Assembly: GCF_000025685.1 (NCBI RefSeq) | Contig: NC_013966.1 | Location: 60,001 to 92,000 of the forward strand | From: Haloferax volcanii DS2 | Lineage (GTDB): Archaea; Halobacteriota; Halobacteria; Halobacteriales; Haloferacaceae | Direction of reading: 5' to 3' | Length of the DNA stretch: 32,000 nucleotides | Shown: positions 1 to 32,000 of the stretch, in pieces | How the letters are laid out: each line of letters starts with the position of its first letter | Position numbering within the stretch: the stretch's first letter is position 1 | Made by a program: the position numbers and the translations under genes | The notes under the pieces: model-generated | What the model saw: the letters and a program-made list of their open reading frames with translations, nothing else | What the model was told of the DNA's origin: nothing | Database searches by the model: none

Positions 1-1230
1 CCCGTTCTGTCCGCTGTCGGCGGAAGGCTCGTAATCGCCATTCACGTTCAACGCCCCGCGATTCAAGCGCACGTTTACGGGTGCGCCTCCGCCCGACGAC
101 TTTTGCGCCGAGCGGAGATACTTCAGGCCAATATTCTTCGCCGCGTTGTAGTCTGCGTGGGGCGAGTATCCACACTTCAGGCACTCGAATACGTTCTGCC
201 CGTCCGAGGTTGGACGGTTGTTCTCGTGGGTGAACCCGCACTTGGAACACCGCTGGGAGGTGTAGGCGGGACTCACTTGTTCGACCGAGATGCCGACCAC
301 TTCGGCCTTGTACTCGACATACTTGAACAGGCGTCGGAACGCCCACGCGTGGAACTTTTTGGCGTTGGGCATCCGCTCACGAATCCCCGTCAGGTTCTCG
401 AACGCGATCACGTCGCAGCCATACTCGACGGCTTCCGCAACGAGTTCCTTCGAGACAGTGTGTAAGAAGTGGTCGTACCGACCCGTCTCGGTGCGTCCAA
501 CCGACTGGATGGTTTCGTGGGCGGCCCGCGTGCCACGCTGGTGGAGTGACCCGCGCCGCTTCTCGAACTCGCGGTGCCAGTGATTCAGCTCCGACCCGTT
601 CCAGAATGTCCCTGTGGAGGTGACGGCGATGTTTTCGATGCCGAGGTCAACGCCGAGGACTGTGCTGTGCTCGTCGTTGCCGTCGTCGGTAGTCTCGAAC
701 TCCACGTCCGCCTTTGTTCGGACGTGAAGGTAGAACTCGCCGTCGCGGTAGTGCAGTTCTGCGCCCGTCACTTCGTAGTCGTCGTTGTATAGATACTCCG
801 AGTGTGGTGTCTCGCGGTTCTCGTCGGGGAGGACGTATTCGGCGGTGATTCGTCCTTCGACGGTCGAAAGCGTGGCGTGGTCGTCGTTGAACGTCGCACA
901 CCGCTTGTCGTAGACGAGCGTCGGGGCGGTGAAGTGCGGTTTTCCCGCGTAGTCACCGTGCTTCCACCGAGCGACGACGCTCTGTACGGCATCGGCGGCC
1001 TTGTTGCGGGCGTTCTGGACGAGATTCGCTTGAAGCCTCGTTTCGGCCCGCACGTCGTCGTAGGTTTCGCGTTGAAGTTCGGCTTTGCTCGTAGTCTTGT
1101 ACTCGCCTTGCCATGCGTGGTCGACGACGTAGTTGGCGGCCCACAGGAACTCGGAAATGGTTTCGCGGAGGAGGTCGGCGTCGCTGTCGGCCACGTCGAG
1201 TTTGACGGGGACGGTGCGACGTACCTCCAT
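1..1230 (-). CDS. tnpB: IS200/IS605-family (IS1341-type) TnpB-like RNA-guided endonuclease; C-terminus runs off the left window edge
   Basis: My translation of the minus strand from the ATG at 1230..1228 ([30 protein letters not shown]...) stays open for all 410 codons down to position 1. It is absent from the ORF track only because no stop lies in the window. RuvC-like contexts: [10 protein letters not shown] (rc of ~640-680), IAFENLTGI (rc of ~385-420), [10 protein letters not shown] (rc of ~125-160). A zinc ribbon CSKCG...CLKCG lies before the last motif. Confidence 0.85.
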
Positions 1231-1256
1231 CCGTGGTTCAGATGTAGTGCCATGTC

Positions 1257-1262
1257 TTTATA
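1257..1262 (-). promoter_or_regulatory. TATA-box-like element for tnpB (leaderless geometry)
   Basis: The minus strand reads TATAAA followed by 26 nt and then the tnpB ATG at 1230. This spacing fits archaeal promoters of leaderless mRNAs. Confidence 0.35.
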
Positions 1263-1403
1263 TTAGCCATGATTCGGTGGGAGTCGGTAACCCATCGAGC
1301 GTGGGTGGTACAGTATCGTGTCGGTTTCCTCTCCACACAATCGCTCGCTTCGCTTGCCCCGTGAGGGCGAAAGCTCCACCTTGCATCACGCTGAACGGCA
1401 TCG

Positions 1404-1709
1404 TCACGGGTTCGAGTCCGGTGGGCCACTCTCTTGATCATCGCGTGCTGCGACCGCGGCTTCGAGCTCTTCGAGGCGTTCCTCGTGGTCGTCGAGGCGG
1501 GCCTCCTGTTCGAGATCGATGCTGAGAAGCGCCGGCAGTAGCGGGTTCTGATGGTTCAACAGCCCGCTCGCGTCGGCGTGTTCGCGGGCGTACTCGAACA
1601 GCTGGTCAAATCGTGGCTGGTCGCGACGCCGCAGTGCCCGGCGGAACTCTGCCCACCGCTCTTCGATGGCCCGGAGCGCATCCCGGTACGTCGGGTTTGT
1701 GCGCCCCAT
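1404..1709 (-). CDS. small Arg/Glu-rich, probably helical hypothetical protein, coupled to the upstream RecA-like gene
   Basis: ORF track 1404..1742. I prefer the internal ATG at 1709 (MGRTNPTYRDALRAIEERW...) because it lies 2 nt after the TAG stop (1714..1712) of the upstream gene. No recognisable catalytic motif. Confidence 0.5.
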   Translation of the reverse strand: MGRTNPTYRDALRAIEERWAEFRRALRRRDQPRFDQLFEYAREHADASGLLNHQNPLLPALLSIDLEQEARLDDHEERLEELEAAVAARDDQESGPPDSNP

Positions 1710-1711
1710 CG

Positions 1712-2656
1712 CTATCGGCCTCCTGTCCCGGTCGCGGTCCACGCATCGAGCAAGGGGTCCGCAGTGGCCGCCACCGTCTCACCGTCAGCTGTGACACCCG
1801 TTCCGACACCCTCCGGAGTCGGCGTCGACGGCGTCGGAGTTGTCGGTTCCACGCCGACCTGCGTGGCGCGTGCCGCGAGCAGCTGCCGCCAGTACGCGAG
1901 CGTCGTCTGGTAGTACGCGCCGTCGTCGACGGGATAGACGAGCGTCTCGAAGTCCTCGCCGACGACCCGTGGGCCCATCCGCGTCTGTTCACACTCCAGG
2001 TGGTGGTCGGCGACCGTCGCGACTGGCTCGGTGAATTCGTTTCGTTCGTTTCGCGTAACGAGCACCGGGATGTCGTACCCCTCGGTGTAGGTCGCTAACC
2101 GGGCAAGGGTTCGAGCCTGGAGGGTTTTCGCGTGAGTCTCGCCAAGGGTATCGTCGGCGCGGTACTGGGCATCGACGGTCGGCGCGACGATGAGGGCGGG
2201 CGTATGGGACGACGTATCCTCGTCATGACTTGGTTCCCCTCGACCGGTCGTCCCGGCGTCGGTGGTGGACATCTGGATTACCTTATTTACCGCTGACGGG
2301 AGATCACAGACGGCGCCGTAGTGCTGGTAGGCGGTAAAACCGCGTGCCACGTGGATTCGGTTGAGCAACCGTTGACTGGGCGCGATCTGGGAGAGTGTCG
2401 TCGTCGTCGCGTGTCCATTTGCGTCGACCCAGAAGGTGGGCCCGTCGTGCAGGAGGAGATGGTCGAGCACGAGCGACTGCAGGATCGGGACGCCGCGGTC
2501 CCCCTCGACGTCGAGCAGCGTGATGCCGTCGTCGAGCTGCGGCAACAACATCTCGTCCGTAGCCGGATCGGCCTGGTCAGCGAGGGACCGATTGCGGTCA
2601 GCGCCCCGTGTCGGCTGGTCCACCGCCAATCGGTTCGATGTTGAGTGTTCTCCCAT
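1712..2656 (-). CDS. RecA/RadB-fold-like protein with degenerate Walker A; Thr/Pro-rich C-terminal tail
   Basis: 314-aa ORF. FWVDANGHATTTTLSQIAPSQRLLNRIHVARGF and ALIVAPTVDAQYRADD...YDIPVLVTRNE resemble the RecA/RadB core strands (xxYIDTE..., xxVVDS...R, xxVxxTNQ). The expected GxxxxGKT position reads VEGDRGVPIL, so there is no P-loop lysine. Confidence 0.6.
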   Translation of the reverse strand: MGEHSTSNRLAVDQPTRGADRNRSLADQADPATDEMLLPQLDDGITLLDVEGDRGVPILQSLVLDHLLLHDGPTFWVDANGHATTTTLSQIAPSQRLLNRIHVARGFTAYQHYGAVCDLPSAVNKVIQMSTTDAGTTGRGEPSHDEDTSSHTPALIVAPTVDAQYRADDTLGETHAKTLQARTLARLATYTEGYDIPVLVTRNERNEFTEPVATVADHHLECEQTRMGPRVVGEDFETLVYPVDDGAYYQTTLAYWRQLLAARATQVGVEPTTPTPSTPTPEGVGTGVTADGETVAATADPLLDAWTATGTGGR

Positions 2657-2772
2657 ACTTGACTAGTTGTCTACGTTCCCGATAAGCCGCGGCGTGGCGC
2701 TTCCGCGTTTCAGGGAAGGGCTGAAAGGTATGTAGAACCGGACTCAGGCAACAGATTTCTGCCATCGTTCGA

Positions 2773-2799
2773 CCGTTTCCGAGAACGTTTCCAGAGAGG
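2773..2799. repeat. composite motif CCGTTTCCG-N6-TTTCCAGAGA (copy 1 of 2; twin at 6418-6440)
   Basis: ccgtttccgagaacgtttccagagagg. It shares a 9-mer and a 10-mer in the same order with 6418-6440 (ccgtttccggaatttccagagat); only the spacer differs (6 vs 3 nt). Confidence 0.5.
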
Positions 2800-2820
2800 A
2801 AGGCAGACAGTATCGTCGGA

Positions 2821-2861
2821 TTAACCAACAGACCGGGGATTCCAACTCGATTGTTGGTTAA
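2821..2861. repeat. perfect palindrome TTAACCAACA-N21-TGTTGGTTAA (copy 1 of 2)
   Basis: Arms at 2821-2830 and 2852-2861 with a 21-nt spacer gaccggggattccaactcgat. The arms and spacer length are identical to those at 4461-4501. Confidence 0.9.
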
Positions 2862-2929
2862 GACTCCCTGAACGTAGGGTGATCTCGCCCTCACGTAATT
2901 CTGTTGACGGCCCCGCATATCCCCCGAGT

Positions 2930-3529
2930 CTACGATCTGATGTGATCGACGATTGTTCTCAGCGCGGTTACATCGTCGTTATTGTACTGTTTGAGTCGAT
3001 CCCAGTCTGGTTCTTCGCCGTCGAGGAGATATCGCGTGTACTTGCTCCCGACCACAAACCCGTCGACGGTCGGGTCTTGATATTCAAAGCCGAGTGCGCT
3101 CGCTACGACGTCCAATTTATGCCGATTGAAGGGCCCAAAGAGTTCCTGTTGGGCAGTAATCCCGAGGTCGTGTGCTCGCTCCAGATGGTCGATCCCCTCA
3201 GTAATGCCGTGTTCGTCGAATCTGCGACTGAGACACTGTTCGTCGAAGTAGTTCCCTCCGTAGTAGATGATCGGCTCGGAGCCATGATCATCAAGGTACT
3301 CAGACAGCTCCTGAAGAAGTGCTGACTCGTCGTCCGGCTCGAAGAATTGTCGGTACGCATCGTTCTGGTAGCTGTAGGTGCCGACCAGCCAGATCCGATC
3401 CTGCTGAAGATCCGTTTCTATGTCCAAGAGGAGAGGCTCCGTATCGTGAAGGTCGTCGAAGGCGGACTTGTTTAGAATCACGACCTCATCGTTTTCGAAA
3501 GCCTGTCGATGAGCAATCCACCGGTCCAC
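2930..3529 (-). CDS. RNase H-fold DEDD(Y)-type 3'-5' exonuclease-like protein (YprB/RNase_H_2-like)
   Basis: 199-aa ORF with a GTG start at 3529. Exo I LLLDIETD, Exo II-like GGNYFDEQCL, Exo III-like YNNDDVTAL. The start lies 3 nt downstream of the stop of the preceding gene (TGA 3535..3533). Confidence 0.8.
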   Translation of the reverse strand: MDRWIAHRQAFENDEVVILNKSAFDDLHDTEPLLLDIETDLQQDRIWLVGTYSYQNDAYRQFFEPDDESALLQELSEYLDDHGSEPIIYYGGNYFDEQCLSRRFDEHGITEGIDHLERAHDLGITAQQELFGPFNRHKLDVVASALGFEYQDPTVDGFVVGSKYTRYLLDGEEPDWDRLKQYNNDDVTALRTIVDHIRS

Positions 3530-3532
3530 GTG

Positions 3533-4375
3533 TCATGAAGAGGCTCCAGGGAGGGCTTCGAGTTCGGCACGCCGTTCTTCGGTAATTTCATCTGGGTTAG
3601 TGATCCCTAACTCACTGAACTGTTCTACTCGGTTTCTCCCGACCTGGACGAGATCAGTCAGGCGACTGCCTAGCAGATGGCGAGTGTCGTAGAACTCGTA
3701 TTCGATTGACTCGTTCGAGGCGTCGATGGTGATGAGTGCGTATCTTCCTGGGTCGTCTACTCCGTCGTGGGATGCGATGTTGATCACCGTGCCGTACTCG
3801 AGGGTTTCAGCTCTACCTCCGAATTGATGGCAATGACCGCAGACGGTAGCTGGGGGCTGGATGTCGTCTATAAAGCTCCTGACGGCCTTCGACCCGATAT
3901 GTTGTTGCCCGAATCGCTTCCCGATATCGAGAATGCCGAAGGGAGGAGTGTGTGTGACAAGAATCGGAGTTCTGTCTTCACAAGCGGTGCGGTGTTCGGA
4001 AAGGTGCCGTTGGACGTCGTCCTCGGTATAGGTGATGAGACCAGGTCCCTGGGTTGATCCTTCCTGGCCGATGAACACGAGATCCTCGTAGATGTATGGT
4101 GTCCTGTGGAGGTCGGTGGTAAATTCCGCATCGAACTGCGGGCCGGTTGACGGGGGGAAGTCGTCGTTTCCTCGGACATAGAGCGATTGTTGGTGCTTCG
4201 TGAGGCGAGCAAGTTCTGCAAGATGATCTGTGTCAGTATCGGCGTTTTTGAAACGTGAGAGGTCGTCGCCGGCATATAGTAGTAAATCTGGAGTTGGTTC
4301 TACAGTTTCGAGAATGGTGTAGAGATCGTCAATAGGTTGAGAGCGCCAGTCAGATACGGCGAGTATGTGGGTCAT
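3533..4375 (-). CDS. calcineurin-like metallophosphoesterase with C-terminal helix-hairpin-helix-like tail
   Basis: 280-aa ORF. MPE motif series: ILAVSDWRS (I), LLYAGDDLS (II), YVRGNDDF (III), ILVTHTPPFG (IV), VCGHCHQFG (V). The C-terminus DLVQVGRNRVEQFSELGITNPDEI looks HhH-like. Confidence 0.85.
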   Translation of the reverse strand: MTHILAVSDWRSQPIDDLYTILETVEPTPDLLLYAGDDLSRFKNADTDTDHLAELARLTKHQQSLYVRGNDDFPPSTGPQFDAEFTTDLHRTPYIYEDLVFIGQEGSTQGPGLITYTEDDVQRHLSEHRTACEDRTPILVTHTPPFGILDIGKRFGQQHIGSKAVRSFIDDIQPPATVCGHCHQFGGRAETLEYGTVINIASHDGVDDPGRYALITIDASNESIEYEFYDTRHLLGSRLTDLVQVGRNRVEQFSELGITNPDEITEERRAELEALPGASS

Positions 4376-4460
4376 TTTGTATGAGCGTAGTTAGTGTGGC
4401 CTCTTCTATCGTTTGTTTAGGTGTACCGTTTGTCATTAGGAGTTTTTCCGCCCGTTGTCG

Positions 4461-4501
4461 TTAACCAACAAATCAGGCTCATCGGTCAATCTGTTGGTTA
4501 A
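4461..4501. repeat. perfect palindrome TTAACCAACA-N21-TGTTGGTTAA (copy 2 of 2)
   Basis: Arms at 4461-4470 and 4492-4501 with a 21-nt spacer aatcaggctcatcggtcaatc. It lies in the divergent intergenic region between the phosphoesterase operon (start 4375, minus) and the SRAP gene (start 4556, plus). Confidence 0.9.
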
Positions 4502-4555
4502 TGGTGAGATTCCTGTGCGACCACGTTGAAGATGCCTCCCTCCGAACTCCTCGGT

Positions 4556-5242
4556 ATGTGTGGCCGGAACTCGCTCTTCATCGACCAAGCAGACCTTGAG
4601 GCCCGCTTCGAAGCCGAGGTCGTCGCGGACGGCGGGTACACCCCCCGATACAACATCGCGCCTGGCGACGACCTCCACATCATCACGAACGAGGCTTCCG
4701 ACGAGATCGACGCCTACCACTGGGGGCTGATTCCGTTCTGGGCGGATGAACCTGAGGAAGGCATCATCAATGCTCGCTCCGAGACTGCTGACGAGAAACG
4801 CGTCTTCGAGCGGGCGTGGGAATCACGTCCCTGCCTCGTCCCCTCGTCAGGGTTCTACGAATGGAAATCGCCGAACGGCGGGTCGAAGCAGCCCTACCGG
4901 ATTTACCGGGAGGACGACCCCGCATTCGCTATGGCCGGGCTCTGGGACGTCTGGGAGGGCGACGACGAGACGATCTCGTGCGTCACGATTCTCACGACGG
5001 AGCCGAACGACCTGATGAACTCAATCCACGACCGGATGCCGGTCGTCCTCCCGAAGGACGCTGAGTCCGACTGGCTCGCCGCAGACCCGGACACCCGCAA
5101 GGAACTGTGCCAGCCGTACCCGAAGGACGATCTGGACGCCTACGAGATTTCGACGCGGGTCAACAACCCCGGCAACGACGATCACCAGGTCATCGAGCCA
5201 CTGGACCACGAGCAATCGGGCCTCGGCGAGTTCAGTTCCTGA
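4556..5242 (+). CDS. SOS-response-associated peptidase (SRAP, YedK/HMCES family) abasic-site-processing protein
   Basis: The track ORF is 4526..5242. I place the start at ATG 4556 because the family hallmark is an N-terminal Met-Cys (MCGRNSLF...; Cys2 is the nucleophile). Also GFYEWK and HDRMPVVLP. Confidence 0.9.
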   Translation: MCGRNSLFIDQADLEARFEAEVVADGGYTPRYNIAPGDDLHIITNEASDEIDAYHWGLIPFWADEPEEGIINARSETADEKRVFERAWESRPCLVPSSGFYEWKSPNGGSKQPYRIYREDDPAFAMAGLWDVWEGDDETISCVTILTTEPNDLMNSIHDRMPVVLPKDAESDWLAADPDTRKELCQPYPKDDLDAYEISTRVNNPGNDDHQVIEPLDHEQSGLGEFSS

Positions 5243-5260
5243 TGGCTGACGGGGTCACCG

Positions 5261-6289
5261 TTACTGCATCGGCGACGCCGCCGCTGAATCGACGAGCGAG
5301 TACTCTCGGTCCCGACTCGTCCCTTCCGCCTCGAGGAGGTTGTACTGCTCCATTTTCGAGAGGTACGTGCGGATAGTCCGCTTCGTCCGCGGATCATCGA
5401 CGTCCTCGGTATAGCGCTCGTGAATCTCGCTCGGCCCGACTGGGCCGTGCTCGCGAACGATATCGTAGACGACCCGCTGATGGGGGGTAAGTGAATCGAG
5501 GCTCTTCTGCTTAATCTGGGCCCGAGCATCCTCGGCGGCGTCCAGGAGGATGTCGTCGGTGATGCGCTCGTGATTCTCGCGATCGGCCTTGCCGGCGGCC
5601 GTTCGGAGGATACCGATTGCGAGGCGGGCGTCGCCGGCGGCCGCGTCGGCGACCCGATAGAGCTGGTCGTCGGTGATGATGTCCTCGTCGAGTCCCCACT
5701 TCGCCCGCGCACTCAGGATGTCGTACAGTTGCTCGTCGTGGTACTTGTCCATCCGTACGTGCTCGCTGGAGCGTAGCCGACTCACGAGGCGATCATCGAC
5801 GCGGCCGAACAGCTCCTCTTCCTTGTTCGCGATGCAGATGATCGCGAACTGCGGGAGGCTGTGGAGGTCGTAGATGACGCTGGGGTCCTCCAGTTGGTCG
5901 ACTTCGTCGAGGATGACGACCGTTCGCGGACCGTCGTGTTGCTGAAGGCGGTCGACGAGTTCGTCGTGCGGCGTCGACTGCCGGTGGATGTCGATGGTCG
6001 CGCCGAGGTCGTCGAGGATCTGGTAGAGTGTCCGAAATCGGGTGTAGTTACGCCAGCAGTTGACGTAGGTGGCCTCGACGTCGAGGACCTCTTCGCGGAG
6101 CCGTTCGGTGACGAACTTCGAGATGCAGGTCTTGCCAGCGCCGCTGGGTCCGGTGACAATAGCGGTATCGGCGGGTTCACCGTTCGTGATGGGCTCGAGA
6201 ACGCTAGAGAGGTGGTTGACTTCGGCGTCGCGATGCTCAACTTCCCGAGGAACGAACCCGGCGCGGAGAACGCGAGCATCGCGAATCAT
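5261..6289 (-). CDS. cdc6: Orc1/Cdc6 family replication initiator
   Basis: 342 aa. Walker A GPSGAGKT, Walker B VVILDEVDQL, and a C-terminal winged-helix region (LTPHQRVVYDIV...TIRTYLSKMEQYNLLE). ATG at 6289..6287. Confidence 0.95.
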   Translation of the reverse strand: MIRDARVLRAGFVPREVEHRDAEVNHLSSVLEPITNGEPADTAIVTGPSGAGKTCISKFVTERLREEVLDVEATYVNCWRNYTRFRTLYQILDDLGATIDIHRQSTPHDELVDRLQQHDGPRTVVILDEVDQLEDPSVIYDLHSLPQFAIICIANKEEELFGRVDDRLVSRLRSSEHVRMDKYHDEQLYDILSARAKWGLDEDIITDDQLYRVADAAAGDARLAIGILRTAAGKADRENHERITDDILLDAAEDARAQIKQKSLDSLTPHQRVVYDIVREHGPVGPSEIHERYTEDVDDPRTKRTIRTYLSKMEQYNLLEAEGTSRDREYSLVDSAAASPMQ

Positions 6290-6339
6290 CTATATCTGGT
6301 AGACTGATTTTCAGGCTAGTAGTAAAAACGTGACCGGGT

Positions 6340-6440
6340 CGCTTCCGGAAAGCAATTTCAATGGAGAGAGGACTCGATTGTCTACTCGCTGTATAGCGGT
6401 TTGTTTGTGGAAACATCCCGTTTCCGGAATTTCCAGAGAT
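6340..6440. other. candidate origin or control region with ORB-like repeats upstream of orc1/cdc6
   Basis: TTCCGGAA occurs at 6343-6350 and 6422-6429. Inverted repeat GGAAAC-ATCCC-GTTTCC at 6409-6425. TGTGGAAAC resembles the archaeal mini-ORB core. Short A-rich run at 6316-6330. Composite motif at 6418-6440. Confidence 0.3.
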
Positions 6441-6481
6441 ACGGACATCAATCTCGTTGCATAAGAGCCTGTATCAGCTTA

Positions 6482-6730
6482 TCAGGATACAGAGCCGTCA
6501 TCTTCGTTGATGGGGGGCCGGAGATCGCGCCATCGAAAATCTGCGGTTTCTCCAGAGGTGAGAGAGACTCGATAGAGGTGCTCGTCCCGTTCATCACCAG
6601 TCACCGCTTCAGCATCGTCAGTCAGTATTGTAACAATGTGACCGTGTACTCCATGATACTGCTCGTGGTCAGGATCTGTCTCGTCTGGAATATCAATCCG
6701 GACACGGTCCCCTTTCGAGAAGCGCTGCAT
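6482..6730 (-). CDS. small acidic hypothetical protein (possible SH3/KOW-like barrel)
   Basis: 82-aa ORF, ATG at 6730. It starts MQRFSKGDRVRIDIPDE... and is highly acidic, like the genuine proteins of this replicon. No catalytic motif. Confidence 0.55.
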   Translation of the reverse strand: MQRFSKGDRVRIDIPDETDPDHEQYHGVHGHIVTILTDDAEAVTGDERDEHLYRVSLTSGETADFRWRDLRPPINEDDGSVS

Positions 6731-6822
6731 TGAGATTCAGTACGGCATCGACCACAATTAGTCCATATGATTCAGCTCAGGGTCTATCGGGGAGCGGATT
6801 GGGCGCTCATCAGCGGCATACC

Positions 6823-6828
6823 TTTATG
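6823..6828 (+). promoter_or_regulatory. TATA-like box for the McrB-like gene
   Basis: TTTATG followed by 26 nt and then ATG 6855. This supports ATG 6855 over the GTG at 6837 used by the ORF track. Confidence 0.35.
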
Positions 6829-6854
6829 ATCCTCGTGTGTTGGATTTCGATAAT

Positions 6855-9800
6855 ATGGTTGCTACTTCGTCTGAGGATATTGAAGACCTAATCGACCGAT
6901 ACCGTGACAAACACGACTGGGAGCGAGACAAAGCTCACGTTCAGAATACTTCTAAGGTAATCCGTCAATTGGTACAGGCCATCGTCGAGACGGGATCTGT
7001 CGACGAGTACGCCATGCGCACAGTGTACAACCTGTGCCAGAACGATGACGCTCTCCAACCAGAGAACAAGAAGGAACGAATTGACAATCTCGACATCGAT
7101 TCCACCGCGAAGTCCGAGATTAAGGAGCGGATTGATGAAGGGACAGGTATCGTTGGGAAAGGAACATACTCGGTGCCAATTGAAGGCCATGAGGAAGAGG
7201 CATTTAACCTCCTTTCAACCGCGATCAGGTCCGATAATCGTGATGAGATTGACCCCGCGATAGAAGAATTCGCCAACCTCGAAATTGAAGGGATACAAAA
7301 CGGAATTATCTCCCCAATCCTCTACTTCCTCCATCCAACAAAATACCCGATCAGTAACCACCGCTCACGAACGGGTATGCAGAAGTTCTTTGGCTATGAG
7401 ATGTCCGGTCGACTCACTTCTTATCTAACTGAGGTCGAGAAATTCCATGAAGTTCGTGCGGACTATCCGTTCAAAAACGACTTTCGACATCTGGATAGCT
7501 TCTTCAATTGGGTTGAGGAACAGGAATCGGTCTTAGGTGAGCAATCTACGAAGCCAGTCGCAGAGATATCTGATGATGCCAATCTCTATTGGGTGAATCA
7601 ACATAACCCACCAGAAATCGAGGAAGAGTATCTCAGAGCCAAGACTGACGGACTTTGGCATCACAATTTAGATAAGTTATCCATCGGTGACGTGGTCTTC
7701 CATAACTTCGATAACGAACTGATAGGCATTTCGACCGTTATCGAGAATGCCGAGACGTACACATCCCGAGATGAAGAATACTATCGGGTTGAGGTTGATC
7801 TACGCTCGTTTGGAGAACCAGTACCTGTTGACGACGACTTGAAAAAGAGGCTCGGACAGGATCAATATCGGACTGAAAAGTACTACTCCATCGATAAGAA
7901 CGGTAACCTCAATGAAGCCTATCTGGCGAACCTATCCCGATCTGCAGCGGAGTTTCTCCTGAGTCAGGTAGACTCAATTGAGGAGTCTGAAACCCCTGTG
8001 GAAACTTCAGGATCTCCAAGAAGGATCTGGCAAATCACCCCCGCGAGAGGCGGCGAATATTGGGGTACGTGGATGCAACATGGAATTGCGTCCATCGGAT
8101 ACGGACTCGATCATAAGGTGACGAACGATGTAGCGGACATCGACGATGTCGATGAGCTGTCTGATGGAGAACTCGTCGAAATCGCCGCGGAGGCCGGCGA
8201 CAACCATGGTCGTGGTATGGCATACCGCTTCCAGTACGAAATCGACGAGGGCGATGTGATAATCGCCAAACAGGGACGTACCTCAGAATCCGATATTATC
8301 TATGGGATCGGTATCGTTACGGCTGCCCACCGTGAGAAGAGCTATCCTGAAATCAACCATTCAGACGTCGTCAGCGTTGACTGGAAGGTGACTTTTGGGG
8401 AAAGTGGGGTGGATATTGATGTTGGTAGTGATTCCGATTCGATCAAGACGTACACACTAGATACCCTTGATCCAGAGTACTACCGCGACCTCACGTCAGA
8501 ACTCGCCGACAAAGGAGATGTAGATCGCGACGAACTCCTTGCCCTCGTCTTTGATGAGCTATCTCAGGATGATGAGGGTGAAACGACGGACGAAGGCACG
8601 AACCATTACTGGATTTCAGCGAATCCTTCGATTTGGAAAGTCGAAAGCATCGAAGACGGTGATGAGGTTTTCTATACGGCGTATAATCGAAAGGGGAACA
8701 AACGTCGAATCTTTGGAGCGTTTGAGGAGGCGTCTCCTGGTGACAAGGTGCTGTTCTATGAGTCCCAGCCCGTCCAAGCCATCGTGGCAGAAGGAACAAT
8801 TCGGGAAGGGCTCCACAAAGATGAACACGAAGAGTACGATGAACCGGTCGACGGAATCACTATTGAGTACAGCCGAGCTATGGAAACTATATCGTGGGAT
8901 CAGCTTACCGCAGTCCCGGATCTGGAGGATGCCTCTCCAATCAGAAACCGAGCACAAGGAAGCCTCTTCCCCCTTACCGAAGACGAGTTCGAAACCATCC
9001 TCGCACTAGAGGATCCGATTGAAGACGGTGTCTCACAGGACGCCATTAATCAACTCAAAACAAAACTCACTTCTCCGGAGGTCGATGTCTCGATTCCCAA
9101 CAGTCTCTACTTCGATGATGCTGACCGACTTCGACGCGAGATCGAAGCTTCACTCCGGTCTGGAAAGCACCTCATCTTTACCGGACCACCGGGCACCGGG
9201 AAGACAAAACTAGCAAAGGCAATCTGTGAATCCGCTACGACCCACGAGCAAGTCGACGATTACAGGTTCACGACTGCGACCTCTGAATGGACTGCGTTTG
9301 ATACGATTGGTGGATATGTTCCTTCTACGGGCGACGGTGGACAGGAACTCCTGTTCGAACCCCGGCTTTTCCTCAAGTGTTTCCGGCAAGACCGAGTCGT
9401 CAACGAGTGGCTCATCATCGACGAAATCAATCGATCAGACATCGACAAAGCCTTCGGACAGCTCTTTTCCGTTCTGTCTGGCGATTCAACCGAACTCCCA
9501 TACGAACGCGATCGAACCGTCGAACTTCGCTCACTTTCCAATTCAACAACTGACGAAGAGCTCGCCGAAATTATTGGGAACCCAGACGCCTTCCCGGTTA
9601 CCCCTTCGTGGCGGCTAATTGCTACAATGAACACGTACGACAAAACCTCGCTGTACGAAATGTCGTACGCATTTATGCGCCGTTTCAACTTCGTCCACGT
9701 CGGCGTTCCACCGCTCACCACCGATGACGGGGTCCGAACCTCACTCCTCGATCCAGACGGGACTGACAATTACGCGACTGCGTGGCTCGCCGATGATGAG

Positions 9801-10151
9801 TCTCTCCGACCAATTCTCGCAGACGTGTACCCTGTCGTAGCAGTTCTGTGGCAACGTATCAATGAACATCGCGTCATCGGTCCCTCTATCGTGTACGATA
9901 TCATCCGGTATCTCGGCTCATACGATGACGCCGGCGGATCACGGAAAGACGCGCTCACGTCCGCTGTCGTTTCCCTCGTCTACCCGCAATTGGAGGGTAT
10001 GAGACCAGAACAGCAGAAACAATTGATTCGGTCACTCACCGATCAGAACGTCGCTACCGAAAACGGACCTGTAACACTTGATCTTGACAAGTCGTTACTC
10101 CAGCAAAAAGCGGCTGACTTCTTCGGTATCACGTTCGACGATGACGCATAG
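6855..10151 (+). CDS. mcrB: McrB-family AAA+ GTPase with a long N-terminal extension: helical domain plus three PUA/EVE-like modules
   Basis: Walker A GPPGTGKT (9183-9206). Walker B/McrB box LIIDEINRSDIDKAFGQLF (9411-). McrB signature ATMNTYDKTSLYEMSYAFMRRF (9627-). Three modules of YW/IW...GD-hydrophobic-strand type at ~7581-7826, ~8022-8396 and ~8601-8996. Confidence 0.9.
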   Translation: MVATSSEDIEDLIDRYRDKHDWERDKAHVQNTSKVIRQLVQAIVETGSVDEYAMRTVYNLCQNDDALQPENKKERIDNLDIDSTAKSEIKERIDEGTGIVGKGTYSVPIEGHEEEAFNLLSTAIRSDNRDEIDPAIEEFANLEIEGIQNGIISPILYFLHPTKYPISNHRSRTGMQKFFGYEMSGRLTSYLTEVEKFHEVRADYPFKNDFRHLDSFFNWVEEQESVLGEQSTKPVAEISDDANLYWVNQHNPPEIEEEYLRAKTDGLWHHNLDKLSIGDVVFHNFDNELIGISTVIENAETYTSRDEEYYRVEVDLRSFGEPVPVDDDLKKRLGQDQYRTEKYYSIDKNGNLNEAYLANLSRSAAEFLLSQVDSIEESETPVETSGSPRRIWQITPARGGEYWGTWMQHGIASIGYGLDHKVTNDVADIDDVDELSDGELVEIAAEAGDNHGRGMAYRFQYEIDEGDVIIAKQGRTSESDIIYGIGIVTAAHREKSYPEINHSDVVSVDWKVTFGESGVDIDVGSDSDSIKTYTLDTLDPEYYRDLTSELADKGDVDRDELLALVFDELSQDDEGETTDEGTNHYWISANPSIWKVESIEDGDEVFYTAYNRKGNKRRIFGAFEEASPGDKVLFYESQPVQAIVAEGTIREGLHKDEHEEYDEPVDGITIEYSRAMETISWDQLTAVPDLEDASPIRNRAQGSLFPLTEDEFETILALEDPIEDGVSQDAINQLKTKLTSPEVDVSIPNSLYFDDADRLRREIEASLRSGKHLIFTGPPGTGKTKLAKAICESATTHEQVDDYRFTTATSEWTAFDTIGGYVPSTGDGGQELLFEPRLFLKCFRQDRVVNEWLIIDEINRSDIDKAFGQLFSVLSGDSTELPYERDRTVELRSLSNSTTDEELAEIIGNPDAFPVTPSWRLIATMNTYDKTSLYEMSYAFMRRFNFVHVGVPPLTTDDGVRTSLLDPDGTDNYATAWLADDESLRPILADVYPVVAVLWQRINEHRVIGPSIVYDIIRYLGSYDDAGGSRKDALTSAVVSLVYPQLEGMRPEQQKQLIRSLTDQNVATENGPVTLDLDKSLLQQKAADFFGITFDDDA

Positions 10152-11505
10152 TCTCGCCGTAGAGGAACTCGTTAACGCCACCAGCGAAGAGCTGGGTACG
10201 TACTTGCGAAGCGGCGCGCTGAACACAAACGCACTCACGCGCTCACTCGATTACGAAGGCCTCGATATTGAGGACTGGGAGCGTATCAAACGCATCCATT
10301 TCTGTCTCGCTGACGACGTCCACGACTTCATCAGCGCCCTTTCTGACCGCGTTCGACGCATTAAGACCGAACATCAACGTGAAAACATCCATACGCAAGG
10401 GGAAGTCCGTGGGTCGATCAACTGGAGCGCTACACTCCGGACCCGCTCCGAATCCGGCTACGCAGATCGTAGCCGCTTCGTCTGCAACACCCCCTATACA
10501 GAATACGATATTGCAGAAAACCGCGTCTTGAAACGTCTCCTGTGGCAAATCCACCGCACAGTTACAGACGAACTCCAGAGCGTTGAGTACGATTGGCGGC
10601 AGGAATTCTGGACCGATGACCAGCTCGCCAGCTTCGACCGGCTGTACAAACAGAATGTCCACCTGAGCCGCATCAAAGAGGGCCCGGCAATCTCCGTTTC
10701 CGGACAGGACATGACCACTGCTCGCCAGTCACGCCTCCCGCTCTACACCGAAGCCTACGACCTCTACGATATGTTCCAACGCCTTCAAGCCGACACGCTC
10801 GACGCAGATATCACGGAACTCCTGGCAGACACACTCGTTGTTCCGACAGACACACCAACTCTCTTCGAACTCTTCTGTTGCTTCCGCCTTATCCGAACAC
10901 TCACCCGATTCACTCCTGGTTTCGTCCTCAAACCAATCGACGGAGAAAGTAACGCACTCGCGCACCTCGAATCAGACGACACTCGCATCGAAATCCACCA
11001 TGACAGTACCGGTAGTCTCAGTTTCCACGAACCACTCGATACAACACACCGTCCGGTACACGCACAGTATGCACGATATCACGACGCTCTCATCGACTAC
11101 AGTGACACGCTCGAAGCACTCACAGGTGACCCAAGCGATCCAGTCCTATACAATGGCCGTCCCGACATCATCATCGAAATCTACGACACCACATCCGACG
11201 AAAGACTCGACTCCGTACTCCTCGGTGAAATAAAACACTCCGATGCGACACAGACCTTCAAACAAGGTCTCGAAGAGCTTCTCACTTACCGACGTTTCGC
11301 CAGTAAGGACAATTACCTCATCGACAAACCGGACATCACACTCACCAGCCTTCTGATCACCAACGGCGTTACTACATCTGGAACCAGCGACGAAGTTATC
11401 CACCTCAACGGAACAGACCTCATCGACTCCCCCGCAACGCACTCCAAACATTTGGACTGGATTCACTCACTTTCTGGATTGCCCGCGACTCCAAGCCGGG
11501 CATAG
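10141..11505 (+). CDS. mcrC: McrC-like PD-(D/E)xK nuclease partner
   Basis: ATG 10141 (MTHSLAVEEL...) overlaps the McrB-like stop (10149-10151) by 11 nt. C-terminal nuclease motif RPDIIIEIY...LLGEIKHSD (about 11158-11238). ENRVLKRLLWQI in the N-terminal half. Confidence 0.8.
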   Translation: MTHSLAVEELVNATSEELGTYLRSGALNTNALTRSLDYEGLDIEDWERIKRIHFCLADDVHDFISALSDRVRRIKTEHQRENIHTQGEVRGSINWSATLRTRSESGYADRSRFVCNTPYTEYDIAENRVLKRLLWQIHRTVTDELQSVEYDWRQEFWTDDQLASFDRLYKQNVHLSRIKEGPAISVSGQDMTTARQSRLPLYTEAYDLYDMFQRLQADTLDADITELLADTLVVPTDTPTLFELFCCFRLIRTLTRFTPGFVLKPIDGESNALAHLESDDTRIEIHHDSTGSLSFHEPLDTTHRPVHAQYARYHDALIDYSDTLEALTGDPSDPVLYNGRPDIIIEIYDTTSDERLDSVLLGEIKHSDATQTFKQGLEELLTYRRFASKDNYLIDKPDITLTSLLITNGVTTSGTSDEVIHLNGTDLIDSPATHSKHLDWIHSLSGLPATPSRA

Positions 11506-11551
11506 TACTCAAGTAAGAAACTAACTTGATGGAACGGACCCCTAACTCGGC

Positions 11552-11947
11552 CTAGGATGTGTTGCCGTCCAGGTGTCCCGCAAGGGCGATATCCGCCTCA
11601 GTAACGGTCTCTGGATCGACTAACTCAATCTCTTCTGTGAGCTTATGATGGATCCTACGAATCGTTCCGTTAGTCCCGTATCGACGCCGTCTACGGTGGA
11701 TCGTACGCAACTGGCCCTCTGCCCAGTCGCTCATTTCGTGATCATTCAGCAGCTCGAGAATCTCTTCCGCTTCACCATTCACATCTTCGTCGCTGTCTGC
11801 AATCTGTCGACATAGCTGTTTGATATCGGTAACGACATCGCTGTCTCCGCTTTGCCGACTCAAAATATCGTTCTGCCATGTACTGGGTGTGCCAAGCTCA
11901 CCAACGAAGGACTTCAGCTCCTCAAAGTCATCTTCGGGGCATGCGTT
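11552..11947 (-). pseudogene. 5'-truncated orphan ORF abutting the IS
   Basis: The track ORF 11552..11863 begins at a TTG. By hand the frame stays open upstream to 11947 (NACPEDDFEELKSFVGELGTPSTWQNDIL...) with no ATG or GTG, and it ends in the IS terminal repeat. Confidence 0.4.
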
Positions 11948-13384
11948 CTAGTTTAGTAGCGATCAAAGCCGAACTCACCTCGTTCAACCTGCTCACGTAA
12001 CCGATCTCTGTGTGGATTTGGATTTCGTGACGCCCACAGCAACAGCTCGTCCAAATCCGGCAGTTCGTAGCCCAGCTCAACCATGAGATACAGTTGGATC
12101 AGATGACCGTGGCGTTCCACGGCGAGCGAACAGCGACGCCGAGGGAGCCGCGACGCCGACGAGTCGGCGTCTGCGGCGGCTTCGCCCTCTCGCTGTCTTG
12201 CCTCAAGTGACCGCAACTCATCCACGATTACACGACTCATCATCAACGAAATTGCGGCCATGATGATCAGCGCCTCGATGATGTAGCCGTCGGTCGTCTT
12301 GATCTCGTCCAAGCCGAACCGCGACTTCAACTCCTTGAACAGCAGTTCGACCTCCCAGCGCGCCCGATAGAGCTGCGCGATATCGGGCGCGCTGTAGCTT
12401 TCTCTCGCCAGATTCGTCAGATACAGATGATACTCGTCGGTCTTCTCGTTACGTAGTCCGACCAGTCGAAACGTCCGGGTCGCGCTGGCGCCCGACCCTC
12501 GTTTGCGCTCGAACGAGAGCGTGATGCGGACGTCGATCTCCTGTCGCTGCAGGTCGTCGAGGACGGCCTGCAGCGACTCTCCTTCCAGCGGAATGCTGTT
12601 GCCTCGCCACGTTCGCAGTTCTTCGACAATCTCGAAGTTCGCGTCGTCTTTGACACGAGAGACGAACCAACCGTCGTTCTTGTCGATGCGGTCGAACAGC
12701 CAGAAGTCGTAAAAGCCCAAATCAAGGAGAATGAGGGCGTCAGCTACCCACTCGCCGGTGGGTAGCTGACTCCGTTCATGAGTCGTCCCATCGGTTGTCC
12801 GGAATCGTGTCGGGAGCCCAGTCGAGAGAGATTCGGTGAGGTGAAGTTTCAGTTCGGCTTGATGGTCGCCGGTTGCTGTGTAGATATCAGCGGCGTCCTG
12901 GTACAGCGAAACGATGGTTGCGTCAGCAATGAGGACGTCTCGAAAGCGTTCGAGACGGCCGTTCAAATCTTCTCGTCCGGTATCGAGATTCTCGATTGCG
13001 TCATCGAGAATCTCTCGAAGGAGTGCAACGAATCCTGGTTCGAACCAGTCGTGGAACGATGCGTAGGAGAGTTCGTCACAGTCAGCCATCTCGACGTAGC
13101 GTTCGAGAAATGCTTGGAGAGAGCGGTCTGAGCCAGCAGCGAAGCCAAACGAGAGTGTGTAGAACAGCGCAACGATGTCGAATTTCCGCTCTCGTTGGAC
13201 GAGATTCGTTGCGCGAGCGCGCTCGCGCAACTCATCAGAGGGAAACGCTCTTTGAATCCGGTCAACTATGACCGAATCCGGTGGGCTGTAGGTCATACTT
13301 CCCACCGGGTTTCTCAATCAGGTAGTTGCGACGATATCAAATCAACAGACAGCAACTGGATTCTTTGTTAAACTAGAACGGATG
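11940..13384 (-). mobile_element. IS4-family (ISH8-like) insertion sequence, copy A
   Basis: Perfect 11-bp terminal inverted repeat GTTCTAGTTTA (11945-11955 / complement 13369-13379). It extends outward imperfectly to CATGC / CATCC. Boundaries are uncertain by a few nt, and I found no flanking direct repeat. Confidence 0.8.
11953..13296 (-). CDS. IS4-family DDE transposase (ISH8 group)
   Basis: The track ORF starts at a TTG (13317). ATG 13296 (MTYSPPDSVIVDRIQRAF...) aligns with the N-terminus of the paralogue at 19038. Conserved DVLIADATIVSL, LDLGFYDF, YRARWEVELLFKELK. Confidence 0.9.
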   Translation of the reverse strand: MTYSPPDSVIVDRIQRAFPSDELRERARATNLVQRERKFDIVALFYTLSFGFAAGSDRSLQAFLERYVEMADCDELSYASFHDWFEPGFVALLREILDDAIENLDTGREDLNGRLERFRDVLIADATIVSLYQDAADIYTATGDHQAELKLHLTESLSTGLPTRFRTTDGTTHERSQLPTGEWVADALILLDLGFYDFWLFDRIDKNDGWFVSRVKDDANFEIVEELRTWRGNSIPLEGESLQAVLDDLQRQEIDVRITLSFERKRGSGASATRTFRLVGLRNEKTDEYHLYLTNLARESYSAPDIAQLYRARWEVELLFKELKSRFGLDEIKTTDGYIIEALIIMAAISLMMSRVIVDELRSLEARQREGEAAADADSSASRLPRRRCSLAVERHGHLIQLYLMVELGYELPDLDELLLWASRNPNPHRDRLREQVERGEFGFDRY

Positions 13385-15701
13385 GTCCGACCCCTAGTAC
13401 GTCGGTTGCAAACAGGATGTCAATCTCTTCGCCGGGGGTGACATCGGCTTCTTGGGCTTCTGGAGCGAATCGCTCAACGATCCTCTCATCGTACCCACTG
13501 CCCCCGTGAACAAATCCGACAGTAGGGTTACTCGGATCCTGACCAAGCGTAGCAACGTTGGTGTGCGCTGGATTCTCGCCAGTTAGTTGCTCGAAGAGGT
13601 GCGTGATCGTGGGTACGTACTGGCTGAATATGAGAACCTTCTCGTCCGATAGCTCTCGATCAATTAACCCACGCAGACGTTCCGCCTTAGCGTCTTTAGT
13701 GCGACCGTCTTCTTTAGTCTGGAGTGCGTTCTGTGCTTGCCGTTTTATACGGTCAAGTTCCTGAAGGTCCTCGTCAATATCTGCTACGATCTCGTCTCTT
13801 TTCGAGGGGCTGACTCTATTGAGGGCTTCTGCGACCTCCTCAAAGTCAATATCTTTGGCGAAGTCGTCTTCAAATGTATCCCGTATCTGTTCAACGGCGT
13901 CACTCCGGTTTTTCGCATCATCCAAGTCACCAGTAGCGATGTGACGTGTGATGCGCTCTCGTTCCATAAGACGTTCAACAGAAGTCTCGAACGCGGCAAG
14001 GCTGCTCTCAAGACGTTTGAGGAGATTGATGAGCATCAGAATGCTCGCATTCTGGTACTCAATGATTAGCTCCTCTTCCTCGTCCCCGTCAGCGTCATAC
14101 CGATCTGCGCTAACGTAGGGAATATTCAATCCAGAGTTCTCGGAGTCATCTGACCCGATGACTGTATCGACGATGTCACTATAGAGTTCGTCGAGACGAG
14201 GGTCGTCCGGTGTGATAAGACGCGGATTTCGATCAGGGACGCTAATCGCCCGGTCTCCAATGGTGACCTCCTCGTAATTTTCGAGGATGTACTTCCGGTC
14301 CCTCGAAATAATGACCTCCCGCATAATTGACTCAATGAGTTCTTCGAGGTCCGAAAGCCGACTCTGAGTGCCTGCAGATTTGTCCTCCTCGCTGGAGAGG
14401 CGGTCGTACTGTTTGAAAATCTCGCTCGGTGACAAACCCTTCAGCTCAATGTCGAAGTCGTCGTCGTCAGCAAACACCTTGATCAGATTGTCCACGTCTC
14501 GAACGGAGTTGTGGATCGGCGTCGCAGTGAGCATCACGAACTTCTTGCCCTTTCGACCGATTGACTGGAGTTTGTCGTAGCGCTGTGTTCCAGTATTTCG
14601 GAGGTTGTGGGCTTCGTCGACGAGAATCAAATCAACTCCGCGGAGCCGTTGAATCTCCTTTTCAGACAGACGGGAGAGTTTATTGAAACTCATAAAGGTC
14701 TTCTCAGCGGTTGTCGGAAATTCGCCGGTGTCCGCATCAAGGAGGTCCCGCATCCACATCCGTTCCAGTCGGTTGGGAGCGATGATGAGAACATCATCTC
14801 GGGAGCTTGTGTATTCCTGCACGAGTGGGGCACCGATGTACGACTTCCCCAAACCGACGCTGTCAGCTAATACGACGCCGTTGTATTTTTCGAGCGGGCG
14901 ACGCGCTGCTCTGAATGCGTCCTGCTGGAACGCTGTGAGTTGTTCTTCGTAATCGCCAGTGATGTCCTGGAGTAGGGTGCCCTCTCGGACGTCTCGGGAA
15001 AACTGCTCGACAATAAACCGCTTCGTCGCTTCGTACGGTGAAATCGTTTCCACCTCTGCGACCGATGTACCTCCCTCAGAGGTGTCCGGCAGGTTCTCTC
15101 CGAACTGCGACTCCTCTATCTCGGCAGACATCAGGTCCTTGTCGAATTCGCTGGCCTCCTCCCAGATTTCCTCGAACCACTCGCCGAGATACCGGATCGT
15201 GTTGTTGTCCTTCTTTTCGACGTTCAGTTCGACATTTCCGCGGAGACCGCTAGCGGAGAGGTTTGAAGAGCCGATAATCGCCCGGCCAAGATCCGGGGAA
15301 CCCGCCGGATGCTCGAAGAGATAGAGTTTTGGGTGGAAGCGACTGTCATCATACACTCGAACATCCACCTTTTCCTCCTGAATGAGCTCGTAAAGTCGAT
15401 TAATCCCCTCTTGGGCCTCGGCGCGGTCGTACTCCTCTAGGTCTTCAGCGAATCCGCGTTCAAGTTCGTCAATAGTGCGCTGGTCAGTGTCGGTCCCGAT
15501 GAGGATCTCAACGCGTTCGGTGCTTCGGAGATTCTCCTTCAGGAGGTCGAAACCACCGAGATAGAAGTAGCCAACGGCGATACGAACTGTCTCGGCTTCA
15601 GGCGCGAGAGCGTTCGCTCGCTTGGCGACATCATACTCGCGGTTGTCAAGGACGTCAGAGTAGTCGGACCAGTCCGGATTGCCTCCTTCGTCAGATCCCA
15701 T
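13368..15701 (-). CDS. PLD(HKD)-nuclease-domain / SNF2-family helicase fusion, 3'-truncated by IS copy A
   Basis: ATG 15701 (MGSDEGGNPDW...). HKD motif RFHPKLYLF...GSSNLS (about 15315-15341). Helicase motif I LADSVGLGKS, motif II LILVDEAHNL (14601-14630), motif III MLTATPIHNS. The protein ends in helicase motif V (ILFATDVLGVG), followed by about 5 IS-encoded codons and a stop. Motif VI is missing. Confidence 0.85.
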   Translation of the reverse strand: MGSDEGGNPDWSDYSDVLDNREYDVAKRANALAPEAETVRIAVGYFYLGGFDLLKENLRSTERVEILIGTDTDQRTIDELERGFAEDLEEYDRAEAQEGINRLYELIQEEKVDVRVYDDSRFHPKLYLFEHPAGSPDLGRAIIGSSNLSASGLRGNVELNVEKKDNNTIRYLGEWFEEIWEEASEFDKDLMSAEIEESQFGENLPDTSEGGTSVAEVETISPYEATKRFIVEQFSRDVREGTLLQDITGDYEEQLTAFQQDAFRAARRPLEKYNGVVLADSVGLGKSYIGAPLVQEYTSSRDDVLIIAPNRLERMWMRDLLDADTGEFPTTAEKTFMSFNKLSRLSEKEIQRLRGVDLILVDEAHNLRNTGTQRYDKLQSIGRKGKKFVMLTATPIHNSVRDVDNLIKVFADDDDFDIELKGLSPSEIFKQYDRLSSEEDKSAGTQSRLSDLEELIESIMREVIISRDRKYILENYEEVTIGDRAISVPDRNPRLITPDDPRLDELYSDIVDTVIGSDDSENSGLNIPYVSADRYDADGDEEEELIIEYQNASILMLINLLKRLESSLAAFETSVERLMERERITRHIATGDLDDAKNRSDAVEQIRDTFEDDFAKDIDFEEVAEALNRVSPSKRDEIVADIDEDLQELDRIKRQAQNALQTKEDGRTKDAKAERLRGLIDRELSDEKVLIFSQYVPTITHLFEQLTGENPAHTNVATLGQDPSNPTVGFVHGGSGYDERIVERFAPEAQEADVTPGEEIDILFATDVLGVGPSVLV

Positions 15702-18700
15702 TTTCGAGCCTCTCCAGATCAACTCCGTAGAGCTCTGCGACAGCCTCGTCAAGCTCTCGGTCTATCTCTTCGATGGCGTCCATATCGGGGTCGTCTAAAA
15801 CGTCGGGTCGCTTTTTCTGGATTTGAATCGCATCTTCCACCAACCCGACTATTTTCTCCTTCTCGTCGTCGTCCGGGATTTTGATCGGGAGACGACGCAC
15901 GTCCCGTGTCGATAGCCCGATTCGATTGAGGAAATTCTTAGCGATATATCCGGAGAAAGTGGAGTTGAGGATGGCCATCATATACTTCAGGTCAGCTTTC
16001 TCCTCGTCGATACTGAAGAAGACAAGATTTGTATTCGTAAACACAGATGGCTCAATCATCCGGCACTCCAGATTTCTGACACCACCTCCTTGCTTCGTTG
16101 CGATTCCCTGATTCAGGTAGTACTGGTCGTTCCGAGGAACTCCTTGATCCTTGAGCTTATCGACGTTATCGCGCGACCAGTCCACGAACTCGTCAGTCGG
16201 ACAGAAATAGAGATCACGACTTTTGCTTTCCCTTGTCACCTTCACGAAGGTCCGGTTAGCATCATTAGCAACGCCATGTAACTTCTCTTCCTCAGAGAGC
16301 TGACTGGCATCGTGTATAACCTTCTCTTCTTTGACCGTCTTGTAGAGTTTACTCCGGCTATAGGAATCTTCCTCCTCAATTCGTTTGGCCTTTTTTGTCC
16401 CCTCTAATACGTGGATAAAGTCCTTATTCGTTCTCATTGAGATACCCTGTCCACCGACAGTCAGCAGGCCGAAGGGGAGAATTTCTCCGGGACTTGTCTC
16501 TTGTATCAGGGATTCTACCTCTGGCAGACTTTTTTCAAGGTTTGATGTGTCTGCGATCTCATTTTGCCAGCGGTCGTAGACTGAATTAAACGGCGCGATG
16601 AATTCTCCGAATATCTCGGTGTTAAGCTCTGTTGGGGTAAAGAATGAGTTATTTATCGACTTTCTATAGAGTTCCCTATTCAACTGATAGATGGTGTGTT
16701 CCCCTAGATTTGATCGCTTGGTCTCATACGATACTTCTCCGATTGAGACAGAGTACGATTCATCGTAGTCAATAGGCGTCAACAATTGCGGATATGACTT
16801 AATATCGACATCATAGCTATCGTTGAGTCGTACTTCGTTCGACTTGTTGCCGGACTTACTCAGTGAGAATATTGCTGTCTCCACGGATGCATCAAAGGCA
16901 TCCGGGTTCACCCGAGTCAGTTCGTCCAACTCGTCAAGTAGAGTGGATCGAACGTCAGTTTTGTTTATTTGGGTGAAGAAGGTATCCGACATTATGTATG
17001 TGAATACTCCATCGCTATTGGCGAGCTCGTATCCACGGTGGACGAAAAATTGGAAAAGATCTGTTTTAGAGTAGTACCTGAACCCTTCTTTTTCCGAGTA
17101 GAAATCTCCAAGTTCGCCCTTGTATTCTGCTCCTTCCTGACCCTCGTACGGTGGGTTTCCAATGACGATATCAAAGCCACCGTCCAGAATCACCTCCGGG
17201 ATATTCGTAGTCCACGTAAAGGTAGAGTCCGCTGCTTCTGCCGCTTCAGTCATCCAGCCTCCCTTCTCTTTCACAGCTAACTGAGTTTCCAGTTCCGTTG
17301 TGAGCTTTTCCAACTGATCGCTAAGGCGGTCCTTATTCTTGCCGTGTGCAGTCTGGAACTCCTTCCGCGTCTTGTGAATTTCGTTTAGCGTACTATTGAG
17401 TCCGCCAGTTAGCGTCTCTTGGTAGGAACTAACGTCCACACGTGTCGGGTCGTATTCGCCGACGAGGCTATTCCCGACAAAGAACTTGAATCCAAGGTTT
17501 GGCAGGGCGAACTTCTGGTTGGCCTCAAGGAACTCCTCGTGACTCACATGCTTGAGATCCTGCATCAGGTGGAGCCAAACTCGAAATTTACACATTTCGA
17601 TGCCGGCAGCATCAATGTCGACACCGTAGAGAGTGTCTGCAATAAATTCCTTCTTGAGTTGGAATCGACTTCGGTCGTCGCCACGGCTGGAGTCCAGCGC
17701 CTCTGATACCGCGACAAGCTCCTCCAGCATAGCGATAATGAACGCACCGCTACCTACCGCTGGGTCTAATACGGTCGCGGAACGGAGTGCCTCGTCGATG
17801 GCCTCAATCTGGCTGTCAGAGAGGGACTCAGGTGTAGTGTGATCGGTTACTAGCGATACCGCCTCCTCGTTTGTGATGTCCGTCTGCCCCAGCAAGTGCT
17901 GCTTAAGAGCATTTTTTGTCATATAGGAGGTAATCGGCTTCGGTGTGTAGAATGCACCCAGATCAGCGCGGTCGTCCTTCTGCATAAACATCTCAAAGAT
18001 GCGCCCGATGAACTCTGGGTCAACAACGAGTTCCTGCTCGCTTGGGTTCGACTCGCGCAGGGAGATCTTGTATCGTCGGAGGAGCCCCTCTGGGTTACCG
18101 GAGCTGTTCTTTTCTGGGCTGAGGAGTTTATCGAAGAATACCTCGTCGATTTCGACATTCTTCTCTATGTCCTTGCGCTCAAAGAGTCCGCCGTTGAGGA
18201 AGGGTATTCGACCGAGTGTGTCGGACTCAGTCGTCCCTTCCTCTGAGAGTGCTTCGAAGAACAACGGCTCGAAGAAATCTTCGTAGACGTGCATATCAGG
18301 ATCTTCGGCCACCTCTTCGTACTTGTTCTCGACGTAGTCCACATCCCCGTCAAGCCACTTCTTCTCCTCAATAAACAGCAAGAATAGGACTCGATTGACG
18401 ACCGTTCGCGTGTATGCATTGAGGTTCTCCTCCGGATCCTTTAAGCCGTGAATCGCATCCTGAAGATCCTCGCGGAATATCTCCCCGAAATCCTGGTAGA
18501 AGCTCCGCGTGATCTCCCGAATGGAGAAGACTTCCTCAACATCGCCTTCGAGACTCGCTCGACCCTGTCCAGAGTCCACGGAGAGGTCGTCAAGATAGTC
18601 GAGATACGCAGGTTCGACGCCGAATCGTTTGACCGTGAAGTAGTTGAGATCGAAGGTCACCTCAACGTCTTCTGAAGAGAACTGCTCCTCAATATGAAGG

Positions 18701-18957
18701 AACGTAATATCATCGTTCAGGGGGCTGGTCAGTGGTCCCTCGTCAGATTTTCTATATGCAATGACAGTGAATAGTTCGTTGATGGGGCTCCCGTGTCGTT
18801 TCAAGTGTCGCTTCAGATCGCTAAACGCGGGGCTATCCCCAGATGCTTCGAGTTCGATGTATCGAATGATGCCGTCACCATTCTCATCAACTAAGTGTGC
18901 TTCGTACCAATCGTTCCCTCCTTGGTTGCGCTTTATCCCACTAGGGATCTCGACCAT
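15691..18957 (-). CDS. large gamma-class N6-adenine DNA methyltransferase (Eco57I / PglX / DrmMI-like)
   Basis: 1088 aa. AFYTPKPI, motif I VLDPAVGSGAFI (about 17741-17772), motif IV DIVIGNPPY (NPPY at 17146-17157). N-terminal helical region NRVLFLLFIEEKKWL. Its TGA (15693..15691) overlaps the helicase ATG (15701) by 11 nt. Confidence 0.9.
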   Translation of the reverse strand: MVEIPSGIKRNQGGNDWYEAHLVDENGDGIIRYIELEASGDSPAFSDLKRHLKRHGSPINELFTVIAYRKSDEGPLTSPLNDDITFLHIEEQFSSEDVEVTFDLNYFTVKRFGVEPAYLDYLDDLSVDSGQGRASLEGDVEEVFSIREITRSFYQDFGEIFREDLQDAIHGLKDPEENLNAYTRTVVNRVLFLLFIEEKKWLDGDVDYVENKYEEVAEDPDMHVYEDFFEPLFFEALSEEGTTESDTLGRIPFLNGGLFERKDIEKNVEIDEVFFDKLLSPEKNSSGNPEGLLRRYKISLRESNPSEQELVVDPEFIGRIFEMFMQKDDRADLGAFYTPKPITSYMTKNALKQHLLGQTDITNEEAVSLVTDHTTPESLSDSQIEAIDEALRSATVLDPAVGSGAFIIAMLEELVAVSEALDSSRGDDRSRFQLKKEFIADTLYGVDIDAAGIEMCKFRVWLHLMQDLKHVSHEEFLEANQKFALPNLGFKFFVGNSLVGEYDPTRVDVSSYQETLTGGLNSTLNEIHKTRKEFQTAHGKNKDRLSDQLEKLTTELETQLAVKEKGGWMTEAAEAADSTFTWTTNIPEVILDGGFDIVIGNPPYEGQEGAEYKGELGDFYSEKEGFRYYSKTDLFQFFVHRGYELANSDGVFTYIMSDTFFTQINKTDVRSTLLDELDELTRVNPDAFDASVETAIFSLSKSGNKSNEVRLNDSYDVDIKSYPQLLTPIDYDESYSVSIGEVSYETKRSNLGEHTIYQLNRELYRKSINNSFFTPTELNTEIFGEFIAPFNSVYDRWQNEIADTSNLEKSLPEVESLIQETSPGEILPFGLLTVGGQGISMRTNKDFIHVLEGTKKAKRIEEEDSYSRSKLYKTVKEEKVIHDASQLSEEEKLHGVANDANRTFVKVTRESKSRDLYFCPTDEFVDWSRDNVDKLKDQGVPRNDQYYLNQGIATKQGGGVRNLECRMIEPSVFTNTNLVFFSIDEEKADLKYMMAILNSTFSGYIAKNFLNRIGLSTRDVRRLPIKIPDDDEKEKIVGLVEDAIQIQKKRPDVLDDPDMDAIEEIDRELDEAVAELYGVDLERLENGI

Positions 18958-20348
18958 CCGTGTTCGGTTAAGCGGAGAAACCGACAGACGGCGCTCTAGT
19001 GACGAAGCTATCGTTGTAGACCGCGTGGGGAGAGAATGTGCTAAACCAACTCTCCCCGGATCTCATACGACGACGGTTGACTTCCCTGTTTCCCACCGAG
19101 CTAATCGAAGACATCGCGCGCGAGCGCGATGTCGTCCAGCGTGACCGGAAAATCGACATCACGATGCTCGTCTGGACGCTCATCATGGGCTTCGCCGTCG
19201 ACGGCGAAGCCCGAACTATCGCCGGCTTTCAACGGGCGTACTCCGCAGCAACCAACCAGACCGTTGCCCGCTCAAGCTTCTACGATCGGTTCACGCCGGC
19301 CCTCGCAGCACTGTTGAACGACCTCCTCGAGCACGCTCTCGAGGAGGTCGCGGTTCCTCACACGATCGCGCCACAGTTCGAGCTGTTTCGAGACGTACTG
19401 ATCGCCGATGCAACCGTGTTCAGGTTGCATCGGCTCCTCGATTCGTTTCCAGCCACTCACTCGGGTCAATCCGGCGCGAAACTCCACCTCGTGCAGAACG
19501 CGACCAAGCAGACGATCGAGCAGTTCCAGCTCACCGATGAACGCACCCACGAGAGCAGCCAACTCCGCACCGGGAGTTGGCTACGAGGCCGGCTGTTACT
19601 GTTCGATCTGGGCTTCTACAGTTTCCGCCGCTTCGCGTTGATCGAGGAGAACGGCGGGTTCTTCCTGAGTCGGCTGAAGTCGAACGCGAATCCGTTGATC
19701 GTTGGAGAGCGACGGAAATGGCGCGGGCGCGCCATTTCCTTGCCAGAGCGTCGTCTTCGGGACGTTCTGGAAGATCTCAGTCGGGAGATCATCGACGTAA
19801 CGGTAGAGATCGAGTTCAAACGGCGGGCATACGCTGGGAAGGAATCAACGGATTCGATGGAGTTTCGCGTCGTCGGTGTCCGCAACGAGGACACCGACGA
19901 CTACCACCTGTACGTGACGAATCTGCCCGATGAGTTCACTCCAAGGCAGGTCGGGGCGCTGTACGGGTTGCGGTGGGAAGTGGAGTTGGTGTTCCGGGAA
20001 CTGAAGTCGCTGTATGGGCTGGAGAAATTCCAGACGAGTGATCCAGCGATCGTGGAGCTGTTAGTGGTGGCGGCTCTGCTGACGCTGACGGTCAGCAGAG
20101 CCTTGCTCGGGGTGTTTCAGGAGCTGTTCCCAGAGACAGTGTTTCCGCGAGAACGCTGGGCGAAGACCTTCCGGTCTCTCGCCCAGCTCATGCTCGAAGA
20201 TCTGGCCCAGTCGTTCGGCCATCCACCGCCGAACCTGTCGGAACTGCTGTTTCGTGACGCCCGCCAACCAGAGAAATCGCGGCTCTTACTCAACGAACGA
20301 GTAGCTGAGGCCTTCAGGAGGCGATCCAGTGCTTAACCGAACACCAAT
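18955..20348 (+). mobile_element. IS4-family (ISH8-like) insertion sequence, copy B
   Basis: 14-bp perfect terminal inverted repeat GTGTTCGGTTAAGC (18960-18973 / complement 20330-20343), extended by CATCC / CATTG. All four ends of copies A and B share CATnnGT. No clean target duplication. Confidence 0.8.
19038..20336 (+). CDS. IS4-family DDE transposase (ISH8 group), paralogue of 11953..13296
   Basis: 432 aa with a GTG start. DVLIADATVFRL, FDLGFYSF and YGLRWEVELVFRELK are collinear with copy A. Confidence 0.9.
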   Translation: MLNQLSPDLIRRRLTSLFPTELIEDIARERDVVQRDRKIDITMLVWTLIMGFAVDGEARTIAGFQRAYSAATNQTVARSSFYDRFTPALAALLNDLLEHALEEVAVPHTIAPQFELFRDVLIADATVFRLHRLLDSFPATHSGQSGAKLHLVQNATKQTIEQFQLTDERTHESSQLRTGSWLRGRLLLFDLGFYSFRRFALIEENGGFFLSRLKSNANPLIVGERRKWRGRAISLPERRLRDVLEDLSREIIDVTVEIEFKRRAYAGKESTDSMEFRVVGVRNEDTDDYHLYVTNLPDEFTPRQVGALYGLRWEVELVFRELKSLYGLEKFQTSDPAIVELLVVAALLTLTVSRALLGVFQELFPETVFPRERWAKTFRSLAQLMLEDLAQSFGHPPPNLSELLFRDARQPEKSRLLLNERVAEAFRRRSSA

Positions 20349-20847
20349 GCCAGATCCACACAAACGGCAGCACTAATGGGCCAAGACCGATTCCCGTCAT
20401 TGTGAGACTCGTTGCAAGTCCTTGATAAGAATCAAACCATTGAGGCGTGAGTGAAACTGTAATAGTAAACGCGGTCCCCCCTGTGATGCCAAGAAGTGAA
20501 AATACTACAACAACACCAGGGTATGAGTTGACAATTTGAAGCAGTACGATAGCAGCTATGAGGCCGACACCGACTATCACGAGGACCGGTCGAAGAGAGA
20601 ACCTGGCGGCGAACACGCCAAATAGCCCACCAACCATGAGAAAGACTGCAGTTGTGATCGAAAAAATCGATGACACTTGTAACTGAGTAAGGTTGAAGAT
20701 TGTTGCAAGGCGATCTGCATAGACGGTGAAGGTAAATATAGTCCCCCAGATCATCGTGAGGACGCAAATACCAAGTCCGACAATTAGCCACCCTTGCGTG
20801 GAATCAAGTGCTTCTTGGTGAGCTGTTGGTTCTTTGGTTCCTGTCAT
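20314..20847 (-). pseudogene. MFS transporter (oxalate/formate-antiporter-like) N-terminal half, truncated by IS copy B
   Basis: About 5-6 hydrophobic helices (GWLIVGLGICVLTMIWG..., GLFGVFAARFSLRPV...). The last 11 residues (HWCSVKHWIAS) are encoded by the IS-B end (20317-20348). Only half of a normal 12-TM MFS protein is present. Confidence 0.75.
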
Positions 20848-20852
20848 AATCT

Positions 20853-22250
20853 CAGTACCTCACAAAGCATCCTCGCCTAGCTGTCTCTGAAGCCTGAGTT
20901 CTGTGGCGGAGCGGTTGGACTGGCGGTTTCGACGAGAGAATCATGGACGGATCGGCGGAGAGCCGTCGCTGTCGGCGGCGGCTGCCGCCGACGCGACAGC
21001 GTCGCCACTCCCACCGTTGGCTAGCCCGGACGGGAGTTACCGGTGGAACCGGTCGTCCGGTGGCCGGTTCGCGGGGACGGCCCGACGCGTCGCGAGGGCC
21101 GTCCACGCTGCCCGTCGGATCATGTTGATGAACTCCTTGAATGGCCACTGCCAGAGGCGACGCCCGCCTCGGCGGGGCGTCGCCACGTACTCCCAGTGCA
21201 GATACCGCCACACGTTCTGTAACAGCAAGCTCACCACGACGTACAGCAGCCGTACAACCGGATTTTGTGTCGAGGTCGTCGCAATCGTTTGCTCGGAGAG
21301 TCGGTAGCTCGCCTCGATACCGAAGCGTTTCGCGTAGTGGTATCGAGCGTCTCGTGGTGAGTCGATGAAGGGCGCGTCAGCGGCGTAGCCGTGACGCGCC
21401 ACGCCATGTTCGTCGTACCGTCCGTTCTGGTAGGTACAGTCGATGTAGACGGGAAACTCGACGGTCCAGCTGTGACCGTCGAGTTTCGCTGTCAGACTGT
21501 GCTGAATCACGCGACTCCACCCTTCCGAGAGTTCTCGCTTGATCGCCCGTCCCCAGCGGACGATCGGCATGACGTAGGCGTGGTTGTGCGCCTGAAGCAG
21601 CGTCAAACACTTGCTGTCGTAGAATTCGCGGTCAAGATAGACGGCCTTGACACCGAGGTCAAGGCCGTCGAGAATACCGAGGAACTCTGCGAGGACACTG
21701 CTGGCGGTGTCGCCGTCTTCGAGACGGCGCACCGCCAGCGTGTAGCGTTTGTTCTTCACGCGTGCGTACAGTGTCGCGTACGCGTGAAACGCGGTGGTTC
21801 CACGCTTCGCTTGTGAGTGATACAGGCCGTCTGTATCGTCTTCGTCGCCGTAGTAGGGCCGCAGGTGGAGGTCTGCGCAGACCTCCACCTGCTGGGGAAG
21901 GACGTCGAGAACGTCTTTCTGGAGGAGCGTGTTCCCGATTTGTTCGAGCGTCTCGAGGTCGAACTTGGTGCGGAGATGGTAGAGAACCGAGTTTTCGTGA
22001 GGTGCATCTTCGCTTCTCTTGCAGAGTGTAGAGACCGAGGTCCCGTCGGCGCAGGCGCCGACGAGGACCTCGTAGATGTCTTCAGCATCGAGTTCAGCGT
22101 TTTCAGCGAGTGAGAGAGCAACTTCCTCGTCAAGAGAGTTGACGAGGAAGTTAAGGAGCTGGTCCTCGTGGATTTCATCGTCTGTTTGCTGGTTGTTGGA
22201 CACATCTTCAGCAAGCAGACCTTCTAACTAAACGGCTTTGTGAGGTACTG
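20853..22250 (-). mobile_element. ISH3-family insertion sequence with 5-bp target-site duplication
   Basis: Perfect 16-bp terminal inverted repeat CAGTACCTCACAAAGC (20853-20868 / complement 22235-22250), flanked by direct repeats AATCT (20848-20852 and 22251-22255). Confidence 0.9.
21037..22203 (-). CDS. ISH3-family transposase
   Basis: 388-aa ORF inside the TIR-bounded element. The sequence (VYLDREFYDS..., YAKRFGIEASYR...) is typical of haloarchaeal ISH3-group transposases. Confidence 0.9.
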   Translation of the reverse strand: MSNNQQTDDEIHEDQLLNFLVNSLDEEVALSLAENAELDAEDIYEVLVGACADGTSVSTLCKRSEDAPHENSVLYHLRTKFDLETLEQIGNTLLQKDVLDVLPQQVEVCADLHLRPYYGDEDDTDGLYHSQAKRGTTAFHAYATLYARVKNKRYTLAVRRLEDGDTASSVLAEFLGILDGLDLGVKAVYLDREFYDSKCLTLLQAHNHAYVMPIVRWGRAIKRELSEGWSRVIQHSLTAKLDGHSWTVEFPVYIDCTYQNGRYDEHGVARHGYAADAPFIDSPRDARYHYAKRFGIEASYRLSEQTIATTSTQNPVVRLLYVVVSLLLQNVWRYLHWEYVATPRRGGRRLWQWPFKEFINMIRRAAWTALATRRAVPANRPPDDRFHR

Positions 22251-22393
22251 AATCTATCTCTCCCACCGTCGTATTGAGTAGTTAGTCTACAGGATATAGT
22301 CATCCTTTGAAGTAGCTGTACACTCGCGAGGTTTTAATAAGCAAGGTTGTACTGTTCGGTTCTCATATGGTGTTGCAAACGGTCTCGAATAGC

Positions 22394-23161
22394 CTACTCG
22401 TACGCTAATCGGAGTTCGATTTCGTTTGACCCCGTTGTGACAAGTTCAATGAGCTGCTGACGGTATTCATCGTTTTCGATGCGTGCATGGGGCGCTGCGA
22501 TGGCGATTGCGCCTCGAATATCGTCGTTGACCACGATAGGTGCAGCGACTGCAGAAACTCCCTGTGCGGTCTCATTGTGGTTGACGGCGTACCCTTGTTC
22601 ACGAATCTCGGCAAGCTCCTTCTGTAGCTCATCTCTCGATGTGATTGACTCTGGAGTCTGCTGCGGGAGACCATGGGTCTCGACGACATTCGCGATGTGT
22701 TCGTCCGACGAGAACGCAAGCATCACTTTTCCGGACGCTAGACAATTCATGAACTCGTGTTTACCCAATCTTTCATGTGTCTCGATCGAATTTTCTCCTA
22801 ACTCCTGTGCTAAGTAGACTACTTTTCCACTCTGTTCGACCGTCAACCAAACTGCAGCACCACTTTCTTCAGCCAATTGCTTGAGAGTGTCTCTCGACTT
22901 CGAGCATATCGAAAATGTATCACGTGCGGCAATACCGTGATCCAGAAATCGGAGTGAGAGACTGTACTGCCGTCCTTCGTTCACAAAGTAGCCGATGTGG
23001 GTGAGTGTCGTCAGGTAGTCGTGCAGTGTACTCTCAGCCATGTCGACATGTTCGGAAATGTCGGTAAACGTCGCAGATTCTAGGTCTTGGACTATCTGGA
23101 CTAACTCAAACACTCGAACTGCTGTTTTGATGGGCCGCTTCGGTGAGTCAGCGTTTGTCAT
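22394..23161 (-). CDS. IclR-family transcriptional regulator
   Basis: 255 aa. N-terminal wHTH (AVRVFELVQIVQDLESATFTDISEHVDMAESTLHDYLTTL) and a C-terminal IclR effector domain (GVSAVAAPIV...GAIAIAAP). Confidence 0.9.
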   Translation of the reverse strand: MTNADSPKRPIKTAVRVFELVQIVQDLESATFTDISEHVDMAESTLHDYLTTLTHIGYFVNEGRQYSLSLRFLDHGIAARDTFSICSKSRDTLKQLAEESGAAVWLTVEQSGKVVYLAQELGENSIETHERLGKHEFMNCLASGKVMLAFSSDEHIANVVETHGLPQQTPESITSRDELQKELAEIREQGYAVNHNETAQGVSAVAAPIVVNDDIRGAIAIAAPHARIENDEYRQQLIELVTTGSNEIELRLAYE

Positions 23162-23528
23162 AGTATACCTAATGATGATTTCACGTATAATACTTGTTCA
23201 ACTGTCTGGCGTCTGTCGTAGAGCACAGCGTATCTTATTTGAGATAGTTCGTAGTTCAATTTGTAGAGTTACGACACTATGTTTGTAATTATATGTCTCC
23301 CGAATATATGCAATTTCGAATATACCGAAATGCGGATTCAGCATACTGTAGAGGATTCTAGCGGACTCAGCGATTACTTTGAGTTGACTCTCGTCGTTGG
23401 GTATCAGGATCGGCTCGGATATTTCAAAATCAGCTGAGGTAGTCTTACCCAACTCAAACTCTACAACCAAAATAGAGCCGCAAAATGAGGTAACTTCTAA
23501 CTTCGGGTGGATAACCGGTTTTCTCGGG

Positions 23529-23906
23529 TCAGATCCGGACGTAGACGTCGCCGTCGACGGCCTCGGCGTCAAACGTACCGATACACTTCCCTGAAACCTC
23601 ATGCTCACCGGACTCGATATCCAGTTCCCAGAGATGCCACGGACAACTCACGCTGAGCTCCTCTTCGTTGACCCCACCGCGGGACTTCGTCCACGTATGT
23701 TCCGCGTTAATCTTCTCCTCACCCGCCTTGTACAGCGGCGCGTTTTGGTGTGGACAGCGGTTCGACAGGGCGTAAAATTCGCCCTTGACGTTGAAGATCG
23801 CGATTTCGATTCCGTTAGCGTTCACCGCAATCCCGCGGCCACGGGGGATATCTTCGACCGATGCGACCTTGGTGTAGTCGTCTTTGATCTGTGAATCTGC
23901 GCTCAT
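23529..23906 (-). CDS. Rieske [2Fe-2S] domain protein (NirD/ferredoxin-like)
   Basis: 125 aa. Rieske ligand boxes RCPHQNAPL and SCPWHLWEL. Confidence 0.85.
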   Translation of the reverse strand: MSADSQIKDDYTKVASVEDIPRGRGIAVNANGIEIAIFNVKGEFYALSNRCPHQNAPLYKAGEEKINAEHTWTKSRGGVNEEELSVSCPWHLWELDIESGEHEVSGKCIGTFDAEAVDGDVYVRI

Positions 23907-23912
23907 GGCTGG

Positions 23913-25046
23913 TTAGATACCGAGTATATCTTCGGCGTTCTTGTGTAAGACCGCGTCGCGAAGGTCCTCGTCGAACGCGCGGGACGTGTAGAACCACGTC
24001 GGCGGGTCGAGCGTCTGGTGCGGCCAGTCGCTCGAGTAGATGAACGTGTCCTCCGCCATACTCAGCTCGAGTAGATTCCTTGCTTGTCCGGACCCTCGCG
24101 GAAGTGCGAGCGGTTGGGTCGTCACGTAGATGTTGTCGCGGAGGTATTCGCTCGGACGTCGGTCAAGGTACTCCTCGCCGTCTTCGTGCTTCCGGGGGGT
24201 GATTCTGATGTCGTCGGGGTGCATCTCGTAGAATTCGTCCATTCGGTAGCGCAGGAACGGGAGCCACCAGTGGCCACCCTCCTGAAAGACGACGTTGAGG
24301 TCAGGATACCGGTCGAACACGCCTCGCATAATCATGTTCACGATGTTTACCATCGTGTGGACGGGCCAATCGAACCCGAGTACCTCGGTCCACGTCAGCA
24401 TCTCGTCACCGACGTAGGAGTGCTGTGGCCAGTACGCGAGCGACCCGTGCAGGAGGAGTGGAAGGTCGTGTTCGACGAGTGCTTCGAACACCGGCTCGAA
24501 CTGTTCGCTTCCCCACGGCGTCTTGGGGTCGAACCACGAGTACGCGGCGACGATATTGTCCTCCGATGCGACGCGCTCGATTTCTTCAACCGCGTATTCG
24601 GTGTCCCACTTCGGGACGAGCATTGAGGTGTAGACTCCCTCGTCCGCGAAGTTGTCGAGCATGTAATCATTGCCCGCCTGCACGATTCCGTTCTTCAGGA
24701 CGGGATGGTGCTGAAGCGGGAGATTGTTGATCCCGGCGTTGACGATGGGATCGTCGATGGCGAATTTCTCGCAGGCCTCGTGAACGTCTTCAGCATACTC
24801 CGCGCGTCCCTGCGTGAACAGTCCTTCATTGCCCTCTTTGATACCGTAGGCGGCGTCCCACTTGCCCATAATCGGTGTCGGACCGAACTCAGTCGTCAGC
24901 TTGTCTCTGACGACGTCGTCTTCCACGTACGACAACAACTCGTCCTCCAGTGGATTGACATGGAAGTCGAGATCGATGACTCGATCGTCGAACGCTTGAT
25001 CGGGTACCTCTGCTTGAGCATCTATTCGGCTAATTGGCGAGCCCAT
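23913..25046 (-). CDS. amidohydrolase-2 family metal-dependent hydrolase/decarboxylase (ACMSD/LigW-like)
   Basis: The track ORF starts at a TTG (25055). ATG 25046 (MGSPISRID...) has a TATA-like box 23 nt upstream. Motifs IDLDFHVNP, LLLHGS, VVFQEGGHWW, YSSDWPHQ. Confidence 0.85.
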   Translation of the reverse strand: MGSPISRIDAQAEVPDQAFDDRVIDLDFHVNPLEDELLSYVEDDVVRDKLTTEFGPTPIMGKWDAAYGIKEGNEGLFTQGRAEYAEDVHEACEKFAIDDPIVNAGINNLPLQHHPVLKNGIVQAGNDYMLDNFADEGVYTSMLVPKWDTEYAVEEIERVASEDNIVAAYSWFDPKTPWGSEQFEPVFEALVEHDLPLLLHGSLAYWPQHSYVGDEMLTWTEVLGFDWPVHTMVNIVNMIMRGVFDRYPDLNVVFQEGGHWWLPFLRYRMDEFYEMHPDDIRITPRKHEDGEEYLDRRPSEYLRDNIYVTTQPLALPRGSGQARNLLELSMAEDTFIYSSDWPHQTLDPPTWFYTSRAFDEDLRDAVLHKNAEDILGI

Positions 25047-25069
25047 GATAAACAACTGTGATATTACCG

Positions 25070-25075
25070 CATAAA
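25070..25075 (-). promoter_or_regulatory. TATA-like box for the amidohydrolase gene
   Basis: The minus strand reads TTTATG, then 23 nt, then ATG 25046. Confidence 0.35.
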
Positions 25076-25306
25076 TAAGTTATGTATATCAACCAATATT
25101 TCCAGTCACAAGTCGGGCAGTTCGGGCGAGTCGCTCCCTTCGACGGGGGCCGGTGAGAGGGAGAAAGGCTGTGGTTGGTGGACGGCTAGTGAGGCGAATC
25201 AATGACTGGGAACACGATACCGTCGGAGAGTTGCGAACCTACGGAGCCGATTCGTCGCTTGAACAAGACTGCTATTGAAATAGGTTATAATTATTTTCTC
25301 AGGTAG

Positions 25307-25314
25307 TTTTATAC
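25307..25314 (+). promoter_or_regulatory. TATA-like box for the membrane-protein gene
   Basis: TTTTATAC, then 23 nt, then ATG 25338. Confidence 0.35.
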
Positions 25315-25337
25315 CCGATGATGAACTCTGACGAGTT

Positions 25338-26798
25338 ATGCTCGGTAGCCAAGCATGGGAGAGCGAAGACCACGTATCCGACGCATCGGTGAGAGCCGAG
25401 GAAAAGTCGATTTCCGATGTAGACTTCGGTCGAAACGGATGGAGACCGATAGTTCGGTTCATCGTCGCGTTTCTGACTGGGGGATTCGTCTTCCTGTTTC
25501 CCATACAGTGGAACGGTCAGACGACGATTCCACTCGACGTCATCTTGACGCTCATCCAGAACGCATCGATAGCCGCCGTCGAACTGTTCGCACTCGGCAT
25601 CATCATCGTGGGGGGTGTGTTGACGACTGTCGCCAACGTTCACTATCGTGGCACGCCGACGTTTAGCCAACAAACGGTCGATCGACTCGAGTTGGAGTAC
25701 TGGCGTACAGCGTCGGTGTTCGTTCTGTTCAGACTCGCGGCGGTCTTCTTCGCGTTCGCGATTCTGTTCGACATCGGGCCGGCGTGGATGCTTGCGGACC
25801 CCATTGTCAACATCGCCTGGGGCGCACTCGTCATCACGGTCGCGCTCGTAATACCGATCGGTGCCGTCTTCGTCAATCTACTCGCGGAACTCGGAGGACT
25901 CCAGTTCATTGGTACGTTGGCACAACCGGTAATGCGGCCAGCATTCAAACTCCCAGGGCAGTCAGCACTCGATAGCGCAGCATCGTGGCTCGGATCGTTC
26001 AGTATTGGCTACTACCTCACTCGGAACGTGTTCGACCGGGGCGGATACAACAAGCGTGAGGTGTTCGTCATCTGTACCTGCTTTGCAACGGCGAACTTAG
26101 GGACCGTCGGTGCGGTTGCGGCCATTCTCGGCCTGCTTCACATTTTCCCGGTCATCGTGCTTCTCTACACCATCGCGACCCTCGCCGTCGCGGCCATCCT
26201 CGTCCGGATTCCACCTCTCTCGATGGTGCCGAATGAGTACATTGCAGAGCCCGACCCAGAGCCTCGGTTTACTGGAACTGTTGGTGAGTATCTACGGTTC
26301 GCGTTCAACGAGGGCGTCTCGACGGCGGCGAACGGTGACTCGATACCCCGCGCGTCGTTTACTGGCTTCATCGATGGTCTGAAGCTTGCCGGTACGGTCG
26401 TCGGTTCCGTGTTGACGATGTCGATGGTTGTTCTCCTGCTTGAGGCGTACACGCCGGCGTTCGAATACATTGCCGAACCGTTCGTTCCGCTGCTGTCTCT
26501 GTTTGGGATTCCGGATCCGAAACTGGCCACTATCGGTATCATCCTGGGCGGAGCGGAGTTCTTCATCGGCAGCACGTTCGTCGTCCAGGCGGACTTAGTC
26601 ACGCAGGTGTTCGTCTTGATCGTCACGAGTGCGCAGGCCATCTTCTTTTCTGCACCGGCACCGATGATGGTCGATATGTTCGACGACGTGCCGATGCGGT
26701 TCCGCGACCTCTTTCTCCTCTTGGTCATGCGTACCGTGCTCCTCATTCCGATTGCCGCGGCACTGACGCATGCGGCGGACACGCTTGGCCTGATATAG
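25338..26798 (+). CDS. polytopic membrane protein, nucleoside-recognition (Gate) domain / YjiH-like putative transporter
   Basis: 486 aa with many TM helices. FVNLLAELGGLQFIGTLAQPVMRPAFKLPGQSALDSAASWLGS resembles the Gate-domain signature. Confidence 0.75.
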   Translation: MLGSQAWESEDHVSDASVRAEEKSISDVDFGRNGWRPIVRFIVAFLTGGFVFLFPIQWNGQTTIPLDVILTLIQNASIAAVELFALGIIIVGGVLTTVANVHYRGTPTFSQQTVDRLELEYWRTASVFVLFRLAAVFFAFAILFDIGPAWMLADPIVNIAWGALVITVALVIPIGAVFVNLLAELGGLQFIGTLAQPVMRPAFKLPGQSALDSAASWLGSFSIGYYLTRNVFDRGGYNKREVFVICTCFATANLGTVGAVAAILGLLHIFPVIVLLYTIATLAVAAILVRIPPLSMVPNEYIAEPDPEPRFTGTVGEYLRFAFNEGVSTAANGDSIPRASFTGFIDGLKLAGTVVGSVLTMSMVVLLLEAYTPAFEYIAEPFVPLLSLFGIPDPKLATIGIILGGAEFFIGSTFVVQADLVTQVFVLIVTSAQAIFFSAPAPMMVDMFDDVPMRFRDLFLLLVMRTVLLIPIAAALTHAADTLGLI

Positions 26799-26867
26799 CC
26801 CCGGCCGGCGCTTGATAGTTGGCGCGTTCGAATCGCGGTGAAAAATCGTACTGAGGTTTCTCCCGTT

Positions 26868-27260
26868 TCAATCGGTCGTTTCGATTAGGACCGGTCGCTC
26901 TGACTTCAGGAGAACCTCCTGAGACACGCTCCCGAAGAGTGCTTTCCCCGCGGGTGACCGCTTCCGACCGGCGAGACTGATGATGTCGGCGTCGATACGC
27001 TCTGACATCTCGAGGATGCTTTGAACCGCATCCCCGCTCAACTGTTCGACTTTGACCGCAAACCCTGCCGCTTCGAGGTCACCGAGGGCCGCCTTGACCG
27101 ACTTAAGATTCTTCGCGTCGGCTCTGTCGTCGTCCGTACGGAAGACATGCAACACGGAGATGTGAGTGTCTTCCTTCTGTAGCGGGAGACTGGTTATGGT
27201 TTTGGCTTGCTTTTTGGCTCGTTCAACATCCGTGTCGACTGCAAGTAGAATCGTTGTCAT
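26868..27260 (-). CDS. universal stress protein (UspA family)
   Basis: I prefer ATG 27260 (MTTILLAVDTD...). ADIISLAGRKRSPAGKALFGSVSQEVLLKSERPVLI is the Usp C-terminal ATP-binding motif. The 70-aa N-terminal extension in the track ORF is basic and unlike the genuine proteins here. Confidence 0.85.
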   Translation of the reverse strand: MTTILLAVDTDVERAKKQAKTITSLPLQKEDTHISVLHVFRTDDDRADAKNLKSVKAALGDLEAAGFAVKVEQLSGDAVQSILEMSERIDADIISLAGRKRSPAGKALFGSVSQEVLLKSERPVLIETTD

Positions 27261-27487
27261 GGTTTCGCTGTCGGGTGGTTCGAGCAATTGGCTCGCAATC
27301 GCCTTACGCCACTCGCACGACTGTACGAATGACAGCTTGTAACATAGTTCTTTATACCGACTCTCGAAACCCGAGAACGTCTTGAGGCTCACGTCACCCC
27401 TGAGGGCGGTGAGTACGCGTATCGGTTTGGCCCGGATTCGTGCTCTCGGATACGCTTCGCTACGTCTCACGACGCTGCGTCTGACGC

Positions 27488-27492
27488 AAAAA
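27488..27492 (-). terminator. oligo-T run downstream of the FAH gene
   Basis: The minus strand reads CCTTTTTGCG about 27 nt after the TAA at 27521..27519. Oligo-T tracts are the usual archaeal termination signal. Confidence 0.3.
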
Positions 27493-27518
27493 GGAAAGTG
27501 GCGCTACGTACTGCGACG

Positions 27519-28388
27519 TTACTGGCCGCCTTTCTGGACGTTCACGTCGGCGAAAGATAGGTCCCGTTGCGTGACGTCGACGGTCATCGATCCGACGCTC
27601 TCGATTTCGGCCTCGACGGTATCGCCGTCGTTGAGTTCGCTCACGCCTTCTGGCGTTCCCGTCGTGACGATGTCGCCGGTTTCGAGCGTCGCACCGATAC
27701 TCGCGTACTGGACGATGTCCGCACAGGTGTAGACCATATCGCTGGTATTCGCGTCTTGACGTGTCTCCCCGTTGAGGTCGAGCTGCATGTCCAGATTCTG
27801 CGGGTCGTCGATTTCGTCCGGGGTGACGACGCTCGGGCCGACGACGGTGAACGTGTCGTAGGACTTCCGGTTCGACCGGTCCTGGTCGCCGCGGACCGAG
27901 ATGTCGAGTAGGATGGTGTACCCGAAGATATTGTTCCAGGCCTCGTCGGAATCGACGTCCTTGGTGTCTTCGCCCATCACGAACGCGAGTTCGATTTCGT
28001 GGTCGACTCGACGGTCGTCGAACGGCAGTTCGATGCCGTGGTCCGGCCCGACGACGCTCGACGGCGCTTTTAGGAAGTACCCCTTGTCCTCGATCGAGAA
28101 CCACTCGTCTGTGGTGATGTCCTTATCCGCGATGGCTTCCTCGATGTGGTTCTCGTAGTTCAGGGGTGCCGCGATAACCTTACCGGGGCGCTTTACTGGC
28201 GACTTGATCTCGACTTCGCTTCTATCGTAGTCCGGTTCAGCATCGACGTATTCGTTGGCATCGTAGTCACCATTGATGTACTCGACGAGTGGGTCAGTGG
28301 TACCGAGTCCGAGGCGGTCGGTAAGGTCGACGATGCCGTCGTTAGTCAACAGTCCCAGGTGTTCCTGGTCGAATCTGACGAATCGCAT
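27519..28388 (-). CDS. fumarylacetoacetate hydrolase (FAH) family hydratase/decarboxylase/isomerase
   Basis: 289 aa. KVIAAPLNYENH, ELAFVMG, GYTILLDISVRG, and METGDIVTTGTPEGV-type C-terminus (LETGDIVTTGTPEGVSEL). Confidence 0.9.
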   Translation of the reverse strand: MRFVRFDQEHLGLLTNDGIVDLTDRLGLGTTDPLVEYINGDYDANEYVDAEPDYDRSEVEIKSPVKRPGKVIAAPLNYENHIEEAIADKDITTDEWFSIEDKGYFLKAPSSVVGPDHGIELPFDDRRVDHEIELAFVMGEDTKDVDSDEAWNNIFGYTILLDISVRGDQDRSNRKSYDTFTVVGPSVVTPDEIDDPQNLDMQLDLNGETRQDANTSDMVYTCADIVQYASIGATLETGDIVTTGTPEGVSELNDGDTVEAEIESVGSMTVDVTQRDLSFADVNVQKGGQ

Positions 28389-28411
28389 AATACCCTGTTC
28401 ACCCAGGTTGG

Positions 28412-28419
28412 TTATAAAA
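28412..28419 (-). promoter_or_regulatory. TATA box for the FAH gene
   Basis: The minus strand reads TTTTATAA, then 23 nt, then ATG 28388. Confidence 0.4.
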
Positions 28420-28430
28420 CATGCTGTTGG

Positions 28431-28452
28431 AGAAAATCTGCGAAGAGCAGAT
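28431..28452 (-). terminator. hairpin plus T-run after the oxidase gene
   Basis: The minus strand reads ATCTGC-TCTTC-GCAGAT followed by TTTCT, 56-77 nt downstream of the stop at 28508. Confidence 0.3.
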
Positions 28453-28507
28453 CTCGACGAGTCAACGTCGAGTAGCGGGTCTGTATGAAACCCCCACCAT
28501 ATGTGTG

Positions 28508-31500
28508 TTAGTTGGGGAGACAGTAGTCGAGTAGTTCAACCGGGGTCGGCGGCTCTTCGCGGTCGAGTTCCGTTCCAGACAACGAGCTCTCGGTGGTGAC
28601 TGCTTCGATACGGTCGTCGCTGAGTTGCGTCCGACAGGATGTTCCAGGGGCCGTGACGGCGGTTGCCTCACTTACCTCGATCTGCTCGAACAAGATCTCG
28701 CCGATCGATTTGCTGAGTGAATAATGCTCGGACTCGTAGCCGAAGCTCCCAGCCATACCGCAACAGCCCGAATCCAACGGGTCGACCTCGTAGCCGGCGC
28801 GCCGAAGGACACCGACGGCGTGGTGATCTTTCTTCACCGCCTTCTGGTGGCAGTGACCGTGGTAGGCGACCGACTCAGTCGTCGGCTCCCAGTCGACGTT
28901 CTCGCCGAGCCGGAAGGAGTCGAGGTATTCGCAAACTCCGTAGGCATTCGCTGCGAGGGATTCGACAGCGGGGCCATCGCATAAGTCGAGCGCGTCAGAC
29001 TGGAACATCACCGCGTCGGACGGCTCGGCGAGGACGACGTCCCAACCGTCTCTGACGTACGGTGCGAGTTCCGCGACGTTGCTTTCGACTGCGTCGCGCG
29101 ATTTTTCGACGAACCCCTTCGAGAGCGCCGGTCGACCGCTATCGGTGCGCTCAGCTAACCGAACGTGGACACCGGCGGCCTCAAGGACACGAACCGTCGC
29201 TTTTCCGACCTCCGTGTGACTGTAGTTGGTGTAACTGTCCACGAAGAAAACCGCCTTCCGCTCGGCGTTGCTCTCGGCGACGTGCGCACCGCCGCGGCTC
29301 TCGAACCAATCACGTACTGTCTCACGTTGGAACTCCGGAAGCGCCTGCTCGCGTGCGATCCCGAGCGTTTTCTCCGCAATCGTTCTCGCCCCCGGGATTG
29401 ACTGTGCAAGATTCGAAATCGGGGCGAGCGTGCTTCCGAGGGGAGCCAATGCGTCGAAGTTCGCGAAGAGCTTGTCACGGAGGCTCGACCCGTGTTCTTG
29501 GTGACGTGCGTGCATGACTTCGGTCTTCAGTTTCGCCATGTCGACTTCGCTCGGACAGTCGCGGGCACACCCCTTACAGCCGATACAGAGGTCAAGCACC
29601 TCCTCGGCGAACTCGTCGTCAGTCGGGTCGTCCGGTAGGTCCCCACTCATCGCTTGTCGAAGGAGATTCGCGCGCCCCCGCGTCGTCGTAATCTCTTCAC
29701 CGGCAGCGCGGTACGTCGGACACATCACGCCCCCGGACGTGTCTTGGCCCCCACGACACCCACCACAGCCGTGGCAAAGTTCTACCATCCCCTGCATGCC
29801 GTTTTCGTTCTCCCAGTTGAGCGATGGTTCGAATCCGGTGTCGTAGGAGTACTCGCCGTCGTACCGGAGGTGCTCGGTCATATCGTGGTCGCCACAGACG
29901 TTGCCAGGGTTGAGTAACCAGTCGGGGTCGAACGCGGTCTTCAGGTCACGGAAGGCGTCCCAGAGCGCGTCACCGTACAGTTTGCGGTTCCATTGAGTCC
30001 GCGCGCGACCGTCGCCGTGTTCGCCGGAGACGCTCCCGCCGAGTTCGACCACGAAGTCGGTCACAGCGTCGGCAATCTCGACCATGTCCCGTCGGTCCGC
30101 CGCGGCTTTCGTGTTCACGAGCGGGCGGACGTGCAAGACGCCCGGGCCGGCGTGCGCGTAAAACGCTGCGTCGACGTCGCGGTTCTTGGCTTCGAGCAGT
30201 GTTTGGAAGCGTTCAACGAACTCGGGGAGGTGCTCCGGTGGAATCGCACAATCCTCGATGAAACTAATGTGTTTCACATCGGACGTCCGAGAGAGCAGGA
30301 TGGGGAGACCGGCTTTCCGAAGCTTCCAGAACTGCTCTCTGTCAACCTCGCTGTGCGCTTCCACCCCGGCGAATGAGAACGTCTGTACGGTGTCTGGGTG
30401 GTCCTTCGGTGGCTCTACGTCCCCTTCTCCCTCGGAAACGCGGTCAGCGAGGAGCCCCGAAGTCAGCGACCGTCCGTGACCGTCGTCGTCGGCATAAAAC
30501 TCCACGAGTAGTCCCGCATGTGCGTCGTCCGGGACGAGCGCGGCAATCTCCTCGAAATCGGCGGTATCCCGCGCCAACCCGATAAGGACGTCGTCGATGA
30601 GTTCGACGGCCGCGGGGTCGTGTTCGAGGACGTGCTGCACGTCGGTCACGGCGTCGAGCACGCTCTCGTAGAACAGCAGCGAGACCGCCTTCGTCTCGGG
30701 GACCGGCTCTAAGGCGACCTTGGCTTCGGTGACGACCGCTAATGTCCCTTCGCTCCCCGCCATGAGCCGCGCGAGGTTGACTGTCCCCGTCTCGGCTTCT
30801 TCCACGAGAACGTCGAGGTTGTACCCGGAGACGTTGCGTTTCAACTCGGGGAACCGCGCTCTGACCTCATCGGCTTCGTCGTCGACGATGCGAACGACTT
30901 CGGCGTACACGCGTTGGAGAAGCGTGCCGTCGCTGTCGGCGCGCTCTCGGAGTTTATCGAGGTCCGTCTCGCCGAGCGTTGCGACCGTCCCGTCGGCCAA
31001 GACAACCTCACACTCCTCGACGTACGCGTCGGTCTTCCCATATTTGAGCGAGTGCGCGCCGGTTGAGTTGTTGCCGATGGCACCGCCGATGACGCTCCTG
31101 TCGCCGGCCGCGGGGTCGGGTGCGAACTTCAGTTCGTGTGGGGACAGCGCCTCGTTGAGTTCCGCGAGGACGACGCCGGATTGCACCTGAGCGTACCGTG
31201 CATCCGCATCGACCGACACGATGGTGTCCATGTACCGGGTGAAGTCGAGGACGACGGCCTCGTTGACCGCCTGTCCGGCCAGACTCGTTCCAGCACCCCG
31301 GGGGAGGACTGGGATTCCCCGTTCGGAGCAGTAAGAGACGACGGCAGCGGTATCCTCGGTCGATGTCGGGAATACGACGCCGATTGGCGTCTCTTCGTAC
31401 GCACTCGCGTCGGTTGCGTACAACTGCCGCGTGTACGTATCGAACCGAACGTCGCCGTCAACTCGCTCTCGAAGGTCGGAGACGAGCGCCGGCCGCTTGA

Positions 31501-31582
31501 CGTCGTTCGACGTGTGATCGTAGTTCGGTCGTTCGTCGGTGTGATCAGCAGACGTGCTGCGTTGGTCTAGACGGTTACTCAT
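28508..31582 (-). CDS. fused FAD-linked oxidase / 4Fe-4S / CCG-domain oxidoreductase (GlcD-GlcF or D-lactate dehydrogenase-like)
   Basis: I prefer ATG 31582 (MSNRLDQRST...). FAD-binding PRGAGTSLAGQAV, Fe-S clusters CHGCGGCRG and CIGCKGCARDCP, C-terminal CCG motifs (CCGMAGSFGY). Confidence 0.9.
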   Translation of the reverse strand: MSNRLDQRSTSADHTDERPNYDHTSNDVKRPALVSDLRERVDGDVRFDTYTRQLYATDASAYEETPIGVVFPTSTEDTAAVVSYCSERGIPVLPRGAGTSLAGQAVNEAVVLDFTRYMDTIVSVDADARYAQVQSGVVLAELNEALSPHELKFAPDPAAGDRSVIGGAIGNNSTGAHSLKYGKTDAYVEECEVVLADGTVATLGETDLDKLRERADSDGTLLQRVYAEVVRIVDDEADEVRARFPELKRNVSGYNLDVLVEEAETGTVNLARLMAGSEGTLAVVTEAKVALEPVPETKAVSLLFYESVLDAVTDVQHVLEHDPAAVELIDDVLIGLARDTADFEEIAALVPDDAHAGLLVEFYADDDGHGRSLTSGLLADRVSEGEGDVEPPKDHPDTVQTFSFAGVEAHSEVDREQFWKLRKAGLPILLSRTSDVKHISFIEDCAIPPEHLPEFVERFQTLLEAKNRDVDAAFYAHAGPGVLHVRPLVNTKAAADRRDMVEIADAVTDFVVELGGSVSGEHGDGRARTQWNRKLYGDALWDAFRDLKTAFDPDWLLNPGNVCGDHDMTEHLRYDGEYSYDTGFEPSLNWENENGMQGMVELCHGCGGCRGGQDTSGGVMCPTYRAAGEEITTTRGRANLLRQAMSGDLPDDPTDDEFAEEVLDLCIGCKGCARDCPSEVDMAKLKTEVMHARHQEHGSSLRDKLFANFDALAPLGSTLAPISNLAQSIPGARTIAEKTLGIAREQALPEFQRETVRDWFESRGGAHVAESNAERKAVFFVDSYTNYSHTEVGKATVRVLEAAGVHVRLAERTDSGRPALSKGFVEKSRDAVESNVAELAPYVRDGWDVVLAEPSDAVMFQSDALDLCDGPAVESLAANAYGVCEYLDSFRLGENVDWEPTTESVAYHGHCHQKAVKKDHHAVGVLRRAGYEVDPLDSGCCGMAGSFGYESEHYSLSKSIGEILFEQIEVSEATAVTAPGTSCRTQLSDDRIEAVTTESSLSGTELDREEPPTPVELLDYCLPN

Positions 31583-31754
31583 GGCCAATTGATTTGTCGA
31601 ATATCTCTGAGGAGTCGAACAATTCGCGGCAGTCCTCACATACCATCCGGTCTTGAATGGCGTACTCCCACAGTTTTCCGCCACAGTTCAAGCAGTCAAA
31701 GTGCGCTCTGACAAATGGATTTGCCTGTGCGTATGGATTCTCGAACTCCGCCAT
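31575..31754 (-). CDS. 59-aa zinc-ribbon protein, below the ORF-track length cutoff
   Basis: Hand translation base by base: MAEFENPYAQANPFVRAHFDCLNCGGKLWEYAIQDRMVCEDCRELFDSSEIFDKSIGHE. It has a CxxC-x14-CxxC pattern. Its TAA overlaps the oxidase ATG within ATGAGTAA. Confidence 0.5.
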   Translation of the reverse strand: MAEFENPYAQANPFVRAHFDCLNCGGKLWEYAIQDRMVCEDCRELFDSSEIFDKSIGHE

Positions 31755-31874
31755 ACACGTTGTCGTGGCGCCGAGTACATAAGCCTACCACCTGCAGTAA
31801 AACAACGTATGAAATATCTCTTAGCAGTAACAGCTGTCGTCCGTAGTGCTTGAACGCTCGCCGACAGCCGCGAT

Positions 31875-32000
31875 TACTGTGGTGCCGCCTCGGCGTAGAG
31901 GTTGAACGCCTCGAACACGGGACGGTCGGTCATCCCGAGGAGGATGGCCTCACCATCCGGATCATGGTGATGAATCTCGTCCGGTGCGACGACGAACACG
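31875..32000 (-). CDS. 3' end of an unidentified gene entering from the right edge
   Basis: The minus frame reads ...VFVVAPDEIHHHDPDGEAILLGMTDRPVFEAFNLYAEAAPQ, then TAA at 31877..31875. Too short to assign. Confidence 0.35.

Follow-up and report, generated by a model that had tools for sequence, protein, structure and literature searches.

Background

In AbiEi-AbiEii, a toxin-antitoxin system of type IV, AbiEi represses its own operon by cooperative binding to paired inverted repeats (PMC3985639, PMC7319586). The bacterial gene pairs that carry the palindrome described here are similar in having a small protein of DNA-binding type followed by a protein with a nucleotidyltransferase fold, and two copies of an inverted repeat over the promoter. 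They differ in that the first gene codes for DUF6788 and not for the wHTH protein AbiEi, and the second for NTP_transf_8 (PF12281) and not for AbiEii/DUF1814. Also unlike AbiE, the haloarchaeal DUF6788 genes mostly stand alone, and copies of their putative operator have come to lie in many intergenic regions elsewhere.

In IncP-1 plasmids (RK2) the operators of KorB and KorA are scattered over the plasmid backbone (PMC3199767, PMC11790492). The haloarchaeal sites resemble the KorB case: one plasmid-encoded regulator (here probably DUF6788) and a palindromic operator in many intergenic places, whose distance from promoters varies and is sometimes large, tying together replication, maintenance and accessory modules. 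The differences are that DUF6788 has no ParB/CTPase fold or HTH, that its half-sites lie 31 bp apart versus a compact 13-bp palindrome for KorB, and that the host is an archaeon. Cluster A mycobacteriophages carry stoperators, many copies of one repressor site in short intergenic gaps, even inside long co-directional operons; they are asymmetric sites of 13-14 bp with a fixed orientation relative to transcription. Many intergenic copies in a mobile genome are also seen for our palindrome in the virus ChaoS9 and in a caudoviral contig, but it is symmetric and bipartite.

The halovirus HF2 has conserved intergenic repeats, for which recognition by sequence-specific factors of the virus has been proposed; these are units of 58 bp and 29 bp, conserved throughout, and are themselves promoters with BRE, TATA and Inr (PMC8707807). 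Our palindrome, in contrast, is conserved in two 10-bp arms only, and no promoter element common to its spacers or flanks was found. The HF2 repeats were considered as the same element and rejected, CCAAC/GTTGG being absent from their description and the sole CCAAC lying in a cloning-linker oligonucleotide (PMC8707807). REP and MITE elements and integron attC sites are likewise extragenic palindromes in many copies, often right after a stop codon and, in the attC inverse core sites as here, with the stop codon able to fall inside the conserved end. Unlike these elements, the palindrome has no shared interior, target-site duplication or extended stem, and no RAYT or IntI partner; its conservation spans a class and reaches Bacteria instead of being confined to a species, and cassette boundaries do not lie in its arms. 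Full-text literature searches with the arm strings and their sub-strings together with haloarchaea, and with DUF6788, found no relevant paper, and the genome papers of ChaoS9 and PhiH1 do not mention the motif.

Two palindromes in the window

The window (the whole stretch of DNA analysed, 32 kb) contains the exact pattern TTAACCAACA-N21-TGTTGGTTAA twice, at 2821-2861 and 4461-4501, with 0 copies of the full pattern expected from 100 dinucleotide-preserving shuffles. An earlier note on this DNA had described them as two identical palindromes with 10-bp arms and unrelated 21-nt spacers, and this is exactly what is found at both places. No third copy appeared in the window even with 3 mismatches tolerated. 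Exact matches to the 10-mer arm are limited to the four palindrome positions, and a single match with one mismatch was found, at 25663, versus 0.64 expected. The features of the region are the following.

1712..2656, minus strand: gene of 314 aa (p314), head of the conserved p314-p112-...-PolB module (from the ORF and module comparison)
2775..2786, minus strand: GTTCTCGGAAAC, second short element, ~35 nt from the palindrome, conserved in all linkers upstream of p314
2821..2830, no strand: copy 1, left half-site TTAACCAACA, exact match, invariant in all related instances
2831..2851, no strand: copy 1, spacer GACCGGGGATTCCAACTCGAT, 21 nt, free in sequence and constrained in length only
2852..2861, no strand: copy 1, right half-site TGTTGGTTAA, exact match
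2862..2929, no strand: variable linker from copy 1 to the RNase_H_2 stop; homology to palindrome-free loci stops at 2930
2930..4423, minus strand: module of phosphoesterase (3533-4375) and RNase_H_2 (2930-3529), by Pfam matches, with its own ~48-nt upstream region
4436..4460, no strand: variable linker from the phosphoesterase promoter region to copy 2 (from the breakpoint and orthologue comparison)
4461..4470, no strand: copy 2, left half-site TTAACCAACA, exact match
4471..4491, no strand: copy 2, spacer AATCAGGCTCATCGGTCAATC, 21 nt (from the window sequence and orthologue comparison)
4492..4501, no strand: copy 2, right half-site TGTTGGTTAA, exact match, invariant in 10 of 11 orthologues
4557..5242, plus strand: SRAP gene, first transcription unit on the right-hand side of copy 2 (Pfam SRAP, E = 2.6e-68)

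Copy 1 is situated 69 nt past the stop codon of RNase_H_2 (2930) and 165 nt upstream of the p314 start codon (2656). For copy 2 the distances to the start codons are 86 nt (phosphoesterase, ATG at 4375) and 55 nt (SRAP, ATG at 4557), and all four values are as previously noted. Between the centres of the two half-sites there are 31 bp, close to three turns of the helix.

Conservation of the arms and of their spacing

A search of related haloarchaeal genomes, which the earlier note had suggested, showed that the motif is recurrent and that the DUF6788 gene is its one constant partner. At least 120 genome stretches with the motif were found, almost all from Halobacteria, together with 53 viral stretches in IMG/VR, and no other cis-element on the plasmids and viruses of haloarchaea appears to be as widespread as this one, with its 2-8 copies per replicon. 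Spacer lengths were counted in 136 further instances, for which the arms were fixed by the search and the spacer length was left free over 15-30. There were 4 spacers of 19 nt, 19 of 20, 63 of 21, 43 of 22, 5 of 23 and one of 24, i.e. mainly 21±1, with 78% at 21-22. No common spacer sequence could be found among related instances, and the GC content of the spacers was 51%. In 11 orthologues of copy 2 the arms are invariant except for one innermost base, with just 13 of 22 spacer columns invariant; in the orthologues of copy 1 in loci L007 and L121 the spacers have 22 nt and differ in sequence. Most single-base variants (12 of 15) affect the innermost base of one arm only, without compensation. 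The arms extend neither outward nor inward in related copies, and in the loci searched for half-sites none stood by itself. No universal co-motif in flanks or spacers came out of position profiles, k-mer enrichment or scans for AT-rich windows. There were only slight tendencies: a weak preference for A at inner positions 1-2, a higher AT content in the centre, and TATA-like sequences mildly enriched 35-50 nt outside the arms.

Conserved half-sites, a constrained spacing and a free spacer sequence are the marks of an operator, and they support a double-stranded DNA site that is recognised by a protein. Since both arms and their distance are under selection, as the invariant arms and the narrow range of spacer lengths indicate, an operator would be the right kind of object. 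Selection on arms and spacing had been proposed before, together with a separation of two helical turns, which has to be corrected to about three. The possibility of a widespread MITE-like repeat had also been raised; the motif is indeed widespread, but it is not MITE-like because its copies share no interior sequence, non-orthologous copies having unrelated spacers and the arms not being extended.

Outside the haloarchaea, the matches of the first genome scan other than L102 were discarded as chance. One of them lay inside a coding region (frr), three more were long terminator-type hairpins with other spacings, and two further ones had spacings off the range. The variant pattern TTACCCCACA-N17-23-TGTGGGGTAA gave one match in IMG/VR, which is unrelated.

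Genes and modules around the palindromes

Thirty copies lie between divergent genes and 18 between convergent genes, and many are found 0-20 nt past a stop codon, some including the stop. The distance of orphan sites to start codons is also variable, from 13 to about 165 nt. ArdC, DUF6610, a tandem-wHTH regulator, terminase, orc1, xseB and DUF262 are examples of the dozens of unrelated genes, on plasmids and in viruses, that the motif flanks. A shared operator tying three DNA-metabolism units had been put forward for the window; the operator part of this proposal is right in kind, but with so many unrelated genes beside the motif the dedicated regulon is not supported.

In the window, the phosphoesterase-RNase H module lies between both palindromes, yet it travels independently of them. 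It recurs as 2930..4423/4435 in 39 metagenome loci with both palindromes excluded, the linker 2862..2929 also being outside the recurrent module, and 9 of these 39 loci are without any palindrome, so the module does not need the site for its expression. To the right, the conserved SRAP module starts 6-22 nt past the arm (homology breakpoints 4506-4523) and its protein begins with MCGR; the distance from the arm to the SRAP ATG is 55 nt in the window and 67-68 nt in L054, L112 and L011. To the left, the breakpoints of the p314 module are 2717/2795, and a TATA-like CTTATC is present upstream of p314 (2681-2686, minus strand). Pfam, NCBIfam and PDB sequence searches gave no family assignment for p314, and the label RecA-like previously given to this 314-aa protein finds no support in them.

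DUF6788 genes preceded by the palindrome

DUF6788 (PF20586) is a family of ~107 aa with more than 1,500 clusters at 90% identity in its haloarchaeal branch alone. The family HMM, run on all fetched loci, detected 31 distinct DUF6788 genes, in a set chosen because it contains the motif. The exact palindrome precedes the ATG by 10-23 nt in 28 of these genes, and a copy with 1 mismatch is present at a further one. A haloarchaeal sample drawn blind to the motif, of 8 DUF6788 genes picked at regular intervals along a plasmid tblastn ranking, agrees: six of the eight have the site 13-18 nt upstream (4 exact, 2 with 1 mismatch), including the gene of a protein only 37% identical.

On the plasmids, a DUF6788 gene is found 4-10 kb from a cassette of the window type in at least 10 related plasmids, and plasmid NZ_CP119795.1 (113 kb) has 8 sites and one DUF6788 gene. 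Similarly, the virus ChaoS9 has 3 sites and one DUF6788 gene (gp49). In ChaoS9 and the caudoviral contig the palindrome is located in the gap that separates terS from terL, and also behind tail genes; this contig (23 kb, probably an incomplete genome) has two sites and no DUF6788 gene was seen in it. The DUF6788 gene of pNRC200, VNG_RS11815, has lost the left arm, and only one site, with 1 mismatch, was found within the 18 kb examined. In L233, to which the window is most closely related, a DUF6788 gene of a variant type lies nearby and the site upstream of p314 is canonical, so that a canonical protein would have to be supplied by another replicon.

For DUF6788, AlphaFold predicts (with moderate confidence, pLDDT 70) helices at 14-52, then an acidic, disordered linker and, at the C-terminus, a beta-sheet of three strands at 73-103 that holds an invariant YYY..R…Y motif. 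Foldseek against the PDB gave no significant structural relative (best E-value 0.9). Integrase arm-binding domains were seen among its matches, all of them non-significant. Since no match is significant, an integrase-arm/AP2-like nature of the modelled protein would be a guess. Sequence searches against PDB, NCBIfam, PHROGs and PADLOC were uninformative.

Bacterial operons and co-variation of site and protein

A blind bacterial sample consisted of five homologues of one bacterial DUF6788 protein, for which protein identity was the sole criterion, and in all five loci two tandem N20 palindromes are found upstream of the DUF6788 gene. In four of them, and in L102, the DUF6788 gene is followed in the operon by a nucleotidyltransferase gene (NTP_transf_8, PF12281). 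In L228, the one locus scanned for it, a sigma70-like promoter (TTGACA-17-TAGATT) overlaps the palindrome nearer the gene. The DUF6788-NTP_transf_8 pair has no match in PADLOC or NCBIfam, and Pfam gives neither AbiEi nor AbiEii. Neither the window nor the majority of haloarchaeal loci have this operon, the latter usually containing a solitary DUF6788 gene. The presence of the site with archaeal and with bacterial promoters means that it is not a basal promoter element.

The arms change with the protein. Bacterial DUF6788 proteins 75-100% identical to the query have TTAACCAACA, and those 61-64% identical have TTACCCAACA/TGTTGGGTAA. In two genera, haloarchaeal genes of a divergent subfamily (38% identity) have GTTACCCCACA…GTGGGGTAAC immediately ahead of the ATG. 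There are three arm variants, TTAACCAACA, TTACCCAACA and TTACCCCACA, each tracking a DUF6788 subfamily, and in most copies the two arms have changed symmetrically; mixed copies are present in L230 and L231. The association of the motif with DUF6788 genes and their promoters extends across two domains, with site and protein co-varying.

Proposed operator model

The reading that we favour, with a probability of roughly two thirds, is that each palindrome is an operator for a dimer of a DUF6788-family protein of ~107 aa, the window copies being orphan sites. Because they match the site before the DUF6788 genes, the window palindromes are most likely extra docking sites for DUF6788 on the plasmid. 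From the sequences compared, we infer DUF6788 as the binder, the geometry of its binding and the sign of regulation at orphan sites. One DNA-binding domain of the dimer would contact each 10-bp half-site (TTAACCAAC[A/g]), and with centres 30-32 bp apart, i.e. ~three helical turns, both half-sites would be on the same face of the DNA; the flexible linker in the predicted structure could accommodate spacers of 19-24. Several observations speak against this reading: the variable distance of orphan sites to start codons and the 18 copies between convergent genes, the phosphoesterase modules without a palindrome, the variant-type gene in L233, the tandem-wHTH neighbour at about 8 loci, the caudoviral contig in which no DUF6788 gene was seen, and the lack of a significant Foldseek match.

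At the gene of DUF6788 itself the site wraps the core promoter, which would give negative autoregulation. In Bacteria it covers the DNA from the -35 box to the transcription start. At the haloarchaeal gene the left arm occupies the position expected of a BRE, a YTAWG TATA-like element falls at spacer positions 4-8 and a conserved CA start follows closely on the end of the right arm. On the plasmids and in the viruses of haloarchaea the site has, in this model, been multiplied into the linkers between gene modules, the window copies being two such orphans and the DUF6788 protein being encoded outside the 32-kb window. The orphan sites would put p314-PolB, phosphoesterase-RNase H and SRAP under one plasmid-borne regulator, and the mode of action there might be repression, roadblock, insulation or cooperative bridging between sites.

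A broader version is more tentative, and we hold it doubtful on balance: DUF6788 may be a new DNA-binding family of Bacteria and Archaea with a tethered beta-sheet head, formerly the autorepressor and antitoxin-like partner of a nucleotidyltransferase operon, whose operators were amplified in haloarchaea into a class-wide network between modules that silences, insulates or bridges mobile DNA. The sites of the window, separated by 1.6 kb, might for example pair around the phosphoesterase-RNase H module.

Alternative explanations

A different binder is the foremost alternative, though we consider it unlikely. It could be a tandem winged-helix MarR-like protein (MarR_2 + HVO_A0261_N + HVO_2833_C) or a conserved host protein, with the DUF6788 gene being only its most frequent target. 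In about 8 loci such a tandem-wHTH gene lies opposite the DUF6788 gene and starts 83-84 nt from the palindrome, the same neighbourhood is found in pNRC200, the caudoviral contig has its two sites with no DUF6788 gene seen, and arms identical across a whole class are expected of a conserved host factor. However, the wHTH family is present in just 10 of 168 loci and the bacterial operons have the same site without a wHTH neighbour, their constant partners being only DUF6788 and the nucleotidyltransferase; the co-variation of the arms with the DUF6788 sequence also argues against another binder. Even less can be said for an Orc1/Cdc6 recognition element, origin-like or a regulatory ORB, serving the adjacent short Cdc6 gene, which we regard as the least probable of all the explanations. 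An Orc1/Cdc6 gene is found in 42 of the 168 loci and beside the window cassette, but these plasmids are generally rich in orc genes, and no G-string/ORB-like sequence or AT-rich unwinding element was found in the spacer. The Orc proteins near the sites are just ~25% identical to each other with invariant arms, and bacterial loci have the site and no Orc; because of this diversity and of the occurrence in Bacteria we reject Orc1/Cdc6 as the binder.

The palindromes might also be recombination or module-junction sites, at which a recombinase or microhomology swaps cassettes, and the earlier note had considered that they delimit a mobile cassette. They are found at mosaic junctions: an "empty" arrangement, p314<-palindrome->SRAP, exists in L112, versus inserts of phosphoesterase-RNase H or of DUF262 between two palindromes, and among pairs of instances 338 have one flank in common and 59 have both. 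In PhiH1, moreover, "Inversion 2", with its ends at 31,932 and 34,126, starts 7 nt before PhiH1_250, a DUF6788 homologue, next to Int2 (PMC6210493), which we counted for this explanation. Against it, the homology breakpoints (2930, 4423/4435, 4506-4523, 2717/2795) fall outside the arms, the SRAP and p314 modules ending 6-100 nt from them, and the phosphoesterase module excludes both palindromes and occurs also without them. Crossover would take place in the spacers, and these are unrelated from one site to another; no recombinase or integrase family is among those most often near the site (Int2 is adjacent only in ChaoS9 and PhiH1), and the bacterial site overlaps the promoter of a two-gene operon. 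The mobile-cassette boundary is thus abandoned for the window, and we give recombination in general about as little credit as another binder, or slightly less. A hairpin in RNA or single-stranded DNA, acting as terminator, processing site or REP-like element, is more improbable still. The 10-bp stem can form, RNA folding gives z-scores of -1.3 to -2.6, and the many copies at or just past stop codons favour it; but there is no U-tract after the stem, the loop of 21-22 nt is unstructured yet constrained in length, and the stem is strictly conserved and not co-varying, its variants being non-compensatory. The thirty copies between divergent genes also speak against a hairpin and no Rfam match was obtained for the element, so that the hairpin terminator suggested earlier finds no support at these sites.

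Implications

For the window, the palindromes should not be taken as boundaries of a mobile cassette or as a sign of a DNA-damage regulon. DUF6788, a domain of unknown function, gains a concrete and testable role together with an exact DNA target. If the binding is true, it would provide a handle on how replication, repair and defence modules are coordinated in mosaic megaplasmids, and a portable operator-repressor pair already working with archaeal and bacterial promoters. The network, if it exists, would be an analogue in function of KorB on RK2, achieved through an unrelated protein.

Two identical palindromes on a megaplasmid backbone

The motif TTAACCAACA-N21-TGTTGGTTAA was found in two exact copies in the window, at 2821-2861 (copy 1) and 4461-4501 (copy 2), with 0 expected from shuffles. 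Their spacers have no relation in sequence. The earlier description of two identical palindromes bracketing a cassette is thereby confirmed. No third copy was found in the window even at up to 3 mismatches, and elsewhere in it the arm 10-mer has a single 1-mismatch match (25663). The gene neighbourhood described in the earlier note also agrees with our annotation, except that the name "RecA-like" finds no basis for the 314-aa gene (p314), which has no relative in Pfam, NCBIfam or PDB.

Annotated features of the window
1712-2656, minus strand: p314, 314 aa, no detectable family
2775-2786, minus strand: GTTCTCGGAAAC element, ~35 nt from the palindrome, kept in every linker upstream of p314
2821-2861: palindrome, copy 1
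2930-3529, minus strand: RNase_H_2
3533-4375, minus strand: metallophosphoesterase
4461-4501: palindrome, copy 2
4557-5242, plus strand: SRAP
5261-6289, minus strand: short Orc1/Cdc6 (342 aa), convergent with SRAP
6837-10151: EVE+AAA_5 McrB-like protein
10078-11505: McrC-like partner
11953-13317 and 19038-20336: DDE transposases
13368-15752: PLD/SNF2-helicase
15691-18957: Eco57I-type methylase

At least 100 plasmids, spread over many haloarchaeal genera, match the region 1391-6351 at ~93% identity, and the window is therefore a piece of haloarchaeal megaplasmid backbone. The modules p314-p112-(161 aa)-PolB and SRAP-Cdc6 (window 1-2717 and 4510-6351) are both ~93% identical in more than 100 plasmids across many haloarchaeal genera, and the comparison points to a probably recent horizontal spread. 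The linker upstream of p314 (~100 nt) is unalignable outside the GTTCTCGGAAAC element, and its length is held at 96-104 nt. The region upstream of Orc1/Cdc6 (6290-6836) may be a plasmid origin, given its lower GC and two CG(C/T)TTCCGGAA repeats, at 6340 and 6419. Beyond Orc1/Cdc6 lie a McrBC-like system, a PLD-helicase/Eco57I-type restriction-modification system and transposases, giving 6837-20336 the appearance of a defence island.

Distribution and sequence constraints

The search of related haloarchaeal genomes suggested in the earlier note was run with each species represented by a single genome, allowing any spacer from 15 to 30 nt. The palindrome is indeed widespread, being present in at least 120 stretches, nearly all from Halobacteria among the matches listed, and in 53 more from IMG/VR. 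The genes bordering it are very diverse. Most non-haloarchaeal matches had other spacings, and they were considered chance because those examined were coding sequence or long hairpins. Spacers of 21 nt (63) and 22 nt (43) predominate, followed by 20 (19), 23 (5), 19 (4) and 24 (1); none of 15-17 or 25-30 nt appeared in the haloarchaeal set among the matches listed. No consensus emerges from the spacers beyond a weak preference for A at inner positions 1-2 and a centre slightly richer in AT, and the arms continue neither inward nor outward. No lone half-sites were detected in the loci searched for them. In 12 of 15 single-mismatch copies solely the innermost base of one arm is altered, the other arm being intact. 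Across 11 orthologues of copy 2 the arms differ at one innermost base and nowhere else; variation falls in the spacer and in the 5 nt that adjoin the arms on the outside.

It had been proposed that the palindrome could act as a hairpin boundary or terminator. A hairpin can be drawn, of moderate stability only, without a U-tract and with no match in Rfam, and the one-arm changes are the reverse of what selection for stem pairing would leave, so that an RNA or DNA hairpin is very unlikely. The constancy of the arms, the constrained spacing, the free spacer and the non-pairing variants argue that the palindrome is read as double-stranded DNA, via two half-sites of 9-10 bp about three helical turns apart.

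In the complete plasmid NZ_CP119795.1 (113 kb) there are eight palindromes, every one intergenic. Most are either flanked by divergent genes or placed 0-19 nt past one stop, with the following ATG 53-150 nt away; in some of them the TAA inside the arm is the stop codon itself. An ArdC-like gene, a hypothetical gene and gp80 of ChaoS9 end in this way. Virus ChaoS9 has three palindromes, one directly before gp49, one over the end of gp80 and one over the end of orc1, where the stop is a TGA just within the spacer. Genes thus run right up into the site (fetched loci L176, 11652-11693 and 39583-39624; L217, 45387-45427; L218, 4589-4630). A caudoviral contig carries one palindrome between terL and the gene preceding it and a second one after a tail gene. 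Among 192 copies, our own gene calls place 75 between tandem genes, 30 between divergent and 18 between convergent ones. The divergent gene often codes for a tandem-wHTH regulator, a caveat for the choice of binder below.

DUF6788 as the constant partner

The gene most commonly adjoining the palindrome codes for a 107-aa protein (MSYEPPTPP…INDNRYYYWQWREGDK.SKYKGPV), with its ATG 13-15 nt past an arm, whose database relatives carry PF20586 (DUF6788). The family HMM retrieved 31 distinct genes from the fetched loci, 28 of them with an exact palindrome 10-23 nt upstream; among the remainder, one has a 1-mismatch copy and one, in pNRC200, the right arm only. Since this set had been picked for motif presence, two blind samples were added. 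Eight haloarchaeal plasmid genes, taken at even steps down a tblastn ranking, had an exact palindrome in four cases and a 1-mismatch copy in two, in both groups 13-18 nt upstream, a variant palindrome in one and none in one. The bacterial sample started from L102, a MAG of Candidatus Auribacterota from the first scan. Its DUF6788 gene begins 11 nt after two tandem exact copies and precedes a gene for an NTP_transf_8 nucleotidyltransferase. Five homologues of its DUF6788 protein were fetched by protein identity alone, and two tandem N20 palindromes precede the gene in all five, with NTP_transf_8 after it in four.

Bacterial proteins 75-100% identical to that of L102 are associated with the arm TTAACCAACA and those 61-64% identical with TTACCCAACA…TGTTGGGTAA, and in a divergent haloarchaeal subfamily (38% identity) GTTACCCCACA-N17-…GTGGGGTAAC abuts the ATG in Haloplanus and Halorarius. 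As a caveat, in L233, the closest relative of the window, the local DUF6788 is of the variant type while the site upstream of p314 is canonical with 1 mismatch. DUF6788 is clearly the leading candidate to bind the palindrome, which would be its operator, because the site constantly accompanies the gene (28/31 motif-chosen, 6/8 and 5/5 blind), because one site occurs on both archaeal and bacterial promoters and because the arms change, both of them in most copies, as the protein diverges.

The pNRC200 gene (VNG_RS11815, Halobacterium salinarum NRC-1; L175, 8880-9010) keeps the spacer and right arm, but GTGATCGACT stands in place of the left arm, next to 1.6 kb without annotation; a model strain would thus carry a naturally occurring half-operator mutant. 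In Halogeometricum pallidum (L056, 427-846) the DUF6788 gene (474-794) lies between two palindromes (427-467 and 804-846). The conserved two-gene operon DUF6788-NTP_transf_8 (PF12281; L228-L232 and L102) is present in Auribacterota, Omnitrophota and further uncultured bacteria. It sometimes adjoins AbiEii-like pairs and resembles a module of toxin-antitoxin or abortive-infection type that is not in the catalogues.

Proposed mode of action

In haloarchaea the palindrome at the DUF6788 gene has its left arm where the BRE is expected. Spacer positions 4-8, the place of a TATA box, show a conserved YTAWG, and 1-2 nt separate the end of the right arm from a CA that is likewise conserved. A leader of 12-14 nt from the predicted TSS, with a GGAG-like motif, leads to the ATG. 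Occupation of both arms would shut out TFB and RNA polymerase, resulting in autorepression. The same would hold for bacteria, as in L228 a TTGACA-17-TAGATT promoter overlaps the gene-proximal palindrome, followed by a GGAGG Shine-Dalgarno and the ATG. In the AlphaFold model of DUF6788 (mean pLDDT 70) residues 14-52 are helical and residues 73-103 form a three-stranded sheet, on which the invariant residues lie, with an acidic linker, predicted to be disordered, joining the two; Foldseek gave no significant match. A helical dimer with two tethered sheets could explain the 31-bp reach and the tolerance of 19-24-nt spacers. The tandem bacterial palindromes suggest cooperative binding by two dimers, in which case distant sites could be bridged too.

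The family HMM detected no DUF6788 gene within the 32-kb window and copies 1 and 2 are therefore orphan sites, without an adjoining DUF6788 gene; in related plasmids the gene is 4-10 kb from the cassette, beside orc and PolB. For orphan sites a role as repressor site, roadblock or insulator would fit better than a classical proximal operator, owing to their variable distance to the start codon and their place right after upstream genes.

Cassette boundaries

Another suggestion had been a recombination site delimiting a mobile cassette. In 39 metagenome loci the phosphoesterase-RNase H unit was found again, spanning window 2930 to 4423/4435 and so leaving both palindromes outside; in 9 of these loci a palindrome is absent from the surrounding 3 kb. 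Between the arm and the start of the SRAP module are 6-22 nt, hence the palindrome-to-ATG distance of 55 or 67-68 nt, and between the arm and the end of the p314 module 26-104 nt. Since module ends lie outside the arms and palindrome-free loci exist, the alignments place the palindromes in variable linkers between modules and not at crossover points. Related plasmids have the 'empty' order, p314 and SRAP diverging from one palindrome, or a DUF262 insert in place. In NZ_CP119795.1 (L121, 2967-4310) the annotation gives a single fused ORF of 447 aa for the phosphoesterase and RNase_H_2, which are separate genes in the window.

These mosaic positions and the boundary of 'Inversion 2' of PhiH1 leave room for a secondary role of the sites in rearrangements. 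This inversion (versus PhiCh1; nt 31,932-34,126) starts 7 nt before the DUF6788 homologue PhiH1_250, beside Int2 (PMC6210493). In ChaoS9 (L217, 33055-34059) palindrome, gp49 and int2 adjoin one another.

Relation to known systems

The closest working analogues would be the autoregulated AbiEi-AbiEii-type nucleotidyltransferase toxin-antitoxin operons (PMC3985639, PMC7319586) and the KorA/KorB operator network of RK2 (PMC3199767, PMC11790492). However, homology fails for both, so the system belongs to neither family. Among haloviruses, HF2 offers a precedent in its intergenic repeats, which are regulatory (PMC8707807), but these are whole promoters and have another sequence. In the literature searched we found no paper describing the motif or DUF6788. 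The palindrome and DUF6788 would thus be an operator/regulator pair on mobile elements, unusual for its cross-domain reach and its bipartite geometry.

What the first reader, a model, noticed from the sequence alone, without database searches (positions are those of the whole stretch)
2930..4375. Coupled metallophosphoesterase(HhH) + DEDD exonuclease operon: candidate uncharacterised DNA-targeting cassette
The two minus-strand genes are separated by only 3 nt (TGA 3535..3533, GTG 3529). The first has the five-motif calcineurin-like phosphoesterase series, but His is replaced in motif I (SDWRS instead of DxH) and motif III (GNDD instead of GNHD/E). It ends in an HhH-like DNA-binding tail. The second is an RNase H-fold DEDD exonuclease. 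There is no SMC/Rad50-like ATPase partner, so this is not a Mre11-Rad50/SbcCD pair, and I do not recognise the pairing as a named defence system. The neighbours are McrBC-like, MTase/PLD-SNF2, SRAP, RecA-like, Orc1 and IS elements, which is typical defence or mobile-element context.
Basis: partly seen in the sequence, partly recalled or inferred. Interest (0 to 1): 0.8.

Follow-up and report, generated by a model that had tools for sequence, protein, structure and literature searches.

The report
One broken nuclease gene, not two
The supposed two-gene operon is one 481-codon gene for an uncharacterised three-domain DNA nuclease on the Haloferax volcanii plasmid pHV4, cut in two by a single stop-codon mutation, while intact copies move between salt-loving archaea on plasmids.

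Summary
But both ORFs lie in the same frame, separated by one TGA (3535..3533). The window is H. volcanii DS2 plasmid pHV4, positions 60001-92000. In 14 intact copies checked from other haloarchaea, the same 1446 nt form one 481-aa ORF with TGG (Trp281) at that codon. So this is one gene with a nonsense mutation private to H. volcanii, not a coupled operon.

The intact protein has three parts:
- an atypical metallophosphoesterase (motif I D-x-R, motif III G-N-D-D, both conserved across the family);
- an (HhH)2 DNA-binding domain, which the stop cuts;
- a MrfB/PolB-like DEDDy 3'-5' exonuclease.

Intact copies are under purifying selection (dN/dS about 0.1). The family is broad, apparently mostly archaeal, and uncharacterised.

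The gene has lower GC than its flanks and sits in a variable cargo slot of a conserved plasmid replication module (PolB-hyp-hyp314-[slot]-SRAP-Cdc6). A GmrSD restriction enzyme fills that slot in other plasmids. There is no conserved partner gene, neighbours are often defence or mobile-element genes, and copies are often decayed.

It is most likely an accessory DNA-end-processing nuclease, in defence or plasmid competition. A repair role is a serious rival. Function is untested, so interest is moderate.

The parts
2930..4375 (-). One interrupted gene of 481 codons plus terminal TAG: metallophosphoesterase, (HhH)2 and DEDDy exonuclease. It probably corresponds to pHV4 locus tags HVO_A0070 and HVO_A0069; that is inferred from numbering and not verified.
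   Evidence: Read-through translation. Single 481-aa orthologues at 81-99% identity. GC 53.7% against 62-65% in the flanking genes.
3533..3535 (-). In-frame TGA replacing the Trp281 codon (TGG); G->A at window position 3533
   Evidence: Alignment with H. hubeiense pSTJ002. TGG at codon 281 in 14 intact copies. Trp281 is at least 90% conserved in the haloarchaeal alignment. The 280-aa and 199-aa products were seen on 138 and 117 contigs, with H. volcanii the only organism named for them.
3701..4375 (-). Atypical metallophosphoesterase domain (residues 1-225). Motifs: SDWR 4343-4354, AGDD 4262-4273, GNDD 4160-4171, THTPP 3941-3955, GHCH 3827-3838.
   Evidence: Pfam PF00149 above its cut-off. PADLOC PDC-S10 1.4e-19. 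Foldseek hits to aq_1956 (5e-10), TT1561, GpdQ, MPPED2 and Mre11. Motif census.
3497..3694 (-). (HhH)2 DNA-binding domain (residues 228-293), split by the TGA before its last helix
   Evidence: Family profile against PDB: L32e N-terminal domain, Rad51 N-terminal domain, NusA C-terminal domain and Hel308, 5e-5 to 2.5e-3. AF2 helices at 238-241, 247-255, 266-273 and 280-295.
2933..3478 (-). DEDDy 3'-5' exonuclease domain (residues 300-481). Exo I DIE 3416-3424, Exo II GNYFD 3242-3256, Exo III YNNDD 2972-2986.
   Evidence: Pfam RNase_H_2 1.3e-22. Profile against PDB: MrfB 8UN9 7.4e-9 and archaeal PolB exonuclease domains. Foldseek hits to PolB and T7 polymerase exonuclease domains. Catalytic residues are near-invariant in 149 representatives.
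2930..3529 (-). Downstream ORF (GTG start, 199 aa) created by the nonsense mutation. It holds the last HhH helix and the whole exonuclease domain.
   Evidence: RefSeq names it as a separate protein, WP_236995450.1.
2821..2861 (.). Palindromic element TTAACCAACA-N21-TGTTGGTTAA, downstream of the gene and upstream of the hyp314 operon
   Evidence: 4 exact arm matches against 0.64 expected. Conserved arms with a variable spacer in all compared plasmids.
4461..4501 (.). Second copy of the same palindromic element, in the divergent promoter region between the gene and SRAP
1712..2656 (-). Conserved backbone gene HVO_A0068 (314 aa, no recognisable domain), forming the left border of the variable slot
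   Evidence: Exact protein look-up. More than 90% identical in related plasmids. No Pfam or PADLOC hit.
4526..5242 (+). Conserved backbone gene for SRAP (SOS-response-associated peptidase), forming the right border of the slot. The true start is probably about 30 nt downstream of 4526.
   Evidence: Pfam SRAP 2.6e-68. RefSeq homologues are 228 aa.

Best explanation
This is one gene, not two. It encodes a 481-aa, three-domain nuclease that H. volcanii pHV4 carries as a recently broken allele (Trp281 TGG->TGA).

The intact protein is a horizontally mobile accessory gene. It sits in a variable, low-GC cargo slot between HVO_A0068 and the SRAP gene, inside a conserved haloarchaeal plasmid replication module.

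Inferred mechanism (not shown):
- The (HhH)2 domain holds the enzyme on duplex DNA without sequence specificity.
- The atypical metallophosphoesterase domain hydrolyses a phosphoester at DNA ends, for example a 3'-phosphate or another blocking group, or it makes a nick. Its metal ligands are kept, but Arg replaces the motif I His and Asp replaces the motif III His.
- The DEDDy exonuclease then degrades the strand 3'->5'.

The most likely biological role is degrading or limiting foreign DNA, either as a single-gene defence or in plasmid competition. In H. volcanii the stop cuts the (HhH)2 domain and separates the two catalytic domains, so the locus is probably non-functional or only residually active.
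For: Shown:
- Same frame, one stop codon.
- Orthologues are single 481-aa ORFs with TGG at codon 281 in 14 copies.
- The stop is reproducible: the 280-aa and 199-aa products occur on 138 and 117 contigs, with H. volcanii the only organism named for them.
- dN/dS is 0.04-0.18 in the pairs listed, and the means for the three domains are 0.11-0.16. The nearest copy (Halorubrum sp. DTA46) differs by only 8 substitutions, so the break is recent.
- Domains are supported by Pfam, the PDB profile search (MrfB 7e-9, (HhH)2 about 5e-5), an AF2 model with pLDDT 89 and Foldseek.
- Family-wide conservation in 149 representatives: D9, R11 (124/135), D37, N70, D71 (141/144), H142, H181, H183 and the DEDDy residues.
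- The backbone is more than 90% identical across about 100 plasmids. The slot holds this gene, a GmrSD/DUF262 enzyme (PADLOC HEC-05, 1e-66), unknown genes, or almost nothing.
- Gene GC is 54%, against 62-65% in the backbone.

Association only:
- All 54 family representatives match the PADLOC candidate PDC-S10.
- Distant homologues sit next to an integrase plus SMODS/SLATT, restriction-modification genes, HNH, McrBC-like, SNF2/Mrr_N, HerA-like, TnpB and VapBC genes.
- No partner gene is conserved.
- About one third of copies that lie within contigs are truncated, frameshifted or interrupted by an insertion. In most of the disrupted loci that still carry it, the adjacent hyp314 gene is full length.
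Against: - No experiment exists for any family member.
- Defence association is qualitative. I had no background rate to compare it with.
- Some members lie among housekeeping or repair genes: GyrA/ScpB/PCNA, UvrD plus RmuC, a UDG-like gene and NucS.
- The nearest characterised relative of the exonuclease domain, MrfB, is a repair enzyme.
- The nearest structural relatives of the metallophosphoesterase domain are nucleotide or glycerophospho-diesterases (GpdQ, MPPED2, Rv0805) rather than Mre11. Its substrate may therefore not be DNA.
- A single-protein nuclease needs some way to tell self from non-self, and nothing here reveals one.
- PDC-S10 is itself untested.
Confidence: 0.7

Rival explanations
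1. DNA repair or replication accessory enzyme rather than defence. The metallophosphoesterase domain removes 3'-blocking groups (3'-phosphate, or lyase or abasic-site products) and the exonuclease trims the end. This would support the plasmid's own PolB/SRAP/Cdc6 replication-repair module.
For: - The gene lies between SRAP and the hyp314-hyp112-polB2 operon.
- It shares the palindromic operator-like element with that operon.
- The exonuclease domain's closest solved relative is the mitomycin-repair exonuclease MrfB.
- Distant members sit next to UvrD/RmuC, a UDG-like gene, NucS, or GyrA/PCNA.
Against: - The gene is optional. Most plasmids with the same module lack it or carry a GmrSD restriction enzyme in its place.
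- Its GC content differs from the module.
- It is often decayed while its neighbours stay intact.
- There is no MrfA-type helicase partner.
Confidence: 0.3
2. One reading: a working two-protein system in H. volcanii. The 280-aa and 199-aa products are made by termination-reinitiation at TGA-CAC-GTG and act together.
For: - The GTG lies 3 nt after the stop.
- RefSeq annotates both products.
- Stand-alone HhH+exonuclease proteins of about 250 aa exist on other haloarchaeal plasmids, so the C-terminal half could be viable alone.
- From my own knowledge, termination-reinitiation has been described in H. volcanii.
Against: - The split was seen in no other genome. 14 intact copies are fused.
- The cut removes the last helix of the (HhH)2 fold.
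- The only GGAG upstream of the GTG is about 15 nt away, too far by my own knowledge of usual Shine-Dalgarno spacing.
- The window copy differs from its nearest relative by only 8 substitutions, which leaves little time for adaptation to a split state.
Confidence: 0.07
3. Leaky pseudogene. Low-level UGA read-through by tRNA-Trp restores the wild-type full-length protein, so a weak function persists.
For: - The mutation is TGG->TGA, so near-cognate Trp insertion would recreate the native sequence.
- The stop is followed by C.
- From my own knowledge, UGA-C is a weak termination context in other organisms.
Against: No data exist for H. volcanii read-through at this site. This is inference from other organisms.
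Confidence: 0.12
4. The metallophosphoesterase domain acts on small nucleotides (cyclic or linear signalling nucleotides, or 2',3'-cyclic phosphates) and not on DNA. The protein would then link nucleotide signalling with nuclease activity.
For: - The best structural and sequence neighbours of the N-terminal domain are GpdQ, Lmo2642, MPPED2 and Rv0805/Icc.
- A phage metallophosphoesterase of about 234 aa is its only phage relative by sequence (23% identity). I did not scan that protein against PADLOC, so its link to PDC-S10 is untested.
Against: - The domain is fused to two DNA-directed modules.
- The loss of both canonical His residues has no precedent among those diesterases.
- No cyclase or sensor is a conserved neighbour.
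Confidence: 0.1
5. The TGA is an assembly or sequencing error in one reference genome.
For: It is a single-base difference from all relatives.
Against: The exact 280-aa and 199-aa products are on record from 138 and 117 contigs, including NCBI assemblies and Logan assemblies of public sequencing runs, with H. volcanii the only organism named for them.
Confidence: 0.02

Closest known systems
MrfB (YprB) of Bacillus subtilis, PF13482 / COG3359 exonuclease (PDB 8UN9)
   Same: The C-terminal domain is homologous (profile E 7.4e-9) and has the same Exo I-III acidic residues. MrfB is a proven Mg2+-dependent 3'-5' DNA exonuclease (PMC11194089).
   Different: MrfB is DEDDh, carries a TPR tail and works with the MrfA helicase. 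This protein is DEDDy (Tyr in 134 of 149 representatives), has no TPR and no helicase partner, and carries N-terminal metallophosphoesterase and (HhH)2 domains.
Exonuclease domain of archaeal family B DNA polymerases
   Same: Same fold and DEDDy motifs (Foldseek about 1e-5; profile hits 3e-4). The gene lies beside a plasmid polB operon.
   Different: No polymerase domain is present. In two plasmids a separate stand-alone RNase_H_2 protein sits where PolB sits in others.
Class III phosphodiesterase-type metallophosphoesterases (GpdQ, MPPED2, Rv0805/Icc) and the uncharacterised aq_1956 / TT1561 (PF14582)
   Same: These are the closest folds to the N-terminal domain (2yvt 5e-10, 1uf3 6e-8, GpdQ 1e-7, MPPED2 3e-6). 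Motifs II, IV and V and the motif III Asn are kept.
   Different: Arg replaces the motif I His, and Asp replaces the motif III His. Both changes are conserved family-wide. None of these relatives is fused to an exonuclease.
Mre11-Rad50 / SbcCD
   Same: A metallophosphoesterase-fold nuclease acting on DNA ends is the nearest functional analogy. Mre11 is a Foldseek hit (4nzv, 1.3e-5).
   Different: No conserved SMC/Rad50 ATPase partner. An SMC_N ATPase lies 3 kb away in one locus only. No Mre11 capping domain was identified. The His residues essential in Mre11 are absent.
PADLOC phage-defence candidate PDC-S10
   Same: The metallophosphoesterase domain of all 54 family representatives matches the model (best 2.2e-21). 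The window protein matches at 1.4e-19 over 176 of 223 profile positions.
   Different: PDC-S10 is a 223-position model that aligns only with the metallophosphoesterase domain. It is untested as far as the searched literature shows. The match starts after motif I. A stand-alone 234-aa phage metallophosphoesterase, the family's only phage relative by sequence, has canonical DxH and GNHD motifs, but I did not test it against the PDC-S10 model.
GmrSD / DUF262 type IV restriction enzymes
   Same: They occupy exactly the same slot of the same plasmid backbone in other haloarchaea. This suggests a comparable role as cargo.
   Different: No sequence or fold relationship.

Membership tests
Calcineurin-like metallophosphoesterase superfamily (PF00149) | Profile match above the curated threshold and the metallophosphoesterase fold | tested here: met
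   38.8 bits against a cut-off of 21.5. Foldseek hits to aq_1956, TT1561, GpdQ, MPPED2 and Mre11 with probability 1.00.
Calcineurin-like metallophosphoesterase superfamily (PF00149) | Canonical motif I D-x-H and motif III G-N-H-D/E | tested here: not met
   The window has S-D-W-R and G-N-D-D. In 149 representatives, R is found at position 11 in 124 of 135 and D at position 71 in 141 of 144. This is a conserved variant, not decay.
Calcineurin-like metallophosphoesterase superfamily (PF00149) | Remaining metal ligands (motif I Asp, motif II Asp, motif III Asn, motif IV His, motif V GHxH) | tested here: met
   D9 134, D37 140, N70 144, H142 146, H181 147 and H183 146 of 149 representatives.
DEDD (DnaQ-like) 3'-5' exonucleases, PF13482 RNase_H_2 | Exo I D-x-E, Exo II D, Exo III Y/H-x3-D, and a family profile match | tested here: met
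   DIE, GNYFD and YNNDD in the window. These are near-invariant across the family. Pfam 81 bits against a cut-off of 22. MrfB 7.4e-9.
DEDD (DnaQ-like) 3'-5' exonucleases, PF13482 RNase_H_2 | Metal-dependent 3'-5' exonuclease activity | not testable with these tools
   This needs purified intact protein. The window allele is truncated.
(HhH)2 DNA-binding domain | Two helix-hairpin-helix motifs with a connecting helix | tested here: met
   The family profile (residues 228-293) matches L32e-N, Rad51-N, NusA-CTD and Hel308 at 5e-5 to 2.5e-3. HHH_5 hits are on record for several homologues. The window sequence alone gives only a weak Cdd1 hit at 0.16.
   Relatives carry one fused ORF. The window has an in-frame TGA where they have TGG.
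Mre11-Rad50 / SbcCD | Adjacent SMC-like ATPase partner | tested here: not met
   The neighbours are HVO_A0068 and SRAP. No conserved ATPase appears in 14 other contexts.
MrfAB repair pair | MrfA/YprA DUF1998 helicase encoded next to the exonuclease, and a TPR tail on the exonuclease | tested here: not met
   No helicase is adjacent in the window or in related loci with the same module. No TPR hit.
PADLOC PDC-S10 (defence candidate) | Match to the PDC-S10 model as a stand-alone protein | tested here: inconclusive
   The domain-level match is strong (1.4e-19; 54 of 54 representatives). But the model is 223 positions long, and this protein has two further domains and a different motif I and motif III.
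Anti-virus / anti-plasmid defence gene (functional class) | Protection phenotype, or statistically supported enrichment in defence islands | not tested
   There is only qualitative neighbourhood evidence. No background model and no experiment.

The most novel reading that the evidence does not exclude
The intact metallophosphoesterase(D-x-R / G-N-D-D)-(HhH)2-DEDDy protein is a new single-protein anti-mobile-element nuclease of archaea. It would be related through its N-terminal domain to the untested PADLOC candidate PDC-S10. It would attack DNA ends that ordinary exonucleases cannot use, such as 3'-blocked or protein-capped ends of linear haloviruses and plasmids. H. volcanii DS2 would then be a natural knock-out that one base change (TGA->TGG) could repair.
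Probability: 0.3. Interest if true: 0.6.

Novelty: new variant of a known kind. Interest (0 to 1): 0.38.

Why it matters
- **Annotation:** it corrects a plausible misreading. RefSeq also lists two separate proteins in H. volcanii, a model archaeon.
- **An untested enzyme family:** the family is broad. phmmer found 162 clusters (50% identity level) at E<=1e-30, and most of the 150 best hits listed match over nearly the full length. Its metallophosphoesterase active site is conserved but non-canonical, and it is joined to a proofreading-type exonuclease. No member has been studied.
- **A ready experiment:** H. volcanii carries a natural null allele that one nucleotide change would fix, and viruses (HFTV1, HFPV-1) and transformation assays exist for it (my own knowledge). 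The defence-versus-repair question is therefore directly testable.
- **Plasmid biology:** the variable slot in a replication module shared at more than 90% identity across many haloarchaeal genera is a useful place to look for further cargo genes. Several are complete unknowns.

Tried and rejected
- **Palindromes as cassette borders:** rejected. The TTAACCAACA-N21-TGTTGGTTAA elements flank the gene, but the same element recurs 2-5 times per 20 kb in intergenic regions of related plasmids, and the left copy is present whatever fills the slot. It looks like an operator for a plasmid regulator.
- **Genome scan with the broad 54-sequence alignment:** failed because the alignment was too diverse. 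I repeated it with the haloarchaeal alignment, which biases the 32 loci towards Halobacteria.
- **AFDB50 fold search:** not available.
- **Profile search of the word-indexed protein database:** added few new or named members.
- **Literature searches:** searches for PDC-S10, for HVO_A0068 to HVO_A0072, for COG2129/COG3359 and for metallophosphoesterase plus RNase H-like plus defence found no functional study.
- **Phage and viral searches:** no two-domain viral homologue. There are only weak single-domain hits.
- **Other readings rejected:** Mre11-Rad50 and MrfAB were considered and rejected for lack of partner genes. A sequencing error was rejected on the contig counts. The 'RecA-like' label for HVO_A0068 was not supported.
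Full report
**1. What is in the sequence**

The two minus-strand ORFs exist as described. They are 3533..4375 (280 aa) and 2930..3529 (199 aa, GTG start), with TGA at 3535..3533 and three bases (CAC) before the GTG. Pfam finds Metallophos in the first (1.8e-9, above its cut-off) and RNase_H_2 PF13482 in the second (1.3e-22).

Translating 4375..2930 gives 481 codons with one internal stop.

**2. One gene, broken**

The closest full-length database relatives of the 280-aa product (81-95% identical) are single proteins of 479-483 aa carrying both Pfam domains. The same locus on Halobacterium hubeiense plasmid pSTJ002 is 95.8% identical in DNA. There it is one 1446-nt CDS, and it reads TGG where the window reads TGA.

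Fourteen intact copies from other genera all have TGG at codon 281 and no internal stop. Trp281 is at least 90% conserved in the haloarchaeal alignment.

Exact protein look-ups identify the window as Haloferax volcanii DS2 plasmid pHV4. The 314-aa neighbour is HVO_A0068 and the Orc1 gene is orc12, HVO_A0072. The published orc12 coordinates (66289-65261) place the window at pHV4 60001-92000.

The 280-aa and 199-aa products are on record from 138 and 117 contigs, with H. volcanii the only organism named for them. The stop is therefore real in this lineage and not a one-off error.

The window copy differs from its nearest relative (Halorubrum sp. DTA46) by eight substitutions, so the break is recent. 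Among intact copies dN/dS is about 0.1 in each of the three domains. The intact protein is therefore functional elsewhere.

**3. What the protein is**

An AlphaFold model built from 22 homologues has mean pLDDT 89.

- **N-terminal domain (about residues 1-225).** It has the metallophosphoesterase fold. The nearest structures are aq_1956, TT1561, GpdQ, Lmo2642 and MPPED2, and then Mre11.
- **Middle domain (residues 228-293).** A family profile matches the (HhH)2 domains of haloarchaeal L32e, Rad51/RadA, NusA and Hel308.
- **C-terminal domain (residues 300-481).** It matches the mitomycin-repair exonuclease MrfB (7.4e-9) and archaeal PolB exonuclease domains. MrfB is a proven 3'-5' DNA exonuclease (PMC11194089).

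The stop codon falls at the start of the last helix of the (HhH)2 domain. It breaks that fold and uncouples the two catalytic domains.

**4. The family**

phmmer of an intact orthologue against 1.84 billion cluster representatives gave 1510 hits, 162 of them at E<=1e-30. Most of the 150 best hits listed match over nearly the whole query, and some carry N-terminal extensions.

In 149 near-full-length representatives:

- The unusual residues are conserved. Motif I is S-D-[WYLC]-R (Arg in 124 of 135, His in only 6). Motif III is G-N-D-[D/C] (Asp71 in 141 of 144).
- All other metal ligands and the DEDDy residues are near-invariant.

Members with taxonomic labels are Halobacteria and one Nanohaloarchaeon. 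A 2.8-kb contig binned as Alphaproteobacteria is probably mis-binned. One distant member lies among archaeal housekeeping genes, including PCNA, Sec61-beta and NAC.

No phage or virus carries the two-domain architecture. I found no paper that describes the fusion.

**5. Where it sits**

Window 1391-6351 is a module shared at more than 90% nucleotide identity by about 100 haloarchaeal plasmids of many genera. The usual order is PolB - hyp(about 101 aa) - hyp314 - [slot] - SRAP - Cdc6.

The slot content varies:

- this gene, in about a dozen PLSDB plasmids;
- a GmrSD/DUF262 type IV restriction enzyme (PADLOC HEC-05, 1e-66; Pfam GmrSD_N and GmrSD_C);
- unknown proteins;
- almost nothing.

The gene's GC is 54%, against 62-65% for the backbone.

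Outside this module, homologues at 37-50% identity sit in unrelated contexts with no conserved partner:

- an integrase plus SMODS/SLATT;
- an NgoPII restriction-modification pair plus HNH;
- a methyltransferase plus a UvrD-PDDEXK protein;
- SNF2 plus Mrr_N;
- McrB-like, HNH and NucS;
- a giant helicase with HNH repeats;
- HNH plus TnpB, and a HerA-like ATPase;
- IS elements, and a single locus with an SMC_N ATPase;
- VapBC pairs;
- UvrD plus RmuC, and a housekeeping block.

**6. Decay**

Besides the H. volcanii nonsense allele, several copies that lie within contigs are disrupted:

- frameshifted (L023);
- interrupted by about 1.4 kb of inserted DNA (L025);
- truncated (L028, L029, L037, L039, L040 and L041, and plasmid hits H49-H51).

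Thirteen loci are intact. Among the disrupted loci that still carry hyp314, it is full length in L023, L028 and L029 but fragmentary in L040; L025, L037, L039 and L041 have no hyp314 match. Frequent loss, horizontal spread, patchiness and the shared slot with GmrSD all fit an accessory, possibly costly, gene.

**7. Function**

Shown: the domain identities, the conserved catalytic residues, purifying selection, the accessory and mobile status, and inactivation in pHV4.

Inferred: (HhH)2 binds duplex DNA. The metallophosphoesterase domain hydrolyses a phosphoester at or near a DNA end. DEDD exonucleases need a free 3'-OH (general enzymology, my own knowledge), so an end-unblocking activity is the most economical reason for the fusion. 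The DEDDy domain then resects 3'->5'.

I favour a defence or plasmid-competition role, at roughly 0.4. The grounds are context, the match of the metallophosphoesterase domain of all 54 representatives to the PADLOC candidate PDC-S10, and the decay pattern.

A repair or replication accessory role, at about 0.3, is the main rival. The grounds are the MrfB homology, the PolB/SRAP neighbourhood, and repair-type or housekeeping contexts for some members.

The nearest relatives of the metallophosphoesterase domain are small-molecule diesterases, so a non-DNA substrate cannot be excluded. The only phage relative found by sequence, a 234-aa Flavobacterium phage phosphoesterase at 23% identity, has canonical DxH and GNHD motifs. 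The D-x-R / G-N-D-D pair was not seen there.

**8. Residual activity in H. volcanii**

This part is speculative. The GTG three bases after the stop could allow reinitiation and yield a free exonuclease. Stand-alone HhH+exonuclease proteins do exist on other haloarchaeal plasmids. UGA followed by C is a weak stop in other organisms (my own knowledge), and Trp insertion there would restore the native protein. Neither idea has been tested.

**9. Verdict**

The 'coupled operon' is an artefact of a nonsense mutation.

The underlying gene family is real, broad, uncharacterised and mechanistically unusual. It is a new variant built from known domain families, not a new kind of system. Interest is moderate. 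The best asset is that a model archaeon carries a natural, one-base-repairable null allele.

Noticed in passing
window 2821-2861 and 4461-4501; also L001, L012-L033 and L048: A palindromic element, TTAACCAAC-N21-23-GTTGGTTAA, has invariant 9-10 bp arms and a freely varying spacer. It recurs 2-5 times per 20 kb in intergenic regions of this haloarchaeal plasmid family, including upstream of the hyp314-PolB operon in every plasmid compared. It is probably the operator of an unidentified plasmid regulator.
   Followed up: partly
window 1-1390: This stretch matches IS200/IS605-type TnpB elements of other haloarchaeal plasmids at up to 93% identity, but has no ORF longer than 161 aa here. It looks like a decayed TnpB element. 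In related plasmids the hyp101 gene and PolB are 3 nt apart, whereas here hyp112 and polB2 (HVO_A0065, which starts at pHV4 59942) are separated.
   Followed up: partly
window 2657-4525 (the slot) compared with L002-L005: The interval between HVO_A0068 and SRAP is a replaceable cargo slot in a backbone that is more than 90% conserved. The alternatives are a GmrSD/DUF262 enzyme, a 321-aa plus 599-aa pair, and a 531-aa protein. The last three have no Pfam or PADLOC hit and are themselves unexplored candidates.
   Followed up: partly
L001 10149-10793 and L002 6145-6792: In the H. hubeiense and H. noricense plasmids, a stand-alone RNase_H_2 exonuclease of about 213 aa sits where the type B DNA polymerase sits in other plasmids with the same module. 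About 20 plasmids carry stand-alone HhH+exonuclease relatives at 25-32% identity.
   Followed up: no
window 6837-11505: A 1104-aa protein with EVE and AAA_5 (McrB-like) domains is followed by an overlapping 475-aa ORF with no recognisable domain. This is a likely McrBC-type modification-dependent restriction pair. The same pair at 94% identity follows Cdc6 in Halorarius halobius.
   Followed up: no
window 13368-18957: A PLD(HKD)-SNF2 helicase (PADLOC 'HKD+Snf2' C3a139, 1e-59) lies next to a 1088-aa Eco57I/type IIG-like methyltransferase. They are flanked by DDE transposases at 11953-13317 and 19038-20336.
   Followed up: no
window 1712-2656, 5261-6289 and 6837-10151 (the last assigned to HVO_A0074 by its product name only): A published transcriptome lists HVO_A0068, HVO_A0072 (orc12) and HVO_A0074 (AAA ATPase) together in a table of genes whose expression changes in opposite directions in two comparisons (PMC12699388). 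This fits co-regulation of the module. The broken gene is not listed there.
   Followed up: no
L013/L014 (Halosimplex aquaticum plasmid) and L020/L026 (Halorientalis marina plasmid): Two plasmids each carry two copies of the whole Cdc6-SRAP-gene-hyp314 module. In Halosimplex, and in the Haloquadratum locus L028, a fragment of hyp314 (residues 1-93) is duplicated next to the gene.
   Followed up: no

What the first reader, a model, noticed from the sequence alone, without database searches (positions are those of the whole stretch)
6855..11505. McrBC-like module whose McrB homologue carries three tandem PUA/EVE-like reader modules
The C-terminal third is clearly McrB-like (GPPGTGKT, LIIDEINRSD..FGQLF, MNTYDKTS...FMRRF). 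The overlapping downstream gene has a PD-(D/E)xK motif (RPDIII...GEIKH), as McrC does. The N-terminal ~780 aa are unusual. A helical domain (ILYFLHPTKYPI) is followed by three separate modules with the YW/IW...GD + beta-strand pattern of PUA/EVE/ASCH-type modified-base readers (~7581-7826, ~8022-8396, ~8601-8996). Single reader domains fused to McrB are established, but three in one polypeptide is an architecture I do not recognise. It could broaden or combine modification specificities. The region is much lower in GC than its flanks.
Basis: partly seen in the sequence, partly recalled or inferred. Interest (0 to 1): 0.75.

Follow-up and report, generated by a model that had tools for sequence, protein, structure and literature searches.

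The report
McrBC-like restriction system, three readers
A haloarchaeal plasmid-type defence gene pair encodes a McrB-like motor carrying three different modified-base 'reader' domains in a row plus a nuclease partner; the readers behave as swappable cassettes, a barely described way for a restriction system to change or widen which foreign DNA it attacks.

Summary
Window 6855-10151 encodes a 1098-aa McrB-like AAA+ protein. It overlaps by 11 nt a 454-aa partner (10141-11505) with a conserved PD-(D/E)xK motif.

The N-terminal two thirds are a helical domain of unknown kind, then three PUA-like modules:
- Module 1 is homologous to the 5mC/5hmC-flipping EVE domain of VcaM4I (profile E 9e-8; model pLDDT 91; Foldseek E 1e-9, TM 0.76).
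- Module 2 belongs to Pfam PF28530. A moderate model (pLDDT 72) hits only EVE/YTH structures. Elsewhere the domain is fused to HNH and PD-(D/E)xK nucleases.
- Module 3 is a Pfam EVE domain (E 6e-10).

The modules are not recent duplicates. They belong to three families that come and go independently among relatives. Two proteins 96% identical differ only by a clean 202-aa module-2 indel. All three are under purifying selection.

The exact order m1-m2-m3 is a single 50%-identity cluster, known from three haloarchaeal genera. Two-, three- and four-reader arrays recur throughout this McrB clade.

Best reading: a type IV, modification-dependent restriction system whose reader array widens or tunes target range. 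It is a new variant of a known kind. The McrC assignment and the motor's nucleotide preference remain weakly supported.

The parts
6855..10151 (+). McrB-like gene (1098 aa from ATG 6855; the ORF opens at GTG 6837). Residue numbers in this report count from 6837.
6855..7571 (+). helN: conserved N-terminal helical domain of unknown function (motif GIISPILYFLHPTKYPISN)
   Evidence: Behaves as an independent module. No Pfam or PDB hit.
7572..8000 (+). Reader 1 (aa 246-388): VcaM4I-type EVE/PUA-like domain
   Evidence: Profile vs PDB 6yex E 9e-8. AF2 pLDDT 91.4. Foldseek 6yex E 1e-9, TMq 0.76. Equivalents of VcaM4I E15, Q128 and Y130 are conserved.
8010..8591 (+). Reader 2 (core aa 392-553, helical tail to 585): PF28530-family PUA-like domain. 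The cassette defined by the P0006/P0009 indel corresponds to about 7974-8564.
   Evidence: Precomputed PF28530 tracks this module. AF2 pLDDT 72.4. Foldseek top 50 are all EVE/YTH. HNH and PDDEXK fusions. Cassette indel.
8592..9041 (+). Reader 3 (aa 586-735): EVE domain (Pfam match aa 591-723 = nt 8607-9005)
   Evidence: Pfam PF01878 E 5.7e-10, 39.8 bits against a cut-off of 23
9042..10151 (+). Linker plus McrB-type AAA+ NTPase. Walker A GPPGTGKT 9183-9206; Walker B region LIIDEINR 9411-9434; consensus loop MNTYDKT 9627-9647; RRF aa 948-950.
10141..11505 (+). McrC-like partner (454 aa). GRPD at 11155-11166 and E-x-K at 11227-11235 (PD-(D/E)xK).
   Evidence: A partner ORF is found downstream in about 70 of 80 loci, usually overlapping or within a few nt. 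Invariant motif. Weak McrC, DUF2357 and McrBC hits.

Best explanation
This is a two-gene, modification-dependent (type IV) restriction system of the McrBC kind, carried on haloarchaeal plasmid-borne defence islands.

Shown:
- The first protein joins an N-terminal helical domain and three different PUA-like domains to a McrB-type AAA+ NTPase.
- The translationally coupled second protein carries a PD-(D/E)xK nuclease motif.
- The three reader-like domains belong to three separate families, are each under purifying selection, and are gained, lost and reordered as cassettes among close relatives.

Inferred from EcoKMcrBC, TgMcrBC and VcaM4I:
- The motor forms a hexamer, so up to 18 reader domains hang from one ring on flexible acidic linkers.
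- Each reader flips a modified base into a pocket. For module 1, the VcaM4I residues that hydrogen-bond and stack the flipped 5mC/5hmC are conserved.
- Binding loads the motor on foreign DNA, NTP hydrolysis drives translocation, and the McrC-like subunit cleaves.
- Because the readers are of different families, the array most likely acts as an OR gate: one motor-nuclease chassis covers several kinds of modified viral DNA. Cassette exchange retargets it quickly.
For: - Motor motifs and homology to McrB structures.
- Reader 3 is a Pfam EVE domain.
- Reader 1 is homologous to the VcaM4I EVE domain by profile and by a high-confidence model. VcaM4I flips 5mC/5hmC into a pocket (PMC7897488). The E15, Q128 and Y130 equivalents are invariant or conservatively kept in module 1.
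- Reader 2 has a PUA-like fold and is fused elsewhere to HNH_2 and YhcG PD-(D/E)xK nucleases and to canonical McrB.
- The modules occur independently, and there is a clean cassette indel.
- Constraint: modules are 73-94% identical among orthologues against 29-71% for the module 1-2 linker and 44-78% for module 2's helical tail; pN/pS is 0.03-0.34.
- The partner gene is conserved and coupled, with invariant GRPD...ExK.
- Defence-island context: next to BREX on the Halorarius plasmid, and next to IS elements plus PLD-SNF2 and methyltransferase genes here.
- Precedent for a two-reader type IV enzyme with dual substrates: ScoMcrA, SBD-SRA-HNH (PMC7461809, PMC6224610).
Against: - No biochemical data exist for any family member.
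- The partner is not linked to solved McrC structures by HMM or hhalign. Family hits are weak (E 1e-3 to 8e-3).
- The motor deviates from canonical McrB: Lys instead of an aromatic after the P-loop, and MNTYDKT instead of MNT[A/S]D[R/K]S. GTP use is therefore not assured.
- Module 2's model is of moderate confidence and its structural matches are marginal (TM 0.35-0.5).
- The equivalent of VcaM4I W82 cannot be placed with confidence in module 1, because there is an indel in that loop.
- OR-gate logic is an inference. Avidity or AND logic is equally compatible with the sequence data.
Confidence: 0.6

Rival explanations
1. Avidity or AND-gate reader array. The three readers do not widen specificity. 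They cooperate, so that only densely or multiply modified DNA (for example fully substituted viral genomes) is bound tightly enough to trigger cleavage. This would spare the host's own sparsely methylated DNA.
For: All three modules are retained under purifying selection in the same polypeptide. Same-family repeats exist in relatives (m3+m3, m2+m2, m3x3), which fits multivalency better than new specificities. Each hexamer would carry 18 readers (inference from McrB hexamer structures hit).
Against: The three modules here come from three different families with under 20% mutual identity. Functional-looking relatives exist with any one or two of them, so no module depends on the others.
Confidence: 0.2
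2. One or two of the PUA-like modules are not base readers. They serve as regulatory or auto-inhibitory elements (as the EVE domain plus linker gate the nuclease in VcaM4I) or as generic DNA- or protein-binding spacers. Only one module would determine specificity.
For: In VcaM4I the EVE domain and linker block the catalytic domain (PMC7897488). Module 2's fold assignment is only moderate. Pocket conservation could be checked only for module 1.
Against: Module 2 alone is fused to HNH and PD-(D/E)xK nucleases and to McrB in other organisms, where it is the only candidate specificity domain. Modules 1 and 3 each occur as the sole reader in relatives.
Confidence: 0.12
3. RNA-directed system. EVE, YTH and PUA domains often bind modified RNA, so the array could recognise modified RNAs (tRNA, rRNA or viral transcripts) and act as an abortive-infection or RNA-surveillance system, as proposed for CoCoNuT McrBC relatives.
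For: The structural neighbours of modules 1 and 2 include many m6A-RNA-binding YTH domains. Bell et al. 2024 predict RNA targeting for one McrBC branch (PMC11090510).
Against: The motor has the NxxD loop, not the NxD loop of CoCoNuTs. There are no coiled-coils, HEPN or other RNase partners. The partner carries a PD-(D/E)xK motif. Module 1's closest relative is a DNA 5mC/5hmC reader.
Confidence: 0.05

Closest known systems
EVE-McrB fusion systems (Bell, Wolf & Koonin 2020, PMC7641849; McrBC census, Bell et al. 2024, PMC11090510)
   Same: An EVE-superfamily reader fused N-terminally to a McrB-like NTPase, with a McrC-like gene downstream. Described as the commonest EVE defence architecture, 'with additional domains often present'.
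   Different: Here there are three PUA-like readers of three families in one chain, plus an unknown helical domain. The text I could search names no multi-reader arrays or cassette exchange. The motor is a variant subclade.
EcoKMcrBC (E. coli K-12)
   Same: Two overlapping genes. AAA+ motor with Walker A, Walker B, NxxD loop and RRF. A nuclease partner with a PD-(D/E)xK motif.
   Different: The E. coli reader is a single DUF3578/ADAM domain. The window motor scores 31 bits against the 637-bit NCBIfam equivalog cut-off, has Lys rather than Phe after the P-loop, and has a longer insert before the NxxD loop. The partner shows no detectable similarity to E. coli McrC by hhalign.
Thermococcus gammatolerans McrBC (PDB 6ut3-6ut8)
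   Same: An archaeal McrB with a PUA-superfamily (YTH-like) N-terminal reader. The motor is detectably homologous (E 2e-7).
   Different: A single reader reported to prefer m6A (as cited), and a canonical aromatic after the P-loop.
VcaM4I EVE-HNH endonuclease (PDB 6YEX, PMC7897488)
   Same: Module 1 is homologous to its EVE domain and keeps the equivalents of E15, Q128 and Y130, which contact the flipped 5mC/5hmC.
   Different: VcaM4I is a single-chain reader-plus-HNH enzyme without a motor. Identity is only about 18-20%. The W82 equivalent is uncertain.
ScoMcrA (SBD-SRA-HNH)
   Same: A type IV enzyme that combines two different reader domains and acts on two kinds of modified DNA: phosphorothioate and 5mC/5hmC (PMC7461809, PMC6224610). 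It is a precedent for OR-type multi-reader logic.
   Different: Different reader folds (SBD, SRA), an HNH nuclease in the same chain, no AAA+ motor, and two readers rather than three.

Membership tests
McrB-type AAA+ NTPase | Walker A (GxxGxGKT) and Walker B (hhhDE) of the AAA_5 branch | tested here: met
   GPPGTGKT aa 783-790 and LIIDEINR aa 859-866 align to E. coli and Tg McrB. Pfam AAA_5 gives E 6e-12, 46 bits against a cut-off of 22.
McrB-type AAA+ NTPase | [quoted passage not shown] | tested here: met
   MNTYDKT aa 931-937. The N and D are kept with NxxD spacing. The x positions differ from the published consensus (Y for A/S, T for S). The MNT[Y/L/F]DK[T/A] variant is typical of this subclade.
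McrB-type AAA+ NTPase | Aromatic residue immediately after the P-loop that stacks on the nucleotide | tested here: not met
   GKT-K in the window. K or E throughout this subclade, against F or Y in canonical relatives.
McrB-type AAA+ NTPase | Equivalog-level similarity to EcoKMcrB (NCBIfam PRK11331) | tested here: not met
   31.4 bits against a cut-off of 637. It is a homologue, not an orthologue.
McrB-type AAA+ NTPase | GTP-dependent hexamer stimulated by McrC | not testable with these tools
   Needs biochemistry. Nucleotide preference is uncertain given the P-loop-adjacent Lys.
McrC | Encoded immediately downstream of mcrB in one operon | tested here: met
   11-nt overlap here and in the RefSeq annotation of the Halorarius plasmid. 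A 420-490 aa partner ORF is found downstream in about 70 of 80 related loci, usually overlapping or within a few nt.
McrC | C-terminal PD-(D/E)xK nuclease | tested here: met
   At motif level only. G339-R-P-D342 and E363-x-K365 are invariant in 13- and about 70-sequence alignments. PDDEXK_9 hits 1 member weakly. No fold test was possible.
McrC | N-terminal DUF2357 domain that inserts into the McrB ring; Pfam McrBC/DUF2357 or NCBIfam McrC at threshold | tested here: inconclusive
   The window protein has no Pfam family. NCBIfam McrC gives E 0.007, 15 bits against a cut-off of 338, over aa 66-144. Among 13 homologues: McrBC in 2, DUF2357 in 1, NCBIfam McrC in 3. No hit to PDB McrC or to E. coli McrC by hhalign.
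EVE domain (PF01878) / PUA-like superfamily | Module 3: Pfam EVE at the gathering threshold | tested here: met
   39.8 bits against 23, E 5.7e-10, aa 591-723 covering profile positions 2-144 of 145.
EVE domain (PF01878) / PUA-like superfamily | Module 1: homology and fold match to a solved EVE domain | tested here: met
   Not detected by Pfam EVE. Profile vs 6yex (VcaM4I EVE) gives E 9e-8 over aa 2-147. The AF2 model has pLDDT 91 and pTM 0.86. Foldseek vs 6yex gives E 1e-9, TMq 0.76; next come YTHDF2 and 1zce.
EVE domain (PF01878) / PUA-like superfamily | Module 1: conserved flipped-base pocket (VcaM4I E15, W82, Q128, Y130) | tested here: inconclusive
   The E15 equivalent is invariant. Y130 corresponds to the invariant Y of '(Q/E)AYL'. 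Q128 corresponds to Q or E. W82 falls in an indel region, with a conserved 'YY' 4-5 residues away.
EVE domain (PF01878) / PUA-like superfamily | Module 2: PUA-like barrel | tested here: inconclusive
EVE domain (PF01878) / PUA-like superfamily | Binding of a modified base in DNA | not testable with these tools
   Needs EMSA or structures with modified oligonucleotides.

The most novel reading that the evidence does not exclude
These haloarchaeal (and some other archaeal and bacterial) McrB proteins form a combinatorial 'reader-array' system. Independent PUA-like cassettes of at least three families, including the uncharacterised PF28530 family, are inserted, deleted and reordered on a common motor-nuclease chassis. 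Each cassette contributes its own modified-base specificity, so one enzyme restricts several classes of hypermodified viral DNA, and lineages retarget by cassette swapping. Module 2 (PF28530) would then be a new reader family, possibly for a modification not covered by known readers.
Probability: 0.35. Interest if true: 0.7.

Novelty: new variant of a known kind. Interest (0 to 1): 0.55.

Why it matters
Type IV restriction enzymes are the main defence against viruses that hypermodify their DNA, and they are a source of tools for mapping epigenetic marks. Known McrBC systems carry one reader.

A natural chassis that carries two to four readers from different families, exchanged as clean cassettes, would show how such systems widen or switch target range without re-evolving the motor or nuclease. 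It would also give an experimental handle on reader logic (OR, AND or avidity).

It flags PF28530 and the VcaM4I-like module as candidate new modified-base binders that work at high salt. It also shows that standard annotation ('AAA family ATPase', a single EVE) hides this architecture.

Tried and rejected
- Recent tandem duplication of one reader: rejected. Pairwise BLAST among modules gives nothing (best E 0.034 over 24 aa). Profile-profile similarity is weak.
- Word-indexed homologue search with modules 1+2 returned only one fragment.
- The module-2 profile and the module-3 sequence against PDB sequences gave no useful hits.
- Linking the partner to McrC by sequence failed: profile vs PDB, hhalign vs E. 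coli McrC and Pfam on 10 more partners. Only sub-threshold family hits were found.
- helN identity: profile vs PDB (best hit a phage baseplate protein at E 0.02, not credible) and Pfam at E<=1 found nothing. The helix-hairpin-helix resemblance is only an impression.
- Pseudogene or relic reading: rejected. The ORFs are intact and of homologue length, and pN/pS is 0.03-0.34.
- CoCoNuT membership: rejected. The loop is NxxD, not NxD, and there are no coiled-coils or HEPN partners.
- Literature search for an explicit description of multi-EVE McrB found none in the held library. That is not proof of absence.
Full report
**What is in the sequence**

Window 6837-10151 (+) is one uninterrupted ORF. 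The ATG at 6855 is the start used by RefSeq for the 95.8%-identical gene on the Halorarius halobius plasmid and by the closest database proteins, so the gene is 6855-10151 (1098 aa). Residue numbers below count from 6837. A second gene starts at ATG 10141 and ends at 11505 (454 aa). It overlaps the first by 11 nt (ATGACGCATAG). The proteins are strongly acidic (D+E about 20%), and every close relative is haloarchaeal.

**The motor**

Residues 736-1104 are a McrB-type AAA+ domain.
- Pfam AAA_5 gives E 6e-12.
- phmmer hits E. coli McrB (6hz4, E 1e-7) and T. gammatolerans McrB (6ut3, E 2e-7). GPPGTGKT, IIDEINRSD..FGQLF, MNTYD and MRRF all align.
- The loop is NxxD, not the NxD of the CoCoNuT branch.

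Two departures from the canonical definition given by Bui et al. 2026 are clear. The consensus loop is MNTYDKT rather than MNT[A/S]D[R/K]S. The residue after the P-loop is Lys rather than the nucleotide-stacking aromatic.

Across about 300 related sequences these traits define a subclade (MNT[Y/L/F]DK[T/A] with K or E after the P-loop), distinct from canonical MNTADRS with F or Y. It is a homologue of McrB, not an orthologue (31 bits against the 637-bit NCBIfam cut-off). Its nucleotide preference is open.

**The three reader modules**

Searching the window's own segments against 57 homologues showed that five pieces behave as independent evolutionary units: helN (7-245), mod1 (246-392), mod2 (393-585), mod3 (586-735) and the motor.

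- *Module 3* is a Pfam EVE domain above the gathering threshold (39.8 vs 23 bits, E 5.7e-10).
- *Module 1* is invisible to Pfam, but a 19-sequence profile hits PDB 6yex residues 2-147 at E 9e-8. 6YEX is VcaM4I, an EVE-HNH modification-dependent endonuclease. Its EVE domain flips 5mC/5hmC into a pocket made by P24, W82 and Y130, with E15 hydrogen-bonding N4 and Q128 intercalating (PMC7897488). The AlphaFold2 model of module 1 is confident (pLDDT 91.4, pTM 0.86). Foldseek puts VcaM4I first (E 1e-9, TMq 0.76), followed by YTH and EVE structures. In the alignment, module 1's invariant Glu matches E15, and '(Q/E)AYL' matches Q128-A-Y130 with the Tyr invariant. W82 lies next to an indel and cannot be placed.
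- *Module 2* coincides with the precomputed Pfam family PF28530, which is absent from the local Pfam copy. Its model is moderate (pLDDT 72.4, pTM 0.73). All 50 best PDB matches are EVE/YTH-type PUA-like domains (MJECL36, PH1033, Mmi1, YTHDC1, 2eve), but the scores are marginal (E 6e-4 to 5e-2, TM 0.35-0.5). BFVD gives a Myoviridae protein (E 2.6e-7) and weak EVE, ASCH and DUF3850 hits. Independent support comes from context. The same domain is fused to HNH_2 and to YhcG-type PD-(D/E)xK nucleases, and to canonical McrB proteins that sources call '5-methylcytosine-specific restriction protein B'. That is the classic reader-plus-nuclease layout.

I therefore accept 'three PUA-like readers'. Confidence is high for modules 1 and 3 and moderate for module 2.

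**Duplication or acquisition?**

- The modules share no pairwise similarity (best E 0.034 over 24 aa).
- Profile-profile alignments are weak but topologically consistent. Module 1 vs module 3 aligns over 130 columns from the 'YW' strand, through the 'GD' hairpin, to the 'Q.(Y/S)L' end (E 0.003). Module 2 vs module 3 gives E 1.3e-4.

They are ancient relatives within one superfamily, not recent copies.

Architectures among relatives are combinatorial. Forms seen include helN+motor, helN+m3, helN+m1, helN+m1+m3, helN+X+m1+m3, m2+m3, helN+m2+m1, helN+m2+m1+m3, m1+m3+m3, m2+m3+m3, m3x3, m2+m2+m3 and m2+m2+m1+m3.

Most tellingly, P0006 (full architecture) and P0009 are 96% identical over 901 residues. 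They differ by a single clean 202-aa indel that is exactly module 2 plus its helical tail. The window equivalent is about nt 7974-8564. The modules are cassettes.

**Constraint**

| Region | Identity among nine orthologues |
|---|---|
| Module 1 | 75-90% |
| Module 2 core | 73-89% |
| Module 3 | 75-94% |
| Motor | 63-96% |
| Module 1-2 linker | 29-71% |
| Module 2 helical tail | 44-78% |

Crude pN/pS against the Halosegnis and Halorarius genes is 0.03-0.34 for each module. None looks like a decaying relic.

**How common is it?**

An exhaustive HMMER search of 1.84 billion cluster representatives with the three-reader region found 696 clusters at E<=1e-3. Only one (P0004) covers all three modules in one stretch.

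Among species-representative genomes, the same protein occurs at 97% identity on plasmids of Halosegnis rubeus and Halorarius halobius. Halomarina ordinaria has a 93% copy.

Multi-reader arrays as such are recurrent:
- m2+m3+motor is the commonest form among the top 150 clusters (52).
- About nine clusters carry three or four readers.
- Such arrays occur in haloarchaea, Thermoplasmata, Thermococci, DPANN archaea and some halophilic or other bacteria.

Pfam's EVE model sees only one EVE in each of these, and RefSeq calls the pair 'AAA family ATPase | hypothetical protein'.

The two census papers establish EVE-McrB as the commonest EVE defence fusion 'with additional domains often present', and they note inserts in GTPase domains. 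I found no explicit description of tandem reader arrays or cassette exchange.

**The partner**

A 420-490 aa ORF was found downstream of the motor gene in about 70 of 80 loci, usually overlapping it or within a few nt. Its family has invariant G-R-P-D and E-x-K about 20 residues apart, plus conserved N-terminal blocks.

Sequence links to McrC are weak:
- NCBIfam McrC gives E 0.007 over residues 66-144 of the window protein. It also hits 3 of 13 homologues.
- Pfam McrBC hits 2 of 13, and DUF2357 hits 1 of 13.
- There is no hit to solved McrC and none to E. coli McrC by hhalign.

'McrC-like' is therefore supported by synteny, coupling, size and motif, not by a passed family test.

**Context**

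To the left lie SRAP and Orc1/Cdc6 genes at 62-63% GC. The pair itself is 51.6% GC (GC3 0.55-0.62 against 0.80).

To the right lie an IS4-type transposase, a PLD-SNF2 ORF that appears cut off beside the IS, an Eco57I/MmeI-type methyltransferase, and another transposase. GC stays low to about 29 kb.

On the Halorarius plasmid the same Cdc6 - small ORF - pair block abuts a BREX system instead. The pair moves between defence islands as a unit.

**Mechanism**

Shown: the domain composition, the cassette behaviour, the constraint, the coupling to a nuclease-motif partner, and the defence-island context.

Inferred from EcoKMcrBC, TgMcrBC and VcaM4I: a hexameric motor, base flipping into reader pockets, NTP-driven translocation, and cleavage by the partner.

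The evidence is that the modules come from different families, and that each occurs as the sole reader in some relatives, with motor and partner retained. ScoMcrA (SBD-SRA-HNH) is a characterised two-reader precedent. Avidity or AND logic, regulatory roles for some modules, and RNA targeting remain possible, in decreasing order of likelihood.

**Verdict**

It is a new variant of a known kind: EVE-McrB type IV restriction. The value lies less in this one protein than in the combinatorial reader-cassette family it exposes, and in two poorly characterised reader families (PF28530 and the VcaM4I-like module).

Noticed in passing
P0056, P0059, P0062 (proteins): In some bacterial canonical McrB homologues the EVE domain is inserted inside the AAA+ domain, between Walker A (GPPGTGKTY) and the 'VTFHPSYTYEDF' segment, with a PF28530/module-2 domain at the N-terminus. 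This is a reader inside the motor rather than in front of it.
   Followed up: partly
P0006 vs P0009; window equivalent about 7974-8564: Two metagenomic proteins 96% identical over 901 residues differ by one clean 202-aa indel that is exactly module 2 plus its helical tail. This is a recent cassette gain or loss.
   Followed up: yes
P0079; L049:7001-9604 and L051 (Halorubrum sp. HHNYT27, Haloferax sp. Q22); P0082: Relatives with four readers (m2+m2+m1+m3), with tandem divergent EVE copies (m1+m3+m3, preceded by an N-terminus that looks m2-like by eye), or with three EVE copies (m3x3).
   Followed up: partly
window 6855-7571 (helN): A conserved helical N-terminal domain (motif GIISPILYFLHPTKYPISN) is present even in reader-less relatives and in some bacterial homologues. 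A similar motif recurs by eye in the ~200-aa insert of P0012-type proteins and in alternative N-termini. No Pfam or PDB match; function unknown.
   Followed up: partly
window 13368-15752 (-) and 11953-13317 (-): The PLD + SNF2-family helicase ORF ends abruptly ('...ATDVLGVGPSVLV*') with no Helicase_C hit, directly beside an IS4-type DDE transposase. It was probably truncated by the insertion.
   Followed up: no
window 15691-18957 (-): A 1088-aa Eco57I/MmeI-type N6-adenine methyltransferase-like gene overlaps the start of the PLD-SNF2 gene. A modification-based system thus sits beside a modification-dependent one in the same island.
   Followed up: no
window 6482-6730 (-): An 82-aa ORF lies between the Orc1/Cdc6 gene and the McrB-like gene. 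An 82-aa hypothetical gene sits in the same position and orientation on the Halorarius halobius plasmid. Sequence identity between the two was not checked.
   Followed up: no
window 4526-6289: An SRAP (SOS-response-associated peptidase) gene and an Orc1/Cdc6 gene flank the island on the left at much higher GC3 (0.80-0.82). The Cdc6 gene travels with the McrBC-like pair on the Halorarius plasmid.
   Followed up: partly
precomputed Pfam columns: PF28530 (tracks module 2) and PF28529 (seen only on canonical-motor relatives) are newer Pfam families absent from the local Pfam copy. Their curated names could not be read.
   Followed up: no

What the first reader, a model, noticed from the sequence alone, without database searches (positions are those of the whole stretch)
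13368..18957. Adenine methyltransferase + PLD-SNF2 fusion operon: a minimal DISARM-like or novel R-M-like system, now IS-damaged
A 1088-aa gamma-class N6-adenine MTase (DPAVGSGAF, NPPY) is translationally coupled (11-nt overlap) to a protein that fuses an HKD phospholipase-D nuclease domain to an SNF2 helicase. DISARM class 1 uses separate SNF2 (DrmD), PLD (DrmC) and adenine MTase (DrmMI) genes together with DrmA and DrmB. Here PLD and SNF2 are one polypeptide and no DrmA/DrmB (DUF1998) genes are visible. It could be a compact two-gene methylation-dependent self/non-self system. The helicase lacks motif VI because of IS copy A, so this copy is probably inactive.
Basis: partly seen in the sequence, partly recalled or inferred. 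Interest (0 to 1): 0.7.

Follow-up and report, generated by a model that had tools for sequence, protein, structure and literature searches.

The report
Broken methylase plus PLD-helicase restriction pair
This stretch of the Haloferax volcanii plasmid pHV4 holds the insertion-sequence-damaged remains of a two-gene restriction-modification-like unit (an adenine methylase plus a nuclease-helicase fusion); the pair is intact and widespread elsewhere, it is not DISARM, and the damage probably explains why this methylase (HVO_A0079) was found inactive.

Summary
A 1088-aa Eco57I/MmeI-like N6-adenine methylase (15691..18957, minus strand) overlaps by 11 nt a PLD(HKD)-Swi2/Snf2 fusion gene that an IS element cuts. 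Five published deletion primers map exactly, so the window is Haloferax volcanii DS2 pHV4 and the methylase is HVO_A0079. REBASE lists it as "putative Type IIG", and it gave no detectable methylation in SMRT experiments.

Two things are new. The methylase is also damaged: a second IS removed its first 33 codons and supplies its ATG. The helicase lost 218 codons (end of motif V, motif VI) and keeps a 3' tail beyond the IS.

In relatives, the helicase sits next to a large methylase in 64 of 69 informative loci across archaea and bacteria. No DrmA/DrmB, DUF499 or DUF3780 gene recurs. So this is not DISARM, not a Type IIG fusion, and not a fragment of MANTIS/BREX-related systems.

It is best read as a two-subunit, ATP-dependent R-M module, like a split Type ISP or Type III enzyme with a SauUSI/MtsD-like PLD motor nuclease. 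I found no name or experimental test for the family. This copy is dead. Interest is moderate.

The parts
15691..18957 (-). N6-adenine MTase remnant (HVO_A0079), 1088 aa. Eco57I/MmeI/PglX-like core plus a C-terminal specificity region. It lacks the first 33 codons of intact orthologues.
   Evidence: Alignment to the 1121-aa Halorussus orthologue starts at its residue 34. Published HVO_A0079 deletion primers map at 18958-18976 and 15682-15702 (PMC5867850). Motifs are located.
18955..18957 (-). Start codon of the MTase ORF, supplied by the terminal bases (CAT on the + strand) of IS B. The ORF is a hybrid.
   Evidence: The inverted repeat 18955-18973 / 20331-20349 includes the ATG. The orthologue has Phe34 at this position.
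15691..15701 (-). 11-nt overlap (ATGGGATCTGA) between the MTase stop and the helicase start.
   Evidence: The Halorussus orthologue has the same 11-nt overlap. Halorientalis and Nanohalobium have 8-nt overlaps.
13386..15701 (-). 5' part of the PLD(HKD)-Swi2/Snf2 gene, 772 native codons. It holds the PLD domain (about nt 15162-15593), SNF2 lobe 1 (motifs I-III, nt 14505-14855) and part of lobe 2 up to motif V ('ATDVLGVG').
   Evidence: It is 95% identical to the intact 1123-aa P0001 over these residues.
13368..13385 (-). Five IS-encoded codons (PSVLV) and the stop that end the truncated helicase ORF.
   Evidence: Homology to the intact Halorussus gene stops at 13385.
11941..13384 (-). IS A, an IS4-family element. 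The transposase ORF is 11953..13317. The terminal repeats are CATCCGTTCTAGTTTA and CATGCGTTCTAGTTTA. There is no target-site duplication. It replaces 654 bp of the helicase gene.
   Evidence: DDE_Tnp_1 1.3e-22; inverted repeat I4.
11552..11946 (-). Orphaned 3' tail of the helicase gene, the last ~130 codons ('...PEDDFEELKSF...' to the stop).
   Evidence: 81.8% nt identity to Halorussus L001 10952-11346. The translation matches the C-terminus of P0001.
18955..20349 (+). IS B, a different IS4-family element. The transposase ORF is 19038..20336, probably the 'HVO_A0080' of the literature. It lies in inverted orientation to IS A and has no target-site duplication.
   Evidence: DDE_Tnp_1 6.8e-26; inverted repeat I9. 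PMC5867850 says HVO_A0079 is flanked by the IS4 transposase HVO_A0080.
20350..20847 (-). Truncated MFS-transporter ORF that abuts the far end of IS B. It shows that the missing 5' end of the MTase gene is not simply displaced across the IS.
   Evidence: MFS_1 3.5e-11.

Best explanation
The region is the degraded remnant, in Haloferax volcanii DS2 plasmid pHV4, of a two-gene ATP-dependent restriction-modification module.

Gene 1 (HVO_A0079) encodes a large Eco57I/MmeI/PglX-like N6-adenine methyltransferase. Its swappable C-terminal half carries the target-recognition function. Its ~170-aa N-terminal domain has an alpha-beta-beta-beta-alpha-beta order of elements, like a restriction-endonuclease fold, but no conserved catalytic residues.

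Gene 2 (by position HVO_A0078) is translationally coupled to gene 1. It encodes a single-HKD phospholipase-D nuclease fused to a RapA-like Swi2/Snf2 motor.

In intact copies the methylase is inferred to mark a short asymmetric host site on adenine. At unmodified sites it is inferred to recruit or license the PLD-Snf2 protein. That protein would dimerise through its single-HKD domains to form one nuclease site, as in SauUSI, MtsD and BfiI, and would use ATP-driven translocation to cut foreign DNA. Functionally this is a Type III or split Type ISP logic, or a MANTIS system without its AAA+ loader.

In this window the module is dead. IS B removed the promoter and first 33 codons of the methylase. 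IS A plus a 654-bp deletion removed the end of motif V, motif VI and the following ~200 residues of the motor.

Shown: the anatomy, the damage, the identity of the genes, the conservation of the pair, and the absence of DISARM/BREX-related partners. Inferred: the division of labour, hemimethylation, dimerisation and the cleavage mechanism.
For: Identity of the locus:
- Five primers of PMC5867850 map exactly.
- The gene sizes of 3267 and 3315 bp match HVO_A0079 and HVO_A0074.

Domains:
-.
- HKD and helicase residues are invariant across 60 homologues: H121, K123, G142, S143, N145, the GxGK motif, D362/E363/H365, and Q795/R796/G798/R799.
- An AF2 model of the intact helicase (pLDDT 80) matches RapA (3.6e-15), Rad54 and CSB, and the PLD-helicase restriction enzyme SauUSI 7CLG (3.9e-13, aligned over 1131 columns).

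Damage.

Pair conservation:
- Four intact haloarchaeal or nanohaloarchaeal loci are two-gene units.
- Of 84 loci, 64 have a large MTase within 6 kb, 61 on the same strand and 37 adjacent or overlapping.
- Only 5 of the 20 loci without an MTase have at least 4 kb of flank on both sides.
- No other gene cluster recurs in more than 6 loci.
- In five loci the partner MTase carries the Type ISP C-terminal specificity domain (Type_ISP_C 1.3e-75).

Specificity-domain shuffling: P0132 is 95% identical to P0121 in residues 1-180 but 25-36% identical in residues 761-1131.

Activity of an orthologue: the Natrinema versiforme methylome paper assigns m6A motif GCAAT (71% modified) to FEJ81_20490. By a consistent +15 locus-tag offset, this is the orthologous MTase FEJ81_RS20505, which sits next to helicase RS20500.

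Inactivity here: deleting rmeRMS and HVO_0794 removes all detectable methylation, and HVO_A0079 contributes none (PMC5867850).

Mechanistic analogy: MtsD of MANTIS is a dimeric PLD-SF2 effector that acts on unmethylated DNA recognised by its MTase (bioRxiv 10.64898/2026.09.23.753747).
Against: - No member of this exact two-gene family has been tested for restriction, and none is in the papers I could search.
- In MANTIS the MTase cannot bind DNA without the AAA+ loader MtsA, and nuclease activity of MtsD has not been reconstituted. The analogy is therefore incomplete.
- The GCAAT assignment is the source paper's putative one, and my gene mapping rests on an inferred locus-tag offset.
- Five informative loci lack a recognisable MTase. 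In several others, 1-6 kb of unrelated genes (OLD-like ATPases, Schlafen/AlbA_2, HTH-ImmA) lie between the two genes.
- The fold of the N-terminal domain is unassigned: the best Foldseek hit has E = 0.075.
- PMC5867850 reports transcripts of HVO_A0079, so loss of the promoter is not absolute.
Confidence: 0.72

Rival explanations
1. Minimal or degenerate class 1 DISARM: DrmMI plus a DrmD-DrmC fusion that works, or once worked, with DrmA/DrmB.
For: The domain inventory (SNF2, PLD, adenine MTase) equals the class 1-specific DISARM genes. PADLOC DrmD, DrmC and DrmMI models give significant but partial hits.
Against: No DrmA or DUF1998 gene is in the window, in four intact orthologous loci or as a recurrent neighbour in 84 loci. 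The helicase scores 272 bits on its own family model against 125 bits on DrmD. The MTase fits Type IIG and PglX models better than DrmMI.
Confidence: 0.04
2. A Type IIG restriction-modification enzyme, as REBASE annotates HVO_A0079, with nuclease and methylase in one polypeptide, sitting next to an unrelated helicase.
For: The best PADLOC hits are REase_MTase_IIG models (141 bits). Pfam finds Eco57I and MmeI_Mtase. The protein is MmeI-sized. REBASE labels homologues Type IIG (PMC5867850). The N-terminal domain has an order of elements like that of PD-(D/E)XK nucleases.
Against: The IIG profile matches start only at about residue 140-185. There is no Pfam nuclease domain. No invariant residue occurs before position 187 in 21 homologues, and the candidate D...ExE positions vary (E/G/S/P). 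Foldseek gives no significant match. The authors of PMC5867850 also saw no similarity in the nuclease region. The helicase partner is conserved, co-oriented and often overlapping. The REBASE 'Type IIG' RM.HarDL31ORF105P (Halar_0105) also sits next to a PLD-SNF2 gene.
Confidence: 0.07
3. A fragment of a DUF499-centred BREX-related system (MANTIS / Gao_RL / Hma) that has lost its AAA+ ATPase and DUF3780 genes.
For: Type-2 BR systems use an N-terminal HKD plus Swi2/Snf2 effector and an N6-MTase (PMC12839542). The PADLOC PLD_Helicase and HmaA models hit the helicase (91 and 82 bits).
Against: No DUF499 or DUF3780 gene occurs in any of 84 loci. A genuine BR-type locus on Natrinema pNVE500 scores 192 bits (PLD_Helicase) and 289 bits (HmaC), and its MTase is the unrelated DUF1156/HmaB type. 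The MTase here is Eco57I/MmeI-type.
Confidence: 0.05
4. Not a defence system: a RapA-like remodeller plus a methylase that acts in epigenetic regulation or DNA repair. Alternatively, an accessory of type III CRISPR-Cas, since the family model C3a139 was defined that way.
For: The closest solved motor is RapA. The family HMM comes from a screen for type III CRISPR accessory genes (PMC6546367).
Against: The PLD catalytic residues are invariant. The TRD is swapped between near-identical MTases. The pair is patchy in distribution and sits on plasmids, next to integrases, IS elements, provirus genes and other defence genes. No cas gene cluster recurs among the 84 loci.
Confidence: 0.05

Closest known systems
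MANTIS (Gao_RL / GAO_29; Type-2 DUF499-centred BREX-related system)
   Same: The effector is an N-terminal single-HKD PLD nuclease fused to an SF2/Swi2-Snf2 motor. An N6-adenine MTase supplies site recognition for both modification and restriction. The sites are asymmetric and hemimethylated.
   Different: MANTIS needs the AAA+ loader MtsA (DUF499) and MtsB (DUF3780). Neither is present in 84 loci. Its MTase is the DUF1156/HmaB type, not the Eco57I/MmeI type. The helicase here belongs to a different HMM family (272 bits on C3a139 against 91 bits on PLD_Helicase).
Type ISP restriction-modification enzymes (LlaGI, LlaBIII)
   Same: The same four functions are present: nuclease, SF2 translocase, gamma-type adenine MTase and TRD. 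In five related loci the partner MTase carries the Type_ISP_C specificity domain.
   Different: Type ISP enzymes are single polypeptides with an Mrr-type PD-(D/E)XK nuclease (established knowledge). Here the functions are split over two genes and the nuclease is PLD/HKD.
Type III restriction-modification (Mod + Res)
   Same: The logic is two-subunit. The MTase subunit carries specificity, and the second subunit is an SF2 ATPase fused to a nuclease.
   Different: Mod is a beta-class MTase, and Res has a C-terminal PD-(D/E)XK nuclease on a Rad25-like helicase (PMC2292703; established knowledge). Here the MTase is Eco57I-like and the partner is an N-terminal PLD on a Swi2/Snf2 motor.
SauUSI (Type IV ATP-dependent PLD-helicase restriction enzyme, PDB 7CLG)
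   Same: The N-terminal PLD plus SF2 motor architecture is the same. The Foldseek E-value is 3.9e-13 over the whole chain. The PLD regions also match at sequence level.
   Different: SauUSI has its own TRD, cuts modified (5mC) DNA and has no methylase partner.
DISARM class 1 (DrmA, DrmB, DrmC, DrmD, DrmMI)
   Same: It contains an SNF2 helicase, a PLD nuclease and a large adenine MTase.
   Different: The defining DrmA/DrmB core is absent. PLD and SNF2 are fused. The HMM scores are well below those for the protein's own family.
Type IIG/IIL enzymes (Eco57I, MmeI) and BREX PglX/BrxX
   Same: The MTase core and helical spacer are homologous (Pfam Eco57I, MmeI_Mtase, MmeI_hel in some homologues, TaqI_C). 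BrxX is the closest solved sequence.
   Different: There is no active nuclease domain in the MTase. There are no PglZ or BrxC partners.

Membership tests
DISARM class 1 | DrmA (DEAD/Helicase_C helicase) and DrmB (DUF1998) core genes in the operon | tested here: not met
   None is in the window, in intact orthologous loci or among recurrent neighbours in 84 loci.
DISARM class 1 | DrmD SNF2 helicase and DrmMI adenine MTase as best-matching families | tested here: not met
   The intact helicase scores 272 bits on C3a139 against 125 bits on the best DrmD model. The MTase scores 136-141 bits on Type IIG models against 73-80 bits on DrmMI.
DISARM class 1 | PLD nuclease (DrmC) | tested here: inconclusive
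   A PLD domain is present but fused to the helicase. DrmC models hit only at E = 1.7e-4 to 2e-3.
Type IIG restriction-modification enzyme | Eco57I/MmeI-type adenine MTase plus TRD in one large polypeptide | tested here: met
   Pfam Eco57I, N6_Mtase and MmeI_Mtase. The DPAVGSGAF and NPPY motifs are present. The C-terminal half is swapped between near-identical homologues.
Type IIG restriction-modification enzyme | Active endonuclease domain in the same polypeptide | tested here: not met
MANTIS / Gao_RL / Type-2 BREX-related | DUF499 AAA+ ATPase (MtsA) and DUF3780 protein (MtsB) in the locus | tested here: not met
   Both are absent from the window and from 84 related loci. A true BR-type locus used as a positive control (Natrinema L087) is detected readily.
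MANTIS / Gao_RL / Type-2 BREX-related | N-terminal HKD nuclease fused to a Swi2/Snf2-type helicase as effector | tested here: met
   PLDc_2 plus SNF2-rel_dom plus Helicase_C in intact homologues. The structural matches are RapA and SauUSI. It belongs, however, to a different HMM family.
MANTIS / Gao_RL / Type-2 BREX-related | DUF1156/HmaB-type MTase (MtsC) | tested here: not met
   The HmaB and DUF1156_MTase models hit the Natrinema BR-type MTase (195 and 80 bits). They are not among the 25 best PADLOC hits shown (of 41) for P0121.
Type ISP restriction-modification enzyme | Single polypeptide: Mrr nuclease, SF2 ATPase, MTase and TRD | tested here: not met
   There are two genes and a PLD nuclease instead of Mrr. 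Only the Type_ISP_C TRD appears, and only in 5 related loci.
PADLOC C3a139 'HKD+Snf2' (candidate type III CRISPR accessory, Shah et al. 2018) | Match to the family HMM over most of its length | tested here: met
   E = 4.3e-81, residues 35-902 on profile positions 23-817 of 948 for intact P0001. The truncated window protein gives E = 1.1e-59.
PADLOC C3a139 'HKD+Snf2' (candidate type III CRISPR accessory, Shah et al. 2018) | Genomic association with type III cas cassettes | tested here: not met
   No gene cluster other than the MTase recurs in more than 6 of 84 loci. cas genes were not searched for by name.
IS4-family insertion sequences | DDE_Tnp_1 transposase flanked by terminal inverted repeats | tested here: met
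   DDE_Tnp_1 at 1.3e-22 and 6.8e-26. The inverted repeats are 11934-11955/13369-13390 and 18955-18973/20331-20349. No target-site duplications were found.

The most novel reading that the evidence does not exclude
The intact relatives of this pair form an unnamed, experimentally untested class of ATP-dependent restriction-modification. In it, a PglX/MmeI-like methylase with a degenerate nuclease-like N-domain directly licenses a SauUSI/MtsD-like PLD-Swi2/Snf2 motor nuclease, with no AAA+ loader. This would be a 'loader-less MANTIS' or a 'split Type ISP with a PLD nuclease'. Many REBASE 'Type IIG' entries in archaea would then be the modification/specificity subunits of such two-gene systems.
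Probability: 0.45. Interest if true: 0.55.

Novelty: new variant of a known kind. Interest (0 to 1): 0.4.

Why it matters
1. It offers a concrete explanation for a published puzzle in the main archaeal genetic model. HVO_A0079 looks like a good methylase yet contributes nothing to the H. volcanii methylome (PMC5867850). It is an N-terminally truncated, IS-fused remnant, and its nuclease-helicase partner is also broken.

2. It corrects the classification. HVO_A0079 and at least one REBASE 'Type IIG' homologue (Halar_0105) are not self-contained Type IIG enzymes. They are one half of a conserved methylase plus PLD-Snf2 pair.

3. The pair is widespread. 198 plasmids carry a relative.

4. It is the simplest relative of the newly characterised MANTIS system. 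It would therefore be a useful minimal system for asking how a methylase hands unmodified sites to a PLD motor nuclease, and what the AAA+ loader adds.

The copy in this window has no present function.

Tried and rejected
- DISARM was rejected on gene content and HMM scores.
- 'Fragment of MANTIS/Hma' was rejected by comparison with a genuine BR-type locus found by chance on Natrinema pNVE500.
- Look-ups of two bacterial homologues (P0083, P0105) returned nothing.
- The megablast search of PLSDB did not return pHV4 itself, only the Halorussus plasmid. The source was identified from primers in the literature instead.
- In one search I saw long reverse-strand BLAST hits that looked like an inverted duplicate. 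They were hits to other loci stored in the same FASTA file. This was resolved.
- The Halorubrum BOL3-1 methylome paper leaves three asymmetric m6A motifs unassigned, so it could not be used as evidence.
- Literature searches for HVO_A0078, and for PLD/HKD + SNF2 + methyltransferase combinations, found no description of this two-gene family.
Full report
**What is in the sequence.**
On the minus strand, ORF 15691..18957 encodes a 1088-aa protein.
- Pfam finds Eco57I (5e-28), N6_Mtase and MmeI_Mtase domains.
- The motifs are DPAVGSGAF (nt 17740-17766) and NPPY (nt 17146-17157).
- Its stop codon (15693-15691) lies inside the next gene, which starts at the ATG at 15701. The overlap is the 11-nt string ATGGGATCTGA.

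The second protein has an N-terminal PLD domain (PLDc_2 3.4e-14, with HPK and GSSN) and SNF2 motifs I-III. It ends abruptly after 'ATDVLGVG' in motif V, followed by five foreign codons and a stop.

**Where the window comes from.**
A paper on Haloferax volcanii methyltransferases (PMC5867850) describes HVO_A0079 as a 3267-bp, 1088-aa 'putative Type IIG' gene on pHV4, flanked by an IS4 transposase. It describes HVO_A0074 as a 3315-bp 'Type IV' gene.
- Five of its deletion primers match the window exactly at the expected places: 18958-18976, 15682-15702, 14691-14712, 19941-19957 and 11242-11261.
- So the window is H. volcanii DS2 pHV4. The methylase is HVO_A0079, and ORF 6837..10151 is HVO_A0074.
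- That study found that deleting HVO_0794 and rmeRMS removes all detectable methylation. HVO_A0079 contributes none, 'for unclear reasons'.
- The paper never mentions the neighbouring helicase gene. HVO_A0078 appears in no paper I could search.

**The damage is double.**
The closest annotated relative is a Halorussus lipolyticus plasmid (89.7% nt identity). There the pair is intact: a 1121-aa methylase and a 1125-aa 'helicase-related protein' with the same 11-nt overlap.

Helicase:
- Window 13385-18945 aligns to L001 12001-17567, and window 11552-11946 aligns to L001 10952-11346.
- So 654 bp (218 codons) of the helicase gene are missing and replaced by an IS4-family element (about 11941-13384; transposase 11953..13317; terminal repeats found).
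- Against the 95%-identical intact protein P0001, the lost part runs from 'QNLQDARV...' through motif VI 'QRIGRIDR' to about residue 1000. The C-terminal ~130 codons survive as an orphan tail.

Methylase:
- It aligns to the Halorussus protein only from that protein's residue 34.
- Its ATG (18957-18955) is the outermost 'CAT' of the terminal repeat of a second IS (18955-20349).
- The far side of that IS abuts a truncated MFS transporter gene.

Neither IS has a target-site duplication, and the two transposases are only 39% identical. These are two different elements associated with rearrangements, not two copies of one IS. Loss of the first 33 residues removes the first two helices of the N-terminal domain in the AF2 model. 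This damage plausibly explains the published inactivity.

**What the intact unit is.**
Homologues of the helicase are about 1120 aa long and carry PLDc_2, SNF2-rel_dom and Helicase_C.

Close relatives:
- In Halorientalis, Natrinema and Nanohalobium the same Eco57I-type methylase lies immediately upstream, and nothing else is shared.
- In Thermococcus the order is reversed.

Broad survey:
- I fetched 80 more loci from GTDB species genomes.
- I clustered all ORFs of these loci.
- Of 84 loci with the helicase, 64 have a large N6-methylase within 6 kb. Of these, 61 are on the same strand and 37 are adjacent or overlapping.
- Of the 20 loci without an MTase, only 5 have at least 4 kb of flank on both sides.
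- No other cluster occurs in more than 6 loci.
- Genes occasionally inserted between the two are OLD-like ATPases, Schlafen/AlbA_2 proteins and HTH-ImmA regulators.
- In five loci the methylase is a different one that carries the Type ISP C-terminal specificity domain (1.3e-75).

Other evidence on the pair:
- The C-terminal half of the methylase is swapped between otherwise near-identical proteins. P0132 is 95% identical to P0121 in residues 1-180 but 25-36% identical in residues 761-1131. This is the usual signature of specificity shuffling in R-M methylases.
- HKD and helicase catalytic residues are invariant in 60 homologues.

**Tests against known systems.**

DISARM:
- No DrmA or DUF1998 gene is in the window or in any related locus.
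- The intact helicase scores 272 bits on the PADLOC model C3a139 'HKD+Snf2'. It scores 125 bits on DrmD, 91 on PLD_Helicase, 89 on BrxH and 82 on HmaA.
- The methylase scores 136-141 bits on Type IIG models, 83-84 on PglX and 73-80 on DrmMI.

Type IIG:
- The profile matches begin at residue 140-185.
- No residue is invariant before position 187, and the candidate acidic positions vary.
- A confident model of the N-domain (pLDDT 82) has the order of elements alpha-beta-beta-beta-alpha-beta, as in restriction-endonuclease-like folds. It has no significant PDB match.
- I read it as a possibly degenerate nuclease-like domain, but this is not demonstrated.

MANTIS / Gao_RL / Type-2 BREX-related systems:
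- These use an HKD-Snf2 effector with an N6-methylase, but they are built around a DUF499 AAA+ ATPase and a DUF3780 protein (PMC12839542; bioRxiv 10.64898/2026.09.23.753747).
- Both are absent here.
- A genuine system of that kind, found by chance on Natrinema pNVE500, is recognised easily: HmaC 289 bits, HmaB 195 bits, PLD_Helicase 192 bits.

Structure of the helicase:
- The intact helicase model (pLDDT 80) matches RapA (3.6e-15), Swi2/Snf2 remodellers, and the PLD-helicase restriction enzyme SauUSI (3.9e-13).

**How it most likely works (inferred).**
The methylase/TRD subunit recognises a short asymmetric site and methylates one adenine. At unmodified sites it recruits or activates the PLD-Snf2 subunit. 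That subunit has one HKD motif per chain, so it must dimerise to form an active site, as in SauUSI and MtsD. It uses ATP-driven translocation to reach a cleavage-competent state.

This is the logic of Type III and Type ISP enzymes, spread over two genes and with a PLD nuclease.

Indirect support for methylase activity comes from the Natrinema versiforme methylome.
- Motif GCAAT (m6A, 71% modified) is putatively assigned to FEJ81_20490.
- The other plasmid-borne assignment (TCCTCGG, FEJ81_19855) falls 15 tag units before the only methylase in its region (RS19870).
- The same +15 shift puts FEJ81_20490 on RS20505, the orthologue of HVO_A0079, which sits next to helicase RS20500.
- This mapping is an inference.

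**Novelty and verdict.**
- The genes in the window are known and dead. Its 'compact two-gene R-M-like system' reading is supported.
- The family is catalogued piecemeal: the methylases as REBASE 'Type IIG' entries, and the helicase as a candidate CRISPR accessory, C3a139 (PMC6546367).
- At least one more REBASE 'Type IIG' entry, Halar_0105 of archaeon DL31, also sits beside a PLD-Snf2 gene.
- I found no paper that names or tests the pair.
- I rate it a new variant of a known kind, an ATP-dependent R-M with a PLD motor nuclease, of moderate interest.
- Its immediate value is to explain the inactivity of HVO_A0079 and to point to a minimal relative of MANTIS that could be tested in the existing H. 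volcanii delta-RM strain.

Noticed in passing
window 6837-11505 (+): HVO_A0074 is a 1104-aa protein with an EVE domain (aa 591-723) and a McrB-like AAA_5 domain (aa 778-950). Its N-terminal ~590 aa are mostly unassigned, apart from a weak PADLOC PDC-S02 hit at aa 396-520. A 475-aa ORF overlaps its end (10078..11505) and has no Pfam or PADLOC hit; it sits where McrC would be. Together they look like a modified-base-sensing McrBC-type (Type IV) system directly next to the broken R-M pair.
   Followed up: partly
window 11941-13384 and 18955-20349: Two different IS4-family elements (transposases 39% identical, similar CATCCGT... ends) lie in inverted orientation around the 5.6-kb gene remnant. Neither has a target-site duplication. 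The arrangement resembles a composite transposon, or the scars of IS-mediated deletions.
   Followed up: partly
window 20314-22203 (-): A truncated MFS transporter ORF runs into the end of IS B. Next to it is a 388-aa ORF (21037..22203) with no Pfam hit whose sequence looks transposase-like. The region is an IS-rich patchwork.
   Followed up: no
L087 36248-46707 (Natrinema versiforme pNVE500): A complete DUF499 / hypothetical / DUF1156-MTase / PLD-helicase locus of the Hma/MANTIS-like BREX-related type sits on the same plasmid as the orthologous two-gene pair. The locus-tag offset suggests its MTase makes the TCCTCGG (96%) methylation. It is flanked by SRAP and Cdc6 genes, as is window 4526-6289.
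   Followed up: partly
L002 1855-5116 (Halorientalis brevis): The intact pair lies about 1.5 kb downstream of a block of pleolipovirus-like genes (VP3, HRPV envelope protein, DUF8063/8125). In Nanohalobium and Natrinema the pair sits beside integrase genes. The module may travel on proviruses or integrative elements.
   Followed up: no
L088 6962-14227 (archaeon DL31), L056, L062: A second haloarchaeal subfamily exists, about 30% identical to the first. Its PLD-Snf2 gene (about 1270 aa) and its about 1200-aa MTase are convergent rather than co-directional. It is present on many haloarchaeal plasmids.
   Followed up: partly
L032, L066, L080: Three loci lack the usual methylase. Instead they have a 1506-aa extended helicase, or very large upstream ORFs of 2395 aa (sigma-70-like N-terminus) and 1741 aa. 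These may be different partner architectures.
   Followed up: no
L089 (Halorubrum sp. BOL3-1 p163) 3375-10789: An MTase plus PLD-helicase pair lies near a DUF262 gene and a second large MTase. The strain's published methylome has three unassigned asymmetric m6A motifs (GTCAGT, CAGAGC, GCGGAGG) that could belong to these enzymes.
   Followed up: no
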